In this document: positions 1-64,000 of the stretch, in pieces
How the letters are laid out: each line of letters starts with the position of its first letter
How positions within the stretch are numbered: the stretch's first letter is position 1
Source: Gammaproteobacteria bacterium
GTDB lineage: Bacteria; Pseudomonadota; Gammaproteobacteria; CAKMZV01
Direction of reading: 5' to 3'
Length of the DNA: 64,000 bases
Assembly: GCA_965277775.1 (NCBI GenBank)
Contig: OZ255843.1
Location: 455,451-519,450 of the forward strand
The notes under the pieces: model-generated
Told to the model about the DNA's origin: nothing
Database searches by the model: none
The model's input: only the letters and a program-made list of their open reading frames with translations
Translations under genes and position numbers: made by a program

Positions 1-28
1 TTGCTCATAAAAACTCCGAAAATTTATG

Positions 29-241
29 TTATTCTGCGATAGCACCTGCTACTCCCCAACATATAATCATTAGCACAAAATAGCCAATTGCTCCCAATAT
101 TTGAAAGTGTATGACGCTAGCTATCATAGCAAAGCAACTTGCTAACCCACCAAGACCAAATCCCCAGAGCCAAAACCATCTTTGAGTTATGAGAAATAGG
201 GCAATTAGTCCCACCACTATGCCTAAAATTATTATTTCCAT
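29..241 (-). CDS. hypothetical small membrane protein (integron cassette ORF, partial cassette at window edge)
   Basis: 70-aa ORF, hydrophobic throughout, followed at its 3' side by attC-like site 254-334; co-oriented with the other cassette ORFs. Confidence 0.35.
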   Translation of the reverse strand: MEIIILGIVVGLIALFLITQRWFWLWGFGLGGLASCFAMIASVIHFQILGAIGYFVLMIICWGVAGAIAE

Positions 242-253
242 TGTACTTAAACA

Positions 254-334
254 CCTAACGTTGAATTAAGCGGCTCGCATAGCGAGTCCGACGTAGGCCA
301 AAGGCCTTAGTGAACTTGAATTCCTTGTTATATT
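254..334 (-). repeat. attC recombination site (integron cassette boundary)
   Basis: plus strand CCTAACG...imperfect palindrome...CCTTGTTATATTGC; on minus strand reads R''(ATAACAAG)...R'(CGTTAGG); sits between two co-oriented ORFs. Confidence 0.6.
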
Positions 335-660
335 GCATCTCCATAGTAACATTGAATACTTTTGATTCTTAGTAGGTTTTCGCCACTCTCACTTTTTAAT
401 ACAGCGGCTTTATCATTAATCGTAATTATTTCATCGACTGTATTTACGCCAATTGGAATCCAAGCTGGATCGGAGCTTCTAGTGGCTTCAACATAAAGTA
501 GATTACCTTCGACTCTCCATATTCCATGGACAACAATGCCTAGTTCTTTACATTCAATATCGTTATAACCCACAAATATTAATGTGCCATCTCTCATGTA
601 AATTGAGTATCCTGGTAATGAACCAGTGTCGCGGGGATCAGACGACCAAGTACCTTTCAT
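328..660 (-). CDS. hypothetical protein (cassette ORF)
   Basis: 110-aa ORF bounded by attC sites. Confidence 0.45.
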   Translation of the reverse strand: MKGTWSSDPRDTGSLPGYSIYMRDGTLIFVGYNDIECKELGIVVHGIWRVEGNLLYVEATRSSDPAWIPIGVNTVDEIITINDKAAVLKSESGENLLRIKSIQCYYGDAI

Positions 661-789
661 TTGCTTAGCGAGTATATTTTATTCACTTTGTGAAATTTTC
701 TTAGCAGCGCAAGCTGAAAGCAACACGCATAATGCTATTAATATAGTTTTTTTTCATTTATTGAGTATCCTGTGCATTTTTTTATGCGA

Positions 790-860
790 TATAACGCCCA
801 CATTTGCGGCTAGTTTGGAGCGCAGCGGAAAACCAGTCCGACAACATGCGCTTGTTATGT
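790..860 (-). repeat. attC site
   Basis: ATAACGCCCACATTTGCGGCTAG...GCGCTTGTTATG; shares core with attC at 6924 and 7743. Confidence 0.65.
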
Positions 861-1658
861 TTTTACTGCACTATTCAAGGCTGTTATTGACTTTTTGGCT
901 TCTGCTAACTTTTTAGCTCTATTCAATTGCTCAAGTTTTTCATCCAGAATTATTTCAATGCCTACTTTCATCGCAGGGAATGCTGCTAAGCATTCTTTCT
1001 CATTTAGCTCGTGTATCCCTTTGCTTAATATTGAATAGATAGCACTATTTTCTACCAAAAACTCTGGTAGCTCAGATTGCAAGAGCTTAATCTTTTCATT
1101 CATTCTCGATTTTAAATACAAATCTTCATCCCAGCCATCTTGTACTTTGGCAATTGTATGAGACTCCTCTATTAGAAATTCGAAAATACGACGAAGATAA
1201 ACAAACGAACCTACGCCTATACCATGAGAAACAAGACCAATTGCTTTTGTAAATTCTTGGAAGTACTTTTCATCAAGAACCTTAGAGTACTTTTTTACAT
1301 CGAAATGATTGAGATCTGCAATAGATGGCATTTGCCCTATTTTTTGAATGGTTTTCCCACTAGCATGAAAGATAAAATGTAGCTTGTGGTCATTGTTTCT
1401 TGTGCATTTAAAATCTATTGAAAAAAATCCAGATTCGACCCACGAGTCTGCTTCATAATAAAATTCATTTGAGTTCTGCCAATAACGCTCAAAAATACTG
1501 TGCGTATTACAGTGGGGGCAATAAGAGTCAAGGGTATCACCAAAGTATCTTAACTTTCTTCCAAACTCCAAATCTTCATCAGCATAAGTTATCACCTCAT
1601 AGAGAGGTAATTCGATAAGAAATTGTTCTGGTGTTGGATAATTTTTACTTGTACTCAA
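855..1658 (-). CDS. hypothetical protein (cassette ORF, 267 aa)
   Basis: long ORF flanked by attC sites; no family recognised. Confidence 0.55.
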   Translation of the reverse strand: MSTSKNYPTPEQFLIELPLYEVITYADEDLEFGRKLRYFGDTLDSYCPHCNTHSIFERYWQNSNEFYYEADSWVESGFFSIDFKCTRNNDHKLHFIFHASGKTIQKIGQMPSIADLNHFDVKKYSKVLDEKYFQEFTKAIGLVSHGIGVGSFVYLRRIFEFLIEESHTIAKVQDGWDEDLYLKSRMNEKIKLLQSELPEFLVENSAIYSILSKGIHELNEKECLAAFPAMKVGIEIILDEKLEQLNRAKKLAEAKKSITALNSAVKT

Positions 1659-1674
1659 TTCTCTCTCCTAGAAA

Positions 1675-1755
1675 CATAACGCCTTGCGCAACGGCGAGCG
1701 CCGTAAGCGTTTGTCCAGCACGCGTAGCGTACGTATTGCCGCAACTTGTTATGTA
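1675..1755 (-). repeat. attC site
   Basis: ACATAACGCCTTGCGCAACGGCGAGCGCC...GCAACTTGTTATG; imperfect internal palindrome. Confidence 0.65.
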
Positions 1756-1766
1756 TTTTAATACAC

Positions 1767-2300
1767 TTATATAATATCGAACATTACATTATGGCTTTGC
1801 CATAAATTCTCAATTACATCTTTTTCTCGTAGCCCATCGGTGGATTTTTGAATATTCTGATTCGGTGTAATATCAACAAAGAGATATAAGATGAAGTCGA
1901 ATTCAGTACTATATAATAGACATTGCCCTAACCCACTTCTTAGCGCAGAGCCACCATCTCCTTTTTTGATTTCAATCCCTATTCTAAAGTCACCTAAGTC
2001 TAAGATTGCATCCGGTCTGTGGTTAGTACTAAATACCGTAAAATTATTTACAGTCGTTGTTAATTTCTGTTCCCATTGAAAATCAGTAACTAATTCTTTG
2101 CTTTTTTTATCATTTATCCCATATTTGATAAGGTATTCATCTAATTTTTCCTCTAGATATAAAAACAAATTCTTTTGTATTACATTTTCAGTATCACTAT
2201 TCCTAGAAACTTTTTTTGAAAACATACTATGATTTTTCATGCGCGACATAATAGATTCAAGTAATTCTACTCTCCTAACTGTTTTTTTCGCTAAACTCAT
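1767..2300 (-). CDS. hypothetical protein (cassette ORF, 177 aa)
   Basis: ORF between attC sites. Confidence 0.5.
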   Translation of the reverse strand: MSLAKKTVRRVELLESIMSRMKNHSMFSKKVSRNSDTENVIQKNLFLYLEEKLDEYLIKYGINDKKSKELVTDFQWEQKLTTTVNNFTVFSTNHRPDAILDLGDFRIGIEIKKGDGGSALRSGLGQCLLYSTEFDFILYLFVDITPNQNIQKSTDGLREKDVIENLWQSHNVMFDII

Positions 2301-2329
2301 ATTTTAATTCCTCATTAGTTCATTACTAA

Positions 2330-2370
2330 ACATAACGCCTAGCTCTGCGGTTTGTTAAGCTCTTGTTGTA
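2330..2370 (-). repeat. possible short/degenerate attC site
   Basis: CATAACGCCTAGCTCTGCGGTTTGTTAAGC; same end-boxes but only ~40 bp. Confidence 0.35.
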
Positions 2371-2956
2371 AAAAAGGAAAATCCAATTTATAACAATCAG
2401 ATACTCTCTTGTAAATATTATCATCACCTTCATCATGAGCAGCAAGAGTAAGGTAATAGTTCTTCCCTTCAAATTCTTGGAATACAATCCACTCACCAGT
2501 TATTTTATGATTGGCAGCTCGCTCCTTTAACATTCCAAAAGTTAACCCATTAACTATAAAACCAATAAATTCATCATCTACATACCCGGATGTATTCTGA
2601 TTTGATGCTCTCTCAATTAACTGATTTAGCTTTTTATTCCCGCCCCTCTCTAGCCCAAAGTGTGATCCCATATTTTTGACAATGAAACTTGCATCAGTAA
2701 AATGAGTTTTCTTCAGTCCCTTTAAAGGAAGTCTCTTAAATTCTTCTGCTTTCTTGGTTCTTGGCTGCCTTCCTAGACCTTCCAAGCATTTAATTTCATC
2801 CATAATTTGATCAGTATTTATTACCCGATTCCCTTGCATCTGCATAATTTGAACAATAAAAATACTACTAATTCTTGATATGTCTAAACCAAAGAAACCA
2901 ATATCTTTTTTGGTAAAATTCTCTAAATCAATTCTACTTAATGCGACTGATTGCAC
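2339..2956 (-). CDS. hypothetical protein (cassette ORF, 205 aa)
   Basis: ORF between attC-like sites. Confidence 0.5.
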   Translation of the reverse strand: MQSVALSRIDLENFTKKDIGFFGLDISRISSIFIVQIMQMQGNRVINTDQIMDEIKCLEGLGRQPRTKKAEEFKRLPLKGLKKTHFTDASFIVKNMGSHFGLERGGNKKLNQLIERASNQNTSGYVDDEFIGFIVNGLTFGMLKERAANHKITGEWIVFQEFEGKNYYLTLAAHDEGDDNIYKRVSDCYKLDFPFLQQELNKPQS

Positions 2957-2971
2957 GATCTATCCCTGAGC

Positions 2972-3027
2972 GTAACGCTAGAATCCAGCCGACGCGTTAG
3001 CGGTCGGCTGAAATGATATGTTAGGTG
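2972..3027 (-). repeat. attC site
   Basis: CGTAACGCTAGAATCCAGCCGACGCGTTAGCGGTCGGCTG...ATGTTAGG; palindromic GCCGAC/GTCGGC arms. Confidence 0.6.
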
Positions 3028-3168
3028 TAATTACACCTTTATTAATCACCTTTCTTGTGTTCGTGAGGTTTAAGTTTCCGTGTATTTCCCGGAGTATTTT
3101 TATTATCTCGTTGCCGCCTATCTGGCTTCCCAGTTGATTCAGCAATTCGTTTTGGACCTGGTTTAATT

Positions 3169-3195
3169 CCCATAGTTTCCATAGTTTCCATAGTT
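3169..3195. repeat. 3x tandem 9-bp repeat CCATAGTTT
   Basis: seen directly: cccatagtttccatagtttccatagtttt; lies in a small minus-strand ORF (MET-MET-MG...). Confidence 0.7.
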
Positions 3196-3252
3196 TTCTC
3201 CTATTAAAATTTAATTACTTATATATGGTTGAAATTGTATTTCTCAAGCGCA

Positions 3253-3501
3253 TTATCTATCCATTTCAAAAGTACGATATTCATCAGTATTGTAATCGTA
3301 ACTTTCTACTCCAACAGATGAACCATAACTATTTACCGACTCTACATCTCCATATTTATATTCACCTGTTCCATAATCATAATATTCAATTTCATTTCCC
3401 TGTCGAACAAGATTACCTTTATCAATTTCAACATAATTTCCTTTAGTGTAGTCGTATCCATCCCAAGCAGATACAGAATATGAAGCAATTAACAAAATCA
3501 C
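3253..3501 (-). CDS. small secreted Tyr/Asp/Gly-rich protein (cassette ORF)
   Basis: 82-aa ORF with N-terminal signal-like segment; low-complexity YDYxxG repeats. Confidence 0.35.
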   Translation of the reverse strand: MILLIASYSVSAWDGYDYTKGNYVEIDKGNLVRQGNEIEYYDYGTGEYKYGDVESVNSYGSSVGVESYDYNTDEYRTFEMDR

Positions 3502-3574
3502 CGATAATATTATTTTGATTCTTTCTCCTATAATTTTTCAAGTTTTAGAAAAAATAGTGAGATGTGAAGGAGAC

Positions 3575-3634
3575 TCCTAACGCTTAAACTCAACGGCGGC
3601 GGAACGCCTTCCGCTGGAGTGCCTTGTTAGGCGT
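3575..3634 (-). repeat. attC site
   Basis: CCTAACGCTTAAACTCAACGGCGGCGGAACGCCTTCCGCTGGAGTGCCTTGTTAGGC. Confidence 0.65.
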
Positions 3635-4391
3635 AGTGTTCTCGGCGATGGCAATTGGGACATAAGGCAATAGCATTTTCCACCGTGTCTTCACCGCCAT
3701 CGGCAAGTCGTTTTTTATGATGCACTTCAAGATAAGGACTTCCGTCAGAACGCCGAGTAAACGGTGCTGGGCACTTACAGAGCTCACAAACACCTTGGGC
3801 TCGTTCGAGGACTTCAACAACTACATTTGCGTTTCGCAAGAATACCGTTGTGTAAACTTTAACCATTCTTGGAATTCGTGGAGCTCTTGTAAGCTGCACC
3901 TTCCGCTCTTCGGAACTTCGCTTTTTTGCCTGTTGAATGGACTTCTCAAAATCCTTATCATGGGAAACGAGGTTAGGCTGAGGAGAGCGTGAATTTTTGA
4001 TATGTTGTTCAAATATTGAATATGATTCAAGACTAAATTTTGTTTTTGCATTACTAAAACTATCATTCTTGAATTTCTCTGGGCATAGTTCTACAAACAC
4101 TTCTGGGCCAATAGGGTCAAAGACTTTGATTGAATCAACATCAAATCGTAAAAAATCTTCGCCCTGTTCTTCAAAAATAGCACTCGCAATGATCTCGTTG
4201 TTGTACTGGAATAAAATGACCGTACCGGGTTTTGCATTGAGCCCTTTTTTACCAATGACGTATTTGCCACCTCTTGATGGTAAGTACTCCATAAAAAACT
4301 GCAATTGAACAATATTGTATGATTTTCCTTGAAACTCAGAATTATCAGTGCTCATCGGTAAAATTTGAAATTCTATATTTCTATCTGTCAT
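3627..4391 (-). CDS. HNH endonuclease domain protein (cassette ORF, 254 aa)
   Basis: C-terminal CxxC...HH...N...CxxCH pattern (CELCKC...LEVHHKKRLADGG...ALCPNCHRREH), typical of HNH nucleases. Confidence 0.6.
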   Translation of the reverse strand: MTDRNIEFQILPMSTDNSEFQGKSYNIVQLQFFMEYLPSRGGKYVIGKKGLNAKPGTVILFQYNNEIIASAIFEEQGEDFLRFDVDSIKVFDPIGPEVFVELCPEKFKNDSFSNAKTKFSLESYSIFEQHIKNSRSPQPNLVSHDKDFEKSIQQAKKRSSEERKVQLTRAPRIPRMVKVYTTVFLRNANVVVEVLERAQGVCELCKCPAPFTRRSDGSPYLEVHHKKRLADGGEDTVENAIALCPNCHRREHYA

Positions 4392-4410
4392 GTAAAACTC
4401 GTTATCTATG

Positions 4411-4482
4411 CCTAACGCCTAGCTCACCAGAAAAATGCGAGCACAGCGAGTATTTTGTCCGGTGGAGCTACTTGTTAGGAGT
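4411..4482 (-). repeat. attC site
   Basis: CCTAACGCCTAGCTCACCAG...GGTGGAGCTACTTGTTAGGAG. Confidence 0.6.
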
Positions 4483-4584
4483 AATTATTGCTCAAGTATT
4501 TGAACAGCCATTCTCTTTCTATTTCCGTTACTGATTTTGCCAATTCGAGTCTGTCTGTTCCCTGCGTCGCTTTGCCTGTGATTG

Positions 4585-5232
4585 TTATGTTTTTGGTGAT
4601 TTCTTAGCCACGACAAAATAGCTAGATGCGTCTTTATAGATCTCTTCGGACTCAATTGATTGAAATCCGCCAATTTCTAATAAATCTTCTACTTCAGAGC
4701 TTGTAATTCTTCTTATTGGTATGGGAATTAATCCAAGTTTACATAAGACCCGTACCAGCTGGATTTGAAGATTAACTAAAAATGACATCCTTTGACGCAA
4801 GCAAGGTGTAACGGAAATGAATAAACCATCTGGCTTTAGTAATTCATTTATTCGTAGCATGACATCCTGTGGACTAGGGACTGTATGCAACATATTAAAA
4901 GCCAGGATGACATCATAGGATTCATTAGAATATTTGCTGTCAAAAATATCTGATTGCTCAAATCTTACATTTTCAACTTTCGTAGCCTCCGCTTTCTCCC
5001 TCGCAATTTCAATCATCTTCGATGATATATCAATAGCGTGAACTTCTTTAACTTGACTGGAAAACTGACACGCGGCAGTTCCTGTTCCGCACCCATAATC
5101 GAGAATGGTATCGCTACACTTTAGGAATCTTTTGGTGTTTTCCCTAGACCTACTGTGAATGTACTCAAAACGTTCTTCGGTCTTGTCGTAGTTTTTGGAC
5201 GCTCCGTCCCAAAAATCTTCCGATTTATTCAT
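4585..5232 (-). CDS. class I SAM-dependent methyltransferase (cassette ORF)
   Basis: motif I ILDYGCGTG and post-I acidic residue; 215 aa. Confidence 0.7.
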   Translation of the reverse strand: MNKSEDFWDGASKNYDKTEERFEYIHSRSRENTKRFLKCSDTILDYGCGTGTAACQFSSQVKEVHAIDISSKMIEIAREKAEATKVENVRFEQSDIFDSKYSNESYDVILAFNMLHTVPSPQDVMLRINELLKPDGLFISVTPCLRQRMSFLVNLQIQLVRVLCKLGLIPIPIRRITSSEVEDLLEIGGFQSIESEEIYKDASSYFVVAKKSPKT

Positions 5233-5255
5233 ATTCTACTCCTTAATGGGGGAAA

Positions 5256-5336
5256 CATAACGCCTCAAAAATGGGCCAGAGCACGCAGTGCGGAGATCCA
5301 GCCTCGAAGGGGCGACATTGATTGACTTGTTATAAG
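5256..5336 (-). repeat. attC site
   Basis: CATAACGCCTCAAAAATGGGCCAGAGCACGCAGTGCGG...GACTTGTTATAAG. Confidence 0.6.
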
Positions 5337-5339
5337 CCA

Positions 5340-5900
5340 CTATGGGGCCTGCACCCAGCCAATATTTTTATCTTTTACTGGGTCAATAATTGGAAATATG
5401 TCGTCCTGAGTAAAAGGCTCAGCATCTTGGCCTATACCAAACAGTAGATAATTTTCTCCATCACTCAGGACTTTGTAGTAGAAATCACGTTGCTGCCCAC
5501 CAATATTCAATGGGCCAGACATATCAAAGGAGAATACCATTTCACCTTCCTTCAAGTTCTCTCGAAGGGCGGCCATTGATTCAGGGTAAGCTCCGTGCTG
5601 AAGTTTGTAGTATTCAATTTGCCTTACTATGGAAGTCATAGCACTTACAGCGTGAACTTCAAAACCCTTTGAAAATTCATTATCGTTGAAAGCCTTGTAG
5701 AACAGTGAGCCATAAAGAACAACGCTGAATATTATTCCAGCGAAGCCCAAGCCACCAAGAAGCTTCGAGTTTGATTTTTTACCAACGACAGCGACGACAA
5801 TACAGATGATACCGAAAAAGATTCCGATGAGTGGGATGAAAGACAAGCCAGATAATACAAAAGCTCCAACGCCATGTTTTTTCTTTTCTTCAGTATTCAC
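5340..5900 (-). CDS. hypothetical membrane-anchored protein (cassette ORF, 186 aa)
   Basis: two N-terminal TM segments, soluble C-terminal domain. Confidence 0.5.
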   Translation of the reverse strand: MNTEEKKKHGVGAFVLSGLSFIPLIGIFFGIICIVVAVVGKKSNSKLLGGLGFAGIIFSVVLYGSLFYKAFNDNEFSKGFEVHAVSAMTSIVRQIEYYKLQHGAYPESMAALRENLKEGEMVFSFDMSGPLNIGGQQRDFYYKVLSDGENYLLFGIGQDAEPFTQDDIFPIIDPVKDKNIGWVQAP

Positions 5901-5916
5901 TACTCCTCCTAATGCA

Positions 5917-5975
5917 TATAACGATCAAACTCAGCGGCAGCGATTAGCCGTCCGTTGGAGTGCTTTGTTAGCCAA
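5917..5975 (-). repeat. attC site
   Basis: TATAACGATCAAACTCAGCGGCAGCGATTAGCCGTCCGTTGGAGTGCTTTGTTAGCC. Confidence 0.6.
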
Positions 5976-5994
5976 GATTTTTTTTATGAGTCCA

Positions 5995-6897
5995 TTAAAC
6001 TTCCCAGTGTTTCTTCCAGTCTCCTTTAACTCTTAAATCTGTTTGGCTAGCTTCTTCAACTAGTTTACAAACTAACAATTCCGCTGCACTACCACCATAA
6101 TTGTTCTTGGCTTTCTCAAATTTTTCACGGGCTAATAATGTCATATCCATTTGTACGCCGTTTTCTTTTCCTAATTCACTTAGTAAACGCAAGTCTTTGC
6201 AACATAAATCTAAAGAAAAAGAAGGATCATAGTGTCCATCAAAAATGGATGGCACATCGTGACGAACAACAAATGTGTCGCCCACACTATTTTTTAGAGC
6301 CTCCCAAAGTACGAGTAAATCAACACCAGCTTTCTTACCTAATATCAATGCTTCTCCAATAGCTGACGCATTAATAAACCATATTTGATTAGTTACCAAT
6401 TTCGTTATATTGCCTGTACCTAAAGAGCCACACTCAATTATTTTGCCCATTATTTCAAGATAAGGTCTAACATTATTGATAACCGTTTTTTCACCGCCAA
6501 CAAAAAAAGTGAGTCTTCTTAATCGAGCACCATCAACAGCACCTGTGACGGGAGCCTCTACAACTGAAACGCCTTTTGTAAGTGCTAGTTTTTCTAATTG
6601 TAATAATAACTCTCGGTCATTGGTTGTTAGATCAACCCAGGTACTACCGCTTTGCATAACATCAAGCAATGAAGGAAGGGCTTTTTCAACATGATGGGGT
6701 TCTGGGAAAGAGGTAAATAACACATCTACATTCTTGGCTACATCTATTCCATTTTTTCCAATTTTGGCTCCATACTGAGTGACTGGGGAAATTTTATTTT
6801 CGTCTAAATCATACACAGTGATATCGCACCCAGCTTTTGCTAAGTTAATAGCCATTGGCGCACCCATATTTCCCAATCCAATATATCCAATTTTCAT
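5995..6897 (-). CDS. NAD(P)-dependent oxidoreductase, 3-hydroxyisobutyrate/6-phosphogluconate dehydrogenase-like family (cassette ORF)
   Basis: N-terminal MKIGYIGLGNMG Rossmann motif, 300 aa. Confidence 0.75.
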   Translation of the reverse strand: MKIGYIGLGNMGAPMAINLAKAGCDITVYDLDENKISPVTQYGAKIGKNGIDVAKNVDVLFTSFPEPHHVEKALPSLLDVMQSGSTWVDLTTNDRELLLQLEKLALTKGVSVVEAPVTGAVDGARLRRLTFFVGGEKTVINNVRPYLEIMGKIIECGSLGTGNITKLVTNQIWFINASAIGEALILGKKAGVDLLVLWEALKNSVGDTFVVRHDVPSIFDGHYDPSFSLDLCCKDLRLLSELGKENGVQMDMTLLAREKFEKAKNNYGGSAAELLVCKLVEEASQTDLRVKGDWKKHWEV

Positions 6898-6923
6898 TTT
6901 TTATCCTCGTTAATATTTTTGGG

Positions 6924-6994
6924 CTAACGCCCGCATTTGCGGCTGAGGAAAGCGCAGCTTTCCGAAGTCCGACTGCATGCGTTTTTGTTATGCG
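6924..6994 (-). repeat. attC site
   Basis: CTAACGCCCGCATTTGCGGCTGAGGAAAGCGCAGC...GTTTTTGTTATGC. Confidence 0.65.
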
Positions 6995-7746
6995 TCATTG
7001 TAAATTACTGGCATTTTGCCTCTCCACACATTCCACAAATCGGAGTCTGTGGCTAAATTAGCCATGAAATTCGAGACGTTAATGCGACTTGTTGGAGCTG
7101 AATCGAAAATTGCATTTCTCGTTGGGGAAGTGTGAGTCTTATATTTAGACACTTCCTTTTCATTTGTAAGACTATCGGGTCTTACAGCAACCCATTCAAT
7201 AAACTGGTGATCTTGACCAATGCAAGTCCGGAGAAAATCAGCCGCTTGCTCGTTATCTACATGCGGCGGAAGCAACAATCGCAATACTGATATTACAAGT
7301 TTCTGTGATAGCGGAGGTTTTTCTGGAATATCACGATTACTGTTACCTGTTGTGTTCATCAGGATAATTTTAATCTTCTTGTCTGGCTCTAGAGATTCAA
7401 TAGCTCTAGACACTTTTTTAATTGTATCGGCGACCAATCGCCTGGGTTCTCCAAACATTCCCTTGAAAGTCAAATTGTGGCCTAAGCAGGAAAGCACAAC
7501 ATCACAACCTTTTAGAGCAAGCATCAAATCCTGTTCTGACATTTCCGTAATGCTGGCTGGTATTTCACGATAGTTCGATTGGTTTGCAAATATGTTTACT
7601 AAAGAGCTAGCGGCTCGAACGACAGCTACAACCTCTGTATTTCGTTGGAGTAAATCCGCAACAAGCAGCTTACCTGTGGCACCACTTGCTCCCAATACTA
7701 GTACTTTCTTCATATTACGTCCTTGGTTGATGCATAACGCCCGCAT
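6988..7746 (-). CDS. NAD(P)H-binding protein, NmrA/atypical SDR-like (cassette ORF)
   Basis: KKVLVLGASGATGKLLV glycine-rich Rossmann motif; 252 aa. Confidence 0.65.
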   Translation of the reverse strand: MRALCINQGRNMKKVLVLGASGATGKLLVADLLQRNTEVVAVVRAASSLVNIFANQSNYREIPASITEMSEQDLMLALKGCDVVLSCLGHNLTFKGMFGEPRRLVADTIKKVSRAIESLEPDKKIKIILMNTTGNSNRDIPEKPPLSQKLVISVLRLLLPPHVDNEQAADFLRTCIGQDHQFIEWVAVRPDSLTNEKEVSKYKTHTSPTRNAIFDSAPTSRINVSNFMANLATDSDLWNVWRGKMPVIYNDA

Positions 7747-7802
7747 TTGCGGCTGGTTTGGAACGCAGGGGAATATTTGTCCGACAGCAGCGCTTTGTTA
7801 TA
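7743..7802 (-). repeat. attC site
   Basis: CATAACGCCCGCATTTGCGGCTGGTTTGGAACGCAGGG...GCTTTGTTATAGC. Confidence 0.65.
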
Positions 7803-7811
7803 GCTTTTTTC

Positions 7812-9161
7812 TCAGACATTTAGCTCAACAACTGTGTTTTCTATGTCATTGTACTCTTCACAGATTACACAAACCTCAATAGCAATCTTGCCCTCTATCA
7901 GAGGAACTACCATATATTCGTCATCGAACGTCATGCGTCTCGTATGGAGCAGGTTATTGATCTTTATAGTAATTTTACTTCCTTCCAATCTAGTCCACCA
8001 TGGTTGATTTATAGAGCGGATTTTCGGTAAATTATACTCGGGGTGAACTCCTCTTGAAAGCCCCATCAATTCATTTCCTAGGCCTAACAGAGATTGCAAA
8101 TCTGATATCGTAGTAGCATTCTCGTTAAATTTTTCTGCGTATTTAGTTTGAGCACGTTTTATTGGATTAATTGGGATCGGGTTTTTCGGCTCACTATGAT
8201 TTTCACCTATTTTGTAGATAAGAACCCCTTCTGGAAACTCGATATCTACATAGACATTGTTTGCTTTAGCAGAACCGTTATTGGCAATCTCTATGACTAA
8301 CGTAGAGGAATAATTTATAATCTTATAAAACCTTTCACACTCCTTGTTGAAATCATCTAAATCCTGCTGGCTAGGGATCGAGTTGTTGTATTTTTCAACG
8401 TCTTGTTCTGAAACAAACTCTAGCAGGTGCTCCTCAATACCCTCGAATCTCAATGACTCTGGCATTTCAGTCATCTTATAGGAATTGAAGTCCTCATCAA
8501 TAGCCGGAGGTGCTATATCAACGTCAATAACTGGAAGCTTTGATGATATCTTTGACTCAAGATCTGTCACTCTTTCTCTTAGCTCTCTATTCTCCTTGCT
8601 GAGAGCCGTCAATTCCTTAGAAAGAGCTTCCTCAGCACGAGCCTTATCTCCTCTAACCCATCCTATGCCAGGCTTTTGCATAATCTGTTTCATTAATGAA
8701 ATAGAAACACTTATTATAAGCTGATCTTTCGTTTCCCAAAACTGCGCCATTTTAAAGTTTGTTAAAACTAACTCTCGAAATTTTTTTATTTCTGAGAGAT
8801 CATCATCCCACTTGTCCTTTGACAAGGACACGGTGTCTTTCATCACAAATGCAAGGATCGGTATATTTTTCTCTAGCGCATACTCATATTCCTTTTGAGT
8901 AAAACTAATCCCTTCAGATGTTTTTGAACCATACCTCATACCTAAAACAAGAACGTAGTAATCGCTCACCTCTATGGTTCTTCTAATTATTTCCCACTGA
9001 TCCTCATCTTCAGCACTGAACATCTCCATGCCGATGGGTATATGGTACATCTCCAAGATAGCCTTGATGATACTTTCCCGTTCATCTACTAAATCAGAGT
9101 AAGTTGAGCTTAAGAAAACTTGATACTTTGTTGATTTCAAGACTACTCCTGGATATTTCAA
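7812..9161 (-). CDS. DUF4062-like (TIR/nucleoside-deoxyribosyltransferase-like fold) N-terminal domain protein with coiled coil and unknown C-terminal domain (cassette ORF, 449 aa)
   Basis: N-terminus VFLSSTYSDLVDERESIIKAIL...IPIGMEMF...YVLVLGMRYG...IPILAF recalls DUF4062; central heptad-rich stretch; domain call from memory. Confidence 0.5.
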   Translation of the reverse strand: MKYPGVVLKSTKYQVFLSSTYSDLVDERESIIKAILEMYHIPIGMEMFSAEDEDQWEIIRRTIEVSDYYVLVLGMRYGSKTSEGISFTQKEYEYALEKNIPILAFVMKDTVSLSKDKWDDDLSEIKKFRELVLTNFKMAQFWETKDQLIISVSISLMKQIMQKPGIGWVRGDKARAEEALSKELTALSKENRELRERVTDLESKISSKLPVIDVDIAPPAIDEDFNSYKMTEMPESLRFEGIEEHLLEFVSEQDVEKYNNSIPSQQDLDDFNKECERFYKIINYSSTLVIEIANNGSAKANNVYVDIEFPEGVLIYKIGENHSEPKNPIPINPIKRAQTKYAEKFNENATTISDLQSLLGLGNELMGLSRGVHPEYNLPKIRSINQPWWTRLEGSKITIKINNLLHTRRMTFDDEYMVVPLIEGKIAIEVCVICEEYNDIENTVVELNV

Positions 9162-9168
9162 CGATAGA

Positions 9169-9224
9169 TATAACGCCGCCTTCAGCCGTGCGCCTTTGCA
9201 TCGGCTGGAAGGCTTTGTTATAAC
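9169..9224 (-). repeat. attC site
   Basis: TATAACGCCGCCTTCAGCCGTGCGCCTTTGCATCGGCTGGAAGGCTTTGTTATAACC. Confidence 0.6.
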
Positions 9225-9793
9225 CGATTTTGGTAAACACTCGCTATTTTTTTATTGATTTCTGTGGCTATTACTTGTGCTTTTATCATTGTGCATTGAA
9301 CTGTTTTCCAATTGTTCCAGTGTTGTTGCCAAATTTCTGTACCTACAATTTTTTCGAAGTCTACTTTAGTAGGTGTTCCCCAGCTCTCATAAGCTCGAAG
9401 TTTGATTATACGTTGCGCTAAATCAGGGATTTTCTTGGATTTTGGGGATAGTTTGGCATCACTATTAATCCAGGTCTCCCAAGCTTTGTTACCTTTTGAC
9501 TGGTTGCACTTTCCACAAGCAGGCACAAGGTTGTGGATTTCAGAAACATAACCAGTCGGTTTCTTGTCTTTAACTAATGGCCGCAAGTGATCCCATTCAG
9601 TAGCAGAAGAACCACAGTAAGAGCACTGAAATGTATCGCGATTCATTCCTAGGATTTCTAGAGCAGTTTTAACCTCACCATCATTAGGTTCAATCACTGG
9701 AATAATTGAGTTTATGAAGGAGTTTGTAATGCTTGATGATCTCCCAGTGATTTTCATCGGAGTAGGCATTTTGAATAATGTTAAATAATTCAT
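9218..9793 (-). CDS. HNH endonuclease (cassette ORF, 191 aa)
   Basis: CSYCG...WDHLRP...HNLVPACGKCNQSKG: Cys4/His HNH signature. Confidence 0.6.
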   Translation of the reverse strand: MNYLTLFKMPTPMKITGRSSSITNSFINSIIPVIEPNDGEVKTALEILGMNRDTFQCSYCGSSATEWDHLRPLVKDKKPTGYVSEIHNLVPACGKCNQSKGNKAWETWINSDAKLSPKSKKIPDLAQRIIKLRAYESWGTPTKVDFEKIVGTEIWQQHWNNWKTVQCTMIKAQVIATEINKKIASVYQNRL

Positions 9794-9827
9794 AAGTTAA
9801 CGATACTGCTGGTTGAACTCGATTAGG

Positions 9828-9896
9828 TTATAACGACTAAACTCAGCCGACCGAAACCGCTTGCGGTTTTGGGTCGGCTGGAGTGCCTTGTTATGT
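9828..9896 (-). repeat. attC site
   Basis: TTATAACGACTAAACTCAGCCGACCGAAACCGCTTGCGGTTTTGGGTCGGCTGGAGTGCCTTGTTATG; long palindromic arms. Confidence 0.65.
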
Positions 9897-10307
9897 GTTT
9901 TTCTCGTAATAAACGGGTTCATTATTGTCATAAATAGCCTTTTCTAAAACACGCTTTATTTCATCTTTTTGATTTTCATCTATGAATAGATGACCACTTT
10001 GACCAGGAAAAACTTTATTATTTAATCTATCTAGCATATGAATAATTTTAATGTCATTAACCTTATGACCTTCTGTGTACTTGTCATCCCTTTCTTTACA
10101 AGTATTTCTTTCTCCACAAAACATTGCTTTGGCTACAATGTAACTATCATATGCAAAATATATTGTATCTTCTGATTTTAGTTTATCTCCGATTTTTACA
10201 GTAGCATAAAAGAAATTATTATCTCTCGAAGTTAATAAATGCCTAAAAAACTCCTTCGTTTCTTTAATATCACCATCTGAGCTATCCATCCTAAACAGAA
10301 CATCCAT
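9891..10307 (-). CDS. hypothetical protein (last cassette ORF, 138 aa)
   Basis: ORF downstream of nothing recognisable, followed by attC 9828-9896. Confidence 0.45.
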   Translation of the reverse strand: MDVLFRMDSSDGDIKETKEFFRHLLTSRDNNFFYATVKIGDKLKSEDTIYFAYDSYIVAKAMFCGERNTCKERDDKYTEGHKVNDIKIIHMLDRLNNKVFPGQSGHLFIDENQKDEIKRVLEKAIYDNNEPVYYEKNT

Positions 10308-10731
10308 AGTTAACCTCCTTATGTATTTTATAACCCACCAGATTGATCAGGTGTGTTAGCTTTCTTTGCCTTTGAAACTTCGTATGCTTGATATAATTTT
10401 CTCATAATTGCTTCTGCCCGATGAGTATATCAGATTTCAATTTCTGCATTTGGTTCTACATCAAAAATTGAAACTAGCGATGAATCTCCTTTATCATAGT
10501 TAAACTGCCCATCTTTTTTTATCATCACTAATCCTCCAATAGTTGCCGTGCGGATAATTTGATGATTTAACACTCGAATATTTTTTTGTAAGTAGTGAGA
10601 AAATTTCCAAATACTTTCCAGTTAATAAGGGCGATTTTGATTTTAGAATTACTTCTGTTATTTTAAGGGAGGGATGAGAGGACGTTCAACTGCTCAACGA
10701 CCAACGCGAGTTAGAGCAACAGCAAAAATGA

Positions 10732-11247
10732 CTATCGCTTCGGGGTATAAAATGGGTTATAGGCATTTGCTTGGGCATTTGCCACCTCTTGTTTGGATGG
10801 CTTTCCAGTCAGAGCTTTTGTTATTGCTTTGGCGATGCATTGACGGTTGTTATCATAGACCAAGTCTAAATCAGTCACTTTAGGATTGACCCAGACGCAG
10901 GCCACAATGCACCAGTTTTCAAACATGTCATCAGTAATGACGCCCTCTTCCACAAGGTCTTGTATGCCTCTGGCTAAACCTGCTTGAGCTGCGCCCCAAG
11001 TTGCATCACCATGTTTGTCAGAGGTGATTTCAGCCTTGGTGGCAAATAAGGTGTCTGGCTTTACTGAGATGCCTGGTTGATGAATGGCCATGAATGGAAT
11101 ATAGCCTTGTCTGGGGGCGGCCATTGCATTGAGCAATGCTTGTCCTACAGCACTCGATTTTGGTCCAAATAGTGCGTTTATGTGCGCAGCGTTGAAGTTT
11201 CCTGCGCCGTCTTCTCCAACAAATGATTCTCCAATGTAAATACTCAT
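10732..11247 (-). CDS. fae: formaldehyde-activating enzyme (5,6,7,8-tetrahydromethanopterin hydro-lyase)
   Basis: 171 aa; strong similarity by memory to Fae (MSIYIGE...GDGAGNF..AHI...FGPK...). Confidence 0.8.
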   Translation of the reverse strand: MSIYIGESFVGEDGAGNFNAAHINALFGPKSSAVGQALLNAMAAPRQGYIPFMAIHQPGISVKPDTLFATKAEITSDKHGDATWGAAQAGLARGIQDLVEEGVITDDMFENWCIVACVWVNPKVTDLDLVYDNNRQCIAKAITKALTGKPSKQEVANAQANAYNPFYTPKR

Positions 11248-11291
11248 AGCAATTGATCCTTGGTTATCCTTTAGGTGATTATCATAACAGG

Positions 11292-12398
11292 TTATTCGTG
11301 GGGTAATAAAACCGTACGAATGGCTTTGCCTTCTTTAAAGTCCGCAAGCGCCTTAGCAATATGGTCTAACGATAAGGTTTGGGTGACCAGTTCATCTAAA
11401 AGCACTTCTCCTTTTTGATAAAGTCTGGCGATTTTGGGAAAATCAAGTCTGCAATTGGCACTGCCATAAAAGCTGCCCGTTAAAATCTTCTCTTCGCGAG
11501 GAATGTTTTGTTGGGGCAGGTTCACGTTTTTGCCGACAGCGTCTATGCCCACGGCAACTATCGTTCCTCTGCGTCGCGTTAATGCATGTGCTTGTGCGAG
11601 CAGGTCTGCATTACCCACCACCTCAAATGAGAAGTCAACGCCTATGCCACGTGTGAGTGATGCCACCATAGCTTCAACCTCATCTGGCTTAGCAAAATGG
11701 GTCATACCAAAAGTCTTGGCTATGTCCACCTTATCGGCATTGGCATCAACACCGATGATCGTTTCCGCACCGCAGATACGTGCGCCTTGAATCACATTTA
11801 AGCCCACGCCGCCTAAGCCATACACCAGAACGGTGCTGCCTGGAGTCACTTTGGCGGTATTCATGGCTGCGCCTATGCCCGTCATGACGGCACAACCTAT
11901 AAGAGAAATAGGGGCGAAATCCATGCCATCGTCAAGTTTGATGCAGCTGGCTTCGTTCACAACCGCGTGCTGAGCCCAAGTCGATAAAAAACTGTAGTGG
12001 TAAATGGTTTCTCCGCTGGAGGTTTTCATACGAGACGTGCCGTCTAACAGACCGCCATCCAAAACTTTAGGCGCTGAGCTTTCGCATAAATGTGAATGCC
12101 CAGAATCGCAAAAAAAGCAATGACCACAATCGGGCGCCCATGACAATGCGACGCTATCTCCTGGCTGCACTCTTGTGACTGATTTGCCGACAGCTTCAAC
12201 GATGCCCGCGCCTTCGTGTCCTAATACAACAGGAAAGGGTGATGGAATGGTGCCGGTGATTACGTGGGCATCACTGGCACAAACGCCCGTTGCCATGATT
12301 TTGACTAAGACTTCGTCGTCTTTGGGCGGATCGAGTATGATTTCTTCTACGACTGGTGCTTGATTGACACCGTAACAGAGGATGGCTTTGGTTTTCAT
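11292..12398 (-). CDS. zinc-dependent alcohol dehydrogenase (class III / formaldehyde dehydrogenase-like)
   Basis: GHEGAG zinc-ligand motif, C-x2-C-x2-C-x7-C structural Zn site, GLGGVG Rossmann; 368 aa. Confidence 0.8.
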   Translation of the reverse strand: MKTKAILCYGVNQAPVVEEIILDPPKDDEVLVKIMATGVCASDAHVITGTIPSPFPVVLGHEGAGIVEAVGKSVTRVQPGDSVALSWAPDCGHCFFCDSGHSHLCESSAPKVLDGGLLDGTSRMKTSSGETIYHYSFLSTWAQHAVVNEASCIKLDDGMDFAPISLIGCAVMTGIGAAMNTAKVTPGSTVLVYGLGGVGLNVIQGARICGAETIIGVDANADKVDIAKTFGMTHFAKPDEVEAMVASLTRGIGVDFSFEVVGNADLLAQAHALTRRRGTIVAVGIDAVGKNVNLPQQNIPREEKILTGSFYGSANCRLDFPKIARLYQKGEVLLDELVTQTLSLDHIAKALADFKEGKAIRTVLLPHE

Positions 12399-12467
12399 GT
12401 CTTTTAAATATGGATAACAAATACAGAAAGAATTATTTTAACAAGCATGAATGGCTTTTGCAAAGTC

Positions 12468-13064
12468 TTAAAGGACTTTAAATTTGCGACGTTTTTCTGG
12501 GCTGAGAATGCGCCAGGATAGCAATAGCACAAACATAAAGCCAAACAGCATGGGTTCAGCTGAGTCCGCTTTCACTAGTAGAAAAAAATGGAGTACGCCA
12601 AACACAGGGATGATGTAAACCCAGTTGTGAATTTTTTGCCAGGTTTTTTTCAGGCGTTTGCGCCAACCCATGGTTGAAGTTAGAGCTAATACTATCAACA
12701 CAACTAAGGCGACAATCCCAGCCCAAATATAGGGATGCTCGAGAATGTCCAACCAGATCTCATCCCAATAAAATCCCAAATCAAGACCGAGGTACACAAG
12801 CGAATGCAGAACCGCATAGAAGGCAGCAAATAGGCCCAGTTGACGACGATAGCTCATGGGTGCAAACCAACCCAAAAGTTCTTGCACAGGTTTTACCATC
12901 AAGGTGAGTACCAAGAAGAACAGGCTTAATTGTCCAGATTGGTGGGTGATGTACTCAATGGGATTGGCCCAAAGGTCGTCTTGAAAAAGTCCCCAAGTAA
13001 ACCAAAACGCAGGAATAATTGACAGTGTGAATAGACCGACGCGGGTCCATGTCAAAGGGTACAT
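12468..13064 (-). CDS. msrQ: protein-methionine-sulfoxide reductase haem-binding subunit
   Basis: 198-aa polytopic membrane protein, ferric-reductase-like TM domain with conserved His; adjacent to msrP. Confidence 0.8.
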   Translation of the reverse strand: MYPLTWTRVGLFTLSIIPAFWFTWGLFQDDLWANPIEYITHQSGQLSLFFLVLTLMVKPVQELLGWFAPMSYRRQLGLFAAFYAVLHSLVYLGLDLGFYWDEIWLDILEHPYIWAGIVALVVLIVLALTSTMGWRKRLKKTWQKIHNWVYIIPVFGVLHFFLLVKADSAEPMLFGFMFVLLLSWRILSPEKRRKFKVL

Positions 13065-13094
13065 TAGAGCTACTTCTATAATTCAGGCGCTATT

Positions 13095-14051
13095 CTAATA
13101 GTATCTGAGCAAGTCCATTTCCTTGTACATGCTGGCCACTTGTTTTGAATAGCCGTTAAACATCAATGTGTCTCTTTTTCTAAATTCTCCCAAGCGCCGT
13201 TCACGACTTTGTAGCCATCTGGGATGGTGTACATTGGGATTAACATTGGCGTAAAAACCGTATTCATTCGGTGCAGCATCATTCCAAGCAGTATTAGGCA
13301 TGTCTTCTGTAAAATGTATTTTGGTTATGGACTTGATGCTCTTAAAGCCATATTTCCAAGGAACGACCAATCGGACTGGTGCGCCATTTTGAGGCAACAA
13401 AGTTTTGCCGTAAATCCCCACAGCCATCAATGTCAGAGGGTTCATTGCTTCATCCATTCTCAACCCTTCATGATAGGGCCATCGAAGAACAGGATAACGC
13501 TGTCCTTGCAGATTTTTTGAATCTAAAATGGTGGTGAACTGTACGTATTTTGCTTCACTGGTTGGCTCAAATTTTTTGATCAGATGGCTCAATTGAAAGC
13601 CATTCCAGGGCACAACCATAGACCAACGCTCAACACATCTGAAGCTATAAATTCGCTCTTCCAAAGGCAATTTGAGCATGTCTTCCATGTGGATTTTACC
13701 AGGTCTTTTAACGGCGCCAGTGATCTCAATGCTCCATGGATCACGTTGTTTCATCGATTTTTCCAACCATCTGGCGTTTCTCGCAGGGTCGGCTTTATCA
13801 GTGCCTAATTCATAGTAATTGTTATAGGTGGTAATCCTCTTATAACTCGTGGGCTTTTCTTCGACACTGAATTCAAGATTTTTTTCGCCCAAACTGGCCA
13901 ATGCCATTTGTGGCAAACCAACTGATGCAATGGTTGCGGCTGCCCCCAATTTAACGAATTTACGACGGTTTATAAAATCGTCTTCTGAGGTGATTTCACT
14001 ACCAGGTGGTGTGGGAAATTTAAATAAATTTGACATTTTAATAAACTCCAA
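13095..14051 (-). CDS. msrP: protein-methionine-sulfoxide reductase catalytic subunit (molybdopterin)
   Basis: Tat signal RRKFVKLGAAATIA, YedY-like sequence. Confidence 0.85.
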   Translation of the reverse strand: MEFIKMSNLFKFPTPPGSEITSEDDFINRRKFVKLGAAATIASVGLPQMALASLGEKNLEFSVEEKPTSYKRITTYNNYYELGTDKADPARNARWLEKSMKQRDPWSIEITGAVKRPGKIHMEDMLKLPLEERIYSFRCVERWSMVVPWNGFQLSHLIKKFEPTSEAKYVQFTTILDSKNLQGQRYPVLRWPYHEGLRMDEAMNPLTLMAVGIYGKTLLPQNGAPVRLVVPWKYGFKSIKSITKIHFTEDMPNTAWNDAAPNEYGFYANVNPNVHHPRWLQSRERRLGEFRKRDTLMFNGYSKQVASMYKEMDLLRYY

Positions 14052-14260
14052 ATGCTGATTTGCTAAACATTGATGGTTTCATTATAGCAATATTCAAACT
14101 TAAGTTGAATGAATATGCCCCAACCCATCTAAACACTTAAAAGTCAAAACCCATAGACCCATAAAAGTACGAAACTGTTTCAACAATACACGATAATGAC
14201 CCCTCTTTTATATTATTACGCCCCTGATTTAATAAATCCCTGAAGCGGAGGAAGCTGTCA

Positions 14261-14470
14261 GTGACTAAACCAGACAACCTTACAACCTTGATGCCCTGCC
14301 CCAATTGCAAGAAATTATGCCAGCTTGGTGCACAAAACCCAAATCGCCCATTTTGCAGTAAACAGTGTAGAGACAGTGATTTGCACGGATGGTTTAATGA
14401 AATCAATCACATTCCGGGTAAAACCATTTCAGATTCTATGAAAGAAGAACAACAGGATAAAGACTTATGA
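14261..14470 (+). CDS. yacG: DNA gyrase inhibitor YacG (zinc ribbon)
   Basis: CPNC...PFCSKQCRDSDLHGWFNE. Confidence 0.7.
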   Translation: MTKPDNLTTLMPCPNCKKLCQLGAQNPNRPFCSKQCRDSDLHGWFNEINHIPGKTISDSMKEEQQDKDL

Positions 14471-15654
14471 CTCCGACCCGCATCGTTATCTTCGCGGCCA
14501 TCGCCATTGTGATGATTTCACTCGGTACCAGACAATCTTTGGGCATCTTTGCCTTGCCTTTTGATGAATTAAGCACCTCGGATAGACAGTGGTTTGGTTT
14601 TGCCATTGCTGTACAAAATTTACTTTGGGGTCTCAGTTCGCCCTTTTTTGGCGCAATTGCCGACCGCTATGGTGCTCATAAGTCAGCGCTTCTCGGGGCG
14701 GTTCTTTATGTTTGTGGACTTTTGATCATTGCCGACATTGGCCAATGGTCTTTTTTCTTGGGCCAAGTGATGATTGGTTTCGGACTCGCTGGTTGTGGGC
14801 TCTCAATTTCTTTGGGCGCCGTTGCCAAAGTCTGTAGCGAGCAAAGGCGGTCTTTTATACTGGGCGTAGTTTCTGCCGCTGGGTCATTTGGTCAGTTTGC
14901 CCTGGTCCCCATTTCTGCACATCTATTTGAGTTGTACAGCTGGTTTGGGTCTTTTATCATCCTAAGCGTTATTGCGACTTTCCTCATTCCCTTTGCTTTC
15001 GCTTTGAAGTATTCTCACACACCCTTAGCCGCCAGAAAATCGAGCGACCAGACTATGCGCTCTGTACTCATCGAAGCGCGTACACACAAAGATTTTATCC
15101 TACTGACTTTGGGATTTTTCGTCTGTGGTTTTCAAGTGGTTTTTATTGCCACCCATTTGACGGCCTACTTAATTGACAATGGCATTATTTCCACGACGGC
15201 TTCGTACGCCTTGGCGTTAATCGGCCTGTTTAACATTTTCGGCACGTTATTCGCTGGTTGGCTGGGTGGGCGATACCGTAAAAAAACTGTGCTCACTGGG
15301 TTATATTTACTTCGATCACTGGTGATTTTAATATTCATCTTAGTGCCACTGACGCCTACAACGGCCATCTTATTTGGGGTATTCATCGGCTTTTTATGGC
15401 TGGGAACCGTGCCTCTGACGAGCGGATTGGTTGCGTATTTTTTTGACGTCAAATACTTGTCCTTGCTGTATGGCATTGTCTTTTTTTCTCATCAAGTGGG
15501 ATCGTTTTTGGGGGCTTGGTTGGGCGGACTGACCTTTGAAGCCTACGGTAGCTACATGCCCATCTGGATACTCGCCATCCTATTTGGGCTGGTCTCGGCC
15601 GCCCTTCATTATCCGATCAAAGAAGATTTGCCTGTGAACAGCAAAGCTCAGTGA
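14467..15654 (+). CDS. MFS transporter
   Basis: 395 aa, 12 predicted TM segments, MFS-like loop motifs. Confidence 0.75.
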   Translation: MTPTRIVIFAAIAIVMISLGTRQSLGIFALPFDELSTSDRQWFGFAIAVQNLLWGLSSPFFGAIADRYGAHKSALLGAVLYVCGLLIIADIGQWSFFLGQVMIGFGLAGCGLSISLGAVAKVCSEQRRSFILGVVSAAGSFGQFALVPISAHLFELYSWFGSFIILSVIATFLIPFAFALKYSHTPLAARKSSDQTMRSVLIEARTHKDFILLTLGFFVCGFQVVFIATHLTAYLIDNGIISTTASYALALIGLFNIFGTLFAGWLGGRYRKKTVLTGLYLLRSLVILIFILVPLTPTTAILFGVFIGFLWLGTVPLTSGLVAYFFDVKYLSLLYGIVFFSHQVGSFLGAWLGGLTFEAYGSYMPIWILAILFGLVSAALHYPIKEDLPVNSKAQ

Positions 15655-15658
15655 TGGT

Positions 15659-16198
15659 CTAAAAGGGCTGAGTACCAATCACTTTATAGCCTTGATCATC
15701 TTGCGCCATCAGCGCAATGGCTTGCGCTTCAAAAGTCAATTCAAACGCCACTTCTGGCGCTGAAGAAGCTGGTATGTCATCAGCCAATAATACGTGGGGT
15801 ATAAAATAATTAGGCTTGACTTCATAGTCCAAAGCCAAGATGGCAGATTTAATTGCACTCTGCCACTGCCTCAGCGCATCAGATGCTTGTCCTGAAAGGG
15901 CATAGCCTTGACTATCTGCAGAAGAAAAAGCAGAAAACTTTGACAAAGAAATCTTAGGCGTGGGTGAAAATTTGATGGTCTGAAGTAGGCCCAAGAAGTT
16001 TTTCTCGCCGCGTTTGGTAATGTCGCCAATGGCGTTTAAGGTGATGTACCAATTTTCAGGCGGGCGGCACAGCGCTGGATCACTCATGTGTTTTGATAAC
16101 GCATTGGTAATCTCATTTTTAACCGCTTCAGGTAGCAACAATGCCAAGAAGGCGTTTGAATGAATGATGGGTCCTGTATCTGCTGGAATATCGGTCAT
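15659..16198 (-). CDS. hypothetical protein (possible degenerate 2H-phosphoesterase-like)
   Basis: 179-aa ORF; weak resemblance only. Confidence 0.4.
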   Translation of the reverse strand: MTDIPADTGPIIHSNAFLALLLPEAVKNEITNALSKHMSDPALCRPPENWYITLNAIGDITKRGEKNFLGLLQTIKFSPTPKISLSKFSAFSSADSQGYALSGQASDALRQWQSAIKSAILALDYEVKPNYFIPHVLLADDIPASSAPEVAFELTFEAQAIALMAQDDQGYKVIGTQPF

Positions 16199-16204
16199 TG
16201 CAAC

Positions 16205-16474
16205 TCAACGTTCATCGTCAATGATCCAGTACCATTTTTCATCTTTTTTAAGCCGCCCCAAATCTCGTCGAGCATACTGTTCTAAAGCTTGTGGATAGGC
16301 GCGTAATAAGGCGACATTTTTTTTGTAGCGATCCAACTGAGCTTGTAATTTTTGATTTTCCAATTGCTGCTTTGAAATGGCTTGATCTCTATGATATAAG
16401 TCCACCAAACCATTGTGTCCCACCCATAATTTGGCCTGTAGTACGACAATAACGATCAAAAAAATCCACTTCAT
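16205..16474 (-). CDS. ftsB: cell division protein FtsB (septum formation initiator)
   Basis: N-terminal TM then coiled coil (LENQKLQAQLDRYKKNVALL); chosen start is internal Met of the 110-aa ORF to avoid overlap with eno. Confidence 0.7.
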   Translation of the reverse strand: MKWIFLIVIVVLQAKLWVGHNGLVDLYHRDQAISKQQLENQKLQAQLDRYKKNVALLRAYPQALEQYARRDLGRLKKDEKWYWIIDDER

Positions 16475-16493
16475 CAACAATTCTCTATCATCA

Positions 16494-17786
16494 TTATTTT
16501 TTAAATGGTGCGCTTCCCGAATAAAGGGCGTTTTCACCCAACTGCTCTTCGATGCGCAACAATTGATTATATTTGGCGACTCGGTCTGTGCGTGACATAG
16601 AACCGGTTTTTATTTGCCCACATCCCGTACCGACCGCTAAGTCTGCAATGAAAACGTCTTCGGTTTCTCCTGAACGATGTGAGATGATTGAGTTGTAACC
16701 CGATGCATTGGCAAATTTCATGGTCTGGTATGTTTCGCTCAGCGTGCCAATTTGATTCACTTTGACTAATACCGCATTGGCCATTTTTTGTTGCACGCCT
16801 TGGGCCAGAATTTCGGCATTGGTCACAAATAAATCATCACCAACTAATTGAATTTTATGGCCCAATTTTTCGGTCATCAACTGCCAGCCAGGGTAATCAT
16901 TTTCGTCTAAACCATCTTCAATAGAAACAATGGGGTACTTGTCGCACAAGTTGGATAAATACTCGATAAAGTCTTGCGAATCTAAGGCACAGCCTTCACT
17001 TTCTAATTGATATTTTCCTGCTCGGTAGAATTCTGAGGCGGCAACATCGAGCGCTAATAGCACTTGCTCTCCAGCTGTATATCCTGCAGCTTCGATCGCC
17101 ATTGTGATCATCTCTAAAGCTTGTTCATTTGATTTCAGATTGGGCGCAAATCCGCCTTCATCACCCACCGCTGTACTCATTTTCTTTTGGTCTAAAATGG
17201 TTTTGAGCGTCTGAAAAACTTCGGCACCACAGCGCAAAGCATCGCTCAATCTATCAAAACCTGCGGGGATGATCATAAATTCTTGAAAATCAACGCTGTT
17301 ATTGGCATGTGATCCGCCATTGATGACATTCATCATGGGTGTGGGGAGCAATAATTGTTTTTGACCCACTTGTTCTGCAATGAGTTGGTAGAGCGTCATT
17401 TTATGATATTGAGCCAACGCAACATTGAGAGCCATAGAAACCGATAAAATGGCATTTGCACCCAAATTTTCCTTATTTGAACAACCGTCTAATTGCAACA
17501 GACGTTCATCGACTTTTGTCAAGTCGGCGCACTGCCCCACCAATGACTGACGAATGATCGTATTAACGGTAGTAACCGCACCCATAACGCCTTTGCCTTT
17601 CCAAGCCGGATCACCATCACGCCGCTCAACCGCTTCGCGAGAACCCGTCGATGCGCCAGAGGGTACAGCCGCTCTGCCCCAACAGTTCTCATGATCTAAG
17701 GTAATTTCAGTCTCAACCGTTGGATTCCCACGTGAGTCAATAATTTGACGAGCATGAATGTGTTTTATATGGGTCGTTTTTGTCAT
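16494..17786 (-). CDS. eno: enolase
   Basis: 430 aa, unmistakable enolase sequence (SRGNPTVE..., SHRSGETED). Confidence 0.95.
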   Translation of the reverse strand: MTKTTHIKHIHARQIIDSRGNPTVETEITLDHENCWGRAAVPSGASTGSREAVERRDGDPAWKGKGVMGAVTTVNTIIRQSLVGQCADLTKVDERLLQLDGCSNKENLGANAILSVSMALNVALAQYHKMTLYQLIAEQVGQKQLLLPTPMMNVINGGSHANNSVDFQEFMIIPAGFDRLSDALRCGAEVFQTLKTILDQKKMSTAVGDEGGFAPNLKSNEQALEMITMAIEAAGYTAGEQVLLALDVAASEFYRAGKYQLESEGCALDSQDFIEYLSNLCDKYPIVSIEDGLDENDYPGWQLMTEKLGHKIQLVGDDLFVTNAEILAQGVQQKMANAVLVKVNQIGTLSETYQTMKFANASGYNSIISHRSGETEDVFIADLAVGTGCGQIKTGSMSRTDRVAKYNQLLRIEEQLGENALYSGSAPFKK

Positions 17787-17842
17787 AGTTTCTCTCGTAA
17801 TGTCACTTTTTCATGCCGCTTATCTAAAAATAGAACGATGAC

Positions 17843-20355
<2,513 letters not shown>

Positions 20356-20474
20356 TTACATGGAAAATCTTACAAAGATTGATGGCTGATATTATACTGA
20401 ATAACGCCCCTCTAAATATTTCAAATTCTGGTCAATCTAACATACTGTGGAAAGCGCCTTGTCTCACTCAATGC

Positions 20475-21338
20475 TCAAACCACCGTGGTGCCAAACAATA
20501 ATCCGAGAAACAAACTAAAACCCACCCAGTGATTATTTAAGAACGCTTTCAAGTAATTATGGGGTTGTTTTGAGCGCATTAAAAAGGCTTGATACACAGT
20601 GAGTCCAAGGGCGACCCCCCAAAAAATAAGAAACGGCCATTGGGTGTCTAAAAAACTGTAGGCCAGTCCCAAAAAACCTAATAGAAATGCTGCCTGCAAC
20701 GACCAACATATGCGGTGCGCATAAGAACCAAACCAGCGTGCGGTTGATTTGATGTTCGCCTTCTCATCATCGACTATATCAGCCAGAGCGTAAATGGTAT
20801 CGTATGCAATGACCCAAAACATATTCAAAGCAAATAGTAGCCAACAAATCACAGGTAATTGACCTTGATACTCAATAAAGGCCATCAGAATGGCCGAACT
20901 GAACGCTAAGGCCAAAAAAAACTGAGGATACCAAATATAGCGCTTGGTAAAAGGATAAAGCGTCGCCAAGAACAGCGCAACTGCGGAGAATAAGATGGTT
21001 TGAACTTTTAATTGCAAAACCAAAATAAAGGCCAGTCCGATTAACCCGCCAAAAAACAACAAGGCTTGTCGTGGACTCACTCGATTATCAGCCAAAGGAC
21101 GACTGCCTGTGCGCGCCACCTTACCATCAATGTCTCGGTCAGCATAGTCGTTGATCACGCAACCGGCTGAACGCATGACGATGACCCCAAGTGCAAATAT
21201 GAGATTGATAAATCCATCTTGTTGATCCAAGGGGGCTGCCAAATACAAGGCCCATGCCGTTGGCCATAGCAGTAAATAAATGCCGATGGGTTTATTGAGC
21301 CGCGTGAGTTCGATGTAAGGTCTGAGTTTTTCAAGCAC
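20475..21338 (-). CDS. ubiA: 4-hydroxybenzoate polyprenyltransferase
   Basis: UbiA prenyltransferase motifs (NDYADRDID...), 287 aa membrane protein. Confidence 0.85.
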   Translation of the reverse strand: MLEKLRPYIELTRLNKPIGIYLLLWPTAWALYLAAPLDQQDGFINLIFALGVIVMRSAGCVINDYADRDIDGKVARTGSRPLADNRVSPRQALLFFGGLIGLAFILVLQLKVQTILFSAVALFLATLYPFTKRYIWYPQFFLALAFSSAILMAFIEYQGQLPVICWLLFALNMFWVIAYDTIYALADIVDDEKANIKSTARWFGSYAHRICWSLQAAFLLGFLGLAYSFLDTQWPFLIFWGVALGLTVYQAFLMRSKQPHNYLKAFLNNHWVGFSLFLGLLFGTTVV

Positions 21339-21350
21339 GATGAGTGCCCC

Positions 21351-21941
21351 TTAGCGCAAATATAAACGAATCCAATTTTCCACGGCTTCCAAGCCTTTTT
21401 TGGATTTGGACGAACCCACTGAAAAACTGACCACTTGAAACGCTTCTAATTGTTTTTCAAATTGTTTTTTTTGTTGAAACAACACGTTATTGCTGATCTT
21501 ATCGGCTTTAGAAAAAAACAAATGTACAGGGATCTGTAAACTTTCAACCAGATCTAATAACATAAAATCGGTGTCACGCAGTGGGTGACGCACATCACAG
21601 ATCAAAACGATCCCGCGCAATGATTGACGACCGCTTATATAAGTACCAATCAAGCTCTGCCATTTCTTTTGCTCAGTTTTGGACGCTTTGGCAAATCCAT
21701 AGCCAGGCAAATCGACCAAGCGTTGCTGAGCCGATTCATGGCATTGAAAAAACACCAAATGCCGAGTTCTACCGGGTGTTTTGGAGGTCACTGCCAAAGA
21801 TTTTTGGCGGCACAATGCGTTCAAGAAACTTGATTTACCCGCATTTGAGCGTCCTGCAAAAGCAATTTCACTCCCTGTGTCAATGGGTGCCGTTTCTAAC
21901 AAGGGGGTGCTTAGTATGAAAGATGTTTGAGAAAAGTCCAT
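21351..21941 (-). CDS. engB: ribosome biogenesis GTP-binding protein YihA/EngB
   Basis: G1 GRSNAGKSS, G3 DLPGYG, 196 aa. Confidence 0.85.
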   Translation of the reverse strand: MDFSQTSFILSTPLLETAPIDTGSEIAFAGRSNAGKSSFLNALCRQKSLAVTSKTPGRTRHLVFFQCHESAQQRLVDLPGYGFAKASKTEQKKWQSLIGTYISGRQSLRGIVLICDVRHPLRDTDFMLLDLVESLQIPVHLFFSKADKISNNVLFQQKKQFEKQLEAFQVVSFSVGSSKSKKGLEAVENWIRLYLR

Positions 21942-22203
21942 GCGTTTAGATTATCGGGGGCGAGTGGTAGCCAAAAGTTAAAGAATTCTACTGTTTTTTT
22001 CAGTTTGACAAGACTATTCTCTACTAAGAAGGGGCATTTAATGTTCATTTCTTTGATATTTCAGTAAATATTATAAAATTACCACAAAAATACACTCAAA
22101 TATTTTATACAAATATATCAATAAGTTATCTAATTATACTTAATTTAATTTCTAATAATATGCGTGCATAATAGCCACTAAATTATAAAAATTACTTCAC
22201 AAA

Positions 22204-22230
22204 GTGGGAATTTGTGGGATAATTTGCGCA
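22204..22230 (+). promoter_or_regulatory. possible MraZ-box direct repeats (GTGGG-N5-GTGGG-N5-TTGCG) in mraZ upstream/5' region
   Basis: aaaGTGGGaatttGTGGGataatttGCGCa at 10-bp periodicity immediately before likely mraZ start at 22233. Confidence 0.35.
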
Positions 22231-22232
22231 CT

Positions 22233-22676
22233 ATGAATTTTCCAGGTCCTGCACAAATCAAATTAGACGACAAGGCGCGTATTGCCATTCCCGTACGCTA
22301 TAGAAACGAATTATTGGAATCTTGGGGTAAGCGACTGATTTCAACGATCGATTTATACGAGCGCATATTGGTGCTCTACCCTTTCCGTTATTGGGAAGAG
22401 GAAATCATGCCGGCTTGGTCTCAATTATCAAGCATTGACCCTCAAGCCAGCGAAGCAAAACGTCGTTTCCTTGGCAGTGCCACCGAAGTGATTATGGACA
22501 ATGCTGGGCGCATTCGATTGCCTTCAGTACTGATGGCTTATGCGCACATAACCACCGAAGTTGATCTGCGACGCTTAGGCAATAAATTTGAAATCAGCGC
22601 CGTTCAACCAGACATTTTAGAACCTTTGGATAAATCCAACCCCTTGGCTGAAGTATTACAAAATCTTAAAACATAA
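22233..22676 (+). CDS. mraZ: transcriptional regulator MraZ
   Basis: MNFPGPAQIKLDDKARIAIPVRYR resembles E. coli MraZ N-terminus; the ORF formally opens at 22212. Confidence 0.85.
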   Translation: MNFPGPAQIKLDDKARIAIPVRYRNELLESWGKRLISTIDLYERILVLYPFRYWEEEIMPAWSQLSSIDPQASEAKRRFLGSATEVIMDNAGRIRLPSVLMAYAHITTEVDLRRLGNKFEISAVQPDILEPLDKSNPLAEVLQNLKT

Positions 22677-23576
22677 ATGCTACACCACCCTATCATGGTT
22701 GCCGAAGTCACAAAACATTTAATCACTGATACAGACGGCGTCTATGTTGATGGGACCTTTGGTCGTGGAGGGCATTCGGCCGCATTACTTGAGCAACTCA
22801 GCGCCAAAGCCACCTTATTTGCCATCGATCAAGACCTTGAAGCCATTGATTATGGTCACAACCATTTTAGTGACGACAGATTACAGTTGATTCACGACAA
22901 CTTCAGCAATATATCGGCTGTTATGTCAGGCAAGGTCGGTGCCATTGATGGTATTTTTCTCGATGTCGGTGTTTCGTCTCCACAATTGGATGAAGCCCAC
23001 CGTGGATTCTCATTTCAACAGTCAGGGCCCTTGGATATGCGCATGGATCGTTCGATGGGTTTAACCGCTCGCCAATGGTTGCTCAAAAATGATGAGCCAA
23101 CCATCGCCAATGCGCTGTGGAAATATGGTCAAGAAAGACATTCGCGAACCATTGCCAAACACATTAAATCGGCGTTAAAAAACGATGGACTTCACTCAAC
23201 AACTGAGCTCGCAAAGCTGGTTTCGGTCATTGTAAAACGTGAAAAGAACAAACATCCAGCCACCCGTACCTTTCAAGCACTGCGTTTGGTGGTCAATGAT
23301 GAAATCCCCGCCTTAGAAAAGACATTGGAACAGTGCCACGCTTTGTTGAAATCCAAAGGCCGCTTGGCCACCTTAACGTTTCATTCGCTTGAACACCAAG
23401 TCATTAAACAGTTTCGTAAAATCAAATCTGGGGTGCCAGATGTCCCCAGAGGTTTGCCGGTCACCCACAACCAATGCACGATTAAGCTCATAGCTAAAAC
23501 AACACCGAGTGCCGCAGAGGTTAGCAAAAACCCCCGAGCACGCAGCGCTCAATTGACTGTGATTGAAAAAATTTAA
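22677..23576 (+). CDS. rsmH: 16S rRNA (cytosine1402-N4)-methyltransferase
   Basis: HxPVM, DGTFGRGGHS motifs; 299 aa. Confidence 0.9.
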   Translation: MLHHPIMVAEVTKHLITDTDGVYVDGTFGRGGHSAALLEQLSAKATLFAIDQDLEAIDYGHNHFSDDRLQLIHDNFSNISAVMSGKVGAIDGIFLDVGVSSPQLDEAHRGFSFQQSGPLDMRMDRSMGLTARQWLLKNDEPTIANALWKYGQERHSRTIAKHIKSALKNDGLHSTTELAKLVSVIVKREKNKHPATRTFQALRLVVNDEIPALEKTLEQCHALLKSKGRLATLTFHSLEHQVIKQFRKIKSGVPDVPRGLPVTHNQCTIKLIAKTTPSAAEVSKNPRARSAQLTVIEKI

Positions 23577-24024
23577 CTCATGTACTATGCAATTCACTAT
23601 CCCAAGTTGTCTGTTCTATGCAGAAACTGCGCCATCAAACCAATGAGGCAAAGTATAGACCTATCAAACATCAAACCCAAAGGTATTCAAAATGGCTAAA
23701 CATCAATTAAACACCCCAACATTCGGCGACATGCCCTTTGAACTCATCATTGAGGAAGTCAAAACGCCCAAAATAGTCAAACAGCATAATACTGACGCAC
23801 ATGTCATGGTGCCTGACTTGAACGAACAAGCTTTTCATTTGGACGAATCGTATCATCCTAACAGTCATTATGATGACATGCGCGATGCCTTCTGGAGCAT
23901 CGAAGCCGAGTCATTTGAACCCACTATGACGTCTCAATCTGTGGTGACTGAACCAACAGTCATCAAACGGGCTAAATTTCACTCAAATACGCCCTTAGAA
24001 ACCAAAGAGACGGAGTCTAACAAC

Positions 24025-25182
24025 ATGAATGGCGCTGCACTATTCAATGATCCATCGGATCAAAAATCAACCAAGGATTCTCCCTTAAACACCGTCATAA
24101 AAGTGATTGGTGTTGGGGGCGCAGGTTGTAATGCCGTCGATTATATTACCCATTCAACCGACATTAAGAATATTGAATTAATTGCCGTCAACTCTGATGA
24201 GCAAACCTTATTGAATAAATCAGCAGATTGTAAAATCAAATTAGGTGATAAAGGTTTGGGTGCAGGCGGAGACCCCGTTATTGGCAGACGTTTTGCAGAA
24301 GAACAAGAAGCGCAAATTCGCCAACATTTGGAAGATACCCACATGGTATTTCTTTCAACGTCAATGGGTGGTGGCACTGGCACTGGTGCTTCTCCAGTCA
24401 TTGCTAAAATTGCCAGTGATATGAGCATACTGGTGGTTTCAGTGGTGTACATGCCCTATGATTGGGAGGGCAAAACAGAGATGGCCAATCAAGGCTTAGA
24501 AGAACTACAAAAGTACACCGATGCGTTGATTGTATTACCCAATGAGAATTTGGAATATGTTGAAGCGGATGACATCGATGCACAAATGGCTCGAGCGCAC
24601 CAAGTCTTGGCAGACTCTATCACAGGCATCTACGAAGTTTTAGCCAATCATGGTATGGTCAACGCCGATTTTAATGACTTAAAAACCGCTTGTCGATTCC
24701 GTGGACGTGCCTTGATTGGCAAAGGCGAAGCCAGTGGTAAAAACGATAACCGTGCCGACACGGCTGTGGCAGAAGCCTTAGAGAACCCACTCATGGATAT
24801 TCAAATGTTTACCCATGCAAAAAGCATGCTCATCAATATCAAAGGACGATTTGGTAAACAAGAAATTGGACATGTCAAAGCGCTACTATCCAATTACGTA
24901 CAAGAAGATCGGGTTAAGATTTGTTTGATGCCCGATTCGTCAATGGAAGACAAACTACAAATCATTTTAATTGCAACGGGCATCAGTTGTGATCCAGCAG
25001 AACCAAAGGTCTCAACGAGCATAGAAGACGAGCAAGTTCAAGAACAAGCAGCGCCTAAAAAAGACATTATCCCATTGAATGAAAACAAAACGAATTTACA
25101 CAGTAGATTCGATAAAAAAACATGGACGAATCCTAGAGACATGTATCAACAGCCCACTCTTATGAGGAAGCAATTAGACTGA
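24025..25182 (+). CDS. ftsZ: cell division protein FtsZ
   Basis: VIKVIGVGGAGCNAV, GGGTGTG tubulin signature, T7 NADFNDL, C-terminal FtsA/ZipA-binding peptide QPTLMRKQLD; the frame is open from 23692 (111 extra codons) but a good SD (GGAG) precedes ATG 24025 and gives a canonical ~385-aa FtsZ. Confidence 0.8.
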   Translation: MNGAALFNDPSDQKSTKDSPLNTVIKVIGVGGAGCNAVDYITHSTDIKNIELIAVNSDEQTLLNKSADCKIKLGDKGLGAGGDPVIGRRFAEEQEAQIRQHLEDTHMVFLSTSMGGGTGTGASPVIAKIASDMSILVVSVVYMPYDWEGKTEMANQGLEELQKYTDALIVLPNENLEYVEADDIDAQMARAHQVLADSITGIYEVLANHGMVNADFNDLKTACRFRGRALIGKGEASGKNDNRADTAVAEALENPLMDIQMFTHAKSMLINIKGRFGKQEIGHVKALLSNYVQEDRVKICLMPDSSMEDKLQIILIATGISCDPAEPKVSTSIEDEQVQEQAAPKKDIIPLNENKTNLHSRFDKKTWTNPRDMYQQPTLMRKQLD

Positions 25183-25196
25183 TTATTGAACTGTGC

Positions 25197-25514
25197 ATGG
25201 CCGATTCCAAAACGCAACAAAACAAAACGAATCGATGGTTCTGGTGGATCGTCGCGCTTTGTGTTGTCAGCATTCATTTAATTGCCATGGTTATTGTCAG
25301 CTATCAAAATCTACTGCAAACCCATAAACATCACACCCAATTAGATCAAAACAAACAACTCATTCAATTAATCAGCCATTATGAACTGGAGGAGTCTTTC
25401 TTAAAGAGTTATCCAAAAATTGATGACTGGGCTAATGATAACCAATTCATCACAGAACCAAAAAATCATACCATTATAGATTTCAGTGTTCAAGAAAACA
25501 GCACACCCAAATAA
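25197..25514 (+). CDS. ftsL: cell division protein FtsL
   Basis: 105 aa, single TM then coiled coil; position between rsmH/ftsZ and ftsI. Confidence 0.65.
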   Translation: MADSKTQQNKTNRWFWWIVALCVVSIHLIAMVIVSYQNLLQTHKHHTQLDQNKQLIQLISHYELEESFLKSYPKIDDWANDNQFITEPKNHTIIDFSVQENSTPK

Positions 25515-25518
25515 AGCG

Positions 25519-27300
25519 ATGAAAACACAACAAAAAAAGATGACCTTTGAATTTCCTCGATACCGAATGGGGTTTTTATGGTTTTTGATGTTAGTCATGT
25601 TGGCCATTCTCGGCGTCAGAGGTTGGCAGTTGACTCAACATAATGAGATGACAGACTTTAAACAATTACGAGATAAGACCATCAAAAGGCAGTGGGTTGA
25701 CGTCGCATTGAGAGGCAATATTTATTCTGATGACAATATGCTATTGGCGGGCAATGCCGTGTTCCACAGAGTTGGATTCGATCCCTTAAGGTTTCATCAA
25801 TACGTCAAGAATGCTCAGAAAAACAATAAAACACTCGCTGAAGCAAAAGAAGTCCTACACAGCGCACAAAAAATCCTGCAAAGCAAGGTTGATTTGTTTG
25901 ATTATGCTCAGAAAAATCCCAATAGAAGGTATTTAGCCGTCATCGAAAAACTAACGCCTGAAAAACATGCTAAATTAGCGCAATTGATAAAAACCTACCG
26001 CATCAATTATTTCAATATAAAAGACCACTACGTTCGAGCTTATCCTAACAGGGAGGTTGGGGCACATATCGTTGGCGTCATCAATAAAAGTGGGCGACCC
26101 ATTCTGGGGGCAGAACGGTGGTTTAATCAACAGTTATTGGAGACTTCGGGTAAAAGAGAAACCGTCTGGACTGGACGCAGAAACGAACGAAAATACATCG
26201 GTTGGAAAATCCTTGAGCCAGCCCAACACGGTGAAACTTTGCAATTAACGCTTGACCAACGAGCACAGTATTTAACCCATAAAGCCTTATTTAATGCCTA
26301 TCAGAAGCATCAAGCAAAATCAGCGTCAGCGATCATCATTGAAGCTGAAACGGGTAAATTATTGTCGATGGTATCGCTTCCCTCATTTAATTCAAATAAC
26401 CCGCGCAATTGGAAACAGGCTGCCTTAACCAATCATGCCATTTTTGATAAAATTCAACCGGGCTCCACTGTCAAACCTGCCACAATGTTAGCGGGTTTGG
26501 AATCGGAGGTGATCGCCATTTCCTCAACAATCAACGCCAACAAGTTGATTTTCGTTGAAGGCTATAGAGTCACAGATCCCAGACACTTCGGTGTGCTCGA
26601 TGTGGCAGGCATATTGCAAAAATCAAGCAATATCGGTGCCGTTAAAATCGGTCAGAAAATCGGCAAAGTTGCCTTGTGGCAAATGCATAAAAAACTGGGC
26701 TGGGGACGTACCAATCCCCTCCACGCCCATAGCCCACCAGACATATTGAGTATTGCCCATCACGATACTTGGCAAAATGCTGATTTTCTATCTCGAACCT
26801 ACGGCTATGGATTTACTTTGGATTTATTGGATCTATCTCGTTTATATCTGGCCATTGCCAATGATGGCCTTATTCCAACGGTACACATTTGGAACCAAGC
26901 CATGCCTGATACAGAACAAGCCCTCGTCGCCAAGCCATCGAATGTTAAACTCATCAGGCACGCCATGACCAATGTCGCAAAACCAGGCGGCACAGCGCCC
27001 TTAGCCAATATAAAAGGTTATACCGTCGCAGGAAAAACAGGCACCGTTCGCCACAAAAGAGCAGGTCAATACCACTACCGTGCATTTTTTGCAGGTATGG
27101 TCCCCGCTGAAGATCCAAAATTTGTGATGATCGTCATGATTGAACACGATAAAGAAGAAGAACGCTACTATGGTGGAGACAGTGCTGCGCCTGTATTTGG
27201 TGAAGTCATGCCTCAGTTACTCAGAATCTATGGTGTACCACCTGCCAAGAAAGTTGAACCAAAGATTGAACGGCAACATGCCCAGCTTGAACCTCTCTGA
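25519..27300 (+). CDS. ftsI: peptidoglycan D,D-transpeptidase FtsI (PBP3)
   Basis: SxxK (STVKP), SxN, KTG(T) motifs; ORF formally opens at 25486. Confidence 0.9.
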   Translation: MKTQQKKMTFEFPRYRMGFLWFLMLVMLAILGVRGWQLTQHNEMTDFKQLRDKTIKRQWVDVALRGNIYSDDNMLLAGNAVFHRVGFDPLRFHQYVKNAQKNNKTLAEAKEVLHSAQKILQSKVDLFDYAQKNPNRRYLAVIEKLTPEKHAKLAQLIKTYRINYFNIKDHYVRAYPNREVGAHIVGVINKSGRPILGAERWFNQQLLETSGKRETVWTGRRNERKYIGWKILEPAQHGETLQLTLDQRAQYLTHKALFNAYQKHQAKSASAIIIEAETGKLLSMVSLPSFNSNNPRNWKQAALTNHAIFDKIQPGSTVKPATMLAGLESEVIAISSTINANKLIFVEGYRVTDPRHFGVLDVAGILQKSSNIGAVKIGQKIGKVALWQMHKKLGWGRTNPLHAHSPPDILSIAHHDTWQNADFLSRTYGYGFTLDLLDLSRLYLAIANDGLIPTVHIWNQAMPDTEQALVAKPSNVKLIRHAMTNVAKPGGTAPLANIKGYTVAGKTGTVRHKRAGQYHYRAFFAGMVPAEDPKFVMIVMIEHDKEEERYYGGDSAAPVFGEVMPQLLRIYGVPPAKKVEPKIERQHAQLEPL

Positions 27301-28750
27301 GTGGCTTTCAGGCATTATTGAAGCGCCCAATCTGACTTTTTTGGGACTGTCTGAAGATTCACGAAGCATACGGGCAAACCATATATACATTGCCTTACCG
27401 CTGAGCGGGGGCAAGCACGGATTAGATTATGTTGAAAATGCGGTCGCCAATGGCGCTTGTGCCGTTTTGAGTGATAAGCCCTACGCCAGTGACATCAGCA
27501 TTCCTTGCTTAACCATTGCCGATTTGGTGACTCTGCGTAGCACCTTGTACGCCAAATATTTTAAAACCCAATCTCTGCCCATGCCGGTCATTGGCATTAC
27601 GGGCACCAATGGCAAAACTTCTGTTGCAAATATTTGTGCGCAATTACTGCTTTGTCGATTCAATAAAATTGGTTTGTTGGGTACGACTGGCAATGGCATA
27701 GTCGATCATACGGGCACTTATTTACAAAGTGGACCCTTAACCACCTTAGACAATCTTAATTTACACCGACAGTTGGCACACTTTAAAGCGCTTCATGTTG
27801 ATGTGATCGTCATGGAAGTTTCCTCGCATGGCATCCATCAAAACCGCATTGCGGGCATAAGGTTTAGCGTAGGTGTGTTAACCAATATCACCCAAGACCA
27901 TTTAGATTATCACGGAACATTGGCAGAATATATTGCAGTGAAATTCAATTTCTTTCGCCAATATCAACCCCGAAAATGGATCATCAATGTCGGGGATGAA
28001 ACGGGTGCAGAATTGGCAAAATCACAGCCTGAATCGTGTATGACTTATGGACAATCAGCCGATGCAGGCTGGCAATGTGCAGCGTTGAATCAGTCTCACT
28101 TAGGCATTAACTTCACTTTGCGCCATCAAGACCGAGACTACCCTGTCTCTGCCCCCATTCAAGGTTATTTTCAAATGGAAAATATCACCGCTGCCATAGT
28201 CGTTGCGTACGCATTGGGCATTGATTTAGCAAAAATCATAAACAAGGCGACCACGCTACAAACCGCTGCAGGCAGAATGGAATGGCTCACTGACGAAGCA
28301 TGTCCCAATGTGGTGATAGACTATGCGCACACCCCAGACGCATTAACCAAAGCACTAAAAAGCGTTAAAGATTTAACGCAAGGTCAACTGTGGTGTGTGT
28401 TTGGTTGCGGTGGCAATAGAGATCAAGACAAACGAAAAAAAATGGGCGCCATTGCCCAAAAATATGCTGATCATGTAATTATCACTGACGACAATCCAAG
28501 ACATGAACCGCCCCATCTTATTCGGCAACAAGTGCGACAAGGCGCGCCTGATGCGATTGAAATATCAAACCGCTATGACGCCATCTCAGCTGCGCTGACA
28601 AAGGCGCAAAACGATGATGTGATTCTCATTGCAGGCAAAGGTCATGAGACCACCCAAATTATTGGGGACGTTCGCCACGAATTTTGCGACAAGTCTGTGG
28701 CAAAGAAACTGATGGCTCAGCTTAAAAAAGCCTCACTAAGCCAGCAATAG
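27278..28750 (+). CDS. murE: UDP-N-acetylmuramoyl-L-alanyl-D-glutamate--2,6-diaminopimelate ligase
   Basis: GITGTNGKTS P-loop, Mur ligase central and C-terminal domains; ORF formally opens at 27140 but MurE-like sequence starts at Met 27278. Confidence 0.88.
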   Translation: MPSLNLSEWLSGIIEAPNLTFLGLSEDSRSIRANHIYIALPLSGGKHGLDYVENAVANGACAVLSDKPYASDISIPCLTIADLVTLRSTLYAKYFKTQSLPMPVIGITGTNGKTSVANICAQLLLCRFNKIGLLGTTGNGIVDHTGTYLQSGPLTTLDNLNLHRQLAHFKALHVDVIVMEVSSHGIHQNRIAGIRFSVGVLTNITQDHLDYHGTLAEYIAVKFNFFRQYQPRKWIINVGDETGAELAKSQPESCMTYGQSADAGWQCAALNQSHLGINFTLRHQDRDYPVSAPIQGYFQMENITAAIVVAYALGIDLAKIINKATTLQTAAGRMEWLTDEACPNVVIDYAHTPDALTKALKSVKDLTQGQLWCVFGCGGNRDQDKRKKMGAIAQKYADHVIITDDNPRHEPPHLIRQQVRQGAPDAIEISNRYDAISAALTKAQNDDVILIAGKGHETTQIIGDVRHEFCDKSVAKKLMAQLKKASLSQQ

Positions 28751-28777
28751 AGGAAATGAGCAGCTTGGTTGATCGGT

Positions 28778-29623
28778 TTATAACCCAGCGGCTATCACCG
28801 TGTTTTCCATTAAAGTGGCAATGGTCATTGGACCCACACCACCAGGCACAGGCGTAATCCAAGCCGCGCGTTGAACCGCAACGTTAAACTCAACATCGCC
28901 CGACAAACTACCGTCGTCATTGCGATGAATACCAACATCAACCACGACCGCACCAGGTTTGATCCAGTCGCCTTTAACCAGCTGATTAACGCCAGCTGCG
29001 ACCACCACCACATCAGCTCGTCGAATATGCGCTGCAAGGTCGCGCGTTTTACTCGAACAAACCGTCACAGTGGCACGTTCGTTGAGCATTTCTAAGGTAA
29101 TGGGTCGTCCAACAATGCGTGAGGTGCCGACCACGACGACTTCTTGACCCATCAAAGGTATATCGTAATGCCGTAATAGCGTCATAATGCCTTTTGGGGT
29201 ACAGGGCGAAAGTCGATTTTGATTCAATGCCAAGCGACCCAAATTAATTGGTAAAAACCCATCCACATCCTTGCCTGGCACAATCTTGCCAATGATGAGT
29301 TCTGGGCTAATGTGATCTGGTAAAGGCAATTGAACCAAAATGCCATTGATACTATCATCGCAATTGAGTTTATCGATGAGTTCTATCAATTCCGTCTGGC
29401 TGATCGTCGCTGGTAGGTGATGACTGAAAGATTCAATGCCGATGGACTCACAAGTGCGCGTTTTGCTGTTGACATAAACACTTGAAGCTGAATCCAATCC
29501 CACCAGAACAACAGCCAACCCAGGCGGTTGATGGCCCGCATCCACGTGCTTTTTGATTTTAGTTTTCAATTTTTCTAATAATTGATTCCGAACCAATGTC
29601 CCATCTAATATATTTGCACTCAT
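28778..29623 (-). CDS. folD: bifunctional methylenetetrahydrofolate dehydrogenase/cyclohydrolase
   Basis: 281 aa, FolD-like throughout (ILDG..., PGGVGPMT). Confidence 0.9.
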   Translation of the reverse strand: MSANILDGTLVRNQLLEKLKTKIKKHVDAGHQPPGLAVVLVGLDSASSVYVNSKTRTCESIGIESFSHHLPATISQTELIELIDKLNCDDSINGILVQLPLPDHISPELIIGKIVPGKDVDGFLPINLGRLALNQNRLSPCTPKGIMTLLRHYDIPLMGQEVVVVGTSRIVGRPITLEMLNERATVTVCSSKTRDLAAHIRRADVVVVAAGVNQLVKGDWIKPGAVVVDVGIHRNDDGSLSGDVEFNVAVQRAAWITPVPGGVGPMTIATLMENTVIAAGL

Positions 29624-32530
29624 CTAATTAACTCCTTGATTAAAACGTTCATGTGTATAACCTGTTTTTTCTAATCGGTCTGCCGTCTCTTTGCTACATA
29701 GCACCGCCGTTGCCGGGGGGACCAGCAAATACTGCTGTGCAACCCTCAGTATATCCTTTAATTGCACATTAAGAACCGACTCTCTGTAAGCTTTGCGCCA
29801 ATTCAAATCACACCCATCCGATTGTCCGAAAAATGCCTTGTTGGCCTCCCCCATAGAACTGAGCGGGGCATCGATCTTAGACATCACATTCAATATAGCT
29901 TCTTCTAATTGATTAGACTGATGTTTATGTTCCAACAACCAAGTAATGCTTTGTTCAAAATCGGCCAAAGTTTCGTGTAATCTTGGATCACGATATGAAA
30001 AAAACCGAAAGCTTTCACTGATGTGATCGTAGGCTGCGCCACCCCCATAAGCGCCGCCCTGCTCTCGAATGGCTGTATGGAGGAAGCCGTTGCGCAGAAA
30101 GTTTGCCATAACTGAAAATACTGGTGCATCCGGATGGTTCGCTGACACGGCTGGATAAGCTTGAGCACAATAATTCACCTGAGTTGGAAAACTCCAAGCC
30201 ACTTGAACGGCTTGCGCTGGCAAAGCTTCGATAAACTGGCGCCTTTGATCGTTCGTTTGCCCAGCACCAATCATTTTATCAACGGTTTGATGCAATGGCG
30301 ATAGACCCGCCTCATCACTCAACAATAACCAATGCGGTTGCTTGGCTGATATTTTCTCATACATCGATTGCAAGGACTGAGTAAACGCCGTCATATTGCT
30401 TTCATCAGCCAATCGATCATGGTGGGTTAACAAATTCTGTACCCCTTTTAAACCATACCATTGATAGTGCAATTGTGCCATGCCGTTAAAACCACAGGCC
30501 GCCGCGTTCATGGCCAATAAATGCCCTTTTCTCGCAACACTCTGTTCGGCTTCAAAACGCCACCGTGCAAACAATTCTTGCATGCGTGCTGTTTCATCAA
30601 ATCTCGGTTGACTTAGTACATCTTGCATCAACTCTAACATGGGCGAAATGTTTCGATTTAAGCCTTTGACCGACAAAACGAATCGACTCCAATTTTGCTC
30701 AGGATTGTGCAGCGCTTTAATCACGTTGACATTGGCTGAAATGCCCCCCGTATAACGAGCGATTTGCATCTGAGTTTGTAAGTAATCGCGTTGACCCGAA
30801 CCTAACTCAGTCAACAATAATGATAGCCAAGGTAACAATGCCCTTTCCTGAGCATTAAAGGGTGCTAAGTCAATCAGCGCCGAGACGTAGGCCAGACCAT
30901 TACTCTTAACGACATAGCCCGTTTTATTGTCACTTTTAATCTGTGGCTTGGGTTCATCAATGTTTTGTTTAACATCTTTTAAACTAATTTTAGGGAGGAC
31001 TTCGCTGTCTTCCACTTGATTTTGGCGCGCTTTTAATGATTCATTAAACTCGATGATTTGTTGTGCTTGCTGGGGATTCAACTGATCTTTAACCGCCTGT
31101 AATTTTTGTTTTTCGGCTTGGATCATTTGTGCTGATAATCCTGGATTGGGGGCCAAAGTGAGTAATACACGGTGCGGATTATCCAATAGCCACTTCTGAA
31201 TCAAATTGGGTATAAATCGATCATCTTTGGCCACCGCCCTTAGACGCGTCAAAGCTTGGTCGATGTCCACCCTTGTGCTGATCTCTCCGCCGTGGATGAC
31301 GGGCGTCAATGCGCTTAATATCAAACTCAAACCATAGGGATAGGTGCCACGTTCCATGTCGCGCTGTTCCAATTCTAATTGGTGTAAGACTGATTCAACC
31401 AAAACGGGATCAATGCCATCCCTGACAATGTCTTTCAAGGTCGAAAGAATCAGATTCTTGACCGCTTCAGCATTGGCTTTTTCACTGCCTTCTAAACCGG
31501 CTGTAAATTGCATTTGCCTTTGTTCATCTTCGAGGCCACAGAGCGGAGATGGTGCTTGTCCTAAGTCGGTTTGTTCGAGCGCCTTGAGCAATGGCGAAGC
31601 CCCATTGTCTAATAATACGCCCGTTAATAAATGCGCTTGCAATAGCTGATCTATGTCGGTGTTTTCGCCCCACAGCCAACTCAAGACGACGTGGGTGCGC
31701 CCCGTTAAGTCTGCCTCATCGAGCGGATACTCGCGGTGGATTTCTTTGGGCGCTTTAAACGGCTGTTCTAAGGTCACAAGCGGCACGGCTTTGGACGCCG
31801 TGAATTGGCTTAAAACTTTGTCTTCAAATTGGCTTTGCAATGCGCTGGCTGATTGATCGCCGTAGGTTAGGAAAATCGCATTGGTCGGGTGATAATATTT
31901 TTTGTGAAAGGCTTTAAGCGCTTCGTAAGATAAGTCAGGAATGTTTTCTGGCGCGCCACCACTGTTAAAATGATAGGTGGTGTTTGGATAAATCTCTTCG
32001 CTCAATTGTTGCCATAGCGCCCGTGTTTGAGTACTCATTGCGCCCTTCATCTCATTAAATACAATGCCCTTATAAATTAAGTCAGAGTTGGCATCATCGG
32101 TTTTTTCAAAACAATAGCGCCACCCTTCTTGGGCAAAATCATAATGGTTTAGATTGGGGAAAAACACTGCATCCAAATACACACTCAATAAATTGTTGAA
32201 ATCTTTTTTATTACACGTTGCAAAAGGATAAGCTGTCCAATCGCTGGCGGTGAAAGCGTTCATAAAAGTGCTGAGCGAACGACGGATCATCAAGAAGAAT
32301 GGATCTCGAACAGGATAGCGTTTGCTACCACACAATACCGTATGCTCCAATATGTGCGCCACCCCCGTTGAATCTTGAGGAATGGTTCGAAAAGCCACCA
32401 TGAAAACGTTTTCTTCATCGTTGCTGGCAAAGTGATAATGTGTGGCACCCGTGCCATCATGGACATAACTTTGTAGTTTAACACCCAACGATTTTATGGG
32501 TTTTTCATAGTTTAGGCTAAAACCTGACAT
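29624..32530 (-). CDS. M16 family metallopeptidase (presequence-protease-like, 968 aa)
   Basis: inverted zinc motif HILEHTVLCGS (HxxEH), long M16C-like architecture. Confidence 0.8.
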   Translation of the reverse strand: MSGFSLNYEKPIKSLGVKLQSYVHDGTGATHYHFASNDEENVFMVAFRTIPQDSTGVAHILEHTVLCGSKRYPVRDPFFLMIRRSLSTFMNAFTASDWTAYPFATCNKKDFNNLLSVYLDAVFFPNLNHYDFAQEGWRYCFEKTDDANSDLIYKGIVFNEMKGAMSTQTRALWQQLSEEIYPNTTYHFNSGGAPENIPDLSYEALKAFHKKYYHPTNAIFLTYGDQSASALQSQFEDKVLSQFTASKAVPLVTLEQPFKAPKEIHREYPLDEADLTGRTHVVLSWLWGENTDIDQLLQAHLLTGVLLDNGASPLLKALEQTDLGQAPSPLCGLEDEQRQMQFTAGLEGSEKANAEAVKNLILSTLKDIVRDGIDPVLVESVLHQLELEQRDMERGTYPYGLSLILSALTPVIHGGEISTRVDIDQALTRLRAVAKDDRFIPNLIQKWLLDNPHRVLLTLAPNPGLSAQMIQAEKQKLQAVKDQLNPQQAQQIIEFNESLKARQNQVEDSEVLPKISLKDVKQNIDEPKPQIKSDNKTGYVVKSNGLAYVSALIDLAPFNAQERALLPWLSLLLTELGSGQRDYLQTQMQIARYTGGISANVNVIKALHNPEQNWSRFVLSVKGLNRNISPMLELMQDVLSQPRFDETARMQELFARWRFEAEQSVARKGHLLAMNAAACGFNGMAQLHYQWYGLKGVQNLLTHHDRLADESNMTAFTQSLQSMYEKISAKQPHWLLLSDEAGLSPLHQTVDKMIGAGQTNDQRRQFIEALPAQAVQVAWSFPTQVNYCAQAYPAVSANHPDAPVFSVMANFLRNGFLHTAIREQGGAYGGGAAYDHISESFRFFSYRDPRLHETLADFEQSITWLLEHKHQSNQLEEAILNVMSKIDAPLSSMGEANKAFFGQSDGCDLNWRKAYRESVLNVQLKDILRVAQQYLLVPPATAVLCSKETADRLEKTGYTHERFNQGVN

Positions 32531-32741
32531 GTTCGTTTTGATGATCCAATTGTTTGTATGCTTTGTCGTTGGTGCAAACCGATGAACGTTCAGTCAATTT
32601 ACGGTGGTTTATCATCCGCGATTTTTTACACGGGCAATGGATGAACATTGTAAGCGAAAGCCCCTTTGACCTTTTAATTTATCAGAAACAAAAGCGCAAT
32701 TCAATCATCCGTCATGGATGATATTTTTGTCGCCAAACACT

Positions 32742-33722
32742 TTAAGGCAATAAGTGGTCTATGGCATCCCGCTCTTGTTGTAGCTCTTGTTCGGTTGTTG
32801 CCATTTTGGCACGAGAAAAATCATTGCAATCGAGTCCCTCAACGATGCGCCATTCACCGTCCTGACAAACACAAGGAAAAGAGTAAATCAACCCTTCTTC
32901 TATGCCATAACTGCCATCTGAATAGACGCCCATGCTGACCCAATCATCTTCGTCCGTGCCCAATGCCCATGTTCGCATGTGGTCAATGGCCGCACTTGCG
33001 GCTGAAGCGGCACTGGATAATCCGCGCATATCGATGATGGCGGCTCCGCGCTGTTGTACTTTTGGAATATATTTTTCCTCATACCACTGTTGATCAATTT
33101 CATCCATCGCCATTTGATCACCGACGACAACGTGATGAATGTCTGGAAATTGCGTCGATGAATGATTGCCCCAAATGATCATGCGTTTGATCTCGGTCAC
33201 ATCGGTATTGAGTTTTTGAGCCAATTGAGCCAGGCCACGATTGTGGTCTAAACGCGTCATGGCGGTAAATTGGTTTGGATTAATGGAGGGCGCATTGCGT
33301 TGGGTAATAAGGGCATTGGTGTTGGCGGGATTGCCGACCACCAAAACTTTGATGTCACGGCTGGCATGCTGATCAATCGCCTTGCCTTGGACGCTAAAAA
33401 TGGCACCATTGGCTTCCAATAAATCTTTGCGTTCCATGCCCGGCGATCGAGGTCTGGCACCAACTAACAAAGCATAGTCCGTCTTTTTGAATGCCACATT
33501 GGCATCATCCGTGGCCACAATGTCTTGTAATAAGGGGAAAGCACAATCATCTAACTCCATGACCACCCCTTGCAACGCTTTCAGTGCGGGTGTGATTTCT
33601 AATAATTGCAATATGATTGGTTGATCCTTGCCCAACATCTGTCCGGCTGCAATACGAAATAATAAAGCGTAGCTGATTTGTCCAGCTGCTCCAGTGACGG
33701 TAACTCGAACAGGTTTTTTCAT
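32742..33722 (-). CDS. mdh: malate dehydrogenase (LDH-like type 2)
   Basis: [27 protein letters not shown]; start placed at internal Met (ORF opens at 33734). Confidence 0.9.
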
Positions 33723-33911
33723 AAAAATCTCCAATTTTTTTAATGTGCGAACAAACTTAGTCGTTCATTATAACGGAATAAAAGGGGCATACAATGTTAT
33801 GCTTTGGCAAAAGCTTATAACAAGCTAGTTCAATGTTCGGCAGAGCCCGACAGGCTTGAATAATTACGCGACTTGAGGACGAACTGTTTTTAAAACAACC
33901 AAAATTGAGTA

Positions 33912-34805
33912 TTAAGTGTTTGTTATATTTTCACTGAGGTATTGATGTAGATTCTTAGTCGTTGCGTTATCGGATTGTAAACTATACTTTCTATCATGTC
34001 CTAATCGATCTTTAACGAATTCAAACTTGGGGGTTTCACCTAATAGTTCACCAATCTTATTGACGATTCCTATGTTGGTTGATCTGAATTCACTGCCTAT
34101 GTGGTAAATCTGATTGACCTCACCTGAGAACATAACATCCAAAATCGACTTAACATTATCCTCTACCCAAATCCACTCTCTGATCTGCATGCCATCACCA
34201 TAGACAGGTATGGCAATTTTGTTTCTAATGTTATGGATAATCTTAGGAATAAACTTTTCTTTGTGTTGTCTGACACCGAAATTATTACAAGTTCTGGTAA
34301 TGATGTAGGGTAAGCCAAAGGTAATACCACAACTTTGGACGATTAAATCAGCCGCCGCTTTGGTTGATGAATAATACGATGAGGGATGCAAAGGATCACC
34401 AACCATCGCATGATCTTTATTTAATTTCTGTAAATCCCCGTAAACTTCATCTGTGGAAATTTGAATAAATCGTTTAAACTTTGGATTTTGTTTGGCACAC
34501 TCTAATAAATTGAACGTCCCTTCGACATTGGTTCTGACAAAAGGCGACCCATCTTTAATGGAATTATCCACATGGGATTCAGCGGCGAAATTGACTATAT
34601 AATCGTACGCCCCCAGATCAGCTGGGGTTACATCACAAATATCCTTTATAAGAATATCGGACTTATCCAATGATTGTGGTATATTTTTAATATCACCCGC
34701 ATAAGTATTCTTATCTAAAACCAAAACGTCGTAGCCCTTGTCCACACAAAGATGGACAAAGGAGGAGCCTATAAAACCAAATCCACCAGTGATAACTATT
34801 CTCAT
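33912..34805 (-). CDS. NAD-dependent epimerase/dehydratase family protein
   Basis: MRIVITGGFGFIGS Rossmann motif, YxxxK. Confidence 0.75.
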   Translation of the reverse strand: MRIVITGGFGFIGSSFVHLCVDKGYDVLVLDKNTYAGDIKNIPQSLDKSDILIKDICDVTPADLGAYDYIVNFAAESHVDNSIKDGSPFVRTNVEGTFNLLECAKQNPKFKRFIQISTDEVYGDLQKLNKDHAMVGDPLHPSSYYSSTKAAADLIVQSCGITFGLPYIITRTCNNFGVRQHKEKFIPKIIHNIRNKIAIPVYGDGMQIREWIWVEDNVKSILDVMFSGEVNQIYHIGSEFRSTNIGIVNKIGELLGETPKFEFVKDRLGHDRKYSLQSDNATTKNLHQYLSENITNT

Positions 34806-35063
34806 TTCTAATTGCTATGTTTTATCGAATATTGTGTTTAGTTTCAAACTTATTCTTAAGGGCTTTAGACATTGCAAAAGCAAAACCCATCAATGCCAAC
34901 AAGGATTATTGTTTGTTTGGCGCATTATATAATGACAGCCGTAAACATGTAAAAATTCTATTGGTTGACATTGTCTAAGGTGACATGGAATGACACCCTG
35001 GCAAATCTGCGTTACAATTATTTTATACGAATGTACACAGCCTGAATTTAGTGAGAAAATAGT

Positions 35064-35930
35064 ATGGCACAATTGACAAAGCAACAACGAGATCAGTTTT
35101 GGGCAAATGGCTACATAAGCCTTGAAAATGCCGTCACTCAAGAACAACTTGAAGCGATGCGTGGTGTTTTCTCAGAGTGGATAGAGGAAAGCAAAAACCA
35201 CGATCAAGATTATGGTGAAACGCTCGACGGACGTCCGCGATTTGATCTTGAGCCAGGTCATACAGCACAAGTGCCCGCATTGCGCAGGGTACAATCACCC
35301 GAAGAAGTCTCTGATACTTTTGCCCATATTATGCGCAACGCCCGCACAGTCGATTTTGTGGCTGAGCTTATCGGTCCAGCGATCAAATTTCATCACGGCA
35401 AACTCAATTCAAAATTGCCGGGCACTCAAACCAAAGTCAGTTTCCACCAAGACTTCCCATTTGAGCCCATGACCAATGATGATGTCATCACTGCATTATT
35501 GTATCTGGATGATGTCACCTTAGAAAACGGCCCTTTGGAAGTGGTTCCAGGCACACACAAAGGGCCACTGTACAGCCATTGGCACAATGGTGTATTCACT
35601 GGCGCAGTCGCTGATGAAGTGATGGACGAACATAAAAACAAGGTGACCCAATGCACGGGCAAAGCGGGGACTGTTTGCTTAATGCACGCCAGCTTACTCC
35701 ATGGCTCAGCCCCCAACTTATCAACCAAGGCGCGAACTTTATACATCGCAACTTATTATGCGGAGGATGCCATAGAGCTTAGCCCCAACGCGCTACCCAG
35801 TACTTTGACTCACGAAATAGTACGCGGAGAACCTTCGGGCCGTGTACGCTGTACATCTTACGAAATGCACTTACCCGAAGTGCCCAAAGAAACCTCATTT
35901 TTTGCCCAGCAAGCAAAGGCCAGCAATTGA
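35064..35930 (+). CDS. phytanoyl-CoA dioxygenase (PhyH) family Fe(II)/2-oxoglutarate oxygenase
   Basis: 288 aa, HxD...H pattern and PhyH-like N-terminus (FWANGYISLENAV). Confidence 0.7.
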   Translation: MAQLTKQQRDQFWANGYISLENAVTQEQLEAMRGVFSEWIEESKNHDQDYGETLDGRPRFDLEPGHTAQVPALRRVQSPEEVSDTFAHIMRNARTVDFVAELIGPAIKFHHGKLNSKLPGTQTKVSFHQDFPFEPMTNDDVITALLYLDDVTLENGPLEVVPGTHKGPLYSHWHNGVFTGAVADEVMDEHKNKVTQCTGKAGTVCLMHASLLHGSAPNLSTKARTLYIATYYAEDAIELSPNALPSTLTHEIVRGEPSGRVRCTSYEMHLPEVPKETSFFAQQAKASN

Positions 35931-36188
35931 CGACTGGCTCGCTTGGATGCAACAAAAAAATCAGAATGTATGGCTTTTAACCTCCAAAACATCATACCAA
36001 ACATTAAACGATAAGAGCATTCAACCTTAACGATCATTTAGAGGAAATACACGACTAACATGGGTGATTGAATAGGGCAAATCATCGTTCAAATAGCCTT
36101 CAAACAAGCGCCATTTACGCTACAATGTCAGGCTAACTTTTGAAAAGCTTGTACACATTGTACAAATAATTTATAGAGGTCTAATATT

Positions 36189-37079
36189 ATGCGGATCACT
36201 TTAAGACAGATTGAAATCTTTGAGAAAGTCACTCAAACCTCCAGCTACACCAAAGCGGCAAAAGAGTTGTGCCTGAGTCAACCTGCTGTTTCCATGCAAA
36301 TTAGCCAACTTGAAGAACAAATTGGCTCCCCCTTATTTGAATTGATCGGCAGAAGAATATTCTTAACCGAAGGGGGTGAAGAATTTAGTCATTATTGTAA
36401 GGCCATCCTAAGGCTGGTTGCAGAGACCAAAGAATCCATGCAAGCGCTCAGAGGTTTAAAAAAAGGCAAATTGAAAGTCGCAGTTTCAACCTCTGCCAAC
36501 CATCTTACCATTGGACTGTTAGCAGACTTTAAACTGAAATTTCCGACCGTGCAGTTTGAATTTGAAGTGTGTAATCGACAACGGCTCATCGCACATCTGG
36601 ACGATAATACGGTGGATATTATCATCATGGAGCAACCGCCCGAAAAGCGCGAATTAATTGTCGATCCTTTTTTACAAAATCCAATGGTGGTGATTGCGCC
36701 CAATGATCATCCTCTGAAAGACAAAGCGAACATTACTTTAGAAGCATTGAGTCAAGAAATGTTTGTGGCGCGCGAAGAGGGTTCGGGCACACGATTAATA
36801 TTAGAACAATTTTTCGAGAAACAAAAGAAAACCCCTAAAATTGAACACGTACTGAACAACAACGATTCCATTAAAAAAGCCGTCTCGGCCAACTTAGGAT
36901 TAGCTATTTCATCGATCCATACGATTGAAATGGAGCGTCAAAACAATACCTTGTGTGCTTTAGACGTTGTTGGTACGCCTATATTAAAACCCTGGTTTTT
37001 GGTGCATAACAAAGGCAAACGCCTTTCGCCCGTCGCCAATGCCTTTCGAACTTTTATCTTAGAAAAACGCTCAGTATAA
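36189..37079 (+). CDS. LysR-family transcriptional regulator
   Basis: N-terminal HTH (TLRQIEIFEKV...SYTKAAKELCLSQPAVS), 296 aa. Confidence 0.85.
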   Translation: MRITLRQIEIFEKVTQTSSYTKAAKELCLSQPAVSMQISQLEEQIGSPLFELIGRRIFLTEGGEEFSHYCKAILRLVAETKESMQALRGLKKGKLKVAVSTSANHLTIGLLADFKLKFPTVQFEFEVCNRQRLIAHLDDNTVDIIIMEQPPEKRELIVDPFLQNPMVVIAPNDHPLKDKANITLEALSQEMFVAREEGSGTRLILEQFFEKQKKTPKIEHVLNNNDSIKKAVSANLGLAISSIHTIEMERQNNTLCALDVVGTPILKPWFLVHNKGKRLSPVANAFRTFILEKRSV

Positions 37080-37101
37080 AGCGAAAGCTTGACCGATTAG
37101 A

Positions 37102-37716
37102 TCAGTAGTTGATTTCTACGGGATCCAAAGAGCGCCACAAAAACCAACATACCGCAGAGGTGTAGGGTGACCATCGGTCTTGACTCTGCGCATTTAGAAA
37201 AGCCACAGCCTCTGATTTTTCACAACCATATAACAACACAACGGCATTCTGTAAGCCGATGTCTGAAGTTGACATAATATCAGGCTCAAGCAAATAAAAC
37301 ATTTGAAACATTTGCCATGTCCAAGGCCCCACACCTTTTAAACTGAGCAAGGCTTCGCCAATTTCTGCATTGGGCGTTTGTTCGAACCATGCTTCTGTCA
37401 CATCATGCTTTACAAACCACTGTGCAATGCCTATTATGTATCGACTCTTTTGGGTCGATAAGCCCACTTGTTTCAGCGCATCAACATCCATTTGAGCAAT
37501 AACTGAAGCCTCAATGCCGATTTGCTCCAATCTTTGGCGAATGGCTGAAGCCGCTTTGACTGAAATTTGTTGTCCGACGATCGAATTGACAATGCTTCTA
37601 AAGGCGGTTGAAGTTCGAGATATTTGTGATTCAGGATAGCGTTGAATGAGTGATTTGACCACAGGATCCGATTTTGACAAATGACTTATGGCTGCTGGCC
37701 ACCAATCGGCTTTCAT
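37102..37716 (-). CDS. HhH-GPD DNA glycosylase (AlkA/3-methyladenine glycosylase II-like)
   Basis: LKGVGPWTWQMF helix-hairpin-helix GPD motif followed by catalytic Asp. Confidence 0.6.
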   Translation of the reverse strand: MKADWWPAAISHLSKSDPVVKSLIQRYPESQISRTSTAFRSIVNSIVGQQISVKAASAIRQRLEQIGIEASVIAQMDVDALKQVGLSTQKSRYIIGIAQWFVKHDVTEAWFEQTPNAEIGEALLSLKGVGPWTWQMFQMFYLLEPDIMSTSDIGLQNAVVLLYGCEKSEAVAFLNAQSQDRWSPYTSAVCWFLWRSLDPVEINY

Positions 37717-37967
37717 TGGGCCTCTAATAGGACCGATAGTTTGCTTAAGAGTTGTTCACGCGTCTCCACATGAGACGGGTCAAATTCCACACATCGAGTA
37801 ATGGGACAGACTTTCTGACATTGAGGTTCATCATAATACCCAACACACTCGGTGCATTTATCGGGCAGAATTTCATAGATGGTAGGACCCATCACAATGG
37901 CTTCGTTAGGGCACTCTGGCTCACACATATCGCAATTGACGCAGGTTTCGTGAATCATCAGAGCCAT
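37713..37967 (-). CDS. YfhL-type 4Fe-4S ferredoxin
   Basis: CVNCDMCEPECP and CTECVGYYDEPQCQKVCP cysteine clusters, 84 aa. Confidence 0.7.
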   Translation of the reverse strand: MALMIHETCVNCDMCEPECPNEAIVMGPTIYEILPDKCTECVGYYDEPQCQKVCPITRCVEFDPSHVETREQLLSKLSVLLEAQ

Positions 37968-38232
37968 AATTTTCCTTGAGAAGTCTCAATAAAGATTTTG
38001 AAGCGCCAAATTGTATGCCAATTCAACCTAAGAAGGCAGGAAAACTTTGAGCGCTTTCATTGCTGACACGATGATTTAAACGATCTAAGCCCTCGTTTAT
38101 CAGAATGGTGGAGTTTGTTAGAATAATCTTGGTCGCTTAAAGGCTAATCAGCATGCGCAGCCTTGGCAATGCGCAACCTTACACAGAATGGGCTTACAAG
38201 ATTAAATAAGAATTAGAGGGCTCAACTGAGAC

Positions 38233-38859
38233 TTAAAGCCCAAAGCGAAGACCAAAAAAGGCCCCATCGATCAGGTCTCCATCAAGACCGCCCCTCGTGG
38301 CAGTGAATTTTTCTTGGGCATATTCCACATAAACTGCTGTATTGGCCACAATGAAAATTCCGACTTGAACGCCGTAGTGATTTGAAGCATCAAAATCATC
38401 GGAAAAAGTGATGATATCAGGACTGTAAAAAGCACGCGTTGCAATATAGAAATCCGAAACTTCTCCAACGCTGAGCCTATATTCCGCAATACCGCCCAGC
38501 TGAACGGCAAATGTTGCCCTTGTTATGCTGCCTTGTTTGATGTTGGCAGCAATTGGACGAATACCCACACCAAAATTCCATTCACTTGATTCTAAAGGGA
38601 CTGTCCGACCCACAGCAAGCAGCCCGTCAACAGCATAAGTGCTGCCTTCATCGACCAACAGAACATTAACATGGGCTTGCACAAATCCTAAATCTGAAAC
38701 ATCTGAATCGTCTTCAAATTCAGAAGTCGTTAAGAAGCCAAAATTGATGTCTTTGTTAGATAAATTGATGTTAATGCCATTGCCCGCTTGAGCCACCCCT
38801 GTGAACAACAACAAAAACGCCATAAAGGCAATAAACTTTACCCTATTTAAACCCAGCAT
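38233..38859 (-). CDS. outer-membrane beta-barrel protein (OmpW/porin-like)
   Basis: signal peptide, alternating amphipathic strands, C-terminal aromatic-rich segment. Confidence 0.5.
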   Translation of the reverse strand: MLGLNRVKFIAFMAFLLLFTGVAQAGNGININLSNKDINFGFLTTSEFEDDSDVSDLGFVQAHVNVLLVDEGSTYAVDGLLAVGRTVPLESSEWNFGVGIRPIAANIKQGSITRATFAVQLGGIAEYRLSVGEVSDFYIATRAFYSPDIITFSDDFDASNHYGVQVGIFIVANTAVYVEYAQEKFTATRGGLDGDLIDGAFFGLRFGL

Positions 38860-39119
38860 GATGAAAATCTCCTAAAATGTTTTCAATATATTTTATCACG
38901 TAATATTAACGGATTACGTTAATTAATTCAAGTATTTTATATGTTTTGTTAATAAAATGTTTCATAATTTAAACAATGATTATTAACAATACCTCTGCCA
39001 TTGATTTAGGGAGAAGATTGGATGGATTATTGGAATGGATGAAAGCGCCTAAATGGGTATAAAGATCCCATGCTTTGAAACACATCGAACCATCCTAAGA
39101 GGCTGATGGCACAACAGTG

Positions 39120-40655
39120 CTATTTCAGAAAAAATCGGTAAGCTGTGTTCTGTGTTTCTTCGGTGTAATCATAGCCAAGGTTAGCCAACTTCTCCATAAA
39201 TATCGCTTCTTCATGGTCGGGTATTTCTAAACCTGCCAAAACTCGACCGTGCGAAGAGCCGTGATTACGATAATGAAACAAACTGATATTCCAACGTCCA
39301 CCCATCGTTGTTAAAAACTGTAACAAAGCCTTCGGGCGTTCTGGAAACACAAAACGGAATATCCGCTCATTGAGTACTGTATCGCCACTTTTACCCCCCA
39401 CCATATAACGAACGTGGGTTTTGGCTAAATCATTGTCGCTTAGGCTTTCAGCCACATAACCATATTGATGTAAACGTTGTAATATTTCGTCAGATTCTGC
39501 TTGACCGCGCTTAAGCGCAATGCCTACAAATATATGGGCATCTTTTTGGCCGGAATATCGGTAATTGAATTCGGTGATTTCATAATTCGCTAATTGTTTA
39601 CAAAACAGCAAAAAATTCCCCGATTTTTCAGACATAGTCACACAAAACAATGCCTCTTTATGCTGTCCAATCAGTGCACGCTCGGCCACATAGCGCAAGC
39701 GATCAAAATTCATATTGGCACCGCTGACAATGGCGACAGCCCGCTTAATATCGCTGTTCTGTTGCAAATGTTTTTTCATGCCCGCCAAAGCCAAAGCCCC
39801 TGCAGGTTCAGAAATTGAACGGGTTTCTTCAAATACATCACGAATGCCAGCACAAATTTCATCGACATTGACTGTGACCACTTCATCCACACACGTTTTT
39901 AATATCTCCCAAGGGTATTTTCCCACCCGATTGACAGACACGCCATCGGCAAATAACCCCACTTGTGGAAGTGTGACTCGATCGCCCGCTTGTAAGGCAG
40001 CGTGTAAACACGCAGCGTCTTCTGGTTCTACGCCAATCACCTTAACTTGTGGAAATTGGCAATGTAAATAGGCGGCAATGCCGGCAATGAGCCCACCACC
40101 ACCAACAGGGACGTAAATGGCATCTGGCGGAGTGTCAACTTGTTGCATGATTTCCACCCCCACTGTGCCCTGCCCAGCAATAATATGAGGATCGTCAAAT
40201 GGTGGCACAAAAGTCGCGCCTTCTTCTTCAGCCAAGTTTTGAGCGAATATAAAGGCCTCATCGACAAAATTACCTTTTAATAAGACAGTGCCGCCCAATG
40301 CCTTCACCGCATCCACTTTAATTTTGGGTGTGGTCACGGGCATCACGACTTTGGCCTGAATGCCTAATTTTTGTGCCACTATGGCCACGCCTTGACCGTG
40401 GTTGCCCGCAGAAGCACAAACCACACCCGCTTGGCGTTGGCTGGCATTCAATTTTTTGATTTTGCAGTAAGCGCCGCGCAGCTTGAACGAAAAAATAGGC
40501 TGCAAGTCTTCACGTTTTAAATAAATTTCCCGCCCCAATCTTGCTGAAAGGTGCTTGGCGCCTTGCAATGGCGTTCTGATTGCCACATCGTAAACGGGTG
40601 CGGTCAATATCTCATTCAGATAATCTTTAGGATTCATACATTTATTGGGGCTCAA
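39120..40655 (-). CDS. ilvA: threonine dehydratase, biosynthetic
   Basis: PLP motif SFKLRGA, two C-terminal ACT-like regulatory repeats, 511 aa. Confidence 0.9.
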   Translation of the reverse strand: MSPNKCMNPKDYLNEILTAPVYDVAIRTPLQGAKHLSARLGREIYLKREDLQPIFSFKLRGAYCKIKKLNASQRQAGVVCASAGNHGQGVAIVAQKLGIQAKVVMPVTTPKIKVDAVKALGGTVLLKGNFVDEAFIFAQNLAEEEGATFVPPFDDPHIIAGQGTVGVEIMQQVDTPPDAIYVPVGGGGLIAGIAAYLHCQFPQVKVIGVEPEDAACLHAALQAGDRVTLPQVGLFADGVSVNRVGKYPWEILKTCVDEVVTVNVDEICAGIRDVFEETRSISEPAGALALAGMKKHLQQNSDIKRAVAIVSGANMNFDRLRYVAERALIGQHKEALFCVTMSEKSGNFLLFCKQLANYEITEFNYRYSGQKDAHIFVGIALKRGQAESDEILQRLHQYGYVAESLSDNDLAKTHVRYMVGGKSGDTVLNERIFRFVFPERPKALLQFLTTMGGRWNISLFHYRNHGSSHGRVLAGLEIPDHEEAIFMEKLANLGYDYTEETQNTAYRFFLK

Positions 40656-40884
40656 GCCCGTTTAACTCACGCTAAGTGCGTTGATTTTGCCGAGTATCAT
40701 CGACATAAAACGAAAGGCATCAAACAGCCATCATTCAGTAAAATAGCGAGATCAGTATTGACACCTTTATAAGTGGCTATTTTAACATTAAATTAATGCT
40801 AAAACCGTTACAATATCCCTCTGATACAAAGCGATCTCTGATCGCCTGTTTATAAATCACTCATCATTTTTGCCGTTTCAACTT

Positions 40885-41553
40885 ATGGATCAAGACGCAC
40901 TCAAAAAAAATGTCGCTCAAGCCGCTTTAGAATACGTTGAAAACGACAGTGTTGTCGGTATTGGCACAGGCTCTACCACCAATTATTTCATTGATGCCTT
41001 AGCAGCTTCTAAACGCTACGTTAAAGGCGCGGTATCGAGCAGTGTGGCCAGTGAAAATCGCTTAAAGCGGCATCATATCCCCGTCTTTCAAATGAATGAA
41101 GTAGCGCCAATCGACCTATACGTCGATGGCTGTGATGAGTCTGACTCAGATCTCAATTTGATCAAGGGCGGGGGTGGCGCATTGACGCGCGAAAAAATTG
41201 TGTGCGCCAATGCCACAAGATTTGTTTGTATTGCCGATGAGTCAAAATACGTTGAACAACTGGGGGAATTTCCACTGCCCATAGAAGTCATCCCTATGGC
41301 AAGAAGTTATGTGGCCAAGGAAATCATCAAACGCTTTGGTGGTGAGCCCGTTTGGCGCGAGGACTTTGTCACCGATAATGGCAACCACATATTAGACGTT
41401 CACCTGCTGTCCATTGACCAGCCCAAAGCATTAGAAAGCGCCCTCAATGAAATTGTCGGCGTGGTGTGCAATGGCCTATTTGCCCAAAGAGGCGCGGACG
41501 TATTGCTCATCAGCAGTGCCACGGGCATTCAGACATTCACCGCCAAACATTAA
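40885..41553 (+). CDS. rpiA: ribose-5-phosphate isomerase A
   Basis: [13 protein letters not shown]-like motifs; ORF opens at 40870. Confidence 0.88.
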
Positions 41554-41564
41554 GAGCTCAAGCC

Positions 41565-42059
41565 ATGAAAAAAAACCTGACTGTCCTCTTAATCTTACTT
41601 GTTAGTGTTGCTGGAATAACCTGGTTTTTCAGTCAAAATGGCCAATCGGCGCCCGCCATAACACTCACCGATATTGATGGCAAAACCCACACCACCATCA
41701 ACAATCAAGCGCCCACATTGATCACATTCTGGGCCACCAGTTGCGTCACTTGCGTTGCCGAAATGCCAGATTTAAAAGCTTTGTATGATCAATGGCAATC
41801 CACCGGTTTTAATCTGCTCGCCATTGCCATGTCTCACGATTCATCTAGCGCCATTCAAACATTTCGCAATCAAAATGCCCTGCGCTTTCCAGTGTTTTAT
41901 GACCGTAGCGACGTCGCCGCAAAAGCATTTGATGAAGTTCGTCTAACGCCCACCCATTTTTTAGTCAGCAAAACTGGGCGAATCCTGTATCACGGCATTG
42001 GTTTGTCTGATTTTGCCCACTTACATGAATTGATCCAACAAGACATAGAATCCTCTTGA
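41565..42059 (+). CDS. TlpA/ResA-family periplasmic thiol-disulfide oxidoreductase
   Basis: signal/TM anchor MKKNLTVLLILLV then WATSCVTCVAEMP CxxC; ORF opens at 41466, overlapping rpiA. Confidence 0.75.
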   Translation: MKKNLTVLLILLVSVAGITWFFSQNGQSAPAITLTDIDGKTHTTINNQAPTLITFWATSCVTCVAEMPDLKALYDQWQSTGFNLLAIAMSHDSSSAIQTFRNQNALRFPVFYDRSDVAAKAFDEVRLTPTHFLVSKTGRILYHGIGLSDFAHLHELIQQDIESS

Positions 42060-42065
42060 CACACC

Positions 42066-42797
42066 ATGTCCTCAGAAGTCATTATATGTATTGGTGGCAT
42101 TGACCCAACGGGTGGCGCTGGACTTTCTGCTGATATAGTCACCATTCACGCATTAGGCGGGCACGCCTGCCCTATTGTCAGCGTGCAGACGCAACAAACC
42201 TCGGTCAATGTTCAAGCCGTTGTCGCACAAGACCCAGCATTTTTTAAAACCCAACTATGCTCCTTACAAAACTTACCGATCAAAGCCATCAAAATAGGAT
42301 TGATTGCGGCAGAACATGTCCCAATCATCAAAACCTTCTTAGAAAACCTAAAAGTGCCTGTGGTACTTGACCCTATTTTAACGGCTGGGGGCGGTTACAA
42401 ATTTCACCACAACGGCGCCATCCTACAGCCGCTGATGAAGCATTGTCATTTGACCCCAAATCGCGTTGAATTAGAACAACTGACCCACAAGGGCATAGAC
42501 GGCGAGTGTGCCCGCCAACAATTAGGTTGTCAATCGCTCATCGTCACGGATAAGGCCCATCAAGCACAAAATGCGGTCAGCATTTATCAACCATCGGGCG
42601 TCAAGCACTTGCCTTATGACAAGACACTTGGTGATTATCATGGAACAGGCTGCACATTCAGCAGCGCTTTGACCATCAGCCTGGCACAAAACGGCGATCT
42701 CATTGCAAGCTGTCAACGGGCCTTAGACCATACTCAAAAAGCCATACACAATGCTTACACACTTGGGCAAGGGCAAAGCATTCCAAAGCGCGCTTAA
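42066..42797 (+). CDS. thiD: hydroxymethylpyrimidine/phosphomethylpyrimidine kinase
   Basis: GGIDPTGGAGLSADI N-terminus, ribokinase-like fold motifs. Confidence 0.85.
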   Translation: MSSEVIICIGGIDPTGGAGLSADIVTIHALGGHACPIVSVQTQQTSVNVQAVVAQDPAFFKTQLCSLQNLPIKAIKIGLIAAEHVPIIKTFLENLKVPVVLDPILTAGGGYKFHHNGAILQPLMKHCHLTPNRVELEQLTHKGIDGECARQQLGCQSLIVTDKAHQAQNAVSIYQPSGVKHLPYDKTLGDYHGTGCTFSSALTISLAQNGDLIASCQRALDHTQKAIHNAYTLGQGQSIPKRA

Positions 42798-43161
42798 AAA
42801 GCCACTATACTCAGGCGACACTCAATCGGTCTTAAGTTGATATGGGCTTCAGTTGCAAACAAAACAGCGATATTAGTCGTAGAAAATGCCGTTAAAAATA
42901 ACCGCCAACTTTCTTTAATAAATAACACAATAAAATTGTCATTCCCACCAATAAATTACATATTTAATGTTACAATTACCCTCATTGAATGGATATGTAA
43001 AAAGGCATGTGGTCATTAAAAATCCTTGTTTTATTTTTACCGATCTGTGTGTAAGAAAATCTATTAAAAAGTGTTTCAATCATGCCCTTGGATGAATCAA
43101 AATTTTGTACAACAGTCTATAAAACACACCCATTAAAATCAACCGTATGAGGAGAATATTG

Positions 43162-44310
43162 ATGCGCTATTGGTTAACCAACATTTTAGGACTTTGTTTA
43201 CTCGCCATCTCTGGATTTGCTCACGCCATCAACACCTCAAACGGCTACAATTTGCCGATTGGCGTAACTTCTGTCAGTCGTGAGATTTATGATCTCCACA
43301 TGATCATTTTTTACATCTGCGTCGCAATCGGGGTTCTTGTCTTTGGTGCAATGGCCTACTCGATCATCAATCACAGAAAATCATTGGGTGTCAAACCCGC
43401 TCAGTTCCACGAAAGCACGACTATTGAATTAATTTGGACCATTATTCCGCTGGCCATCTTGGTGGTGGTTGCCATTCCTGCGACCAGCGTGCTGATTGAT
43501 TTAGAAGACAGCTCAAAATCTGATATGTCCATCAAAGTCACAGGCTATCAATGGAAATGGAAGTATGATTATCTTGATGGCGATGCTCAAGGCATCAGCT
43601 TCTTTTCAAATTTAGATGATCGCTCACGCAAAGAATTAGAGCGCTCACAAACCGCCGGTAAATTACCCGTTTACAAAAATTATCTGGTCGATGTTGATAA
43701 TGAACTGGTTGTGCCTATCAATAAAAAAATACGGTTTTTGATCACTTCAAACGATGTTATTCACGCTTGGTGGGTGCCTGATTTTGGCGTCAAACAAGAT
43801 GCCATTCCAGGCTTTATCAACGATACTTGGGCAAAAATTGATCAACCTGGTGTTTACCGAGGTAACTGCGCAGAACTTTGTGGTAAAGACCATGCCTTTA
43901 TGCCAGTGGTTGTTCGCGCCTTAACTGAAGAAGACTATGCCGCTTGGATTTACAACCAAAAGAATGCGGCTAAAATCGCTGCAGAAGCCGCCAACAAAAC
44001 CTTTTCCAAGGAAGAACTCATCAACGAAGGTAAACTGGTTTATGCAAGAGCCTGTGCCGCATGTCACCAAGCAGGTGGTCAAGGCGTACCAGGCGTATTC
44101 CCCGCCATTACTGCCAGCCCCCTTGCATTAGGTCCCATTGATCAGCATCTCGACATTATTTTAAATGGTAAAAGTGGAACGGCCATGCAGGCGTTTCGAG
44201 ATCAGTTAACCGATGTCGAACTCGCAGCTGTCGTTTCTTTTCAAAGAAATGGTTTAGGCAACAACGTTGGGGATTTCATGCAACCGAACCAAGTCAAAGC
44301 CAAGCGTTAA
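43162..44310 (+). CDS. coxB: cytochrome c oxidase subunit II with C-terminal cytochrome c domain
   Basis: CuA site HAWWVPDFGVK / CAELCG..H, C-terminal CAACHQ haem-c site; ORF opens at 43147. Confidence 0.9.
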   Translation: MRYWLTNILGLCLLAISGFAHAINTSNGYNLPIGVTSVSREIYDLHMIIFYICVAIGVLVFGAMAYSIINHRKSLGVKPAQFHESTTIELIWTIIPLAILVVVAIPATSVLIDLEDSSKSDMSIKVTGYQWKWKYDYLDGDAQGISFFSNLDDRSRKELERSQTAGKLPVYKNYLVDVDNELVVPINKKIRFLITSNDVIHAWWVPDFGVKQDAIPGFINDTWAKIDQPGVYRGNCAELCGKDHAFMPVVVRALTEEDYAAWIYNQKNAAKIAAEAANKTFSKEELINEGKLVYARACAACHQAGGQGVPGVFPAITASPLALGPIDQHLDIILNGKSGTAMQAFRDQLTDVELAAVVSFQRNGLGNNVGDFMQPNQVKAKR

Positions 44311-44337
44311 ATTTCATTTCATCTTAGGAGAGCTAAT

Positions 44338-45954
44338 ATGGCCACTGTAACTGCACCAATTGAACATCATGACCACCATGGTCCAGCAAAAGGCTTGATG
44401 CGTTGGGTAAGAACCACCAACCACAAAGACATTGGCACCTTATACATGTGGTTTTCATTTCTCATGTTATTGGTGGGTGGCGCTATGGCAATGGTCATTC
44501 GCGCAGAACTGTTATACCCAGGTTTACAGGTCGTTGACCCGCAGTTTTTTAATTCTTTAACCACAATGCACGGATTGATCATGGTCTTTGGTGCCATTAT
44601 GCCGGCATTGGTTGGCTTGGCAAATTGGCAAATCCCAATGATGATTGGCGCCCCAGACATGGCATTGCCCCGTTTAAATAACTGGAGCTTTTGGATCCTA
44701 CCTTTTGCGGCCGTATTATTGATTTCGACCTTCTTTATGGAAGGCGGTGCACCAGGCAGTGGTTGGACACTTTATGCACCTTTGTCAACTACCTTTGCGC
44801 CTCAAAGCATGGACTTCCTTATTTTTGCGATCCACTTGCTGGGCTTCTCCTCCATCATGGGCTCGATCAACATTGTTGCCACCATATTAAATCTTCGCGC
44901 ACCCGATATGCGCCTAATGGACATGCCCTTATTTGTTTGGACTTGGTTGATTACGGCATTCTTGCTCATTGCCGTTATGCCTGTACTCGCTGGCGCAGTG
45001 ACCATGATGTTGACCGACAGAAATTTTGGCACCAGCTTCTTTGATGCAGCCGGCGGTGGCGACCCTGTGATGTTCCAACACATCTTTTGGTTTTTTGGTC
45101 ATCCTGAAGTTTATATTATGATTTTGCCTGCATTTGGCATCGTTTCTCAAATCATTCCCACATTTGCTCGTAAACCCCTGTTTGGTTACAGCTCAATGGT
45201 TTACGCCACCGCTTCAATTGCAATTTTGTCGTTCGTGGTCTGGGCGCATCACATGTTTTTGGTCGGTATGCCAATTGAAGGACAACTGTACTTTATGTAT
45301 GCCACCATATTAATTTCTGTCCCCACGGGCGTTAAAGTCTTTAACTGGGTTGCAACCATGTGGAAAGGCGCCCTGACCTTTGAATCTCCCATGTTATGGG
45401 CACTGTCTTTTGTGGTTCTATTCACCATTGGTGGTTTTTCTGGTCTCATGCTGGGTGTGGTTCCTGCTGATATTCAATATCACGATACTTATTTCGTTGT
45501 TGCACATTTCCACTACGTATTAGTAACAGGCGCACTGTGGGCAATCATCGCTGGCGTGTACTACTGGATACCAAAATGGACAGGGCGTATGTACAATGAA
45601 AAATTGGCCAAAATCCACTTTTGGTGGTCGATTATTTCCGTCAACGTTTTATTCTTCCCTCAACATTTCTTAGGGTTGGCTGGTATGCCCAGACGCTATG
45701 CGGACTATTCAGTGCAATTTACCGACTTCAATTTTATATCTTCCGTTGGTGCCTTTGCTTTTGGCGCCTCATTCATCCTTTATACCTATATTTTGATCGA
45801 TTGCATCGTTCGAGGTGCAAAAGTTACTGACAACCAAGTCTGGGGTGAATCAGCCAAAACACTGGAATGGCAAGTGCCCTCACCTGCACCCTACCATACT
45901 TATGAAACACCACCCAGTGCCGAACTTATCAAAGCCTCGTCTCAACATGGCTAA
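44338..45954 (+). CDS. ctaD: cytochrome c oxidase subunit I
   Basis: 538 aa, 12 TM, conserved haem/CuB His ligands, WFFGHPEVY. Confidence 0.95.
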   Translation: MATVTAPIEHHDHHGPAKGLMRWVRTTNHKDIGTLYMWFSFLMLLVGGAMAMVIRAELLYPGLQVVDPQFFNSLTTMHGLIMVFGAIMPALVGLANWQIPMMIGAPDMALPRLNNWSFWILPFAAVLLISTFFMEGGAPGSGWTLYAPLSTTFAPQSMDFLIFAIHLLGFSSIMGSINIVATILNLRAPDMRLMDMPLFVWTWLITAFLLIAVMPVLAGAVTMMLTDRNFGTSFFDAAGGGDPVMFQHIFWFFGHPEVYIMILPAFGIVSQIIPTFARKPLFGYSSMVYATASIAILSFVVWAHHMFLVGMPIEGQLYFMYATILISVPTGVKVFNWVATMWKGALTFESPMLWALSFVVLFTIGGFSGLMLGVVPADIQYHDTYFVVAHFHYVLVTGALWAIIAGVYYWIPKWTGRMYNEKLAKIHFWWSIISVNVLFFPQHFLGLAGMPRRYADYSVQFTDFNFISSVGAFAFGASFILYTYILIDCIVRGAKVTDNQVWGESAKTLEWQVPSPAPYHTYETPPSAELIKASSQHG

Positions 45955-46057
45955 AAATTCTAAAAAAGGGATTTGGCTGACTTTTCTTGGGTTGATGCTC
46001 ATTGTGATATTTGTGTTTACATATACCATCATGAGCGGGGTTGTTAAAGGAACCTAA
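45947..46057 (+). CDS. possible small single-TM protein of the oxidase operon
   Basis: 36-aa ORF MAKNSKKGIWLTFLGLMLIVIFVF... overlapping ctaD stop; not verified. Confidence 0.3.
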   Translation: MAKNSKKGIWLTFLGLMLIVIFVFTYTIMSGVVKGT

Positions 46058-46059
46058 TT

Positions 46060-46641
46060 ATGCATAAAGCTCAGAAATGGTTTTACATCAAGTTGGTCAG
46101 CATTCCTGTGCTGATGTTCGGTTTTGCCTTTGCCCTCATTCCGCTTTATACAGTCCTTTGCGACATCACTGGTCTCAATGGCAGATCCTCAAATTTATCT
46201 GAAGTAGCACAACAATCTGAATTTAAGATTTCTGAAAATCGTCAAGTCAATGTCCATTTTTTAGCAAATGTCGCATCTGGCATGCCCATTGTCTTCTATC
46301 CAAAAGAAAGCAACATAGAATTGAAACCAGGCGAAATCACAACGGTTTATTACATTGCTGAAAACCGTTCTGATAAAACCATTTTTGGACAAGCCATTCC
46401 CAGTGTTGCACCAGAAGGCGCAGCCGCCCATCTTAAAAAATTAGAATGCTTTTGCTTCAATAAGCAAATATTTGCGCCCAATGATCGCGTTGAAATGCCC
46501 GTCCAAATTGTTGTTGATTCAGATTTAGATCAATCCATTGTAGAATTGACCCTCTCATACACCTTCTATCGTTTAGAAGATGAAACCCTCGACCAACCCA
46601 TCAACAAAAGCGTGATTAAAACCCACGGCTTGAACAGTTAG
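46060..46641 (+). CDS. ctaG: cytochrome c oxidase assembly protein CtaG/Cox11
   Basis: N-terminal TM, CFCF copper-binding motif. Confidence 0.85.
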   Translation: MHKAQKWFYIKLVSIPVLMFGFAFALIPLYTVLCDITGLNGRSSNLSEVAQQSEFKISENRQVNVHFLANVASGMPIVFYPKESNIELKPGEITTVYYIAENRSDKTIFGQAIPSVAPEGAAAHLKKLECFCFNKQIFAPNDRVEMPVQIVVDSDLDQSIVELTLSYTFYRLEDETLDQPINKSVIKTHGLNS

Positions 46642-46655
46642 AATCAGGAGATAAC

Positions 46656-47531
46656 ATGGCACATTCCTCAAATTCATATTACATCCCGCATGGTACTTCA
46701 TGGCCGATTATTGGCTCAATTGGCTTATTCATTATGTTATCGGGTTTTGCCAGCATGCTTCACGATTCACCGCTTGGTGGTACCATGTTAGCCGTTGGTT
46801 TGGCCATACTGCTCATCATGCTTTTTGGGTGGTTCTCTGAAGTCGTCAGCGAAAGTGAAAAAGGCATGTACAACGCCCAAGTTGACTTATCATTCCGTTG
46901 GGCAATGGGGTGGTTCATTTTCTCTGAAGTCATGTTCTTTGCCGCATTTTTTGGGGCTTTATTTTATGCCCGTGTGCTTTCAATCCCATGGTTAGACGGC
47001 GCAGGCACTGGCGCCATGACGAACGCACTACTCTGGCCTGATTTTAGTGCCACTTGGCCGCTGTTAGAATCGCCTGACACAACAAAATATCCCGCACCCT
47101 CTGGCATTGTTGCACCATTTGAAATTCCCTTATTGAACACCATCCTCTTATTGACATCGGGTGTGACCATCACTTGGGCACATCATGCCCTAAAAGCGGG
47201 TAATAGACAGCATCTACTCATCGGCATGTTGTTGACCGTCACATTGGGTATCGCCTTCCTATATTTTCAAGTCATAGAATATCAACACGCCTATGAACAA
47301 TACAGCCTTCGCTTAGACTCCGGTATTTATGGTAGCACCTTCTTCATGCTCACTGGATTTCACGGATTTCACGTGACCTTAGGAACCATCATGTTGATTG
47401 TGATCACCATGCGTTGCGCCAGAGGACACTTCAATAAAGAAAAACATTTTGCCTTTGAAGCCGTCGCTTGGTACTGGCACTTTGTTGACGTCGTATGGTT
47501 AGGATTGTTTATATTTGTTTACTGGCTGTAA
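46656..47531 (+). CDS. coxC: cytochrome c oxidase subunit III
   Basis: 291 aa, 7 TM, COX3 family sequence. Confidence 0.9.
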   Translation: MAHSSNSYYIPHGTSWPIIGSIGLFIMLSGFASMLHDSPLGGTMLAVGLAILLIMLFGWFSEVVSESEKGMYNAQVDLSFRWAMGWFIFSEVMFFAAFFGALFYARVLSIPWLDGAGTGAMTNALLWPDFSATWPLLESPDTTKYPAPSGIVAPFEIPLLNTILLLTSGVTITWAHHALKAGNRQHLLIGMLLTVTLGIAFLYFQVIEYQHAYEQYSLRLDSGIYGSTFFMLTGFHGFHVTLGTIMLIVITMRCARGHFNKEKHFAFEAVAWYWHFVDVVWLGLFIFVYWL

Positions 47532-47584
47532 AACCTCAAAGCTATCTAAGATACCTTAAACAAATCCACGCTACAGATCAAAAA

Positions 47585-47610
47585 GCCACACATTGTTGTG
47601 GCTTTTTTGT
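47585..47610. terminator. rho-independent terminator (bidirectional) after coxC
   Basis: GCCACA-cattgtt-GTGGC stem-loop followed by TTTTTT; A-run on the other side. Confidence 0.7.
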
Positions 47611-47827
47611 GTGCCTTCATTCTGCCCCGATCAATCAGCATTGATCTGCACCTTTAGACTATAGCAAGCCCCCTGCCCTGCAGACCGCCTTAGAACCGCT
47701 CAACGCAAAGAGCAAAACATAGGACATTTCAGCATAAATGCTTGTAAAATATTCATGCAATTGCCACTGGCTGTTATGCTCAAACACCATGCATGGATCA
47801 CATAATAAAGAATAAATAGGAATAACA

Positions 47828-50800
47828 ATGTCAAAATCAAAAATGAATTTTTCCTTTGATGTAGGAATGGCCTCTCTTGGCGTGGCCGTTAATAGAGGCA
47901 ACAAAATCATCCACGCAGACGCCCTCTTAATTCACTTAGAAGCGGGCTCCATAAAAGATGCCGCAACCAAACGACGACAGTATCGTACCAGACAAGCACA
48001 CAAACAACGCGAACAAGTCTTAGAAGACTTTTGGAGAAGCATTGGTAAAGAACCACTGCAACGCAAAAAATTCGAGAAAACAACAAAAGGATTTAAAAAA
48101 ACACCCGCAGATCGACGCTTAGAACAAGAATTTCCCTACGCAGGCGATAACACCGCCTACGCCTCGTCATTGTTGAGAATCATGTTGCTTGAAGGCCACC
48201 CGCTTGAGGATTGGCAAATATACAAAGCACTGAGTGCGGCCATTCAACGTAAAGGCTATGACCACAACGTGCCTTGGAAAACAAAAGACGACGACACAGA
48301 TGTCAGCGACAAAGATTTAGATTTACGCGAAGCCTTTAGTGCATACATTCGTGATATGCCTGAACAATATCAATTACCTTGTTATTTTGATGCAGCAAGA
48401 ATGGGATTGTGGTGCGAAAAAACCAAAAAAATTATTTCTGTCAAACAAGGCTCAAAGAAACCCGAACGCGCCAGAGGCTATAAGGCCGATCGAAAACTGG
48501 TTGATAAAGAATTAAGATTACTCTTGGAAGCGGCGGCCAAGCGCATACCTGAAATGCGCCTTAGCACAGAAGCCATGAATCAACTCATCTATGGCAAAGC
48601 AGAGATCAAACCAACTTCTGACAAAAGATACCCCTCCTATTCGAAGATCACTGGGTTGTTGGGGCAAAAATACCCACGCTTTGAAAATCGTATCGTCAGT
48701 AAATGTGCTTTGATTCCCCGACTGAACGTCTGTAAATCTTCAAATAAGCGGGCCATTGAAGTTGGTTTTTTAATGAAGTTGTTGAATTTACGTTATGAAT
48801 TGTATGATGAATTCACAGGTGATAAACAAGAAAAAAGTCTGAACCATGAACAAATAAAGCAAATATTCCAAGAGCTTAAAACTCAGAAAACAAAAGATTT
48901 TGAACCCGAGTCCTATGCCCAAAGGCTCAAACTGACTAATACCCAACTCAAGAAAAGAATCCAAGCGTTCAGCGGAGAGACTGCTCGGATTAAAAGCGGG
49001 CACGAAACGATAGAAAAGATCAGTATAACAGGCCGAAGTCGTTTTAGCCAGCCGGCGCTATACTTACTCAAACATATGATTTTACAAGGTCTCATACCGC
49101 GAGACTTTCATGCAGACTGTATGAAGCGCATTGAAAATTGTACAGACTCAAATAAGTTTGGGCACAAAATATTTAAAAATGCAACTTATCGTTTTTTTAA
49201 AGAAGATTTTGAATGCCTGAAGCTAATGGATGACAAAATTTACACGCCATCCATGCCCGCCAAACACTCTGACGATGTTAACCAACAAGTCGTCAACATC
49301 ATAAGCTCGTGCAATTGGCCTGAATTACGCCATAGATTAAACGTATTTGATACTGAGTTGCAAAACCTCGTTGAACAATTTGGTCAACCAGAAAGCGTTA
49401 ATTTTGAATTTATTCGTGAAGATTTTCTAAGTCTGGAAAAGAAAACGCAGTATGAAAGCCAAAGCCAACAAGGCAGAGACGAACGAGAGGCGGCAAGAAT
49501 TTCTTTAGCAGAAGCCAACATTAAGACAAACGAGCAAAACATCTTACGCTATCGATTACTGATTGAACAGAAAGGGCAATGTCCCTACACTGGAGAGGCA
49601 TTGAGCATTGCCGCCTTAGAGCATTATGATATTGATCATGTATTTCCAACATCCCAAGGTGGCCCCGATGCCTACTACAACAAGGTATTAACAAGTCACG
49701 TCGTTAATCAGAAACAAAAAGCCGATAAATTACCTTGCGAATTCATAGAGAACTGGAATAGTTACACACAACGTATAGATACAATCTATAAAGATCCTAA
49801 GAATTCCAAGAGACATTTAAGAAAACAAAAACTCTTGAGTGCCACAAGCCGAGATGAAGCAGAGGAATTAATTGAAAAATACACGGGTCTATCAGGCACC
49901 TCGTACATTGCTCGATTGGCCAGAGACATAGTATGCGCACGCTTTGGCTGGATTCCTGGGGCGAAGGATGAAACACAGAAAGTGTTTATTTTCGGTGGTG
50001 GGCTGACCAGTAAAATTGCCAAAGACAATAGTCTTTATAAAGCTCTCTCCGAAGATAACGACCCGTGGAATAAACCACGCCATGATCATCGTCACCATGC
50101 ACTTGATGCTATGGTCATTAGCTATTTAAAAGAATGGGCGCGCGATGAAACGAAGGCTGATTTTTTTACCTTTCCAAAGGGCATTGATAGACACTATTTC
50201 AAAACCAAGCTCGATGAAGTATATCCTCATTACGTCAGCAGAAGGAAACCTGCCTTGAGCGAACAGCCAAAAAAAGGTAAAGACGTCAACCGCACGGAAT
50301 TTCGTAATATCAGCAAAGACCCTGAAGCCAAAGGGCAATGGCATACCAGTAAAACGGTTACTGGTGAGGGAACCTTTCAACACGGTCATTTGATCTACTT
50401 GGATCGAAAGGACAAGGTTCGGCGTACAGCAATTCACAGTTTCCGCTCTCGTTTTCAAGAAGAAAAAATAATACAGCGCGATGAAAATAATCGCATTATT
50501 GGCTTTATCCGCTCGAGTCACTCATTGCACATAAAAGAAAACCTTTTCAAGGCTGTATTATTCGGGGGAAGTATAGAGAAACTTCCTAAGGGAGAATATT
50601 CGATTGAGAAAATACAAAAAAAATGCATCATCGAACACAGTAAAAAAGGCGAGCGCTATAGGATTGATAAAGCCAAGCTTGAAAAACAGTGTATCAGAAA
50701 TAAATTATTGGCAGGGCAAGTTTTTGTATTGCAAGGCTTTCGCCTTGACAAAGCTACAGAAATATCGGGACAATTTCGATATTCTAATGACCACGATTGC

Positions 50801-51109
50801 TTCATAAATGAAGAAACTGATGAACAAGTCATTATAAAATTTGATCGCTTGGTTACTCACCTCCATAAAAATAATTGGCTCACCAGCGATGAGTTATCAA
50901 ATACCAAAATCGTTGAAATAAATACAGCTATTTCAGGTCATAAAGATGATAAGACAGTGAATAACCTACCCGCAGGTTATTATTTAATAAAGCAGTTCCA
51001 AGGCAATTATGTACACCTCAGATCTCAGCAGGGATTAGTCTATAAGTTGACGGTAAACATTTTAAATCCAATATTTAAAGATGAGCCACCATCTACTCCA
51101 TCTTCTTAG
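47828..51109 (+). CDS. cas9: CRISPR-associated endonuclease Cas9, type II-C-like (1093 aa)
   Basis: RuvC-I FSFDVGMASLGVAV; Arg-rich bridge helix KRRQYRTRQAHKQR; RuvC-II NFEFIRE; HNH HYDIDHVFPTSQGG...NKVLT...N; RuvC-III HDHRHHALDAMV; followed by cas1-cas2 and array. Confidence 0.9.
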   Translation: MSKSKMNFSFDVGMASLGVAVNRGNKIIHADALLIHLEAGSIKDAATKRRQYRTRQAHKQREQVLEDFWRSIGKEPLQRKKFEKTTKGFKKTPADRRLEQEFPYAGDNTAYASSLLRIMLLEGHPLEDWQIYKALSAAIQRKGYDHNVPWKTKDDDTDVSDKDLDLREAFSAYIRDMPEQYQLPCYFDAARMGLWCEKTKKIISVKQGSKKPERARGYKADRKLVDKELRLLLEAAAKRIPEMRLSTEAMNQLIYGKAEIKPTSDKRYPSYSKITGLLGQKYPRFENRIVSKCALIPRLNVCKSSNKRAIEVGFLMKLLNLRYELYDEFTGDKQEKSLNHEQIKQIFQELKTQKTKDFEPESYAQRLKLTNTQLKKRIQAFSGETARIKSGHETIEKISITGRSRFSQPALYLLKHMILQGLIPRDFHADCMKRIENCTDSNKFGHKIFKNATYRFFKEDFECLKLMDDKIYTPSMPAKHSDDVNQQVVNIISSCNWPELRHRLNVFDTELQNLVEQFGQPESVNFEFIREDFLSLEKKTQYESQSQQGRDEREAARISLAEANIKTNEQNILRYRLLIEQKGQCPYTGEALSIAALEHYDIDHVFPTSQGGPDAYYNKVLTSHVVNQKQKADKLPCEFIENWNSYTQRIDTIYKDPKNSKRHLRKQKLLSATSRDEAEELIEKYTGLSGTSYIARLARDIVCARFGWIPGAKDETQKVFIFGGGLTSKIAKDNSLYKALSEDNDPWNKPRHDHRHHALDAMVISYLKEWARDETKADFFTFPKGIDRHYFKTKLDEVYPHYVSRRKPALSEQPKKGKDVNRTEFRNISKDPEAKGQWHTSKTVTGEGTFQHGHLIYLDRKDKVRRTAIHSFRSRFQEEKIIQRDENNRIIGFIRSSHSLHIKENLFKAVLFGGSIEKLPKGEYSIEKIQKKCIIEHSKKGERYRIDKAKLEKQCIRNKLLAGQVFVLQGFRLDKATEISGQFRYSNDHDCFINEETDEQVIIKFDRLVTHLHKNNWLTSDELSNTKIVEINTAISGHKDDKTVNNLPAGYYLIKQFQGNYVHLRSQQGLVYKLTVNILNPIFKDEPPSTPSS

Positions 51110-51965
51110 CCCCAACATTTTCATTAATAAACAAAATGGGCTATTAAATTATGTGCGGGGAGATGAGCGCAGACAGTTGCCCCTTGAAGACATTCGTGGT
51201 GTCATCATTGCCACCAAAGGGGTCACACTAACCGATGCCATAATATCGGCATTGCTTGAAAATGGTGCATTTATACTGCACTGCAATGCCCAGTACCAAC
51301 CCATTGGATTGACCGAACCCACAGCCAAAATAGTGCGTCGTAAAGTGGCACAGTGTCAAGCCAAAGCGACTCAAAAGCTTTGTAAAGCGCTCTGGCAACG
51401 AATATTGCGCCAAAAAATCCAAAATCAAAGAAAAACGCTGAAATTCATTGGATGTTCCACCGATTATTTGGATAAGCAGTTAAATCAAAATAACTTGAAT
51501 GAATCGATCTGTGCTCGTCAATATTGGCGAGCCATGTTTATTGATTTGGGCTATGTTGGTTTAACGCGTCGTCACGACAATGAACATGATATTAATAAAA
51601 TGCTCAATTATGCTTATGCCGTCTTAGGTGCCATTTGTCATCGATCTATTGTCGCCCATGGTATGAGCCCATTGTTTGGCGTACACCACACCGCCAATTT
51701 TCACAATCATCCGTTGGTTTACGATTTAATCGAGCCATTTCGCCCCTTCATCGACAAACAATTGTGGTTATTTATAAAAAATGGGGATTCCAGTGTCGAT
51801 CTAAAAAATTGGTTGAATTTTTCCAAAAATTGTTGGCAAATGACCATTCATCACAATCAACGTCGTTTGCAATTAATTGATGCTGTGGATGTGGTTGTAC
51901 AAAAAATGGCCCAAGCTTTTCAAACTAAAGATGCTCAAGCGTTATGGCTTCCAGAAGTTCCATAA
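51081..51965 (+). CDS. cas1: CRISPR-associated endonuclease Cas1 (type II)
   Basis: RRQLPLEDIRGVIIATKGVTLTDAIISALLENGAFILHCNAQYQPIG closely resembles type II-C Cas1; overlaps cas9 3' end. Confidence 0.9.
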   Translation: MSHHLLHLLSPNIFINKQNGLLNYVRGDERRQLPLEDIRGVIIATKGVTLTDAIISALLENGAFILHCNAQYQPIGLTEPTAKIVRRKVAQCQAKATQKLCKALWQRILRQKIQNQRKTLKFIGCSTDYLDKQLNQNNLNESICARQYWRAMFIDLGYVGLTRRHDNEHDINKMLNYAYAVLGAICHRSIVAHGMSPLFGVHHTANFHNHPLVYDLIEPFRPFIDKQLWLFIKNGDSSVDLKNWLNFSKNCWQMTIHHNQRRLQLIDAVDVVVQKMAQAFQTKDAQALWLPEVP

Positions 51966-51967
51966 AA

Positions 51968-52291
51968 ATGGGCAGAATACTGGTACTGTTTGACCTACCG
52001 GTTAATACAGCGAAAGAGCGTAAAATTGCGTCAAAATTCCGAAAGGACATGCTTAACGATGGCTACATCATGCTCCAGTTCTCAGTCTATATGAGAACTT
52101 TTGTCTCGTGGGAGCGCATGAAAAAGCACGCCAAACGCCTCGCCCTTATGGCCCCCAATGGAGGCAACATAAGGATTTTTTTCATTACCGAAAAACAATG
52201 GCTTAAGTCCATAAGCATTGACGACATGGCGTATAAGCAAAAAAAGCAAATACGAACCCCACATCAATTGGATCTATTTACCATCTGGTAA
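51968..52291 (+). CDS. cas2: CRISPR-associated endoribonuclease Cas2
   Basis: MGRILVLFDLP...GYIMLQFSVYMR; ATG 51968 is 2 nt after cas1 stop; frame is open from 51944. Confidence 0.85.
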   Translation: MGRILVLFDLPVNTAKERKIASKFRKDMLNDGYIMLQFSVYMRTFVSWERMKKHAKRLALMAPNGGNIRIFFITEKQWLKSISIDDMAYKQKKQIRTPHQLDLFTIW

Positions 52292-52412
52292 CGAAGAGCA
52301 GTGCTTAGTAAGTTGTCGAATTAGTTAAGATCCCCATCTGCATATAGCTACGATCAACTTATTAGGGTGCTCAGAATTTGTTTAAATTATATATCCTATT
52401 AATTTTTTATGT
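52292..52412. promoter_or_regulatory. AT-rich cas2-array junction (possible leader)
   Basis: 121 bp AT-rich non-coding segment directly abutting first repeat. Confidence 0.35.
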
Positions 52413-55400
52413 ATTATACTCTGCTGGAAAAACGGGGGGGATCAAAACGGAAAACATTGCTACAAATGCAATTTCCGCATTATACTCTGCTGGAAAAACG
52501 GGGGGGATCAAAACATTTGGAATGAGTGGTTTAGAGATCAGAAATTATACTCTGCTGGAAAAACGGGGGGGATCAAAACCTAACTGACACCTTTTGTAAA
52601 ATGGTGGCAATTATACTCTGCTGGAAAAACGGGGGGGATCAAAACCCTACACCCGTGGGAAAAATCGATAAACTGATTATACTCTGCTGGAAAAACGGGG
52701 GGGATCAAAACCAGCGGGAAATGTCCAACACAGCTTTACAAATTATACTCTGCTGGAAAAACGGGGGGGATCAAAACTGCATTTTCGGTTATGATTTTCC
52801 AGACAAAATTATACTCTGCTGGAAAAACGGGGGGGATCAAAACCCGAATACCACCCTTGACCCGTGGCATTACATTATACTCTGCTGGAAAAACGGGGGG
52901 GATCAAAACGAACCACACAAGACAGCGGTTTAATGTGGCATTATACTCTGCTGGAAAAACGGGGGGGATCAAAACGTTTGGGGTGATCGAAAACGATCAC
53001 AATTAATTATACTCTGCTGGAAAAACGGGGGGGATCAAAACTGCTCGCTTAAATGAGCGAAGGTTGGCCAATTATACTCTGCTGGAAAAACGGGGGGGAT
53101 CAAAACAAACTGGTCAAAATATACAGTAAGTATGACATTATACTCTGCTGGAAAAACGGGGGGGATCAAAACCAGCGCGCGATCATGAGGCAGCTGGGCT
53201 CAATTATACTCTGCTGGAAAAACGGGGGGGATCAAAACGTCGTACTTGCTATATATTTTGACAAGTTTATTATACTCTGCTGGAAAAACGGGGGGGATCA
53301 AAACCAGACTGACACCTTTTGTAAAATGGTGGCAATTATACTCTGCTGGAAAAACGGGGGGGATCAAAACTACCGTTTGGTCTGGGATAATTTTGAGAAA
53401 TTATACTCTGCTGGAAAAACGGGGGGGATCAAAACAATTCAGAGAGGCGGTCGCCATGCAGCATTATTATACTCTGCTGGAAAAACGGGGGGGATCAAAA
53501 CTGGCATTACTCTATTAATTTCCCTTCTTTAATTATACTCTGCTGGAAAAACGGGGGGGATCAAAACTGGCCTACTCGGCTCAATGGGCGACGCGGAATT
53601 ATACTCTGCTGGAAAAACGGGGGGGATCAAAACCGAACCGTGCTATCAAACTCACCAGCCTTAATTATACTCTGCTGGAAAAACGGGGGGGATCAAAACC
53701 CGATCGACCAACTTGTTAATGTTGACTTATTATACTCTGCTGGAAAAACGGGGGGGATCAAAACCCAAACACGACCCTTGACCCTTGGCATTATATTATA
53801 CTCTGCTGGAAAAACGGGGGGGATCAAAACAGGTAAGGCCTCTTCAACAAAGACTGGCAATTATACTCTGCTGGAAAAACGGGGGGGATCAAAACAAATC
53901 CTTCGATTTTTCGTGGACAGTCAATATTATACTCTGCTGGAAAAACGGGGGGGATCAAAACTCGGTTCGCGCTTCAGCATATAAGTCAGCGATTATACTC
54001 TGCTGGAAAAACGGGGGGGATCAAAACCAGAGAGCTAATCCCCATTCAAGAAGCGATATTATACTCTGCTGGAAAAACGGGGGGGATCAAAACTACAAAG
54101 GAGAACAAAAGGTTACTCATCCGATTATACTCTGCTGGAAAAACGGGGGGGATCAAAACTAGCTCAGCGATTGGGAAAAGGGCATCATATTATACTCTGC
54201 TGGAAAAACGGGGGGGATCAAAACCTTCGAGTGTGGTTCTTTGGACTGCTTGTTATTATACTCTGCTGGAAAAACGGGGGGGATCAAAACATCAACAGTT
54301 ATTGTAAGTTCCTTTGAAGCATTATACTCTGCTGGAAAAACGGGGGGGATCAAAACCGAACTGTGATCAGCTCTGCCACGTTCAGATTATACTCTGCTGG
54401 AAAAACGGGGGGGATCAAAACTTCGTATGCATTTAATTACATTTCACCTAGATTATACTCTGCTGGAAAAACGGGGGGGATCAAAACATACGTGAATATA
54501 TGCCGATCTTTGAACTCATTATACTCTGCTGGAAAAACGGGGGGGATCAAAACAGATTTCGAGATTTCCTTCGATATTTGCAAATTATACTCTGCTGGAA
54601 AAACGGGGGGGATCAAAACAACCTGCAGACCATTAAAGACGAACCCCGCATTATACTCTGCTGGAAAAACGGGGGGGATCAAAACTTAAAATGGAACTGC
54701 ATATCCATTATGAGTATTATACTCTGCTGGAAAAACGGGGGGGATCAAAACGATAATAGGATTGACATTGATAGCTACTTGATTATACTCTGCTGGAAAA
54801 ACGGGGGGATCAAAACAGATACTGGACTTTTAGTTCCAGTCTTTGTATTATACTCTGCTGGAAAAACGGGGGGGATCAAAACATGGGTCAAACCTAAAAC
54901 CAACTGAACCAATTATACTCTGCTGGAAAAACGGGGGGGATCAAAACACCAGCACGCTGCTGGATTAGCTGGCATTGATTATACTCTGCTGGAAAAACGG
55001 GGGGGATCAAAACTGCGGGTTGATCTGGGTAAATACTTTCAATATTATACTCTGCTGGAAAAACGGGGGGGATCAAAACCCCCAAACCAGCTCCACTGAT
55101 TCCACGACTATTATACTCTGCTGGAAAAACGGGGGGGATCAAAACCCTATGACAAGTCTTGATAAATTTATTGAAATTATACTCTGCTGGAAAAACGGGG
55201 GGGATCAAAACGGACATTTAAAATTTATAATAAAAACGAAGATTATACTCTGCTGGAAAAACGGGGGGGATCAAAACAGATACTGGACTTTTAGTTCCAG
55301 TCTTTGTATTATACTCTGCTGGAAAAACGGGGGGGATCAAAACCGGCGAACCGCCCGATTATGTTAAAGCTTTATTATACTCTGCTGGAAAAACGGGGGG

Positions 55401-57111
55401 GATCAAAACCCCCAAACGAGTTCTACCGATTCGACGACTATTATACTCTGCTGGAAAAACGGGGGGGATCAAAACTATACACCTCCAGCAACAAAAACAA
55501 CCCTTATTATACTCTGCTGGAAAAACGGGGGGGATCAAAACCTTATTGAGCTCGGGATATTCCCAGATCCAATTATACTCTGCTGGAAAAACGGGGGGGA
55601 TCAAAACTGCGGTTTGATCCTTGACACGGCTGGTCACATTATACTCTGCTGGAAAAACGGGGGGGATCAAAACCATTGCTTTTGCGCTGAATTCCATCGG
55701 GCAATTATACTCTGCTGGAAAAACGGGGGGGATCAAAACTGCGGGCAGTATTTGCTATTTGGTGAGCGTATTATACTCTGCTGGAAAAACGGGGGGGATC
55801 AAAACCAGCACGCACACCATAATTGCATTACACACATTATACTCTGCTGGAAAAACGGGGGGGATCAAAACTATCGCTTGGTGTGGGACAATTTCGAGAA
55901 ATTATACTCTGCTGGAAAAACGGGGGGGATCAAAACGTATCTGTATCAGCACTATTTTTTATAAGATTATACTCTGCTGGAAAAACGGGGGGGATCAAAA
56001 CCATTGAGATGAGCGTAGCTGAATGGTCGAGATTATACTCTGCTGGAAAAACGGGGGGGATCAAAACTGATGATGAAGTTGCAAGACGTGCACGCGCATT
56101 ATACTCTGCTGGAAAAACGGGAGGGATCAAAACCGACGATGTCTCGTCGCCCAGGTATAGCGGATTATACTCTGCTGGAAAAACGGGGGGGATCAAAACC
56201 TGGCGATGTGTACCCCACCGATTACATTAATTATACTCTGCTGGAAAAACGGGGGGGATCAAAACTCGTACAATGGGCTTGAATATCCAACAGACATTAT
56301 ACTCTGCTGGAAAAACGGGGGGGATCAAAACGGATTGATCGGTGTCGATAAACGGGCGAAAATTATACTCTGCTGGAAAAACGGGGGGGATCAAAACCGG
56401 CCATACAGAATGAAAAAAACAAAAAGTATTATACTCTGCTGGAAAAACGGGGGGGATTATACTCTGCTGGAAAAACGGGGGGGATCAAAACGTATTACCA
56501 CCTAACGAAGCCCACTTGGATATTATACTCTGCTGGAAAAACGGGGGGGATCAAAACTGAATAAACAGACATAGTAACTCCTAATTAATTATACTCTGCT
56601 GGAAAAACGGGGGGGATCAAAACTAGGAGGTGCAAGAATGATAATGTCGTTGAATTATACTCTGCTGGAAAAACGGGGGGGATCAAAACTAGGAGGTGCA
56701 AGAATGATAATGTCGTTGAATTATACTCTGCTGGAAAAACGGGGGGGATCAAAACCTAATTCTTTGATTATGTATTTCCCTTCTATTATACTCTGCTGGA
56801 AAAACGGGGGGGATCAAAACGATGAAGGCGTTCTGATGAACAGTCACAGAATTATACTCTGCTGGAAAAACGGGGGGGATCAAAACTTATAATTTCTATT
56901 TCGTCGTCAACGTCCATTATACTCTGCTGGAAAAACGGGGGGGATCAAAACGAAACATTGCATTCTGACTTCGTTGGCTTTATTATACTCTGCTGGAAAA
57001 ACGGGGGGGATCAAAACTAAAACCCCGGTCAAAGACTGATCGGGGGGATTATACTCTGCTGGAAAAACGGGGGGGATTATACTCTGCTGGAAAAACGGGG
57101 GGGATCAAAAC
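52413..57111 (-). CRISPR. CRISPR array, ~71 x 36-bp repeat, spacers 29-31 bp; plus-strand repeat ATTATACTCTGCTGGAAAAACGGGGGGGATCAAAAC; canonical type II orientation is minus strand GTTTTGATCCCCCCCGTTTTTCCAGCAGAGTATAAT
   Basis: directly visible 66-bp periodicity over 4.7 kb; first repeat 52413-52448, last full repeat ends 57111; orientation inferred from GTTTTG...AAT form and the TATAAT at the repeat end. Confidence 0.97.
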
Positions 57112-57114
57112 TCC

Positions 57115-57303
57115 TTGGAGCAAACAGAACAAATTGAAGGGCATGAGGTCAAAGATTTTAGTGTGAGTGAAACGATGAAATATGATCATCTACCACAGAT
57201 TGATGTCGCCCACAAATGGGGGTTTGACGTTAGATTTTCGTTCATAGACAAACCTGATGTTCTTGGGAAGCTGTATCCTACTGATAAAAAAATATTTAAC
57301 TAA
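57115..57303 (+). CDS. hypothetical small protein
   Basis: 62-aa ORF immediately after array; coding status uncertain. Confidence 0.3.
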   Translation: MEQTEQIEGHEVKDFSVSETMKYDHLPQIDVAHKWGFDVRFSFIDKPDVLGKLYPTDKKIFN

Positions 57304-57364
57304 TGAATAAGGCAGTGCATTTTTTCACGAATTAGTTCACTATGCGGATCATCTTTGTGGTAGC

Positions 57365-57619
57365 ATGCTTCTTAAAACGCCGAGCGAAAGTGAGATTGTT
57401 GCTGAATTTGGCGCAGCGGTCTTGAAAAGAATGCATATGGATAGCACTGATGAATACCTTAAAGAAAGTATCCATTATGTCGAATATCATGCAAGAAAAA
57501 CTGGGAAGGGTGCATATGAGGCCGCAACAGACCTTATACAGCGATCATTGTCTGCAATTGAATTGATTGACCAAACGGCTCAGGAAATTAAAAACAAGAC
57601 AAAGTCTTCTAAAGAATAG
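57365..57619 (+). CDS. hypothetical small protein
   Basis: 84-aa ORF, plausible composition. Confidence 0.35.
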   Translation: MLLKTPSESEIVAEFGAAVLKRMHMDSTDEYLKESIHYVEYHARKTGKGAYEAATDLIQRSLSAIELIDQTAQEIKNKTKSSKE

Positions 57620-57654
57620 TACTCAGAATAACCATATTTAACAGGTCCATTATT

Positions 57655-58866
57655 ATGAGAAATTCAATTTTAGGTTTAATCGCTATATCAATTGCTATGA
57701 TGTTAAGTGGTTGCGGTTCTGCAAAAGATGATCCAATAATTCCAATCAGCACAAACACTCGTACCATTCAGACACAACAGGTTAATGAGGTCCGCAATGC
57801 AATGACAAATGTCGATGCAAGTCTGGTTGCATACCAGCGCGCAACCTCCGCATCAGATATACAGGCTCAAACAAACGCTTTAACACTAATGGCATCCAGC
57901 TTAGAGCAGCTCACAACAGCCGTGCGAGTAGCTCAACCATATTTAGATTACTCGTTATACAGAGCAGTTGCTGACCAGATGGGGAGGATCGATCAAGCGG
58001 GCATGCAAAACGTTCAGGTTATGGCTCAAATGGCGCAGGTAGAAATTATTACGGCAGTTGGTTTTTTAAGAACAAGCCGCGCACAGCTTCAAAGCACAAC
58101 AGATAGACTAAGTGTGCTCGATCGATCGATGGCTGCAACAAATGCTAGGTTAAACGTTATTGAGTCCGGCACAACCACATCAGTCGATAAAGTCAGGCTT
58201 TTAGTCCTTGCAGAAGTTGCCCGCTTAACAAGCTCTGATACAGCCATTCAGAACAGGATAACCACAGTGACCAACTCGCTCACAACGGCTATCGCTGATA
58301 ACACAAGGCTGATTGCTCAAAACTCATCGAACACCGCCGCCCAGTTGTTGAGCATAAATTCATCATTAACAAACATCATTGATCAAAACAATGCGCAAGG
58401 GCTCATAAATACATCAACAACCAGAGCGATTGAGGCAATGAGGGCAGTTATTGGTGAGCAGATAAGCCAAGAGGTGGCGAAACTACAAGCAAATATAAAT
58501 GCTAACCACAGCACATTAACAGCGCGAATTGATTTGTTGCAACAAGCAGTTGACGTGCTCCAAACAACAACAGTCATATCAATTGTCAGCAGTCTAAACG
58601 CCCATGTCATTACCCAAGGTGTTGTAAATAGCTCTTTAAGCTCATCAATCTTGAGCTTACAAACATCATTAACGAACTACATCGCATCATCAATTTTGTC
58701 ATTGTCTAACTCTTTATCAGCCACATCATCAACAGTCAATGCCCGGATTGATCAACTGCATTCAATTGTGGGGGCATTGCGAAATGAAGACTACCAGCTA
58801 GCTGTGCTAATAAGCAGTTTAACCAGTCGGGTGACTAGTAACTCAACCACCACCCAATCCAGATAA
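57655..58866 (+). CDS. lipoprotein with long alpha-helical Ser/Thr/Asn/Gln-rich repeat region
   Basis: lipobox MMLSGCGS; the C-terminal ~220 aa is ~90% identical to the N-terminus of the next ORF. Confidence 0.6.
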   Translation: MRNSILGLIAISIAMMLSGCGSAKDDPIIPISTNTRTIQTQQVNEVRNAMTNVDASLVAYQRATSASDIQAQTNALTLMASSLEQLTTAVRVAQPYLDYSLYRAVADQMGRIDQAGMQNVQVMAQMAQVEIITAVGFLRTSRAQLQSTTDRLSVLDRSMAATNARLNVIESGTTTSVDKVRLLVLAEVARLTSSDTAIQNRITTVTNSLTTAIADNTRLIAQNSSNTAAQLLSINSSLTNIIDQNNAQGLINTSTTRAIEAMRAVIGEQISQEVAKLQANINANHSTLTARIDLLQQAVDVLQTTTVISIVSSLNAHVITQGVVNSSLSSSILSLQTSLTNYIASSILSLSNSLSATSSTVNARIDQLHSIVGALRNEDYQLAVLISSLTSRVTSNSTTTQSR

Positions 58867-58907
58867 GCCTCATCCAAGCAGAGCTGCTCAATCTTAATGC
58901 TCATAGA

Positions 58908-61900
58908 TTGTCTATTCTTGCACAAGTTGCACGGCTCTCAAGTACTGATGCGGCCATTCAGAGTAGGATAACGACAGTAACCAACACGCTTATAACGGCT
59001 ATCGCAGACAACATACGACTAATTGCTCAAAACTCATCGAGCACTGCTGCCCAGTTGTTGAGCATAAACTCCTCATTGACAAGCATCATTGCCCAAAACA
59101 ATGCGCAAGGGCTCATCAACTCATCCACCACCAGAGCGATTGAAGCAATGAGAATGGCCATTAGCGCTCAGATCACCCAAGAAGTGGCCAAATTACAAAC
59201 AAATATAAACGCCAATCACAGCACATTAACAGCAAGAATTGATTTGTTGCAGCAAGCAATAGACGTTCTCCAAACAACCACTGTCATATCAATTATCAAC
59301 AGCTTGAACGCGCACGTCATCACACAAGGGGTTGTGAACAGCTCACTAACCGCCTCAATATTGAGCTTACAGGCCTCCTTAACCAACTACATTACTTCAT
59401 CGATTTTATCGCTGTCAACCTCTTTAACAGTGACCTCCTCAACTATAAATGCTCGGATCGACCAACTCAACTGGGTTATTGGCGGGCTGGTCAGCGAGGA
59501 TGCAAGGTTAGCTCTGGTTATTGCTGGATTGACCAGCTCTATCACCTCCAGTTTGAACAACTCATCGAACCAAATTTCCATACTTCAGGCACAGGTCGCA
59601 CAGCTTACGGCTAGTGTAAGCGCACTACAAGCACTCCATAGAACACCGGACGTTCCAATTGGGACGCCCACTAATGTTGCTGGTAAAGCGGTAGACGGAT
59701 TAGTCATAGGCGGAACAGTAAGGGTTTACACCATCAATGAAAGCGACTACTCACCAAACATTCTTATTGGCTCGACGAAAACAGATTCAAACGGGGCGTT
59801 CAGTGTCACTCTTTACGGGCTTACCGCAACACAAATATTACTTTATGAAGTTTCTGGCGGCTATTACATTGAAGAGTGGACACAACAACGATTTGATCTT
59901 CGAACAGGTGATAAACTGTATGCAATTGATAGGGTTGAGACGACATCAGGCACGGCCAATGTTTCAATAACCATCTCAGGCTTTACAAATCTAACATATG
60001 CACTGGCGCTTTATCGTAAAAACCACACATACATTGACTCGTCACTAAGAATTAGACCAACAATTTCGCAGGCAAGGGATTATGCGACACCGATTGTGAA
60101 TTTAGTATTAGGCGGAGTGAATGCTGAAAAAACTGTTTTCAAAGACATCACATCATCTGACTACGCTGTTTCCAAGCCACAATTTGCTTCTGACGTTGAT
60201 TCATTTTGGTACTCATTTTATGTTTCGGGCGTTTCAGGTTTAATGGCTAGTGAAAGCGTGAAGCAAGGCGCTAATTTTTATTCAATTGATTTTTGGAAGG
60301 CGCTTTATGATGACGTTTTAACTGACGGTGTTATTGACGGGAAAGGCATCAATTTAAAGCAGATAGGGATAGGTATTCGTCCGCTTGAGCCTGATATGCT
60401 CAGAACAGAGGCTATGCGCTTTGCGAATCAATTCAAAACATCTAAACTACAACACATCCGATTTGACACAAACGGGCATTCAAGTTTTGAACAAAAAATG
60501 AACATTGTGCATAGCTCGACCGATCCTATATTCGGCAAAATAAGCGCCAGCCCACTTGATGGTGACCCACCCATAATAAAAGCCAACCCGATTGCAGGCG
60601 CTATTACAACCAACCATGTGGTGGTTACTATAAGCGACGCATCATCAATAACAAGTATGATCTACTCCCTACTTGATAGCAATAACACCGAACTCAGTAG
60701 GACGGTTTATGATCTGCTCAATCATTCTGGCGGTAATGCATACAAGTTAAGCGTTGATCTTAACCAAACTTCAGGAATATACAAAATGGTTATAACTGCC
60801 TCCGATGGCCATTTGTTAAGCCGTTCAACAGTAACATTCTCCATTGTCAATGACGCGCCAAAACTTTCAATAACATCATCCACCCGAACCACAACCGGGA
60901 CGATAACAATACACGGCTCTTATTCTCTCCCATACCCTCAATTTACGGACATACAAAGCATCTCTATAAGCGATACGGTCAATGGTATGGGGACAAAGCA
61001 GGCAATAATTAATACAGGAACAAAAACATTCACAAGCTCCTTTTCTGCAAACTCCTCTGGCCTGTACACGATTGACATTAAAGTTTGCGATACTATTGGC
61101 AACTGTCACACATATGTCATCAAAAGATCCGTTGATAAAGACAGCCCGCGCATTTTTTCATCGGCCTTCGGTCAAGGTGCAGGACTAAAACAATGGTACA
61201 TATCGCCCTCTCTTGGTTACCAGGCATTTTGGGGGCGGATAAATCCTTATTTCGTTGAGCGAACCGTTAGCCAGCTAAAAATATCAGGCGCTTACGATAG
61301 AATAAGCAGTCATTTGTTTTCAAACGGCAATTATAAACTTGGTGCTACAATAATTACTGAGCGCGAATTAGACCAAGCGAACATTAACTATTATGCCTTT
61401 AACGCTGATGACACAGGACTACCAGCATCAACTCCGCTTGACGATTTAGTTATTAAATTAAAATATAGCACGGCAAGCTATAACGCACACTATTACAAAT
61501 CGGGTCCATCCTCTTACACCTCTATCCCACCCACATCCAAAACAATAACCATTGTTAAAGAAACGACGATGAGCGCGCGCACATTTGCAACAGCTCTTGG
61601 CACAAAATCAAAAAGGGTGATAATACCTCTAACAACTGAGTTCTGGGGCAATAGCCTTATCAAAGAGAACTTGTTTACAACCCACATTTTTGAAATAAGC
61701 GTGTGTGATAAGGCGGGACTGTGCACAACCAAAACATTTGGCCTTTTACTGGCTATTGAATCGCCCACACAGAAGTCATTGAACGGATCACTAACTACTT
61801 TGCAAAAAGATTTAAATTTTTTGCAAGGAGTTACACCTCTTGTGAATAGAAAACGCCAAATGGGTGGTGAAAAACAGTTTTACAAATATTCAGTTAAGAA

Positions 61901-62906
61901 CACAGAGGTGATGCCTTTGTTCATCAACATTGGCTCGATCAATTCGGTGGCCACCCTCACAAGAACATTCCAACAGAAAACTGTTCTCAATGTTCCCGAA
62001 TGGAATCGAAGCATGTTTGCTGTGAGATCGGTTTCATGCTCCGATCCCGACGTTACTAAACCAAACACAACCGCTGTAACACAAATCAGCCTTAAAGAGA
62101 ACTTTCGAGTTTCAACGCTGTTGTCCAAAAACCAGCCCGACCCAATAACTGTGGGAGAACCGTGCAAATTCAGAGATTTTGACGGAAGAACACTTTACTC
62201 TGTAACAACATCCACTGGCTTTCATTTTACGGATTGTAGTCGCGATCAAGGTTACTACACTGCAACAACCTCCACCTACAAGGCCTTCTCTACAACACCA
62301 ACGAACACTTATTACAACAACAGCTCCTGTTCGTACCGCACACCATACACTGCAATATGCCAAAGAGGTAGCTCTAAAGCAGGGTACCAGGACTACCTTT
62401 GCACAAAACATCACACGCACACCCGGACAAGACAAAATGGAGTGTTCCACAATAATATTAGGCCATATCACACAACAAAAACCGTATCTGTGCCATACGT
62501 GATTTCAAGATATTTTTACAATAGACACGTACTGACATCTAGCACAACAACAATTAAGGAGACAACAACAGACCACCCTTCGCATTTTAACGCTAAGCTA
62601 GGCGGACTTGATTTCGGCATCAGCACGGGATCGTCCACCTCTTGGTTCAAGATACCGCCCGGCGAAACCATTGAGTTTTTCGATTCTTTGTTGGTGAACG
62701 CGCCTTCTTGGCATGACAACAATGGTACTGATTTAGACAACATCCTCACCGAAGGTGTCTACAGAAAGGACATCTCCCTTGAATTCAACTATAAACCAAC
62801 ATTCGTAGTGAAAATCAAACGAGCAGATGACATTAATTCACTCACAACCCCTTTGATTGAAGAAACATCCGACAATCTACCAGCCCAACAAATACTACTA
62901 AAATAG
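58908..62906 (+). CDS. very large (1332 aa) putative surface/adhesin-like protein
   Basis: N-terminal segment duplicated from the upstream lipoprotein, then ~1100 aa Thr/Ser-rich beta-type sequence with many Cys near the C-terminus; no family recognised. Confidence 0.55.
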   Translation: MSILAQVARLSSTDAAIQSRITTVTNTLITAIADNIRLIAQNSSSTAAQLLSINSSLTSIIAQNNAQGLINSSTTRAIEAMRMAISAQITQEVAKLQTNINANHSTLTARIDLLQQAIDVLQTTTVISIINSLNAHVITQGVVNSSLTASILSLQASLTNYITSSILSLSTSLTVTSSTINARIDQLNWVIGGLVSEDARLALVIAGLTSSITSSLNNSSNQISILQAQVAQLTASVSALQALHRTPDVPIGTPTNVAGKAVDGLVIGGTVRVYTINESDYSPNILIGSTKTDSNGAFSVTLYGLTATQILLYEVSGGYYIEEWTQQRFDLRTGDKLYAIDRVETTSGTANVSITISGFTNLTYALALYRKNHTYIDSSLRIRPTISQARDYATPIVNLVLGGVNAEKTVFKDITSSDYAVSKPQFASDVDSFWYSFYVSGVSGLMASESVKQGANFYSIDFWKALYDDVLTDGVIDGKGINLKQIGIGIRPLEPDMLRTEAMRFANQFKTSKLQHIRFDTNGHSSFEQKMNIVHSSTDPIFGKISASPLDGDPPIIKANPIAGAITTNHVVVTISDASSITSMIYSLLDSNNTELSRTVYDLLNHSGGNAYKLSVDLNQTSGIYKMVITASDGHLLSRSTVTFSIVNDAPKLSITSSTRTTTGTITIHGSYSLPYPQFTDIQSISISDTVNGMGTKQAIINTGTKTFTSSFSANSSGLYTIDIKVCDTIGNCHTYVIKRSVDKDSPRIFSSAFGQGAGLKQWYISPSLGYQAFWGRINPYFVERTVSQLKISGAYDRISSHLFSNGNYKLGATIITERELDQANINYYAFNADDTGLPASTPLDDLVIKLKYSTASYNAHYYKSGPSSYTSIPPTSKTITIVKETTMSARTFATALGTKSKRVIIPLTTEFWGNSLIKENLFTTHIFEISVCDKAGLCTTKTFGLLLAIESPTQKSLNGSLTTLQKDLNFLQGVTPLVNRKRQMGGEKQFYKYSVKNTEVMPLFINIGSINSVATLTRTFQQKTVLNVPEWNRSMFAVRSVSCSDPDVTKPNTTAVTQISLKENFRVSTLLSKNQPDPITVGEPCKFRDFDGRTLYSVTTSTGFHFTDCSRDQGYYTATTSTYKAFSTTPTNTYYNNSSCSYRTPYTAICQRGSSKAGYQDYLCTKHHTHTRTRQNGVFHNNIRPYHTTKTVSVPYVISRYFYNRHVLTSSTTTIKETTTDHPSHFNAKLGGLDFGISTGSSTSWFKIPPGETIEFFDSLLVNAPSWHDNNGTDLDNILTEGVYRKDISLEFNYKPTFVVKIKRADDINSLTTPLIEETSDNLPAQQILLK

Positions 62907-63019
62907 GGTGTTGCCCAAAATCCTAATTGAACCCGCCGTAGTCAGATCACTCCACGAAATCCGCAAGCACTCCTCGATAAAATTCTTTTTGTTTTTTTTG
63001 GTTTATGCCTGCTTTTTAA

Positions 63020-63427
63020 TTGGGTTTTTCAATATGTGTATTATTGATATTACAGGTTCATCAAATCACATTATTTTTTTATAAAAAAACCTTAACTAAA
63101 AGCAGTTTGATTAAGAATGGAGATTATGTTTTAATAGAAAGGAATGTTTTGAATAAGAAGGGGTTGCCTAATTCAGAGCATCATCTAATTAAGATGATAA
63201 TAGCAACTCCCAGTGATCTTTCAAGTAATACTTTAGAGGGGATAGTAGTGAACAAGAAACTCCAACCAAACACAAAATTGATGAAAGAGAGAGGATACTT
63301 AATGGGTGATATGTCGAATGATAACTGTTATGTGGCTGTGAACAGTCACCCCATGAGTATTGACAGTAGATATTTTGGTTGTGTTCAAAAAAAGCAAATA
63401 CTAAAAGAATTAATACCATTGATATGA
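63020..63427 (+). CDS. S26-family signal-peptidase-like protein (TraF/LepB-like short form)
   Basis: GDYVLIER and SIDSRYFG motifs resemble LepB GDNRDNSxDSRYxG box; 135 aa. Confidence 0.45.
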   Translation: MGFSICVLLILQVHQITLFFYKKTLTKSSLIKNGDYVLIERNVLNKKGLPNSEHHLIKMIIATPSDLSSNTLEGIVVNKKLQPNTKLMKERGYLMGDMSNDNCYVAVNSHPMSIDSRYFGCVQKKQILKELIPLI

Positions 63428-63581
63428 AGAGGTAATATGGTGCAACAAATAACTGTAGCCAATAGAATTAGATTTTTAACTCATGACGATATAGGAAGTG
63501 ATGAAATTGATATTCATGGCATAAAAAGGCTTTTCATAGATAAGGATTATCGAGATAGCAACCCCGACATGCCTGAAGCCT

Positions 63582-63941
63582 ATGCGGATAATGCTCAAGA
63601 TGGCCAGACCGATTAATAGACCACACATGGAACCAACCCATGGCCAACTAAGCTTATTCACTTCTGGCAGTGAAAAAGAGAGCATTGTTGTTGAAAAAAT
63701 TGATGACGTGGCAAAATTAAACAACATCGACTTAATTCCTGCCAAAAAGATCAAATCAGACCGCATTAAAGCAAATGAAGAAGTTTTACAAATTCTTGCA
63801 AAATCTGAAACCTTTTCGCACAATGAACTCAAAATATTATCTGCTTATAGTGGTTGGGGTGGCATTCCAGATTATTTTGAAAATGAAGATAATTTGGTTA
63901 GAAAAACAAATCCAGAAGAGTATGACAAGATTAAACGTTAG
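63582..63941 (+). CDS. hypothetical protein
   Basis: 119-aa ORF; overlaps an alternative minus-strand ORF 63476-63832, so only one can be real. Confidence 0.3.
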   Translation: MRIMLKMARPINRPHMEPTHGQLSLFTSGSEKESIVVEKIDDVAKLNNIDLIPAKKIKSDRIKANEEVLQILAKSETFSHNELKILSAYSGWGGIPDYFENEDNLVRKTNPEEYDKIKR

Positions 63942-64000
63942 ATCCTTTCATCCTACTACACACCCAGTAATATCACTTCCGCAATAGCAGACATATTCGG

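What the first reader, a model, noticed from the sequence alone, without database searches (positions are those of the whole stretch)
47828..57111. Compact, divergent type II-C CRISPR-Cas9 locus inserted directly after the aa3 cytochrome-oxidase operon
cas9 (1093 aa), cas1 and cas2 are translationally coupled and followed by a ~4.7 kb array, with no csn2 or cas4, which gives a II-C architecture. Cas9 carries every catalytic signature: RuvC-I FSFDVGMASLGVAV, RuvC-II EFIRE, HNH DIDHVFP...N, and RuvC-III HDHRHHALDAM. Outside those motifs it shows little resemblance to Nme/Cje/Sp Cas9 as far as I can judge by eye. The locus begins 300 bp after the coxC terminator, where ctaA/ctaB/SURF1-type genes would normally follow. 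Together with the island-like genes downstream of the array, this suggests horizontal insertion. A small Cas9 with a 36-bp C-run repeat in a methylotroph-like genome is worth characterising for PAM and guide architecture, and as a possible new ortholog.
Basis: partly seen in the sequence, partly recalled or inferred. Interest (0 to 1): 0.85.

Follow-up and report, generated by a model that had tools for sequence, protein, structure and literature searches.

The report
Cas9 locus with circularly permuted tracrRNA
This is a real, intact CRISPR-Cas9 immune locus in a marine symbiont-type gammaproteobacterium, and its helper RNA (tracrRNA) appears to be a natural circular permutation of the one used by its relatives, an arrangement I could not find described for any Cas9.

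Summary
cas9 (47828-51109), cas1 and cas2 overlap each other and are followed by a 4.7-kb array of about 72 identical 36-nt repeats. All RuvC and HNH catalytic residues are present, and there is no csn2 or cas4. The architecture is II-C.

The Cas9 is not an orphan. The exact protein is already in public databases. It passes NCBIfam NF049971 (named 'Cas9d', in practice a Verrucomicrobiota-type clade), but only over its N-terminal three quarters.

The locus sits at the same cox site in two sister genomes, one of them decayed, and GC content is flat. Recent horizontal insertion is therefore not supported.

The unexpected part lies in the 121-nt gap between cas2 and the array, on the minus strand (52298-52370). 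Relatives have a canonical tracrRNA: antirepeat, arm1, CAC-UGC-loop-GCA-C, arm2, U-run. This clade has GCA-C, arm2, connector, a short antirepeat, arm1, CAC-UGC. Every junction is kept and the apical loop is opened.

This rests on stem covariation, repeat:antirepeat covariation and two mutually exclusive covariance models. The permuted form is found only in Cas9s with a rare, divergent C-terminal PI-like module. No transcript data exist.

One spacer matches gokushovirus capsid genes exactly.

The parts
47828..51109 (+). cas9, 1093 aa. RuvC-I D11, RuvC-II E527, HNH H604/N627, RuvC-III H757/D760. aa 8-813 match the NF049971 family model. aa ~813-1093 form a divergent PI/WED-like C-terminal module that is rare in databases.
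51081..51965 (+). cas1 (294 aa), type II NMENI-type. Overlaps cas9 by 29 nt.
51944..52291 (+). cas2 (115 aa). Overlaps cas1 by 22 nt.
52298..52370 (-). Predicted circularly permuted tracrRNA (73 nt; the covariance-model hit spans 52295-52373). Layout 5'-GCA C / arm2 / connector / antirepeat / linker / arm1 / CAC UGC-3'.
52351..52366 (-). 5' arm of the long-range stem. It is homologous to arm2, the 3' arm of the terminal hairpin in canonical relatives.
52324..52335 (-). Antirepeat core GGGGAUCUUAAC. It pairs with nt 1-12 of the minus-strand repeat GUUUUGAUCCCC as 3 bp, a 2x2 U.U mismatch, then 7 bp.
52304..52318 (-). 3' arm of the long-range stem, homologous to arm1 of canonical relatives. It is followed by the conserved CAC-UGC at 52298-52303.
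52386..52391 (-). TATAAT -10-like box 15 nt upstream of the GCAC 5' end. In the core sponge clade the equivalent box sits 6-8 nt upstream.
52413..57111 (-). CRISPR array of about 72 repeats, inferred to be transcribed on the minus strand. Each repeat then reads GUUUUGAUCCCCCCCGUUUUUCCAGCAGAGUAUAAU and ends in a -10-like TATAAT. The degenerate, older end is distal to the cas genes.
52515..52543 (.). Spacer 2, a 29/29 match to Microviridae (Gokushovirinae) major capsid genes.

Best explanation
This is a working type II-C-style CRISPR-Cas9 system.

Shown from sequence:
- cas9-cas1-cas2 form one coupled operon on the + strand.
- The array and the tracrRNA gene are read on the - strand.
- The tracrRNA gene lies in the 121-nt gap between cas2 and the array.
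- Its order of elements is a circular permutation of the tracrRNA found at the same position in the wider Cas9 family.

In relatives the order is 5'-antirepeat (~25 nt) / linker / arm1 / CAC-UGC / triloop / GCA-C / arm2 / U-run-3'. Here it is 5'-GCA-C / arm2 / ~15-nt connector / short antirepeat / linker / arm1 / CAC-UGC-3'. The RNA's ends therefore sit where the apical loop used to be, and the old ends are joined by the connector.

Inferred:
- Each crRNA starts from a -10 box built into the preceding repeat, as in Neisseria and Campylobacter II-C systems. This would give a guide of about 23 nt plus the repeat.
- Only the first ~13 nt of the repeat pair with the antirepeat. The antirepeat sits inside the large loop closed by the arm2/arm1 helix, so the complex is an intermolecular pseudoknot. 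It is unlikely to be an RNase III substrate.
- Cas9 recognises the same helix, the CAC/C internal loop and the UGC/GCA helix as its relatives do. It does so with a remodelled C-terminal PI/WED-like module.
- The complex cuts PAM-flanked dsDNA of invaders, which include gokushoviruses.
- The permutation most plausibly arose from a tandem duplication of the tracrRNA gene followed by loss of the outer halves.
For: Homology and position. 42 distinct canonical tracrRNAs from Verrucomicrobiota-type loci show the order AR-UCUUAAC-linker-arm1-C(A/U)CUGC-NNN-GCAC-arm2-U-run, on the minus strand between cas2 and the array. All 21 loci of the window's clade, plus L174, show the permuted order at that same place.

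Stem covariation in the permuted form (A2, 16 sequences):
- 92.3% of cells are paired, against 78.4% in shuffles (0 of 500 shuffles reach the observed value) and at most 53% in slid controls.
- 15 of 18 pairs show changes on both sides.

The canonical hairpin (A5) behaves the same way, with 94.7% of cells paired.

Repeat:antirepeat covariation across both forms: 93.5% paired, 8 of 12 pairs with double changes. In the window a repeat change U9->C is matched by A->G in the antirepeat.

Covariance models:
- The canonical model R1 scores 60-83 bits on held-out canonical loci and 24-43 bits on divergent lineages. It scores at most 16 bits (E 0.1) in 16 permuted-clade loci. In the window it has no hit at the CRISPR locus; the only hit is a likely chance match (8.5 bits, E 9.6) at 44169-44211.
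- The permuted model R2 gives exactly one hit per permuted-clade locus (56-98 bits; window 76.3 bits, E 6e-16). This includes the held-out loci L001, L002, L006, L164, L167 and L174. It gives no hit at E<=1 in about 147 other loci.

Promoter and terminator signals: a TAnnnT box sits 6-8 nt upstream of the G of GCAC in 11 of 21 loci. A U-tract directly follows CACUGC in L007, L013, L163 and L166, and more weakly in the window.

Link to the protein:
- Permuted-clade Cas9s match NF049971 only to model position ~775 of 986, whereas canonical-clade proteins match 1-986.
- The nearest canonical outgroup L173 (40% identity) lacks the C-terminal match. L174 (41% identity) has it and carries the permuted RNA.
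- The C-terminal module occurs in only 19 of 1.84 billion representative clusters.

Signs of activity: the ORFs are intact, the repeats are identical, and one spacer matches gokushovirus VP1 at 29/29.
Against: - There are no transcript data, so the 5' and 3' ends and single-molecule status are inferred.
- In the window itself the stem is AU-rich with two mismatches. It folds no better than shuffled sequence (-10.4 kcal/mol, z +0.28). The case for this locus is therefore comparative.
- The 3' end has no consistent terminator across the clade.
- The G.U versus A.C strand test favours the minus strand only modestly (14 vs 8).
- Antirepeats for the covariation test were chosen as the best-pairing 14-mer ending in a TAAC-like motif, which inflates the percentage paired.
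- Only ±10 kb around each cas9 was searched for a canonical tracrRNA.
- L081 (canonical RNA) aligns to the query as far as aa 944. Only the last ~150 aa therefore track the permutation strictly.
Confidence: 0.7

Rival explanations
1. This is an ordinary II-C locus whose real tracrRNA is canonical but was missed, either because it is encoded elsewhere in the 2-Mb genome or because it is too divergent. On this view the conserved minus-strand element is something else, such as a leader or integration-site structure, or a terminator for array or cas-operon read-through.
For: The window's element is thermodynamically unremarkable. The 3' end is undefined. It lies in the leader-proximal gap where integration signals are expected. 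Only ±10 kb per locus was searched.
Against: The element carries the family's tracrRNA signatures in the family's tracrRNA position and on the same strand. Its antirepeat co-varies with each lineage's repeat. No canonical model hit above 16 bits exists in 16 loci. Duplex scans of 12 loci found no other consistent antirepeat.
Confidence: 0.12
2. The tracrRNA is split into two pieces. The element is transcribed or processed into two RNAs, GCA-C-arm2 and antirepeat-arm1-CAC-UGC, which assemble in trans on Cas9. This would resemble two-piece tmRNA made from permuted genes.
For: The connector is the least conserved segment, and in many loci it contains a TATAT-like motif. Known permuted RNA genes such as two-piece tmRNA are matured this way (own knowledge).
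Against: There is no conserved promoter spacing inside the connector. The connector length is constrained to about 13-20 nt. A conserved -10 box lies upstream of GCAC.
Confidence: 0.12
3. The locus is a decaying remnant, no longer active in this genome.
For: The sister genome L002 has a truncated cas9, a broken cas1 and degenerate repeats at the same site. The window array has two truncated repeat fusions and duplicated spacers.
Against: All three ORFs are intact with invariant catalytic residues. About 70 repeats are identical. Spacer content differs completely from L001, which implies turnover. One spacer matches an extant virus family exactly.
Confidence: 0.05

Closest known systems
Type II-C CRISPR-Cas9 of Neisseria meningitidis and Campylobacter jejuni (own knowledge: Zhang et al. 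2013 Mol Cell; Dugar et al. 2013 PLoS Genet)
   Same: The gene order is cas9-cas1-cas2-array with no csn2 or cas4. Repeats are 36 nt and their transcribed strand ends in a -10-like hexamer (TATAAT here, TACAAT in Nme), implying promoters inside the repeats and RNase III-independent crRNAs. Cas1 is of the NMENI type. Nme and Geo/ThermoCas9 are the best PDB profile matches.
   Different: Identity is only 12-16% outside the nuclease core. The tracrRNA here has an internal ~13-nt antirepeat enclosed by a long-range helix, not a 5' antirepeat followed by 3' hairpins.
NCBIfam NF049971 clade (PGAP name 'type II CRISPR RNA-guided endonuclease Cas9d'; Verrucomicrobiota, Lentisphaerota, Akkermansia and Melainabacteria Cas9s)
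   Same: Identity is 30-40% over aa 1-812. The locus layout is the same. The repeat family is the same (GUUUUGA..CCCC....TAnnnT). The UCUUAAC antirepeat end has the same 2x2 U.U mismatch. The CAC-UGC/GCA-C RNA motif is the same.
   Different: Those proteins match the model end to end and use a canonical tracrRNA. The window's clade matches only to model position ~770, has a different C-terminal module, and has the permuted RNA.
Subtype II-D / compact Cas9d (Makarova et al. 2025, PMC12669027; Aliaga Goltsman et al. 2022, PMC9755519)
   Same: Only the name given by the NCBIfam model is shared.
   Different: II-D loci share a cas1-cas2-cas4 module and small Cas9s that branch deeply. Here there is no cas4, Cas1 is NMENI-type, Cas9 is 1093 aa, and solved compact Cas9d structures are not among the sequence or fold matches.
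Circularly permuted non-coding RNA genes: two-piece tmRNA of alpha-proteobacteria and cyanobacteria, permuted tRNA genes of Cyanidioschyzon, permuted twister and hammerhead ribozymes (own knowledge)
   Same: The same helices and conserved nucleotides are kept, with the ends moved into a former loop and the former ends joined.
   Different: None of these is a CRISPR guide-RNA component. Full-text searches found no report of a permuted tracrRNA.

Membership tests
Type II CRISPR-Cas (Cas9 effector) | A single large protein with split RuvC-I/II/III motifs and an inserted HNH domain | tested here: met
   The motifs are present in the sequence and invariant in 30 homologues. Family hits are TIGR01865 at 194.5 bits, PF13395 and PF18541. 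Foldseek matches Cas9 structures at E 2.5e-22.
Type II CRISPR-Cas (Cas9 effector) | A tracrRNA with an antirepeat complementary to the CRISPR repeat | tested here: met
   GGGGAUCUUAAC at 52324-52335 (-) pairs with repeat nt 1-12. Covariation with the repeat holds across 28 distinct repeat/antirepeat pairs. Expression was not tested.
Canonical Cas9 tracrRNA architecture | A 5' antirepeat followed by 3' nexus or hairpin(s) and a terminator | tested here: not met
   The canonical covariance model R1 scores at most 16 bits in 16 loci of the clade. In the window its only hit is a likely chance match (8.5 bits, E 9.6) at 44169-44211, not at the CRISPR locus. It scores 60-83 bits in held-out canonical loci. 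The arm that should follow CACUGC lies upstream of the antirepeat.
Subtype II-C | cas9, cas1 and cas2 only; no csn2 (II-A) and no cas4 (II-B/II-D) | tested here: met
   The ORF list and family scans of all neighbouring ORFs show none. The cas2-to-array gap is 121 nt.
Subtype II-C | Cas1 of the type II (NMENI) lineage | tested here: met
   TIGR03639 at 165.1 bits, cut-off 120.
Subtype II-D (Makarova 2025) | An adaptation module with cas4 | tested here: not met
   No Cas4 match in the window locus. The spacing between cas9 and the array in relatives leaves no room for one.
Subtype II-D (Makarova 2025) | Cas9 groups with the compact or archaeal Cas9d branch | tested here: inconclusive
   No Cas9d structure appears among the PDB sequence or fold matches, and the closest are II-C. 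No tree that includes reference Cas9d sequences could be built.
NCBIfam NF049971 ('Cas9d') | Score above the curated cut-off of 375 bits | tested here: met
   636.9 bits, but only aa 8-813 against model positions 3-768 of 986. Canonical members match 1-986 at over 1000 bits.
Nme/Cje-type repeat-embedded crRNA promoters | A -10 element at the 3' end of each repeat on the transcribed strand, with transcription starting inside the spacer | not testable with these tools
   The sequence requirement is met: TATAAT in the window, and TAnnnT in nearly all of 79 family loci. Transcription start sites need RNA data.

The most novel reading that the evidence does not exclude
A whole clade of Cas9 enzymes uses a naturally circularly permuted tracrRNA. 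Its members are sponge and marine-symbiont Gammaproteobacteria plus a few Spirochaetia-type relatives. The RNA's ends sit in the former apical loop, and a shortened antirepeat lies inside the closed loop, so the crRNA docks as an intermolecular pseudoknot. The rearrangement co-evolved with a replaced C-terminal RNA- and PAM-binding module. It would be the first permuted guide-RNA scaffold known in CRISPR systems.
Probability: 0.65. Interest if true: 0.85.

Novelty: new variant of a known kind. Interest (0 to 1): 0.78.

Why it matters
- tracrRNA finders and sgRNA design rules assume an antirepeat followed by 3' hairpins. They would mis-call or miss this clade, and fusing the repeat to the antirepeat with a tetraloop is not the native topology here.
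- A natural permutation shows which RNA elements Cas9 actually reads: the helix, the CAC/C loop and the UGC/GCA helix, independent of how the chain is connected. It is also a ready-made case of RNA and protein co-evolution, pairing the RNA's topology with the C-terminal module.
- It suggests new places to open or extend guide scaffolds. The former loop becomes two free ends, and some members extend it by 10-22 bp.
- The enzyme is an uncharacterised 1093-aa orthologue from AT-rich symbionts that targets ssDNA microviruses.

Tried and rejected
- A simple identity search for an antirepeat found nothing above chance.
- RNAduplex scans of the window and 11 relatives returned mostly G-rich chance hits. 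The best, 57951-57995(+) at -32 kcal/mol, was no better than a hit inside cas9 at -30.2 and lies in an island absent from L001. I rejected it as a tracrRNA.
- Rfam gave no match in 46500-58500 at E<=1.
- The promoter and terminator scan was at background level.
- The 297-nt region upstream of cas9 holds only an 8-nt GAUCAAAA match next to the cox terminator. I rejected it.
- PAM. Three exact or degenerate spacer scans of IMG/VR gave 0 hits. The phage collection gave only one protospacer family. Its flank on the PAM side for a minus-strand crRNA is CAAATTATA or AAGATTATA. A second site matches with 7 mismatches. This is too little to call a PAM.
- The JGI metagenome scan returned no further members of the permuted clade.
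- I checked Om1Cas9 (PMC11390488) as a possible relative, but no sequence is held.
- The II-D ('Cas9d') reading suggested by the NCBIfam name is rejected on cas4, Cas1 type and size.
- RNAcofold cannot represent the pseudoknotted complex. It returns either the antirepeat duplex or the stem, not both.

Full report
**Observation.** The region contains three overlapping + strand ORFs: 47828-51109 (1093 aa), 51081-51965 and 51944-52291. They are followed by a 4.7-kb array at 52413-57111. Its 36-nt repeat is ATTATACTCTGCTGGAAAAACGGGGGGGATCAAAAC, with about 72 units and spacers of 29-30 nt. NCBIfam and Pfam identify the ORFs as Cas9 (TIGR01865 194.5 bits; NF049971 636.9 bits; HNH_4; RuvC_III), a type II NMENI-type Cas1 (TIGR03639 165 bits) and Cas2. 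D11, E527, H604, N627, H757 and D760 are invariant across 30 homologues. Upstream are COX2, COX1, CtaG and COX3, and COX3 ends 296 nt before cas9. No Csn2 or Cas4 is encoded.

**What the protein is.** The exact sequence is already public, on a 2.06-Mb contig. Two sister genomes have 87-89% identical copies. About 40 full-length homologues at 35-50% identity come from MAGs. The few that carry taxon names are labelled Ca. Poriferihabitaceae, Ca. Spongiihabitans, Ca. Azotimanducaceae, Halieaceae or Spirochaetia. A much larger set from Verrucomicrobiota, Lentisphaerota, Akkermansia and Melainabacteria aligns at 30-40% identity, but only over aa 1-812.

NF049971, which NCBI names 'Cas9d', is in effect the model of that larger set. 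Its members match positions 1-986 at over 1000 bits. The window protein and its clade match only to about position 775.

By the published definition of subtype II-D (cas1-cas2-cas4 module, small deep-branching Cas9; PMC12669027) this locus is not II-D. By gene content and Cas1 type it is II-C. The nearest solved structures are II-C and II-A Cas9s at 12-16% identity.

**Context.** L001 and L002 carry the locus at the same position after the cox operon. In L002 cas9 is truncated, cas1 is broken and only about five degenerate repeats remain. More distant members sit in unrelated neighbourhoods. GC is 40-46% throughout, with no step at the locus. The locus is mobile over long time-scales but is not a recent arrival here. 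What is specific to this genome is the block of unannotatable ORFs after the array (57365-62906), which L001 and L002 lack.

**Orientation of the array.** Read on the minus strand, the repeat is GUUUUGAUCCCCCCCGUUUUUCCAGCAGAGUAUAAU. Across 79 loci of the family the same strand begins GUUUUG and ends in TAnnnT (TATAAT, TAGAAT, TACAAT and so on). This is the arrangement of Neisseria and Campylobacter II-C arrays, whose repeats contain their own promoters (own knowledge). Degenerate repeats lie at the cas-distal end (L003, L008). The window and L001 share no spacers.

**The tracrRNA.** Searches based on identity or duplex energy did not find a convincing antirepeat, and Rfam found nothing. Aligning the cas2-array gap of relatives on the minus strand revealed a conserved element of about 75 nt.

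In the Verrucomicrobiota-type loci the same position and strand hold a textbook tracrRNA. It runs promoter, ~25-nt antirepeat ending UCUUAAC, linker, arm1, C(A/U)C-UGC-NNN-GCA-C, arm2, U-run. Its hairpin is 94.7% paired, with 113 doubly changed cells.

In the window's clade the order is GCA-C, arm2, a 13-20-nt connector, a short antirepeat ending UCUUAAC, linker, arm1, CAC-UGC. Three adjacencies are preserved: antirepeat to arm1, arm1 to CACUGC, and GCAC to arm2. The triloop is gone, and the former ends are joined. This is a circular permutation.

The long-range helix is supported by covariation:
- 92.3% of cells are paired.
- 15 of 18 pairs show changes on both sides.
- 0 of 500 shuffles reach the observed value.
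- Slid controls pair at most 53% of cells.

The antirepeat tracks each lineage's repeat: AUC/GAU, AUU/AAU, AUUG/CAAU, AUUU/AAAU, ACUUC/GAAGU. Pairing covers only about 13 nt in the permuted form, against about 25 of 30 positions in the canonical form.

Two covariance models separate the forms cleanly:
- The canonical model scores 60-83 bits on held-out canonical loci but at most 16 bits in the permuted clade.
- The permuted model gives one hit per locus in all 22 members of the permuted clade (56-98 bits; window 52295-52373, 76.3 bits). It gives none at E<=1 in about 147 other loci.

The closest canonical outgroup (L173, 40% identity, same repeat 5' end) lacks the C-terminal match. L174 (41% identity) has both the C-terminal module and the permuted RNA.

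A -10 box sits 6-8 nt upstream of the GCAC start in the core clade and 15 nt upstream in the window. A U-tract follows CACUGC in several lineages. In L162, L165 and L174 the terminal GCA/UGC helix is extended by 10-22 bp, as expected if the two ends of the RNA meet there.

**Caveats.**
- There are no RNA data.
- The window's own stem is AU-rich with two mismatches. It is not more stable than shuffled sequence (z +0.28), whereas relatives give z -2.4 to -5.1.
- The 3' end is poorly defined.
- The G.U versus A.C strand test is only moderately in favour of the minus strand.
- The antirepeat selection step favours pairing.
- L081, which has a canonical RNA, aligns to aa 944. Only the last ~150 aa strictly co-occur with the permutation.

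**Mechanism proposed.**
1. crRNAs start from the repeat-embedded -10 boxes.
2. The permuted tracrRNA is made from its own promoter, or from the terminal repeat's promoter in L161.
3. The first ~13 nt of the repeat pair with the antirepeat inside the loop closed by arm2/arm1. The duplex energy in the window is -18.4 kcal/mol, and the conserved 2x2 U.U mismatch is retained.
4. Cas9 binds the helix, the CAC/C loop and the UGC/GCA helix with its remodelled C-terminal module.
5. The complex cleaves PAM-flanked DNA.

The short antirepeat makes geometric sense. The connector must bridge from the base of the hairpin to the far end of the repeat:antirepeat duplex.

**Targets.** Spacer 2 matches gokushovirus VP1 at 29/29 in two records and at 90% or more in 36 records. 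The duplicated spacer 37/44 matches another VP1 site with 7 mismatches. The PAM remains undetermined.

**Novelty.** Full-text searches found no description of a permuted tracrRNA. Surveys of tracrRNA diversity describe only antirepeat, nexus and 3' hairpins. The locus is a new variant of a known kind: a II-C-type Cas9 system with a rearranged guide-RNA scaffold and a matching rare C-terminal module.

Noticed in passing
window 56428-56455 and 57048-57075: Two 28-nt repeat fragments, lacking the last 8 nt (ATCAAAAC) on the + strand, are fused directly to a full repeat with no spacer. One repeat has 6 instead of 7 G (54782-54816) and one reads GGGAGGG (56098-56133). These could come from recombination, slippage, or homopolymer assembly error.
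   Followed up: no
window spacers at 54817/55278 and 56624/56690; pairs at 52580/53305, 52844/53765, 53371/55872, 55080/55410: There are two exact spacer duplications. Four further pairs of near-identical spacers (2-5 differences) share the same boundaries, as if the same site had been acquired from variant viruses.
   Followed up: partly
window 52515-52543: This spacer is identical to the IWNEWFRDQN-coding region of Gokushovirinae major capsid genes (e.g. MH572494.1 454-482, from the Ciona gut). It implies that ssDNA microviruses infect this symbiont lineage.
   Followed up: yes
window 57365-62906 (ORFs of 84, 403 and 1332 aa): Three ORFs downstream of the array have no Pfam, NCBIfam, PHROG or PADLOC family (only faint coiled-coil-like JetC hits). 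They are absent from L001 and L002, where a GGR-like FAD protein and a CMAS methyltransferase follow the array.
   Followed up: partly
L002 10001-14900 (OZ255827.1): A sister genome carries a decayed copy of the locus at the same cox site. cas9 is truncated to 998 aa, cas1 is fragmented and about five repeats are mutated. The permuted tracrRNA is still recognisable at 72.7 bits.
   Followed up: yes
L081 3502-3577 and 5464-5537: This locus has two canonical tracrRNA copies in the same orientation flanking its array (34 and 43 bits), and no cas1 or cas2 between cas9 and the array. It shows that tracrRNA duplication occurs in this family.
   Followed up: no
L004, L006, L008, immediately 3' of the tracrRNA: Long C-homopolymer, (CT)n or (CTCCT)n tracts lie between the tracrRNA 3' end and the cas2 stop codon.
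   Followed up: no
L003, L004, L006, L007, L010, L012: 2-16 nt after the cas-proximal repeat (minus strand): A conserved ACGURGGAAU(C/N)GGGG leader segment can pair on paper with the repeat 5' end through several G.U pairs (11-12 of 14 positions). It may be a leader-anchoring signal or a coincidence.
   Followed up: no
window 57951-57995 (+): This sequence resembles a scrambled repeat and pairs on paper with almost the whole minus-strand repeat (-32 kcal/mol). It lies inside the 403-aa ORF, and its energy is similar to the best chance hit inside cas9.
   Followed up: partly
NCBIfam NF049971.1: The model named 'Cas9d' matches Verrucomicrobiota-type ~1050-aa Cas9s of cas9-cas1-cas2 loci end to end. 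These loci do not fit the published II-D definition (cas4, compact Cas9), so there is a nomenclature conflict that could mislead annotation.
   Followed up: partly

What the first reader, a model, noticed from the sequence alone, without database searches (positions are those of the whole stretch)
52413..57111. Every repeat ends in a perfect TATAAT -10 box, pointing to repeat-embedded promoters and antisense crRNA transcription
Read on the minus strand, the repeat is GTTTTGATCCCCCCCGTTTTTCCAGCAGAGTATAAT. It starts with GTTTTG and ends with AAT, like the N. meningitidis and C. jejuni II-C repeats. Its last six bases are the sigma70 -10 consensus, placed so that transcription would begin inside or just after each repeat and run into the adjacent spacer, toward cas2. 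In Neisseria this arrangement produces crRNAs from many internal promoters without RNase III processing. Here the signal is stronger than in Nme, being a perfect TATAAT in all ~71 copies. It would also mean the array is transcribed antisense to the cas operon.
Basis: partly seen in the sequence, partly recalled or inferred. Interest (0 to 1): 0.7.

Follow-up and report, generated by a model that had tools for sequence, protein, structure and literature searches.

The report
Promoter-like box in every CRISPR repeat
A 71-repeat Cas9 CRISPR array carries a perfect -10 promoter box at the end of every repeat, and comparison with relatives indicates that its guide RNAs are started one by one on the strand opposite the cas genes, a design already known from Neisseria and Campylobacter; its helper RNA (tracrRNA), however, appears to be wired in an unusual, circularly permuted order.

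Summary
Window 52413-57111 holds 71 full 36-nt repeats and two 28-nt partial copies, and all 73 end in TATAAT on the minus strand, flush with the repeat end.

- The locus is cas9-cas1-cas2 followed by the array.
- Across 45 distinct repeats of this Cas9 family, the repeat's 3' end has the conservation profile of an extended -10 box ([T/G]-G-n-T-A-n-A-[A/C]-T).
- A tracrRNA gene lies between cas2 and the array. In relatives it has its own promoter and intrinsic terminator on the minus strand.
- G-U wobble pairs in the repeat:anti-repeat duplex favour the minus strand 36 to 12.
- Degenerate repeats sit at the cas-distal end.

This is the arrangement shown experimentally in N. meningitidis and C. 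jejuni, so this is a new member of a known kind.

Two claims do not hold. The box is not clearly stronger than in Nme, because it lacks the TG extension and any -35. Starts are expected about 5-8 nt into the spacer, not 9-10.

Unexpected by-product: the tracrRNA gene of this clade is a circular permutation of its relatives' gene.

The parts
47828..51109 (+). cas9 (1093 aa), from a divergent clade
   Evidence: NCBIfam TIGR01865 (Cas9) and NF049971 ('Cas9d', 637 bits, residues 8-813 only). Pfam HNH_4 and RuvC_III. The best solved Cas9 reaches only E=1.5e-12, over the HNH/RuvC region.
51081..51965 (+). cas1 (type II, NMENI class)
   Evidence: TIGR03639, 2e-48.
51944..52291 (+). cas2
   Evidence: TIGR01573, 2.4e-18.
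52290..52379 (-). Predicted tracrRNA. Read on the minus strand: GCAC 52370-52367, arm B 52365-52352, linker 52351-52336, anti-repeat GGGGAUCUUAAC 52335-52324, linker 52323-52319, arm A 52318-52305, CACUGC 52303-52298, U-rich tail 52297-52290.
   Evidence: An inverted degenerate repeat is conserved at this position in the whole Cas9 family. The stem covaries: 16 of 19 pairs show compensatory change, 95.9% of cells are paired, and 0 of 500 shuffles match. Covariance model R1 hits it. The two ends are inferred, not shown.
52386..52391 (-). TATAAT box in the leader; predicted tracrRNA promoter (-10 only)
   Evidence: A positionally conserved minus-strand promoter lies between repeat 1 and the anti-repeat in relatives; the minus strand scores better than the plus strand in 27 loci against 3. 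In the gamma relatives the box sits 7 nt upstream of GCACC.
52392..52412 (.). AT-rich leader flank next to repeat 1; the acquisition end of the array
   Evidence: The flank ATTyyyAyGT next to repeat 1 is conserved in relatives. Degenerate repeats occur only at the other end.
52413..57111 (-). CRISPR array: 71 full repeats plus 2 partial copies, 29-30-nt spacers. Each repeat ends in TATAAT on the minus strand.
52413..52418 (-). The -10 hexamer of the leader-adjacent repeat, as an example of the 73 copies. This one points into the leader and tracrRNA gene.
   Evidence: In C. jejuni most tracrRNA is reported to come from such upstream repeat promoters (PMC3656092).

Best explanation
This is a type II-C-like CRISPR-Cas9 locus built like those of C. 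jejuni and N. meningitidis. The cas9-cas1-cas2 operon runs on the plus strand. All the small RNAs are made from the minus strand and converge on the operon.

Proposed mechanism:
1. Each repeat ends in a -10 element. Here it is a bare, perfect TATAAT; in most relatives it is TGnTAnAnT.
2. RNA polymerase starts about 5-8 nt into the next spacer. This yields a primary crRNA of roughly 22-25 nt of guide followed by the next repeat, GUUUUGAUCCCC....
3. The first 12-13 nt of that repeat pair with the anti-repeat of a tracrRNA encoded between the array and cas2 on the same strand.
4. New spacers enter at the cas2-proximal end, which is the transcriptionally downstream end.

Shown: the anatomy, the conservation profile, the tracrRNA gene and its strand in relatives.
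Inferred: that the TATAAT boxes actually fire, the start sites, and the ends of the tracrRNA.
For: 1. Anatomy.

2. Repeat logo from 45 distinct repeats of the Cas9 family, from Gammaproteobacteria, Verrucomicrobia, Melainabacteria, Spirochaetes and others:
- -14 G in 39/45
- -13 not conserved
- -12 T in 42/45
- -11 A in 43/45
- -10 not conserved (0.08 bit)
- -9 A in 44/45
- -8 A or C
- -7 T in 43/45
This is the profile of an extended -10 element. It is absent from the plus strand of the family.

3. Apparent compensation. All ten closest gamma relatives (L002-L011) have TGn with a 4-5/6 hexamer, while the window/L080 lineage has no TG and a 6/6 hexamer. All 14 hexamers scoring 4/6 or less have G at -14. 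The leader box for the tracrRNA has likewise become a bare TATAAT in this lineage.

4. Strand of the small RNAs:
- The anti-repeat pairs with the GUUUUGA end of the repeat, which is the spacer-adjacent end only for a minus-strand crRNA.
- G-U versus A-C asymmetry in the duplex is 36 to 12, binomial p = 7e-4.
- In Verrucomicrobia-type relatives the anti-repeat is followed by a hairpin plus U-run that terminates only on the minus strand.
- In those relatives it is preceded by TTGACA-N16-18-TAnAnT on the minus strand, at a fixed +4/+5 nt from repeat 1.

5. Degenerate terminal repeats lie at the cas-distal end in L002, L003, L005, L007, L009, L010, L011 and L080, and there is no conserved cas-distal flank. 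A conserved external promoter upstream of the array on the minus strand is therefore unlikely. None was found by the scan either.

6. Precedent. Repeat-embedded promoters and antisense arrays were shown experimentally in Nme and Cje (PMC3737331; PMC5965381; PMC3656092; PMC12477760).
Against: - There are no transcript data of any kind.
- The window repeat lacks the TG extension that Nme and Cje have, and it lacks a -35. A bare -10 hexamer is usually a weak sigma-70 promoter.
- In the window itself the tracrRNA stem folds better as plus-strand RNA (-26.6 kcal/mol, z -4.2) than as minus-strand RNA (-14.9, z -0.7), because two pairs are G-U on plus and A-C on minus. The duplex in the window offers no informative wobble position.
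- The PAM-side test of orientation could not be completed.
- The family sequences are not phylogenetically independent, so the p-value is only indicative.
Confidence: 0.7

Rival explanations
1. The array is transcribed on the minus strand, but the TATAAT is conserved mainly as a recognition motif for Cas1-Cas2 integration at the leader-proximal repeat end. Transcription would come from read-through or from occasional promoters in spacers, and crRNAs would be matured by tracrRNA and RNase III.
For: - The motif sits at the leader-repeat junction side.
- The repeat ends resemble each other in inverted orientation: GTTTTG against ATTnTA.
- The window box has neither TG nor -35.
- Relatives have long, near-perfect repeat:anti-repeat duplexes of 26-32 bp, suitable for RNase III.
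Against: - G at -14 lies outside the terminal inverted motif and is conserved in 39/45, while -13 and -10 are free. That is the promoter pattern.
- TG loss coincides with a perfect hexamer in this lineage.
- There is no conserved cas-distal flank that could hold an external promoter.
- The same motif at the same place is a proven promoter in Nme and Cje.
- The two roles do not exclude each other.
Confidence: 0.15
2. The array is transcribed on the plus strand from the AT-rich leader next to cas2, as in type II-A. The conserved hairpin would be a plus-strand RNA or a cas-operon terminator.
For: - In the window the element folds much better on the plus strand.
- The leader is AT-rich and cas2-proximal.
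- The degenerate-repeat rule predicts plus orientation.
- Each repeat also carries TATACT on the plus strand (one search lists some with chance -35 matches in spacers).
Against: - Every known Cas9 crRNA has the guide 5' of the repeat. With a plus-strand crRNA the conserved pairing would fall on the repeat end adjacent to the next spacer.
- Relatives' terminators and promoters for the tracrRNA work only on the minus strand.
- Wobble asymmetry is 36:12 for minus.
- The degenerate-repeat rule is documented to give the wrong orientation in Nme and Cje (PMC3737331).
- The plus-strand TATACT is not conserved in the family.
- The plus-strand fold can be explained by the hairpin also terminating the convergent cas operon. 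This last point is inference.
Confidence: 0.05
3. Both strands of the array are transcribed from each repeat: TATAAT on minus and TATACT on plus. This would give crRNAs plus antisense RNAs that might modulate crRNA levels.
For: In this lineage the A at -14 creates a 5/6 plus-strand hexamer in every repeat.
Against: - The plus-strand hexamer is specific to this lineage: the complementary position is C in 39/45 family repeats.
- There is no TG and no conserved -35.
- No function is known for such transcripts.
Confidence: 0.1

Closest known systems
Campylobacter jejuni type II-C CRISPR-Cas9 locus (Dugar et al. 2013, PMC3656092)
   Same: - cas9-cas1-cas2 only.
- The array is transcribed against the cas operon.
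- A -10 box lies flush with the 3' end of every repeat, with the start a few nt into the spacer.
- The tracrRNA is reported to be transcribed largely from the upstream repeat promoters, which implies a tracrRNA gene downstream of the array on the same strand, as here.
   Different: - Cje has an extended box (GGTAAAAT); the window has a bare TATAAT.
- The Cas9 here is very distant from any characterised one.
- The tracrRNA here has its own leader box and a permuted order of parts.
- None of this is experimentally tested here.
Neisseria meningitidis type II-C locus (Zhang et al. 2013, as described in PMC5965381 and PMC12477760)
   Same: - 36-nt repeat of the form GTTxxxx...TAnAAT, with 30-nt spacers.
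- Repeat-embedded promoters, with the start at the 6th spacer nucleotide.
- The array is antisense to the cas genes.
- The degenerate-repeat rule gives the 'wrong' orientation (PMC3737331).
   Different: - Nme has TGCTACAAT (TGn plus a 5/6 hexamer); here the sequence is GAGTATAAT (no TG, 6/6).
- The position of the Nme tracrRNA gene was not checked here and may differ.
- The anti-repeat pairing here is only about 10-13 bp.
Type II-A arrays (S. pyogenes type), driven by a leader promoter
   Same: Cas9 with tracrRNA; repeat starts GTTTT; acquisition at a leader next to the cas genes.
   Different: II-A arrays are transcribed from a single leader promoter in the same direction as the cas genes, their repeats end in ...AAAAC with no -10 box, and they have csn2.
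Type II-D (Cas9d) systems
   Same: The Cas9 N-terminal 813 residues pass the NCBIfam model named Cas9d.
   Different: II-D loci carry cas4 with cas1 and cas2, and their Cas9 is compact (PMC12669027). Here there is no cas4 and Cas9 is 1093 aa. No close match to solved Cas9d structures was found.

Membership tests
Type II-C CRISPR-Cas (by gene content) | cas9, cas1 and cas2 present, without csn2 or cas4 | tested here: met
   ORFs 47828-52291 are Cas9, Cas1 and Cas2. The flanking genes are cytochrome oxidase upstream and ORFs without family hits downstream.
Type II-C CRISPR-Cas (by gene content) | tracrRNA with an anti-repeat complementary to the repeat | tested here: met
   Anti-repeat at 52335-52324 on the minus strand; conserved across the family; predicted duplex.
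Nme/Cje-type arrays with repeat-embedded promoters | -10 hexamer flush with the 3' end of the repeat in crRNA orientation | tested here: met
   TATAAT forms the last 6 nt in all 73 copies. TAnA[A/C]T is conserved in the family.
Nme/Cje-type arrays with repeat-embedded promoters | Extended -10 (TGn) immediately upstream of the hexamer | tested here: not met
   The window has GAG before TATAAT. G at -14 is present in 39/45 family repeats and TG in 23/44, but not here.
Nme/Cje-type arrays with repeat-embedded promoters | Array transcribed antisense to the cas operon | tested here: met
   Met by inference only: pairing polarity, wobble asymmetry 36:12, and minus-strand tracrRNA promoters and terminators in relatives. 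No RNA data.
Nme/Cje-type arrays with repeat-embedded promoters | Primary (5'-triphosphate) crRNA ends inside each spacer | not testable with these tools
   Needs dRNA-seq, Cappable-seq or 5' RACE.
Nme/Cje-type arrays with repeat-embedded promoters | Acquisition end (leader) at the transcriptionally downstream end; degenerate repeats at the upstream end | tested here: met
   Degenerate cas-distal repeats in 8 related loci and a conserved cas-proximal flank. In the window both end repeats are perfect.
Type II-D (Cas9d) | Adaptation module includes cas4 | tested here: not met
   No cas4 in the locus. The definition comes from PMC12669027.
Type II-D (Cas9d) | Cas9 matches a Cas9d profile over its full length | tested here: inconclusive
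   NF049971 scores 637 bits against a cutoff of 375, but only over residues 8-813 and profile positions 3-768 of 986.

The most novel reading that the evidence does not exclude
The tracrRNA gene of this clade (the window, its sponge-symbiont gammaproteobacterial relatives and one spirochaete) is a natural circular permutation of the tracrRNA of the related Verrucomicrobia-type systems.

Order of parts, read on the minus strand:
- Relatives: anti-repeat, linker, arm A, C-CACUGC-nnn-GCAC-G loop, arm B, U-run.
- This clade: GCAC-arm B, linker, shortened anti-repeat, linker, arm A-CACUGC.

The hairpin loop has thus become the two ends of the RNA, and the old ends are joined. The permuted form co-occurs with a clade-specific Cas9 C-terminal region of about 260 aa.

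If the RNA ends are as predicted, this would be, to my knowledge, the first permuted tracrRNA, comparable to two-piece tmRNA or permuted twister ribozymes.
Probability: 0.6. Interest if true: 0.65.

Novelty: new member of a known kind. Interest (0 to 1): 0.4.

Why it matters
The finding extends the Neisseria/Campylobacter way of making guide RNAs, with one promoter per repeat and an array antisense to the cas genes, to a deep and uncharacterised Cas9 clade. That clade is found in sponge symbionts, Verrucomicrobia (including Akkermansia-like genomes), Melainabacteria and spirochaetes.

Practical consequences:
- Orientation prediction. Arrays of this clade should be read against the cas operon. 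The usual 'degenerate last repeat' and 'same strand as cas' rules mislead here. This probably explains why Chylinski et al. 2013 found only weak or misplaced anti-repeats for A. muciniphila.
- Guide design. It fixes the crRNA and tracrRNA sequences needed to reconstitute these Cas9 proteins.

The permuted tracrRNA, if confirmed, would show that the Cas9 scaffold tolerates re-threading of its RNA, which is relevant to guide engineering.

Tried and rejected
1. PAM-side test of crRNA orientation: incomplete.
- Only spacer 2 (52515-52543) has database matches, in the gokushovirus VP1 gene.
- None of the 273 spacers of this and related arrays gave a second protospacer in those 37 viral genomes or in any fetched locus.
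- Five further exact or degenerate scans of viral contigs and two of metagenome contigs found nothing.
- Arrays of gut relatives gave only chance hits against phages.
- One protospacer in a conserved coding region cannot define a PAM.

2. Candidate anti-repeat at 57968-57999 (+), inside ORF 57655-58866. It was the best duplex energy in the first scan. Rejected because its similarity to the repeat is at background level and the real anti-repeat lies elsewhere.

3. The region upstream of cas9 (47532-47827) as a tracrRNA site: no anti-repeat. It contains only the terminator of the preceding gene.

4. Rfam: no family matched in 44000-60000.

5. Type II-D membership: rejected on gene content and size.

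6. Statistical test of TG/hexamer compensation: the direction is as expected, but only 4 repeats lack G at -14, so it is not significant.

7. The original Zhang et al. 2013 paper could not be read. Its content is cited through PMC5965381 and PMC12477760.
Full report
**1. The observation**

Window 52413-57111 is a CRISPR array. The plus-strand repeat is ATTATACTCTGCTGGAAAAACGGGGGGGATCAAAAC (36 nt). Sixty-nine copies are perfect and two differ by one change (54782, 56098). Two 28-nt truncated copies (56428-56455, 57048-57075) abut the next repeat. Spacers are 29-30 nt.

All 73 copies end in TATAAT, and 73 of the 74 minus-strand TATAAT hexamers in the array are these.

Because repeats are copies of one another, this amounts to a single observation. 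Its weight comes from comparison with relatives, not from the count.

The box has no TG extension (GAG precedes it) and no -35 (TCCCCC lies at 17 bp), so the two-hexamer scan does not list it. The plus strand of each repeat also holds TATACT (5/6).

**2. The locus**

Upstream on the plus strand lie cas9 (47828-51109, 1093 aa), cas1 (51081-51965) and cas2 (51944-52291). There is no csn2 or cas4, so by gene content the locus is type II-C.

The Cas9 is remote from every solved Cas9 (best E = 1.5e-12, HNH/RuvC region only). Its first 813 residues pass an NCBIfam model named 'Cas9d'. Type II-D as currently defined has cas4 and compact effectors (PMC12669027), so I do not file it there.

Homologues occur in genomes of about 2-Mb marine or sponge-associated Gammaproteobacteria (47-90% identity). 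More distant ones (30-38%) occur in Verrucomicrobia, Lentisphaerae, Melainabacteria, Spirochaetes and others.

**3. Family comparison of the repeat**

In 55 of 79 related loci I found arrays. All lie downstream of cas2 in the same relative orientation.

Forty-five distinct 36-nt repeats, read on the strand opposite to cas9, give this profile at the 3' end:

| Position | Conservation |
|---|---|
| -15 | T or G |
| -14 | G, 39/45 |
| -13 | free |
| -12 | T, 42/45 |
| -11 | A, 43/45 |
| -10 | free (0.08 bit) |
| -9 | A, 44/45 |
| -8 | A or C |
| -7 | T, 43/45 |

The last T is always the last base of the repeat. This is the information profile of an extended -10 element. The same motif at the same place is the experimentally shown crRNA promoter of N. 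meningitidis (repeat ...TGCTACAAT; PMC12477760; PMC5965381) and of C. jejuni (...GGTAAAAT; PMC3656092). The other strand shows no such profile in the family.

The window repeat is one of six without G at -14. Its ten closest gamma relatives all have TGn with a 4-5/6 hexamer, whereas the window and L080 (Cas9 89% identical, same repeat) have no TG and a 6/6 hexamer. All 14 hexamers scoring 4/6 or less have G at -14. This looks like compensation, but the numbers are too small for a test.

**4. The tracrRNA gene and the strand**

Simple searches for an anti-repeat failed at first. Aligning the cas2-array spacer of the gamma relatives then revealed a conserved element.

It is an inverted, degenerate copy of the repeat (plus strand GTTAAGATCCCC..., 52324-52335), enclosed by a long stem. 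The stem covaries strongly: 16 of 19 pairs show compensatory changes, 95.9% of cells are paired, 0 of 500 shuffles reach this, and slid controls reach at most 47%. A covariance model finds the element between cas2 and the array in the window, L001-L012, L014 and L080. An inverted degenerate repeat beginning GTTAAGA lies 30-50 nt from repeat 1 in essentially every locus of the family.

Four independent lines place this RNA, and therefore the crRNAs it pairs with, on the minus strand.

- **Pairing polarity.** The conserved pairing is with GUUUUGAU(U)CCCC. That is the spacer-adjacent 5' end of the repeat only if the crRNA is a minus-strand transcript. All characterised Cas9 crRNAs have the guide 5' of the repeat (established knowledge).
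- **Wobble asymmetry.** Transition mismatches in the duplex give G-U on the minus strand 36 times and on the plus strand 12 times (binomial p = 7e-4; the loci are not independent).
- **Terminators.** In Verrucomicrobia-type relatives the anti-repeat is followed by a 14-bp hairpin and a U-run, which is a terminator only on the minus strand.
- **Promoters.** A TTGACA-N16-18-TAnAnT promoter lies on the minus strand with its -35 starting 4-5 nt after repeat 1. The minus strand scores better than the plus strand in 27 loci against 3. In the gamma relatives a TGATATAAT- or TATATT-type box sits 7 nt upstream of the first base of the element. In the window it is a bare TATAAT at 52391-52386.

One caveat applies. 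In the window itself the stem folds better as plus-strand RNA (-26.6 against -14.9 kcal/mol), because two pairs are G-U on plus and A-C on minus. I suggest, as an inference, that the hairpin also terminates the convergent cas operon on the plus strand, where it is followed by a U-rich stretch.

**5. Polarity of the array**

Mutated repeats are found only at the cas-distal end, in L002, L003, L005, L007, L009, L010, L011 and L080. The cas-distal flank is not conserved, while the cas2-proximal flank is. L080 shares the repeat but no spacer with the window, so turnover is active.

Acquisition is therefore at the cas2-proximal end, which is downstream in the sense of crRNA transcription. Chylinski et al. 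noted the same paradox for Nme and Cje: the degenerate-repeat rule predicts the opposite of the RNA-seq result (PMC3737331). With a decaying, unconserved upstream end, internal promoters are the simplest source of minus-strand transcripts. The scan finds no consensus promoter beyond the array.

**6. Mechanism proposed**

RNA polymerase uses the -10 box at the end of repeat n+1 and starts about 5-8 nt into spacer n (6th nt in Nme, 5th in Cje). It then transcribes the remaining 22-25 nt of spacer and repeat n.

The 5' part of repeat n pairs with the tracrRNA. The predicted duplex in the window is GUU/AAC plus GAUCCCC/GGGGAUC around a conserved 2x2 U-U loop. Cas9 binds this pair. The leader-adjacent repeat's box points into the tracrRNA gene, as reported for Cje.

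Whether RNase III is needed cannot be told. The pairing is short (10-13 bp) in the gamma clade and long (26-32 bp) in the Verrucomicrobia type.

Shown: the anatomy, the conservation, the tracrRNA gene, and its strand in relatives.
Inferred: promoter activity, start sites, RNA ends.

**7.

- 'Stronger than in Nme' is not justified. The hexamer is perfect, but the TG extension that Nme and Cje carry, and that 39/45 family members at least partly keep, is missing.
- The expected start is nearer than 9-10 nt.
- 'Without RNase III' is untestable here.

**8. Rivals**

- The motif might be conserved for Cas1-Cas2 integration rather than for transcription. It lies at the leader-proximal repeat end, and this cannot be excluded by sequence. 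However, G at -14 and the free -13 and -10 positions fit the promoter pattern, and the two roles are compatible.
- Plus-strand, leader-driven transcription is contradicted by section 4.
- Bidirectional transcription from TATACT is possible in this lineage only.

**9. Failed test**

I tried to fix orientation by the PAM side. Spacer 2 matches the conserved IWNEWFRDQ region of gokushovirus VP1 and is identical (29/29) in 35 of the 37 IMG/VR genomes found with its 24-nt core. No second protospacer could be found.

**10. By-product: a permuted tracrRNA**

In Verrucomicrobia-type loci the order on the minus strand is: anti-repeat, 7-nt linker, arm A, C-CACUGC-nnn-GCAC-G, arm B, U-run.

In the window clade (gamma relatives and spirochaete L012) it is: GCAC-C-arm B, linker, short anti-repeat, linker, arm A, G-CACUGC, then a U-rich stretch (U-runs in L006 and L012).

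After cutting and rejoining the gamma sequences in silico, they align without gaps to the Verrucomicrobia type. The linker, arm lengths and both loop motifs stay in register. The -10 box places the start on the G of GCAC.

The permuted form occurs in exactly those loci whose Cas9 aligns with the window's over its full length, to about residue 1080. The others align only to about residue 812-837. I found no report of a permuted tracrRNA in the searchable literature.

The DNA-level permutation is shown. The RNA ends, and that this is the functional tracrRNA, are inferred.

**11. Verdict**

The core interpretation (repeat-embedded promoters, antisense array) is supported by comparative evidence but not demonstrated. 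This is a new member of a known kind, and by itself it is of moderate interest. The permuted tracrRNA is the more novel lead.

Noticed in passing
window 52290-52379 (minus strand); L002-L012 and L014-L078 at the equivalent place: The tracrRNA gene of the window clade is a circular permutation of the gene in Verrucomicrobia-type relatives. The conserved hairpin loop CACUGC-nnn-GCAC is split into the predicted 3' and 5' ends, and arm B has moved upstream of the anti-repeat. Sequences permuted in silico align gaplessly to the relatives.
   Followed up: yes
window 52515-52543 (spacer 2); also 53042-53070 and 53371-53399 with its variant at 55872-55900: Spacer 2 matches the conserved IWNEWFRDQ region of the gokushovirus (Microviridae) major capsid gene and is identical (29/29) in 35 of the 37 IMG/VR genomes that share its 24-nt core. 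Two or three other spacers match VP1 more weakly. Small ssDNA phages therefore seem to be a main target of this symbiont's CRISPR.
   Followed up: partly
window 56428-56455 and 57048-57075; spacers at 54817/55278 and 56624/56690; L004, L005, L007, L009, L080: There are two 28-nt partial repeats fused head-to-tail to a full repeat (tandem duplications of a 28-nt unit), several duplicated spacers, and blocks of 4-5 duplicated spacer-repeat units in relatives. This suggests frequent slippage or recombination within these arrays.
   Followed up: partly
window 52580-52609 vs 53305-53334; 52844-52873 vs 53765-53794; 55080-55109 vs 55410-55439; 53371-53399 vs 55872-55900: Pairs of spacers are diverged versions of the same protospacer in the same register. 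This indicates repeated acquisition from one site in related invaders. None of these has a database match.
   Followed up: partly
window 47828-51109 (cas9), residues ~838-1093: NCBIfam would name this protein Cas9d, although the locus lacks cas4 and the protein is 1093 aa. The model covers only residues 8-813. The C-terminal ~260 residues are shared only with the gamma and L012 relatives, the same clade that has the permuted tracrRNA.
   Followed up: partly
window 57365-62906: Directly after the array lie three plus-strand ORFs (84, 403 and 1332 aa) with no Pfam or NCBIfam match. The close relative L080 has different genes at this position, so this may be an inserted element.
   Followed up: no
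L001 13276-15015: The species-representative relative (Cas9 87% identical but truncated) has a decayed locus. cas1 and cas2 are disrupted, there are about 7 degenerate repeats, and the tracrRNA stem carries non-compensated changes.
   Followed up: partly
window 52413-57111, plus strand, repeat positions 3-8: Each repeat also carries TATACT (5/6 of the -10 consensus) on the plus strand. It is created by the same A at -14 that removes the TG extension on the minus strand, and it is not conserved in the family.
   Followed up: partly
window 47571-47606: A clean intrinsic terminator (AAAAAGCCACACATTGTTGTGGCTTTTTTG) follows the cytochrome oxidase subunit III gene. It is separated from the cas9 start by a ~220-nt spacer that contains no anti-repeat.
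   Followed up: no

What the first reader, a model, noticed from the sequence alone, without database searches (positions are those of the whole stretch)
52580..55900. Spacer pairs differing only at synonymous codon positions target the same protein-coding sequences in diverged mobile elements
At least three spacer pairs are near-duplicates, and their differences fall at third codon positions of one reading frame. The first pair is 52864-52893 against 53765-53794, both encoding PNTTLDPWHY. The second is 55080-55109 against 55410-55439, both encoding PQTSSTDSTT. The third is 53371-53399 against 55872-55900, both encoding YRLVWDNFE. A fourth pair, 52580-52609 against 53305-53334, differs by 2 nt at positions 2-3, changing Leu to Gln, in an otherwise identical LTDTFCKMVA stretch. 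This means the array has repeatedly sampled the same conserved genes from at least two related phage or plasmid lineages, with the same protospacers, presumably PAM-defined hot spots. It gives a direct handle on the invader and on the PAM.
Basis: seen in the sequence. Interest (0 to 1): 0.65.

Follow-up and report, generated by a model that had tools for sequence, protein, structure and literature searches.

The report
Twin CRISPR spacers against gokushovirus microviruses
A 70-spacer CRISPR array in an uncultured gammaproteobacterium holds pairs of near-identical spacers copied from the same spots in capsid and other genes of diverged small single-stranded-DNA phages (gokushoviruses); this is a clean example of an expected kind of infection record, not a new mechanism.

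Summary
The array (52413-57111, 36-nt repeat, 70 spacers) contains the four reported pairs. It also holds a fifth pair in opposite orientation (sp11 and sp13) and two exact duplicates. One reported coordinate is wrong: 52864-52893 should be 52844-52873.

In four pairs, all 19 differences fall on third codon positions of one frame and none changes an amino acid (chance 7e-8). Shuffled spacers never exceed 20/30 matches.

The targets are Gokushovirinae (Microviridae).
- Pairs A, B and C lie in the major capsid protein VP1. YRLVWDNFE and PQTSSTDSTT occur verbatim in metagenomic VP1s, and PNTTLDPWHY aligns to the conserved C-terminal WHL motif.
- The flipped pair fits the N-terminus of ORF5, weakly.
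- The Leu/Gln pair stays unmapped.
- At least 21 of 70 spacers look microviral. Spacer 2 matches VP1 DNA 29/29.

No nucleotide-level protospacer for any pair exists in the searchable collections, so the PAM is only tentative. Position 2 is a purine on the side expected if crRNA comes from the minus strand (15/16 sites, family-wise p about 0.04).

Six same-boundary collisions imply roughly 35-400 usable sites. That fits a 4.5-kb genome, a restrictive PAM, or acquisition hot spots.

This is a good example of a known phenomenon, of modest interest.

The parts
47828..51109 (+). cas9 (1093 aa)
   Evidence: Pfam HNH_4 and RuvC_III. NCBIfam NF049971 Cas9d scores 637 bits (cut-off 375) over residues 8-813; TIGR01865 scores 194 bits.
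51081..51965 (+). cas1 (type II, NMENI-type)
   Evidence: TIGR03639 scores 165 bits, cut-off 120.
51944..52291 (+). cas2
   Evidence: TIGR01573 scores 66 bits.
52298..52370 (-). Conserved structured element between cas2 and the array; candidate tracrRNA. The block 52324-52335 (GTTAAGATCCCC on +) is complementary to the first 12-13 nt of the minus-sense repeat GTTTTGATCCCC.
   Evidence: Conserved in five related loci, with a stem of about 17 bp and 10 compensatory pairs. The strand is inferred, not shown. The window's own fold is unremarkable (z = 0.16).
52413..57111 (-). CRISPR array: 71 full and 2 truncated repeats, 70 spacers. crRNA is probably read from the minus strand, where the repeat is GTTTTGATCCCCCCCGTTTTTCCAGCAGAGTATAAT and ends in a -10-like TATAAT.
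   Evidence: Relatives' repeats end in TGCTACAAT or TGTTAGAAT, like the repeat-embedded promoters of C. jejuni type II-C (PMC3656092).
52844..52873 (+). Spacer 7, pair A member 1 (PNTTLDPWHY; VP1 C-terminal region). The + strand is the coding sense of the target.
53765..53794 (+). Spacer 21, pair A member 2. It has 5 synonymous differences, at positions 3, 6, 9, 21 and 30.
53502..53531 (+). Spacer 17. It overlaps the last 9 nt of spacer 7 and extends the target to PNTTLDPWHYSINFPSL.
55476..55505 (+). Spacer 47 (YTPPATKTTL). It overlaps the start of spacer 21 (15 nt, 3 mismatches) and represents a third variant of the same VP1 region.
55080..55109 (+). Spacer 41, pair B member 1 (PQTSSTDSTT; VP1).
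55410..55439 (+). Spacer 46, pair B member 2. It has 5 synonymous differences, at positions 9, 12, 15, 18 and 24.
53371..53399 (+). Spacer 15, pair C member 1 (YRLVWDNFE; VP1 aa 83-91 of L049).
55872..55900 (+). Spacer 53, pair C member 2. It has 5 synonymous differences, at positions 3, 6, 12, 18 and 24.
52580..52609 (+). Spacer 3, pair D member 1 (LTDTFCKMVA in frame +0). Target unknown.
   Evidence: No homologue was found.
53305..53334 (+). Spacer 14, pair D member 2 (CAG instead of CTA at positions 1-3). Target unknown.
53107..53136 (+). Spacer 11, pair E member 1 (KLVKIYSKYD; probably the N-terminus of gokushovirus ORF5).
53239..53268 (-). Spacer 13, pair E member 2. It covers the same 30 bp in the opposite orientation, with 4 synonymous differences. 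It is probably a flipped integration without a proper PAM.
52515..52543 (+). Spacer 2 (IWNEWFRDQ). It is the only spacer with exact DNA protospacers in public data.
   Evidence: 29/29 match to Microviridae VP1 genes in MH572494 and PQ006352, and to 34 IMG/VR contigs.
54817..54846 (+). Spacer 37, identical to spacer 44 at 55278-55307 (DTGLLVPVF, VP1 aa 33-41). It overlaps the reverse complement of spacer 22 (53831-53859) by 13 nt.
56428..56455 (.). Truncated 28-nt repeat that abuts a full repeat directly. A second truncated repeat of the same form lies at 57048-57075.

Best explanation
The array belongs to a cas9-cas1-cas2 type II system of an uncultured gammaproteobacterium, and it has been loaded repeatedly from gokushoviruses (Microviridae, circular ssDNA genomes of about 4.5 kb).

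Each near-duplicate pair is two independent acquisitions of the same 29-30-bp protospacer from two long-diverged virus lineages. These lineages encode the same amino acids at that site but differ at about half of the wobble positions.

The boundaries coincide for two reasons. The acquisition machinery measures the spacer from a fixed landmark, most likely a 3' PAM read by Cas9. And a 4.5-kb genome offers only tens to hundreds of favoured sites, so resampling is common.

Both members are kept because every pair differs within the PAM-proximal 13 nt, so neither guide should cover the other lineage.

Shown here: the pairs, their codon-phased synonymous differences, and homology to VP1.

Inferred: the ORF5 assignment for pair E, two or more lineages as the source, crRNA from the minus strand, a purine at PAM position 2, and the reason for the hot spots.
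For: **Pairs and phase.** 19 differences in 39 codons are all at third positions and all synonymous, P = 7e-8. Shuffled spacers reach at most 20/30 matches.

**Targets.**
- Spacer 2 matches Microviridae VP1 DNA 29/29.
- Translated spacers score above the shuffle null for 15 spacers.
- The peptides map collinearly on L049 VP1 at aa 33-47, 58-67, 83-91, 147-156, 359-366, 426-435 and 480-491. Others map to Rep, VP2 and ORF5.
- YRLVWDNFE is exact in L049. PQTSSTDSTT is exact in P0142/L061, whose DNA is a third synonymous variant, 21/30 to both spacers.
- Pair A scores 41 against L062 VP1.

**Natural control.** The 69 spacers of three related arrays show no microvirus signal and no near-duplicates.

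**No competing source.** There is no self-target and no microvirus gene elsewhere in the window, and no plasmid hit.

**Hot spots.** Six same-boundary collisions imply 35-400 effective sites. Uniform sampling of about 4500 sites is rejected at P < 2e-5.

**Orientation and PAM.**
- A purine sits at position 2 on one flank in 15/16 mapped sites. The exception is the flipped spacer 13. Family-wise p is 0.04.
- Published Cas9d PAMs are 3' NGG, NRC or NAR, and the seed is about 13 nt (PMC9755519).
- Repeats end in -10-like boxes on the minus strand, as in C. jejuni type II-C (PMC3656092).
Against: - No nucleotide-level protospacer of any pair was found in INPHARED, PLSDB, IMG/VR or the JGI metagenomes. 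The frames and flanks of the real targets are therefore inferred from homologues that are 60-80% identical at the DNA level.
- Pair D has no homologue at all and could come from another element.
- Pair E's assignment to ORF5 is weak on its own (score 30, p = 0.125). It rests on alignment with the start of the gene in relatives.
- The PAM signal is one degenerate position at family-wise p of 0.04.
- The crRNA strand and the tracrRNA are not shown experimentally. G.U evidence in the candidate tracrRNA stem is split between the strands.
Confidence: 0.85

Rival explanations
1. The pairs arose inside the array. One spacer-repeat unit was duplicated by recombination or slippage, and the copies then drifted apart by mutation.
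For: Exact duplicates do exist: sp65 = sp66 are adjacent, and sp37 = sp44 are 7 units apart. So some duplication or repeated identical acquisition occurs.
Against: - Drift in non-coding array DNA would not place 19 of 19 differences on one codon phase with 0 of 39 amino-acid changes (P = 7e-8).
- The flanking repeats are identical while the spacers differ by up to 17%.
- One pair is in inverted orientation.
- A third synonymous variant of pair B exists in a real virus.
Confidence: 0.02
2. The coincident boundaries come only from a restrictive PAM. The Cas9 recognises 2-4 specified bases, so a 4.5-kb genome has only tens to hundreds of legal protospacers and random draws collide.
For: - An effective site number of 35-400 equals 4.5-8 bits of PAM on 9 kb of double-stranded sequence, which is typical of Cas9 PAMs.
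- Related arrays that do not target microviruses show no collisions.
- The identical boundaries of the flipped pair fit a prespacer defined by one PAM.
Against: - Only one degenerate position (R at +2) could be detected across 16 sites.
- Published Cas9d PAMs are short, at 2 specified bases or fewer (PMC9755519). That would leave over 1000 sites and too few expected collisions.
- Flanks come from diverged homologues, so further PAM positions could be hidden.
Confidence: 0.4
3. The hot spots are set by something beyond the PAM. This could be intrinsic acquisition bias, or survival of only those spacers that lie in invariant protein motifs where the virus cannot escape by non-synonymous change.
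For: - Mapped spacers sit on the most conserved motifs: IWNEWFRDQN, PVFVDEALPGD and WPxxAHLGEQ in VP1, the Rep HUH region and TMSRRPGI, and QREMSNTAYQ in VP2.
- If the PAM is only NR, uniform sampling is rejected.
Against: - There is detection bias: only spacers in conserved motifs can be mapped through distant homologues.
- Selection for conserved regions does not by itself give identical 30-bp boundaries.
Confidence: 0.4
4. The paired spacers target a plasmid, a chromosomal island, or an integrated gokushovirus-like prophage of competing strains, rather than free phage.
For: Gokushovirus prophages are known in some bacteria (own knowledge). Pair D is unassigned.
Against: - There is no hit in PLSDB.
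- All assigned spacers fall in VP1, Rep, VP2 or ORF5 of 4-5-kb circular microvirus contigs.
- There is no such gene in the window.
- A prophage would still be a gokushovirus, so this changes little.
Confidence: 0.07

Closest known systems
CRISPR-targeted Microviridae in metagenomes (for example 766 CRISPR-targeted Microviridae genomes from human gut; PMC8530359)
   Same: Spacers of bacterial arrays match small circular Microviridae genomes, including the major capsid gene. Hosts include Proteobacteria.
   Different: Here the host is an uncultured 2-Mb gammaproteobacterium whose nearest Cas9 relatives include MAGs named as sponge-associated. At least 21 of 70 spacers of one array are microviral. 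The target lineage itself is absent from the public collections searched.
Repeated sampling of the same protospacer, and synonymous protospacer variation, in natural and experimental arrays (for example PMC5071653 and PMC4173771; acquisition-rate bias in type II-A is from my own knowledge)
   Same: Independent acquisitions can hit the identical protospacer. Phage variants differ from spacers by synonymous changes.
   Different: Here both variants are stored side by side in one array, five times over. The differences are purely wobble, and one twin is in flipped orientation.
Type II-C CRISPR-Cas of Campylobacter jejuni / Neisseria meningitidis (PMC3656092)
   Same: The gene set is the minimal cas9-cas1-cas2. 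Repeats are 36 nt with spacers of about 30 nt. Each repeat ends in a -10-like box (GAGTATAAT here, GGTAAAAT in C. jejuni; TGCTACAAT in relative L039). A candidate tracrRNA lies next to the array.
   Different: The Cas9 scores best against the NCBIfam Cas9d (type II-D) model, not against a II-C relative. Transcription from repeat promoters has not been shown here.
Type II-D / Cas9d systems (PMC9755519, PMC12669027)
   Same: Cas9 residues 8-813 match the Cas9d model at 637 bits. The inferred 3' PAM with a purine at position 2 agrees with the published NGG, NRC and NAR.
   Different: The protein is 1093 aa, so not compact. No cas4 was found, whereas the 2025 classification describes the II-D adaptation module as cas1-cas2-cas4. 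Cas1 is of the NMENI type.

Membership tests
CRISPR-Cas type II locus | Regular direct repeats separated by unique spacers of similar length | tested here: met
   71 full 36-nt repeats and 70 spacers of 29-30 nt.
CRISPR-Cas type II locus | Adjacent cas9 with HNH and RuvC domains, plus cas1 and cas2 | tested here: met
   Pfam and NCBIfam hits.
CRISPR-Cas type II locus | tracrRNA with an anti-repeat | tested here: inconclusive
   A conserved element between cas2 and the array carries a 12-13-nt block complementary to the repeat end, flanked by a stem with 10 compensatory pairs in 5 loci. Neither strand nor expression has been shown. There is no Rfam hit.
Subtype II-C | Only cas9-cas1-cas2, with no csn2 or cas4 | tested here: met
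   The neighbouring ORFs tested are COX3 or have no family hit. Not every ORF in the neighbourhood was scanned.
Subtype II-C | Cas9 belongs to the II-C clade | tested here: inconclusive
   The best NCBIfam model is Cas9d (637 bits), against 194 bits for generic Cas9. No phylogeny was made. PDB relatives match only the HNH region.
Subtype II-D (Cas9d) | Cas9 matches the Cas9d profile above its curated cut-off | tested here: met
   NF049971 scores 637 bits, cut-off 375, over residues 8-813.
Subtype II-D (Cas9d) | Adaptation module cas1-cas2-cas4 (PMC12669027) | tested here: not met
   cas1 and cas2 are present, but no cas4 was detected next to the locus.
Targets = Gokushovirinae (Microviridae) | Spacer-encoded peptides are homologous to VP1 (Pfam Phage_F), Rep, VP2 and ORF5 of 4-5-kb circular contigs | tested here: met
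.
Targets = Gokushovirinae (Microviridae) | Exact or near-exact DNA protospacer in a sequenced virus | tested here: inconclusive
   This is met for spacer 2 only (29/29). For the five pairs the best DNA matches are 21-24 of 29-30.
Independent acquisitions from diverged lineages (as against in-array duplication) | Differences confined to synonymous wobble positions of the target's reading frame | tested here: met
   19/19 differences in pairs A, B, C and E. The frame is confirmed by VP1 homology for A, B and C.
PAM-defined protospacer choice | A shared motif at a fixed distance on one flank of all protospacers | tested here: inconclusive
   Only a purine at position 2 emerged (15/16 sites, family-wise p = 0.04), and that from homologous rather than true flanks.

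The most novel reading that the evidence does not exclude
The same-boundary twins may not be random collisions. They could be products of guided re-acquisition ('spacer updating'). In this reading, Cas9 carrying an older crRNA binds the mismatched protospacer of a related or escaped gokushovirus without cleaving it, and hands exactly that PAM-anchored 30 bp to Cas1-Cas2. The array would then be refreshed at the same site, occasionally in flipped orientation.

The evidence does not exclude this. There are about 6 collisions among 21-70 spacers. That is far more than uniform use of NR-flanked sites predicts, and every twin differs in the presumed seed.
Probability: 0.06. Interest if true: 0.75.

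Novelty: new member of a known kind. Interest (0 to 1): 0.35.

Why it matters
- **Virus-host link.** The array links an uncultured, small-genome gammaproteobacterium to gokushoviruses. Its nearest Cas9 relatives include MAGs named as sponge-associated. At least 30% of its immune memory is aimed at them, by spacers concentrated at the cas2-proximal end. Virus-host links for Microviridae outside gut bacteria and a few cultured hosts are scarce.
- **Coexisting lineages.** The twins show that two or more lineages with saturated synonymous divergence but identical capsid motifs were met by one host lineage.
- **Natural data on a Cas9d-like system.** The twins give an internal estimate of how few protospacers are actually used. 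They also give a first, weak, natural PAM and seed reading for a Cas9d-like enzyme that has its own adaptation genes.

None of this changes current understanding of CRISPR adaptation.

Tried and rejected
**Searches for the real protospacers**
- All spacers by BLASTN against INPHARED phages: only spacer 2 hit.
- The pair sites alone at E <= 10: one chance hit.
- Unmapped spacers against PLSDB: nothing.
- Eight IMG/VR scans. Pair A codon-degenerate, pair D exact, pair D degenerate, and WHYSINFP all gave nothing. Pair E gave 5 unrelated large contigs. Pair C gave L049. Spacer 2 exact gave 34 contigs, none close at the other spacers. Relatives of L049 VP1 gave 5 distant ones.
- The single metagenome scan, with pair D: one unrelated 6.7-kb contig, judged a chance hit.

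**Protein searches**
- A concatenate of spacer peptides failed, because the word index found no candidate.
- A 63-aa N-terminal chimera returned only fragments.
- A pseudo-VP1 returned 120 VP1s at 62-66% identity. This confirmed pairs A and B but gave no close relative.

**Host lookup**
- Exact-protein look-ups of the window's Cas1, Cas9 and a 968-aa protein found no contig record.

**tracrRNA**
- Plain similarity and RNAduplex scans gave only background-level hits, including one inside a lipoprotein ORF at 57953-58011, which I rejected.
- Rfam gave nothing.
- The promoter and terminator scan was uninformative.

**Other rejected leads**
- An 8-nt overlap between spacer 9 and spacers 41/46 is chance: 0.3 such overlaps are expected, and the frames do not fit VP1.
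- Spacers of related arrays had no phage hits.
- A search for the JGI sample identity in the literature found nothing relevant.


Full report
**Anatomy.** Bases 52413-57111 are a CRISPR array. Exact parsing finds 73 repeat starts. Of these, 71 are full 36-nt copies of ATTATACTCTGCTGGAAAAACGGGGGGGATCAAAAC; one lacks a G and one has G>A. The other two are 28-nt truncated copies that abut the next repeat without a spacer (56428-56455 and 57048-57075). There are 70 spacers of 29-30 nt. Directly upstream lie cas9 (47828-51109, with HNH and RuvC domains), cas1 (51081-51965) and cas2 (51944-52291).

**The observation.** An all-against-all comparison of spacers in both orientations recovers the four reported pairs (28/30, 25/30, 25/30 and 24/29 identical). 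There are two exact duplicates, sp37 = sp44 and sp65 = sp66. Shuffled spacer sets never exceed 20 matches.

One reported coordinate is wrong. The first member of the first pair is 52844-52873, not 52864-52893. The other seven coordinates are right, and all peptides are as stated.

In pairs A (sp7/21), B (sp41/46), C (sp15/53) and E (sp11/rc13), all 19 differences fall at positions divisible by three, and none of 39 codons changes its amino acid. The chance that the differences of each pair share one phase is 7e-8 overall. Pair D (sp3/14) differs at positions 2-3 (Leu/Gln).

The reverse frame -1 shares the same wobble positions, and it is also open and synonymous for pairs B and E. The coding strand therefore needs outside evidence.

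**What the spacers target.**
- BLASTN of all spacers against 50,697 phage records hit only with spacer 2. It matches the major capsid gene (VP1) of Microviridae 29/29 in two records and 27-28/29 in many more. Thirty-four IMG/VR contigs of 4-8 kb carry it exactly.
- I translated every spacer in six frames and slid the peptides along 42-48 gokushovirus genomes. Fifteen spacers scored above the shuffle null (null 99th percentile 39, maximum 42). The 69 spacers of three related arrays gave one borderline score.
- The peptides fall collinearly on VP1 of contig L049, as listed below.

| Spacers | L049 VP1 residues |
|---|---|
| sp37/44 + rc sp22 | 33-47 |
| rc sp60 | 58-67 |
| pair C | 83-91 |
| sp2 | 147-156 |
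| pair B | 359-366 |
| rc sp10 | 426-435 |
| sp47 + pair A + sp17 | 480-491 |

- Others fall on Rep (sp6, sp57, sp58, rc sp8), VP2 (sp5) and ORF5 (pair E). The ORF5 and Rep assignments of the L049 ORFs come from Pfam.

Support for each pair:
- **Pair C.** Its peptide YRLVWDNFE is exact in L049.
- **Pair B.** Its peptide PQTSSTDSTT is exact in VP1 P0142. The DNA there, CCTCAAACCTCTTCAACAGATTCAACAACG, is 21/30 identical to both spacers, so it is a third synonymous variant.
- **Pair A.** It joins spacer 17 by a 9-nt overlap and spacer 47 by a 15-nt overlap. The merged peptide aligns with GNTTLDSWHLSQDFSAL in VP1 of L062 (score 41).
- **Pair E.** It resembles the first residues of ORF5 (MRLKIYTVYD and MKLKVYTLFD in relatives). 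Its score alone is not significant (p = 0.125).
- **Pair D.** It matches nothing.

In total, at least 21 of 70 spacers are microviral. Twelve of them lie among the first 22 units next to cas2 (Fisher p = 0.004).

**Limits of the target identification.** The best homologous sites are 21-24 of 29-30 identical. The true target lineage is thus unsampled. Frames are confirmed by protein homology, and flanks are known only from relatives or from overlapping spacers.

**Host and system.** The Cas9 is 87% identical to that of a 2.1-Mb gammaproteobacterial MAG (OZ255827.1), whose locus looks decayed. It is 47-48% identical to Cas9s of MAGs that include Candidatus Spongiihabitans. It scores 637 bits on NCBIfam's Cas9d (type II-D) model (cut-off 375). 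However, the locus has the II-C-like gene set cas9-cas1-cas2, without cas4 (PMC12669027).

The three related loci have the same layout and related repeats. Read on the minus strand, these end in TGCTACAAT, TGTTAGAAT or TGTTACACT. Here the ending is GAGTATAAT. These resemble the repeat-embedded -10 boxes that drive each crRNA in C. jejuni type II-C (PMC3656092).

Between cas2 and the first repeat, all five loci share an element. It has an invariant block complementary to the first 12-13 nt of the minus-sense repeat, enclosed by a stem with ten compensatory pairs. This is a candidate tracrRNA. Its strand is not settled, and the window's copy alone folds no better than shuffles.

**PAM.** For 16 mapped sites I collected the homologous flanks in the relatives. 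On the flank that would carry a 3' PAM if crRNA is minus-strand, position 2 is a purine in 15 of 16 sites. No other of 20 flank positions stands out. Simulation gives a family-wise p of 0.04.

The two flanks known from overlapping spacers agree (CGG for sp17, TGC for sp7/21). So does spacer 2 in 37 exact protospacers (NAR). Published Cas9d PAMs are 3' NGG, NRC or NAR (PMC9755519).

The single exception is spacer 13, the inverted twin of spacer 11. Spacer 11's PAM side would be CAT, the complement of the ORF5 start codon. Spacer 13's would be T/A-C-N in relatives. The simplest reading is that spacer 13 is a prespacer cut at the same PAM but integrated the wrong way round. That also explains its identical boundaries.

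**Why the same boundaries.** Six same-boundary collisions among 21-70 microviral spacers imply about 35-400 effectively used sites. If every NR-flanked position of a 4.5-kb genome (about 4500) were equally used, six collisions would have P < 2e-5. So either the real PAM is more specific than I could detect, or acquisition or retention is strongly biased. The data cannot separate these.

Related arrays that do not target microviruses show no twins. That fits the small-genome explanation.

In the inferred orientation, every twin differs at one to three positions within 13 nt of the PAM: A at 3, 6, 9; B at 9, 12; C at 3, 6, 12; D at 2, 3; E at 6. A characterised Cas9d tolerates no mismatch in that region (PMC9755519). 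Each lineage would therefore need its own spacer, which explains why both are kept. This step is inference.

**Rivals.**
- In-array duplication followed by drift is excluded by the codon phasing, by the inverted pair, and by the third natural variant.
- Mis-assembly of two strain variants is unlikely, because the twins are not collinear. Their unit offsets are 11, 14, 2, 38 and 5.
- A plasmid or cellular source is not supported.
- A guided 'updating' route is not excluded, but nothing requires it. About half of all wobble positions differ with no amino-acid change, so the twins' sources are long-separated lineages rather than fresh escape mutants.

**Comparison and verdict.** CRISPR targeting of Microviridae (PMC8530359), resampling of one protospacer (PMC5071653), and synonymous protospacer variation (PMC4173771) are all documented. 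This locus is a particularly clean natural example. It adds a host link for gokushoviruses, an internal estimate of protospacer usage, one apparent flipped spacer, and a tentative natural PAM for a Cas9d-like enzyme. It is a new member of a known kind, of modest interest.

Noticed in passing
window 47828-51109: The Cas9 scores far above the cut-off of NCBIfam's Cas9d (type II-D) model: 637 bits against 375, over residues 8-813. Yet it is 1093 aa and sits in a II-C-like cas9-cas1-cas2 locus without cas4. Its distant relatives (29-38% identity) are in Gracilibacteria, Peribacteria, Verrucomicrobiota, Spirochaetota and Gastranaerophilales.
   Followed up: partly
window 52298-52370 (and L037-L040 at the same place): A conserved structured RNA candidate lies between cas2 and the array. 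It has an invariant anti-repeat-like block (52324-52335), enclosed by a stem of about 17 bp with 10 compensatory pairs across five loci. It is probably the tracrRNA, possibly driven by the -10 box of the terminal repeat.
   Followed up: partly
window 53107-53136 and 53239-53268: Spacers 11 and 13 are the same 30-bp protospacer in opposite orientations, with four synonymous differences. Spacer 13 is the only mapped spacer without a purine at the inferred PAM position 2, so it looks like a naturally fixed flipped integration.
   Followed up: partly
window 56428-56455 and 57048-57075; 57018-57047: Two 28-nt truncated repeats, each lacking ATCAAAAC, are fused directly to a full repeat. The 'spacer' before the second one, TAAAACCCCGGTCAAAGACTGATCGGGGGG, reads on the minus strand as a GC hairpin followed by TTTTA. 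It is terminator-like rather than spacer-like.
   Followed up: no
window 52910-52939 (spacer 8): The reverse complement is 23/30 identical to the Rep HUH-motif region of L049. In the Rep frame, however, it reads P-H-stop-T-A-V-L-C-G, with TAA where relatives have Tyr and no second His. The source could be a defective genome, a mutated spacer, or a non-homologous similarity.
   Followed up: no
window 52449-53859 versus 53896-57047: Spacers assignable to gokushoviruses are concentrated next to cas2: 12 of the first 22 units against 9 of the remaining 48 (Fisher p = 0.004). This may reflect a recent burst of acquisition at that end, or older spacers may simply be less mappable.
   Followed up: partly
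L037 13200-15000 (OZ255827.1, closest relative): The homologous locus in the related 2.1-Mb MAG appears to be decaying. By eye, the cas1 and cas2 regions carry stop codons relative to the window, and only about six degenerate repeats remain.
   Followed up: no
window 57112-57303 and 57365-57619: Right after the last repeat, an open frame runs to a stop at about 57303 with no start of its own, as if the array end abuts a truncated gene. The next ORFs (84 aa, a 403-aa lipoprotein-like protein, and a 1332-aa protein) have no Pfam or NCBIfam family.
   Followed up: no
L061, L062, L063 and IMG/VR loci L003, L006, L007, L014, L015, L019, L021, L025, L032, L034: The nearest microvirus relatives, and many contigs carrying the exact spacer-2 protospacer, come from one series of JGI samples (3300020017 to 3300020047). 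Their habitat could not be determined here. They are the obvious place to look for the true target.
   Followed up: no
mapped spacers across the array: For 12 of 17 distinct mapped sites, the window + strand is the coding sense. A minus-strand crRNA would then be complementary to the packaged viral (+) strand and to mRNA. The bias is not significant (one-sided p about 0.07, my own arithmetic).
   Followed up: no

What the first reader, a model, noticed from the sequence alone, without database searches (positions are those of the whole stretch)
58200..59590. Tandem ~650-bp duplication links a lipoprotein to a 1332-aa surface protein
The last ~220 codons of the lipoprotein gene at 57655-58866 are ~90% identical to the first ~220 codons of the next gene, 58908-62906. 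The lipoprotein stretch begins ...AEVARLTSSDTAIQNRITTVTNSLTTAIADN..., and the giant-protein stretch begins ...AQVARLSSTDAAIQSRITTVTNTLITAIADN.... The two ORFs are separated by 40 bp. Substitutions are of all types and are not adenine-biased, so this is not a DGR template/variable repeat pair. It looks like a duplicated module in a surface or adhesin-like protein family. It could mediate homologous recombination that fuses or splits the two genes, giving antigenic or phase variation. Alternatively it marks a recent frameshift splitting one gene.
Basis: seen in the sequence. Interest (0 to 1): 0.55.

Follow-up and report, generated by a model that had tools for sequence, protein, structure and literature searches.

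The report
One stalked lipoprotein gene, frameshift-split
The two neighbouring genes are the two halves of a single giant surface-lipoprotein gene whose long helical stalk contains an ancient internal 237-codon tandem repeat; a one-base deletion inside the first repeat copy has cut the gene in two, which is an ordinary kind of gene decay (or assembly error), not a switching device.

Summary
It is 79% identical in protein and 76-80% in DNA. The copies lie 710 nt apart, which is 237 codons minus one base. dS is about 1.4 and dN/dS is 0.09.

The 41-nt "intergenic spacer" is coding sequence. Adding one C after position 58860 joins 57655-62906 into one 1750-codon ORF. A 1744-aa protein on record (P0002) appears to come from the same 2.06-Mb genome. 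It has exactly this fused form and matches the restored ORF at all of the first 602 residues.

Remote relatives of the part after the stalk all begin with a lipoprotein signal, and ORF2 alone has none. A distant syntenic relative (P0015) also carries lipobox, helical stalk and head in one ORF.

So this is one gene: lipid anchor, about 640 aa of helical rod built from duplicated modules, then a beta-sandwich, a helical domain, Ig-like domains and a beta-rich C-terminus. It is interrupted by a 1-nt deletion. The deletion is probably a recent real frameshift in a decaying mobile-element remnant beside a CRISPR array; an assembly indel is the main rival.

Recombination between the copies would give an in-frame fusion, but it is unlikely because the longest identical run is 23 nt.

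The more interesting side result is the paralogue mosaic. The first ~745 aa are nearly identical, and the ~1000-aa head is only 44% identical.

The parts
57655..58866 (+). ORF1 (403 aa): the 5' part of the interrupted gene. It holds the lipoprotein signal, the N-terminal helical region and repeat copy 1, and ends at a TAA created by the frameshift.
   Evidence: Residues 1-402 are 100% identical to P0002.
57655..57714 (+). Lipoprotein signal peptide MRNSILGLIAISIAMMLSGC, with lipobox L-S-G-C and the lipidated Cys at codon 20.
   Evidence: Read from the translation. The same position holds a nearly invariant Cys in 24 remote relatives (column 37) and in P0015.
58195..58904 (+). Tandem repeat copy 1 (710 nt, which is 237 codons minus one base). 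It contains the frameshift, the premature stop and the apparent intergenic spacer.
58859..58860 (+). Frameshift site. The window reads TCC-AGA-TAA where the fused paralogue encodes S-Q-I-S (TCC-CAG-ATA-AGC is inferred), so the window has CC where CCC is inferred.
   Evidence: Inserting one C after 58860 gives a 1750-codon ORF.
58867..58907 (+). Apparent 41-nt intergenic spacer. In the restored frame it encodes ...LIQAELLNLNAHR, as in the paralogue.
   Evidence: No promoter-like or terminator-like site lies here on the + strand.
58905..59615 (+). Tandem repeat copy 2 (711 nt, 237 codons).
58908..62906 (+). ORF2 (1332 aa, TTG start, no signal peptide, no Shine-Dalgarno motif seen upstream): the 3' part of the interrupted gene.
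59886..59942 (+). Mosaic boundary with the paralogue P0002. Upstream identity is 97% or more; downstream it is 20-60% (44% overall).
59670..59975 (+). Beta-sandwich domain (ORF2 aa 255-356). It is conserved across the family directly after the lipobox and resembles the carboxypeptidase-regulatory-like fold.
   Evidence: AF2 model with pLDDT 83.8, alignment A3, and a weak sub-threshold PF13620 hit in relative P0012.
59979..60527 (+). Helical domain (ORF2 aa 358-540) with the family's most conserved motif, S-I-x-F-W-x-x-x-x-D-D-x-x-x-D-G-x-x-D-G.
60573..61133 (+). Two Ig-like beta-sandwich domains (ORF2 aa 556-742).
   Evidence: AF2 model, Foldseek matches to tandem Ig/FN3 structures only, and Big_7/Big_13 Pfam hits at the aligned positions in relatives.
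61188..62903 (+). C-terminal beta-rich, Cys-containing region (ORF2 aa 761-1332). It is shared with P0002, P0007 and P0008, and its fold is unresolved.
   Evidence: The AF2 model has pLDDT 53.9, too low to use.

Best explanation
ORF1 and ORF2 are one gene.

The intact form is a lipoprotein of about 1750 aa with these parts in order:
- A signal peptide with lipobox, giving a lipid anchor.
- About 640 residues of proline-free amphipathic alpha-helix with a coherent 3.6-residue hydrophobic period, forming a long rod or stalk.
- A head made of a beta-sandwich, a helical domain, two Ig-like domains and a ~570-aa beta-rich C-terminal region.

The stalk grew by module duplication. Both copies have been kept under purifying selection, so it acts as a length-adding structural element and not as a recombination device.

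In this copy of the gene, loss of one C (CCC to CC at 58859-60), near the 3' end of repeat copy 1, shifts the frame. Translation stops two codons later. The result is a 403-aa anchored stalk stump plus a 1332-codon remainder with no export signal and no recognisable ribosome-binding site.

I infer that the remainder is not made, or not exported, so this copy is functionally dead. The genome keeps a full-length paralogue with a different head.

I consider the deletion most likely real and recent, because the surrounding mobile-element remnant is also decaying.

Status of each step:
- Shown: the single-gene architecture, the position of the 1-nt defect, the age of the repeat and the selection on it, and the lipoprotein nature of the family.
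- Inferred: surface exposure and an adhesin-like role, loss of function, and that the indel is biological and not an assembly error.

Confidence that this is one interrupted gene is about 0.9. Confidence that the interruption is biological is about 0.65.
For: Fused paralogue:
- P0002 (1744 aa) is recorded on a contig of the same length, 2,064,107 bp, as ORF1 and ORF2.
- It equals ORF1 at residues 1-402.
- It reads ...SNSTTTQSQISLIQAELLNLNAHRLSILAQVARL... across the junction.
- Inserting one C after 58860 reproduces this exactly. The result is a single 1750-codon ORF with 602 of the first 602 residues identical.

Repeat geometry and age:
- The offset of 710 nt equals 3 x 237 minus 1.
- Frame 0 upstream of the TTG encodes the homologue of the linker that follows copy 2.
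- 71 of 108 differences fall at third codon positions.
- dS = 1.36, dN = 0.128 and dN/dS = 0.094.

Family evidence:
- An exhaustive HMMER search found 97 remote relatives of ORF2 aa 241-1332.
- All 24 that were aligned begin with a signal peptide and lipobox Cys, directly followed by the domain that starts at ORF2 aa ~250.
- P0015, in syntenic locus L003, has lipobox, ~850-aa helical stalk with its own internal repeats and the same head start in one ORF. Its stalk-head junction (LQAQ...AL..PEVPTG) is conserved.

Structure:
- Hydrophobic periodicity is 3.60 residues with z = 25.8 over aa 25-660, and there are no prolines in the repeats.
- The AF2 head model has pLDDT 83.8.

Signals and context:
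- No promoter-like or terminator-like site lies between the ORFs.
- The next gene has an in-frame TAG at 63939-41, with homology to plasmid SNF2/N6-methylase genes continuing across it.
- An ArdC-like fragment lies in two frames at 57115-57619 (weak evidence).
Against: - ORF2 has no other defect in 1332 codons. This fits a very recent lesion, but it fits a sequencing indel or continued use of ORF2 equally well.
- The paralogue's DNA could not be retrieved, so CCC at the site is inferred from its protein sequence.
- 'Same genome' rests only on identical contig-length metadata.
- The sequencing platform and read support are unknown. One of 72 CRISPR repeats has G6 instead of G7, so homopolymer-length differences do occur in this assembly.
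- The function of the head is unknown. There is no Pfam, NCBIfam, PHROG or PDB sequence match, and the fold matches are generic Ig/FN3 only.
Confidence: 0.62

Rival explanations
1. Assembly or sequencing indel. The organism's gene is intact (CCC), and the deposited consensus dropped one C. ORF1 and ORF2 would then be an annotation artefact of a single functional 1750-aa lipoprotein gene.
For: - The defect is a single base in a short C run.
- Everything else in the 5.25-kb gene is intact, and the first 602 residues are identical to the paralogue.
- The assembly contains at least one other homopolymer-length oddity, a G6 in place of G7 in one CRISPR repeat.
- The closest relative found is a MAG, so the source may also be a metagenome-derived assembly of modest coverage.
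Against: - A 2-3-nt run is a poor candidate for homopolymer error.
- The neighbouring genes carry lesions that are not indels, or are larger ones: an in-frame TAG and a fragmented ArdC-like gene. These point to real decay of the island.
- Reads mis-mapped from the intact paralogue would add the C, not remove it.
Confidence: 0.25
2. Reversible switch. The gene would be turned back on in one of two ways. Either recombination between the two 237-codon copies deletes 710 nt and gives an in-frame 1513-codon gene, or gene conversion from the near-identical 2.2-kb 5' region of the paralogue restores it. This would be a form of phase or antigenic variation.
For: - A 710-nt deletion between the copies gives an uninterrupted 1513-codon ORF.
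- The paralogue shares about 745 codons at 97-100% protein identity across the frameshift site and then diverges sharply. This looks like a past recombination boundary and would be a good conversion donor.
Against: - The two copies within the gene are only 76-80% identical, with no identical run longer than 23 nt and saturated synonymous divergence. They have therefore not been exchanging sequence.
- There is no invertase, no repeat tract and no silent-cassette array in the window.
- Only two paralogues are known.
- No population data are available.
Confidence: 0.07
3. Two genuine, independently expressed paralogous genes that share a module: a 403-aa stalk lipoprotein and a 1332-aa protein starting at TTG 58908.
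For: Both ORFs are intact, and both are called as separate proteins in the public record (P0003 and P0001).
Against: - The 'spacer' and ORF1's last codons are in-frame coding sequence in the paralogue.
- ORF2 has no signal peptide, whereas every aligned relative is a lipoprotein.
- No Shine-Dalgarno motif precedes the TTG, and no promoter-like site was found.
- The 710-nt offset is one base short of a whole number of codons.
Confidence: 0.04
4. Programmed ribosomal frameshift or transcriptional slippage joins the two ORFs during expression.
For: A -1 shift within 58842-58863 would produce the full-length protein.
Against: - The sequence around the site (CAA TCC AGA TAA) has no X XXY YYZ slippery heptamer and no homopolymer of 7 or more.
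- The paralogue encodes the same junction in one frame without any shift.
Confidence: 0.02

Closest known systems
Uncharacterised lipoprotein family found here by exhaustive HMMER (P0007-P0101; no Pfam or NCBIfam model covers the conserved N-terminal beta-sandwich plus helical domain)
   Same: The relatives carry a lipobox signal, then a beta-sandwich (G-x-A-x-D-G-L-I...T-D-x-x-G-x-Y...G-G-Y-Y-x-E-E), a helical domain with the D-x-x-x-D-G-x-L-D-G motif, and then Ig-like (Big_7/Big_13) domains. The closest two, P0007 and P0008, also share the C-terminal Cys-containing region.
   Different: In nearly all relatives the head follows the lipobox directly. Here, in P0002 and in P0015, a helical stalk of about 640-850 aa built from tandem modules sits between anchor and head.
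Modular stalked surface adhesins: trimeric autotransporter adhesins (YadA/BadA type) and Gram-positive conjugation or aggregation adhesins
   Same: These also have a long repetitive coiled-coil stalk whose length is set by duplicated modules, presenting a binding head away from the cell surface. The present gene lies among conjugative-element genes (TrbI, Toprim, S26/TraF-like, ArdC-like, SNF2-methylase). Conjugative elements are known to encode surface adhesins needed for efficient transfer (PMC8092201, title and abstract).
   Different: Here the anchor is an N-terminal lipid, not a C-terminal YadA beta-barrel or an LPXTG motif. No TAA Pfam domains are present. The hydrophobic period is 3.6 residues, not 3.5. 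Oligomeric state, surface exposure and ligand are all untested.
Variable surface lipoprotein families with a shared 5' region and divergent 3' regions (for example Mycoplasma Vsa/Vlp; from my own knowledge)
   Same: The two paralogues have an essentially identical lipoprotein N-terminal ~745 aa and strongly divergent C-terminal parts. Both contain tandem repeat modules. One copy is out of frame.
   Different: Only two copies are known. No site-specific recombinase, inversion sites or short hypermutable tract is present. The repeats within the gene are anciently diverged, not homogenised.
Ordinary frameshifted (split) genes in host-associated or reduced genomes and in decaying mobile elements
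   Same: A single-base indel gives two adjacent same-strand ORFs whose products are colinear with one protein elsewhere. The neighbouring genes are also disrupted.
   Different: Nothing essential differs. The internal tandem repeat merely made the two halves look like paralogues.

Membership tests
Bacterial lipoprotein (Lgt/LspA-processed) | N-terminal signal peptide ending in a lipobox [LVI][ASTVI][GAS]C | tested here: met
   ORF1 begins MRNSILGLIAISIAMMLSGC, judged by inspection because no SignalP-type tool was available. The Cys aligns with the nearly invariant Cys of 24 relatives. ORF2 alone has no such signal.
Single gene split by a frameshift (pseudogene or artefact) | The two ORFs are colinear with one uninterrupted homologue, and a 1-nt change restores a single ORF | tested here: met
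   P0002 covers both ORFs. Adding one C after 58860 gives a 1750-codon ORF whose junction is identical to P0002.
Single gene split by a frameshift (pseudogene or artefact) | The indel is present in the organism's DNA and is not an assembly error | not testable with these tools
   No reads are available. Indirect support comes only from the other lesions in the island.
Diversity-generating retroelement TR/VR pair | Adenine-specific substitutions between the repeats, with a reverse transcriptase nearby | tested here: not met
   Substitutions are spread over all base types (35 from A, 27 from T, 23 from G, 23 from C) and 71 of 108 fall at third codon positions. No RT-like ORF lies in the neighbourhood.
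Contingency locus (simple-sequence phase variation) | A long homopolymer or short tandem repeat tract at the frameshift site | tested here: not met
   The site is CC within CAATCCAGATAA.
Programmed -1 ribosomal frameshift | A slippery heptamer X XXY YYZ at the shift site, usually with a downstream structure | tested here: not met
   No slippery heptamer lies in 58842-58866. The paralogue needs no shift.
Trimeric autotransporter adhesin | C-terminal YadA-like membrane anchor with head and stalk Pfam domains | tested here: not met
   Pfam finds nothing in ORF1, ORF2 or P0002 at E up to 0.1-1 apart from noise.
Ig-like (Big_7/Big_13) domain proteins | A match to the Pfam models above the gathering score | tested here: inconclusive
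   ORF2 itself has no hit. Relatives hit Big_7 and Big_13 at aligned positions. The AF2 model shows two Ig-like sandwiches, and Foldseek matches tandem Ig/FN3 structures at probability 1.0 with TM-scores of 0.4-0.48 normalised to the target.
Carboxypeptidase-regulatory-like domain (PF13620) | A match to the Pfam model above the gathering score | tested here: inconclusive
   ORF2 has no hit. Relative P0012 has only a sub-threshold hit at the aligned position (17 bits against a 32.3-bit cut-off). The model is a beta-sandwich.
Alpha-helical coiled-coil or rod | Long proline-free segments with a coherent hydrophobic periodicity of about 3.5-3.67 residues | tested here: met
   The period is 3.60 residues, with z = 25.8 over aa 25-660 and z of about 12 in each repeat copy. 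The repeats contain no proline. Oligomeric state was not tested, and no structure prediction was made for this part.

The most novel reading that the evidence does not exclude
The two paralogous loci could form a simple head-swapping system. They share a 2.2-kb 5' region encoding the anchor and stalk, kept identical by gene conversion, and it is joined to alternative heads of ~1000 aa that are 44% identical. Frameshift and repair by conversion from the sister copy, or by deletion between the stalk repeats, would then decide which head is displayed. This would be a new family of stalked variable surface lipoproteins carried by CRISPR-adjacent conjugative-element remnants in an uncultured gammaproteobacterial lineage.
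Probability: 0.1. Interest if true: 0.55.

Novelty: new member of a known kind. Interest (0 to 1): 0.25.

Why it matters
For annotation, 57655-62906 should be treated as one interrupted gene (or one intact gene, if the reads show CCC), not as a lipoprotein plus a signal-less giant protein.

The case also shows how an internal tandem repeat can make the halves of a broken gene look like recombining paralogues.

Beyond that, the work defines an undescribed and widespread lipoprotein family made of a beta-sandwich, a D-G-x-x-D-G helical domain and Ig-like domains. A rare sub-branch of this family has acquired a very long 3.6-periodic helical stalk through module duplication. That sub-branch sits next to type II CRISPR-Cas and conjugation-gene remnants in two distant relatives. 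This is a modest lead for work on symbiont or mobile-element surface adhesins.

Tried and rejected
Searches that found no named family or useful match:
- Pfam, NCBIfam and PHROGs scans and a PDB sequence search of ORF1, ORF2 and P0002 gave nothing above noise.
- The word-indexed protein search found only the self match and P0002, even when given the head alone or the family profile.
- Foldseek of the head model against PDB and BFVD gave only generic tandem Ig/FN3 matches.
- The AF2 model of the C-terminal 572 aa reached pLDDT 53.9, too poor to search with.
- One literature search found no description of this family.

Attempts to retrieve related DNA:
- A genome-contig scan with the two-paralogue alignment found no relative. 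The species representative (OZ255827.1, 96% FtsI identity) therefore appears to lack the gene, at least at the motifs used.
- Viral contigs and metagenome-contig scans found nothing. One profile was too divergent to use.
- Exact look-ups of ORF1, ORF2, P0002 and pyrG found no gene positions on record. The paralogue's DNA and its neighbours could not be examined.
- The cluster look-up put ORF1 with unrelated 55-aa proteins. I discarded this as spurious.

Ideas considered and rejected:
- DGR: rejected on the substitution spectrum.
- Simple-sequence phase variation and programmed frameshifting: rejected because there is no repeat tract and no slippery site.
- Phage tail-fibre origin: rejected because neither PHROGs nor viral contigs gave a match.
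- CRISPR self-targeting of the island: rejected because no spacer matches elsewhere in the window.
Full report
**1. The observation**

The window holds two same-strand ORFs. ORF1 is 57655-58866 (403 aa, ATG start) and ORF2 is 58908-62906 (1332 aa, TTG start).

BLASTP aligns ORF1 residues 184-395 with ORF2 residues 3-214 without gaps, at 79% identity and E = 5e-91. In DNA, 58207-58757 matches 58917-59467 at 80% with no gaps. Over the 636 codon-aligned bases the identity is 75.6%. The offset is 710 nt.

So the repeat is real and far beyond chance, but it is clearly less similar than the "~90%" reported. Substitutions involve all bases, so this is not a DGR pattern.

**2. The two ORFs are one gene**

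Three independent observations show this.

*(a) Geometry.* The offset of 710 nt is 237 codons minus one base. ORF2's frame is open upstream of its TTG back to 58842. There it encodes LNHHPIQISLIQAELLNLNAHR. This is the homologue of the linker that follows copy 2 (NNSSNQISILQAQVAQLTAS). The repeat therefore continues through ORF1's stop codon and the 41-nt "spacer", but in the other frame.

*(b) A fused paralogue.* Among 5.8 billion proteins the only relatives found by the indexed search are ORF2 itself and P0002 (1744 aa). Both, and ORF1 too, are recorded on a contig of 2,064,107 bp.
- P0002 is identical to ORF1 over residues 1-402.
- It continues ...SNSTTTQSQISLIQAELLNLNAHRLSILAQVARL... into the ORF2 sequence.
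- Inserting a single C after window position 58860 (TCC-AGA-TAA becomes TCC-CAG-ATA-A) yields one uninterrupted 1750-codon ORF, 57655-62906.
- The first 602 residues of that ORF are identical to P0002, and there are only six differences in the first 760.

*(c) The family is exported and ORF2 is not.* An exhaustive HMMER search with ORF2 residues 241-1332 found 97 remote relatives. In an alignment of 24 of them, every one starts with a signal peptide and a lipobox cysteine. These are followed directly by the domain that begins at about ORF2 residue 250. ORF2 starts MSILAQVARLSS..., with no signal. I see no Shine-Dalgarno motif before its TTG. No promoter-like or terminator-like site lies between the ORFs.

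A further relative, P0015, has lipobox, an ~850-aa helical stalk with internal repeats of its own and the same head start in one ORF. Its stalk-head junction is recognisably conserved.

**3. The age and nature of the duplication**

On the fused protein the repeat is two complete 237-aa units: aa 181-417 and 418-654, or window 58195-58904 and 58905-59615.

Of the 108 differences in the best-aligned 551 nt, 71 fall at third codon positions. Nei-Gojobori estimates over 212 codons give dS = 1.36, dN = 0.128 and dN/dS = 0.094.

The duplication is therefore old. Both copies have long been translated and constrained, and they have not been homogenising each other. Each unit also contains a weaker ~101-aa sub-repeat (family D5).

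The whole region from residue 25 to 660 shows a coherent 3.60-residue hydrophobic periodicity (z = 25.8). The repeats contain no proline. This is what a long amphipathic alpha-helical rod looks like. I take the repeat to be a stalk-lengthening module.

**4. The rest of the protein**

With the family alignment, AlphaFold2 models ORF2 residues 241-760 at mean pLDDT 83.8 and pTM 0.70. The model has:
- a beta-sandwich,
- a helical domain carrying the family's most conserved motif (...D-D-x-x-x-D-G-x-x-D-G...),
- two Ig-like sandwiches.

Foldseek against PDB and BFVD returns only generic tandem Ig/FN3 matches. Relatives hit Big_7 and Big_13 at the aligned positions.

The last 572 residues are beta-rich and contain cysteines. 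They are shared with P0002, P0007 and P0008, but the model is too poor to interpret (pLDDT 53.9).

No Pfam, NCBIfam, PHROG or PDB sequence match exists for any part.

The most likely role is a lipid-anchored, long-stalked binding protein at the cell surface. This is an inference from the architecture and was not tested.

**5. Context**

The gene lies 570 nt downstream of a 72-repeat type II CRISPR array (52413-57083), which follows cas9 and cas1. Around it are conjugative-element-type genes in poor condition:
- an ArdC-like fragment spread over two frames at 57115-57619 (weak evidence, E = 7e-3);
- a short S26 (TraF-like) peptidase at 63020-63427;
- a gene from 63582 that resembles plasmid SNF2/N6-methylase proteins and carries an in-frame TAG at 63939-41, with homology continuing across the stop.

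P0015's locus (L003, a low-coverage metagenome contig) has the same order: cas1, cas2, a short CRISPR array, a TrbI fragment, a Toprim protein, a membrane protein and the giant lipoprotein.

The organism is an uncultured gammaproteobacterium. Its FtsI is 96% identical to that of MAG chromosome OZ255827.1, and that genome gave no relative of the gene.

**6. Is the break real, an artefact or a switch?**

The decay of the neighbouring genes includes a substitution-type nonsense codon. The C run is short. An intact paralogue exists, which would relax selection. Together these make a genuine, recent frameshift the most likely explanation.

An assembly indel cannot be excluded without reads, for two reasons. 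ORF2 is otherwise flawless. One CRISPR repeat has G6 where the others have G7.

Deleting 710 nt between the copies gives an intact 1513-codon ORF. However, the copies share no identical run longer than 23 nt and show saturated synonymous divergence.

Programmed frameshifting and simple-sequence phase variation lack the required sequence features.

**7. A more interesting side result**

The two paralogues are 97-100% identical through residue ~745 of the fused protein. That span covers anchor, stalk and most of the first beta-sandwich. Identity then drops within about 15 residues to 20-60%, or 44% overall across the ~1000-aa head.

The break falls inside a domain, which suggests a recombination or gene-conversion boundary and not a difference in constraint. 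Whether this reflects head exchange or variation cannot be tested without the paralogue's DNA and population data.

**8. Verdict**

The finding is real, but it is explained by ordinary processes. An ancient internal tandem repeat lies in one giant stalked lipoprotein gene. That gene is now interrupted by a one-base deletion, either in the organism or in the assembly. It is a new, uncharacterised member of a familiar kind of thing: a modular stalked surface protein and a split gene.

Noticed in passing
window 52413-57083: Large type II CRISPR array of 72 copies of a 36-nt repeat (ATTATACTCTGCTGGAAAAACGGGGGGGATCAAAAC) with 29-30-nt spacers. One spacer is duplicated, one repeat has G6 instead of G7 (near 54782), and one repeat is partially duplicated at 56418-56492. 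No spacer matches anything else in the window. The 'ORFs' listed inside it, such as 53053-53532, are artefacts of the repeats.
   Followed up: partly
window 47828-51109: The 1093-aa Cas9 scores well above the cut-off on NCBIfam's 'Cas9d' model (637 bits against 375), but the match covers only residues 8-813. The subtype was not examined further.
   Followed up: no
window 59886-59942, and protein P0002 (elsewhere in the same genome): There is a sharp mosaic boundary between the two paralogues. Identity is 97% or more for the first ~745 aa and 44% for the ~1000-aa head. The break lies inside the first beta-sandwich domain, which suggests a gene-conversion or recombination end point.
   Followed up: partly
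L003 1-10135 (ENA ERZ25072490, ctg118704): A distant relative has the same gene order: cas1, cas2, a short CRISPR array, a TrbI fragment, a Toprim_3 protein, a 418-aa membrane protein and a giant stalked lipoprotein (P0015). The lipoprotein's 3' part is broken into several frames, but the contig has only 3.4x coverage, so these breaks may be errors.
   Followed up: partly
window 63582-64000: A gene resembling the N-terminus of plasmid-borne SNF2 helicase/N6-methylase proteins has an in-frame TAG at 63939-63941. Homology (YYTP...) continues after the stop, so it is probably a pseudogene. The window ends before this can be judged fully.
   Followed up: partly
window 57115-57619: Two short ORFs in different frames together give a weak ArdC-like match (HELVH metallopeptidase-type motif; tblastn E = 7e-3, in one alignment spanning both pieces). 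They are probably a frameshifted, truncated remnant.
   Followed up: partly
window 57727-59634 (fused protein aa 25-660): The hydrophobic periodicity is exactly 3.60 residues (18 residues per 5 turns) and stays coherent over more than 600 residues. It is neither the heptad value of 3.5 nor the hendecad value of 3.67, which is unusual for a coiled-coil-like stalk.
   Followed up: partly
protein look-up: The 90% cluster assigned to ORF1 has unrelated 55-aa zinc-ribbon-like proteins as representative and members. This looks like a database clustering artefact.
   Followed up: no
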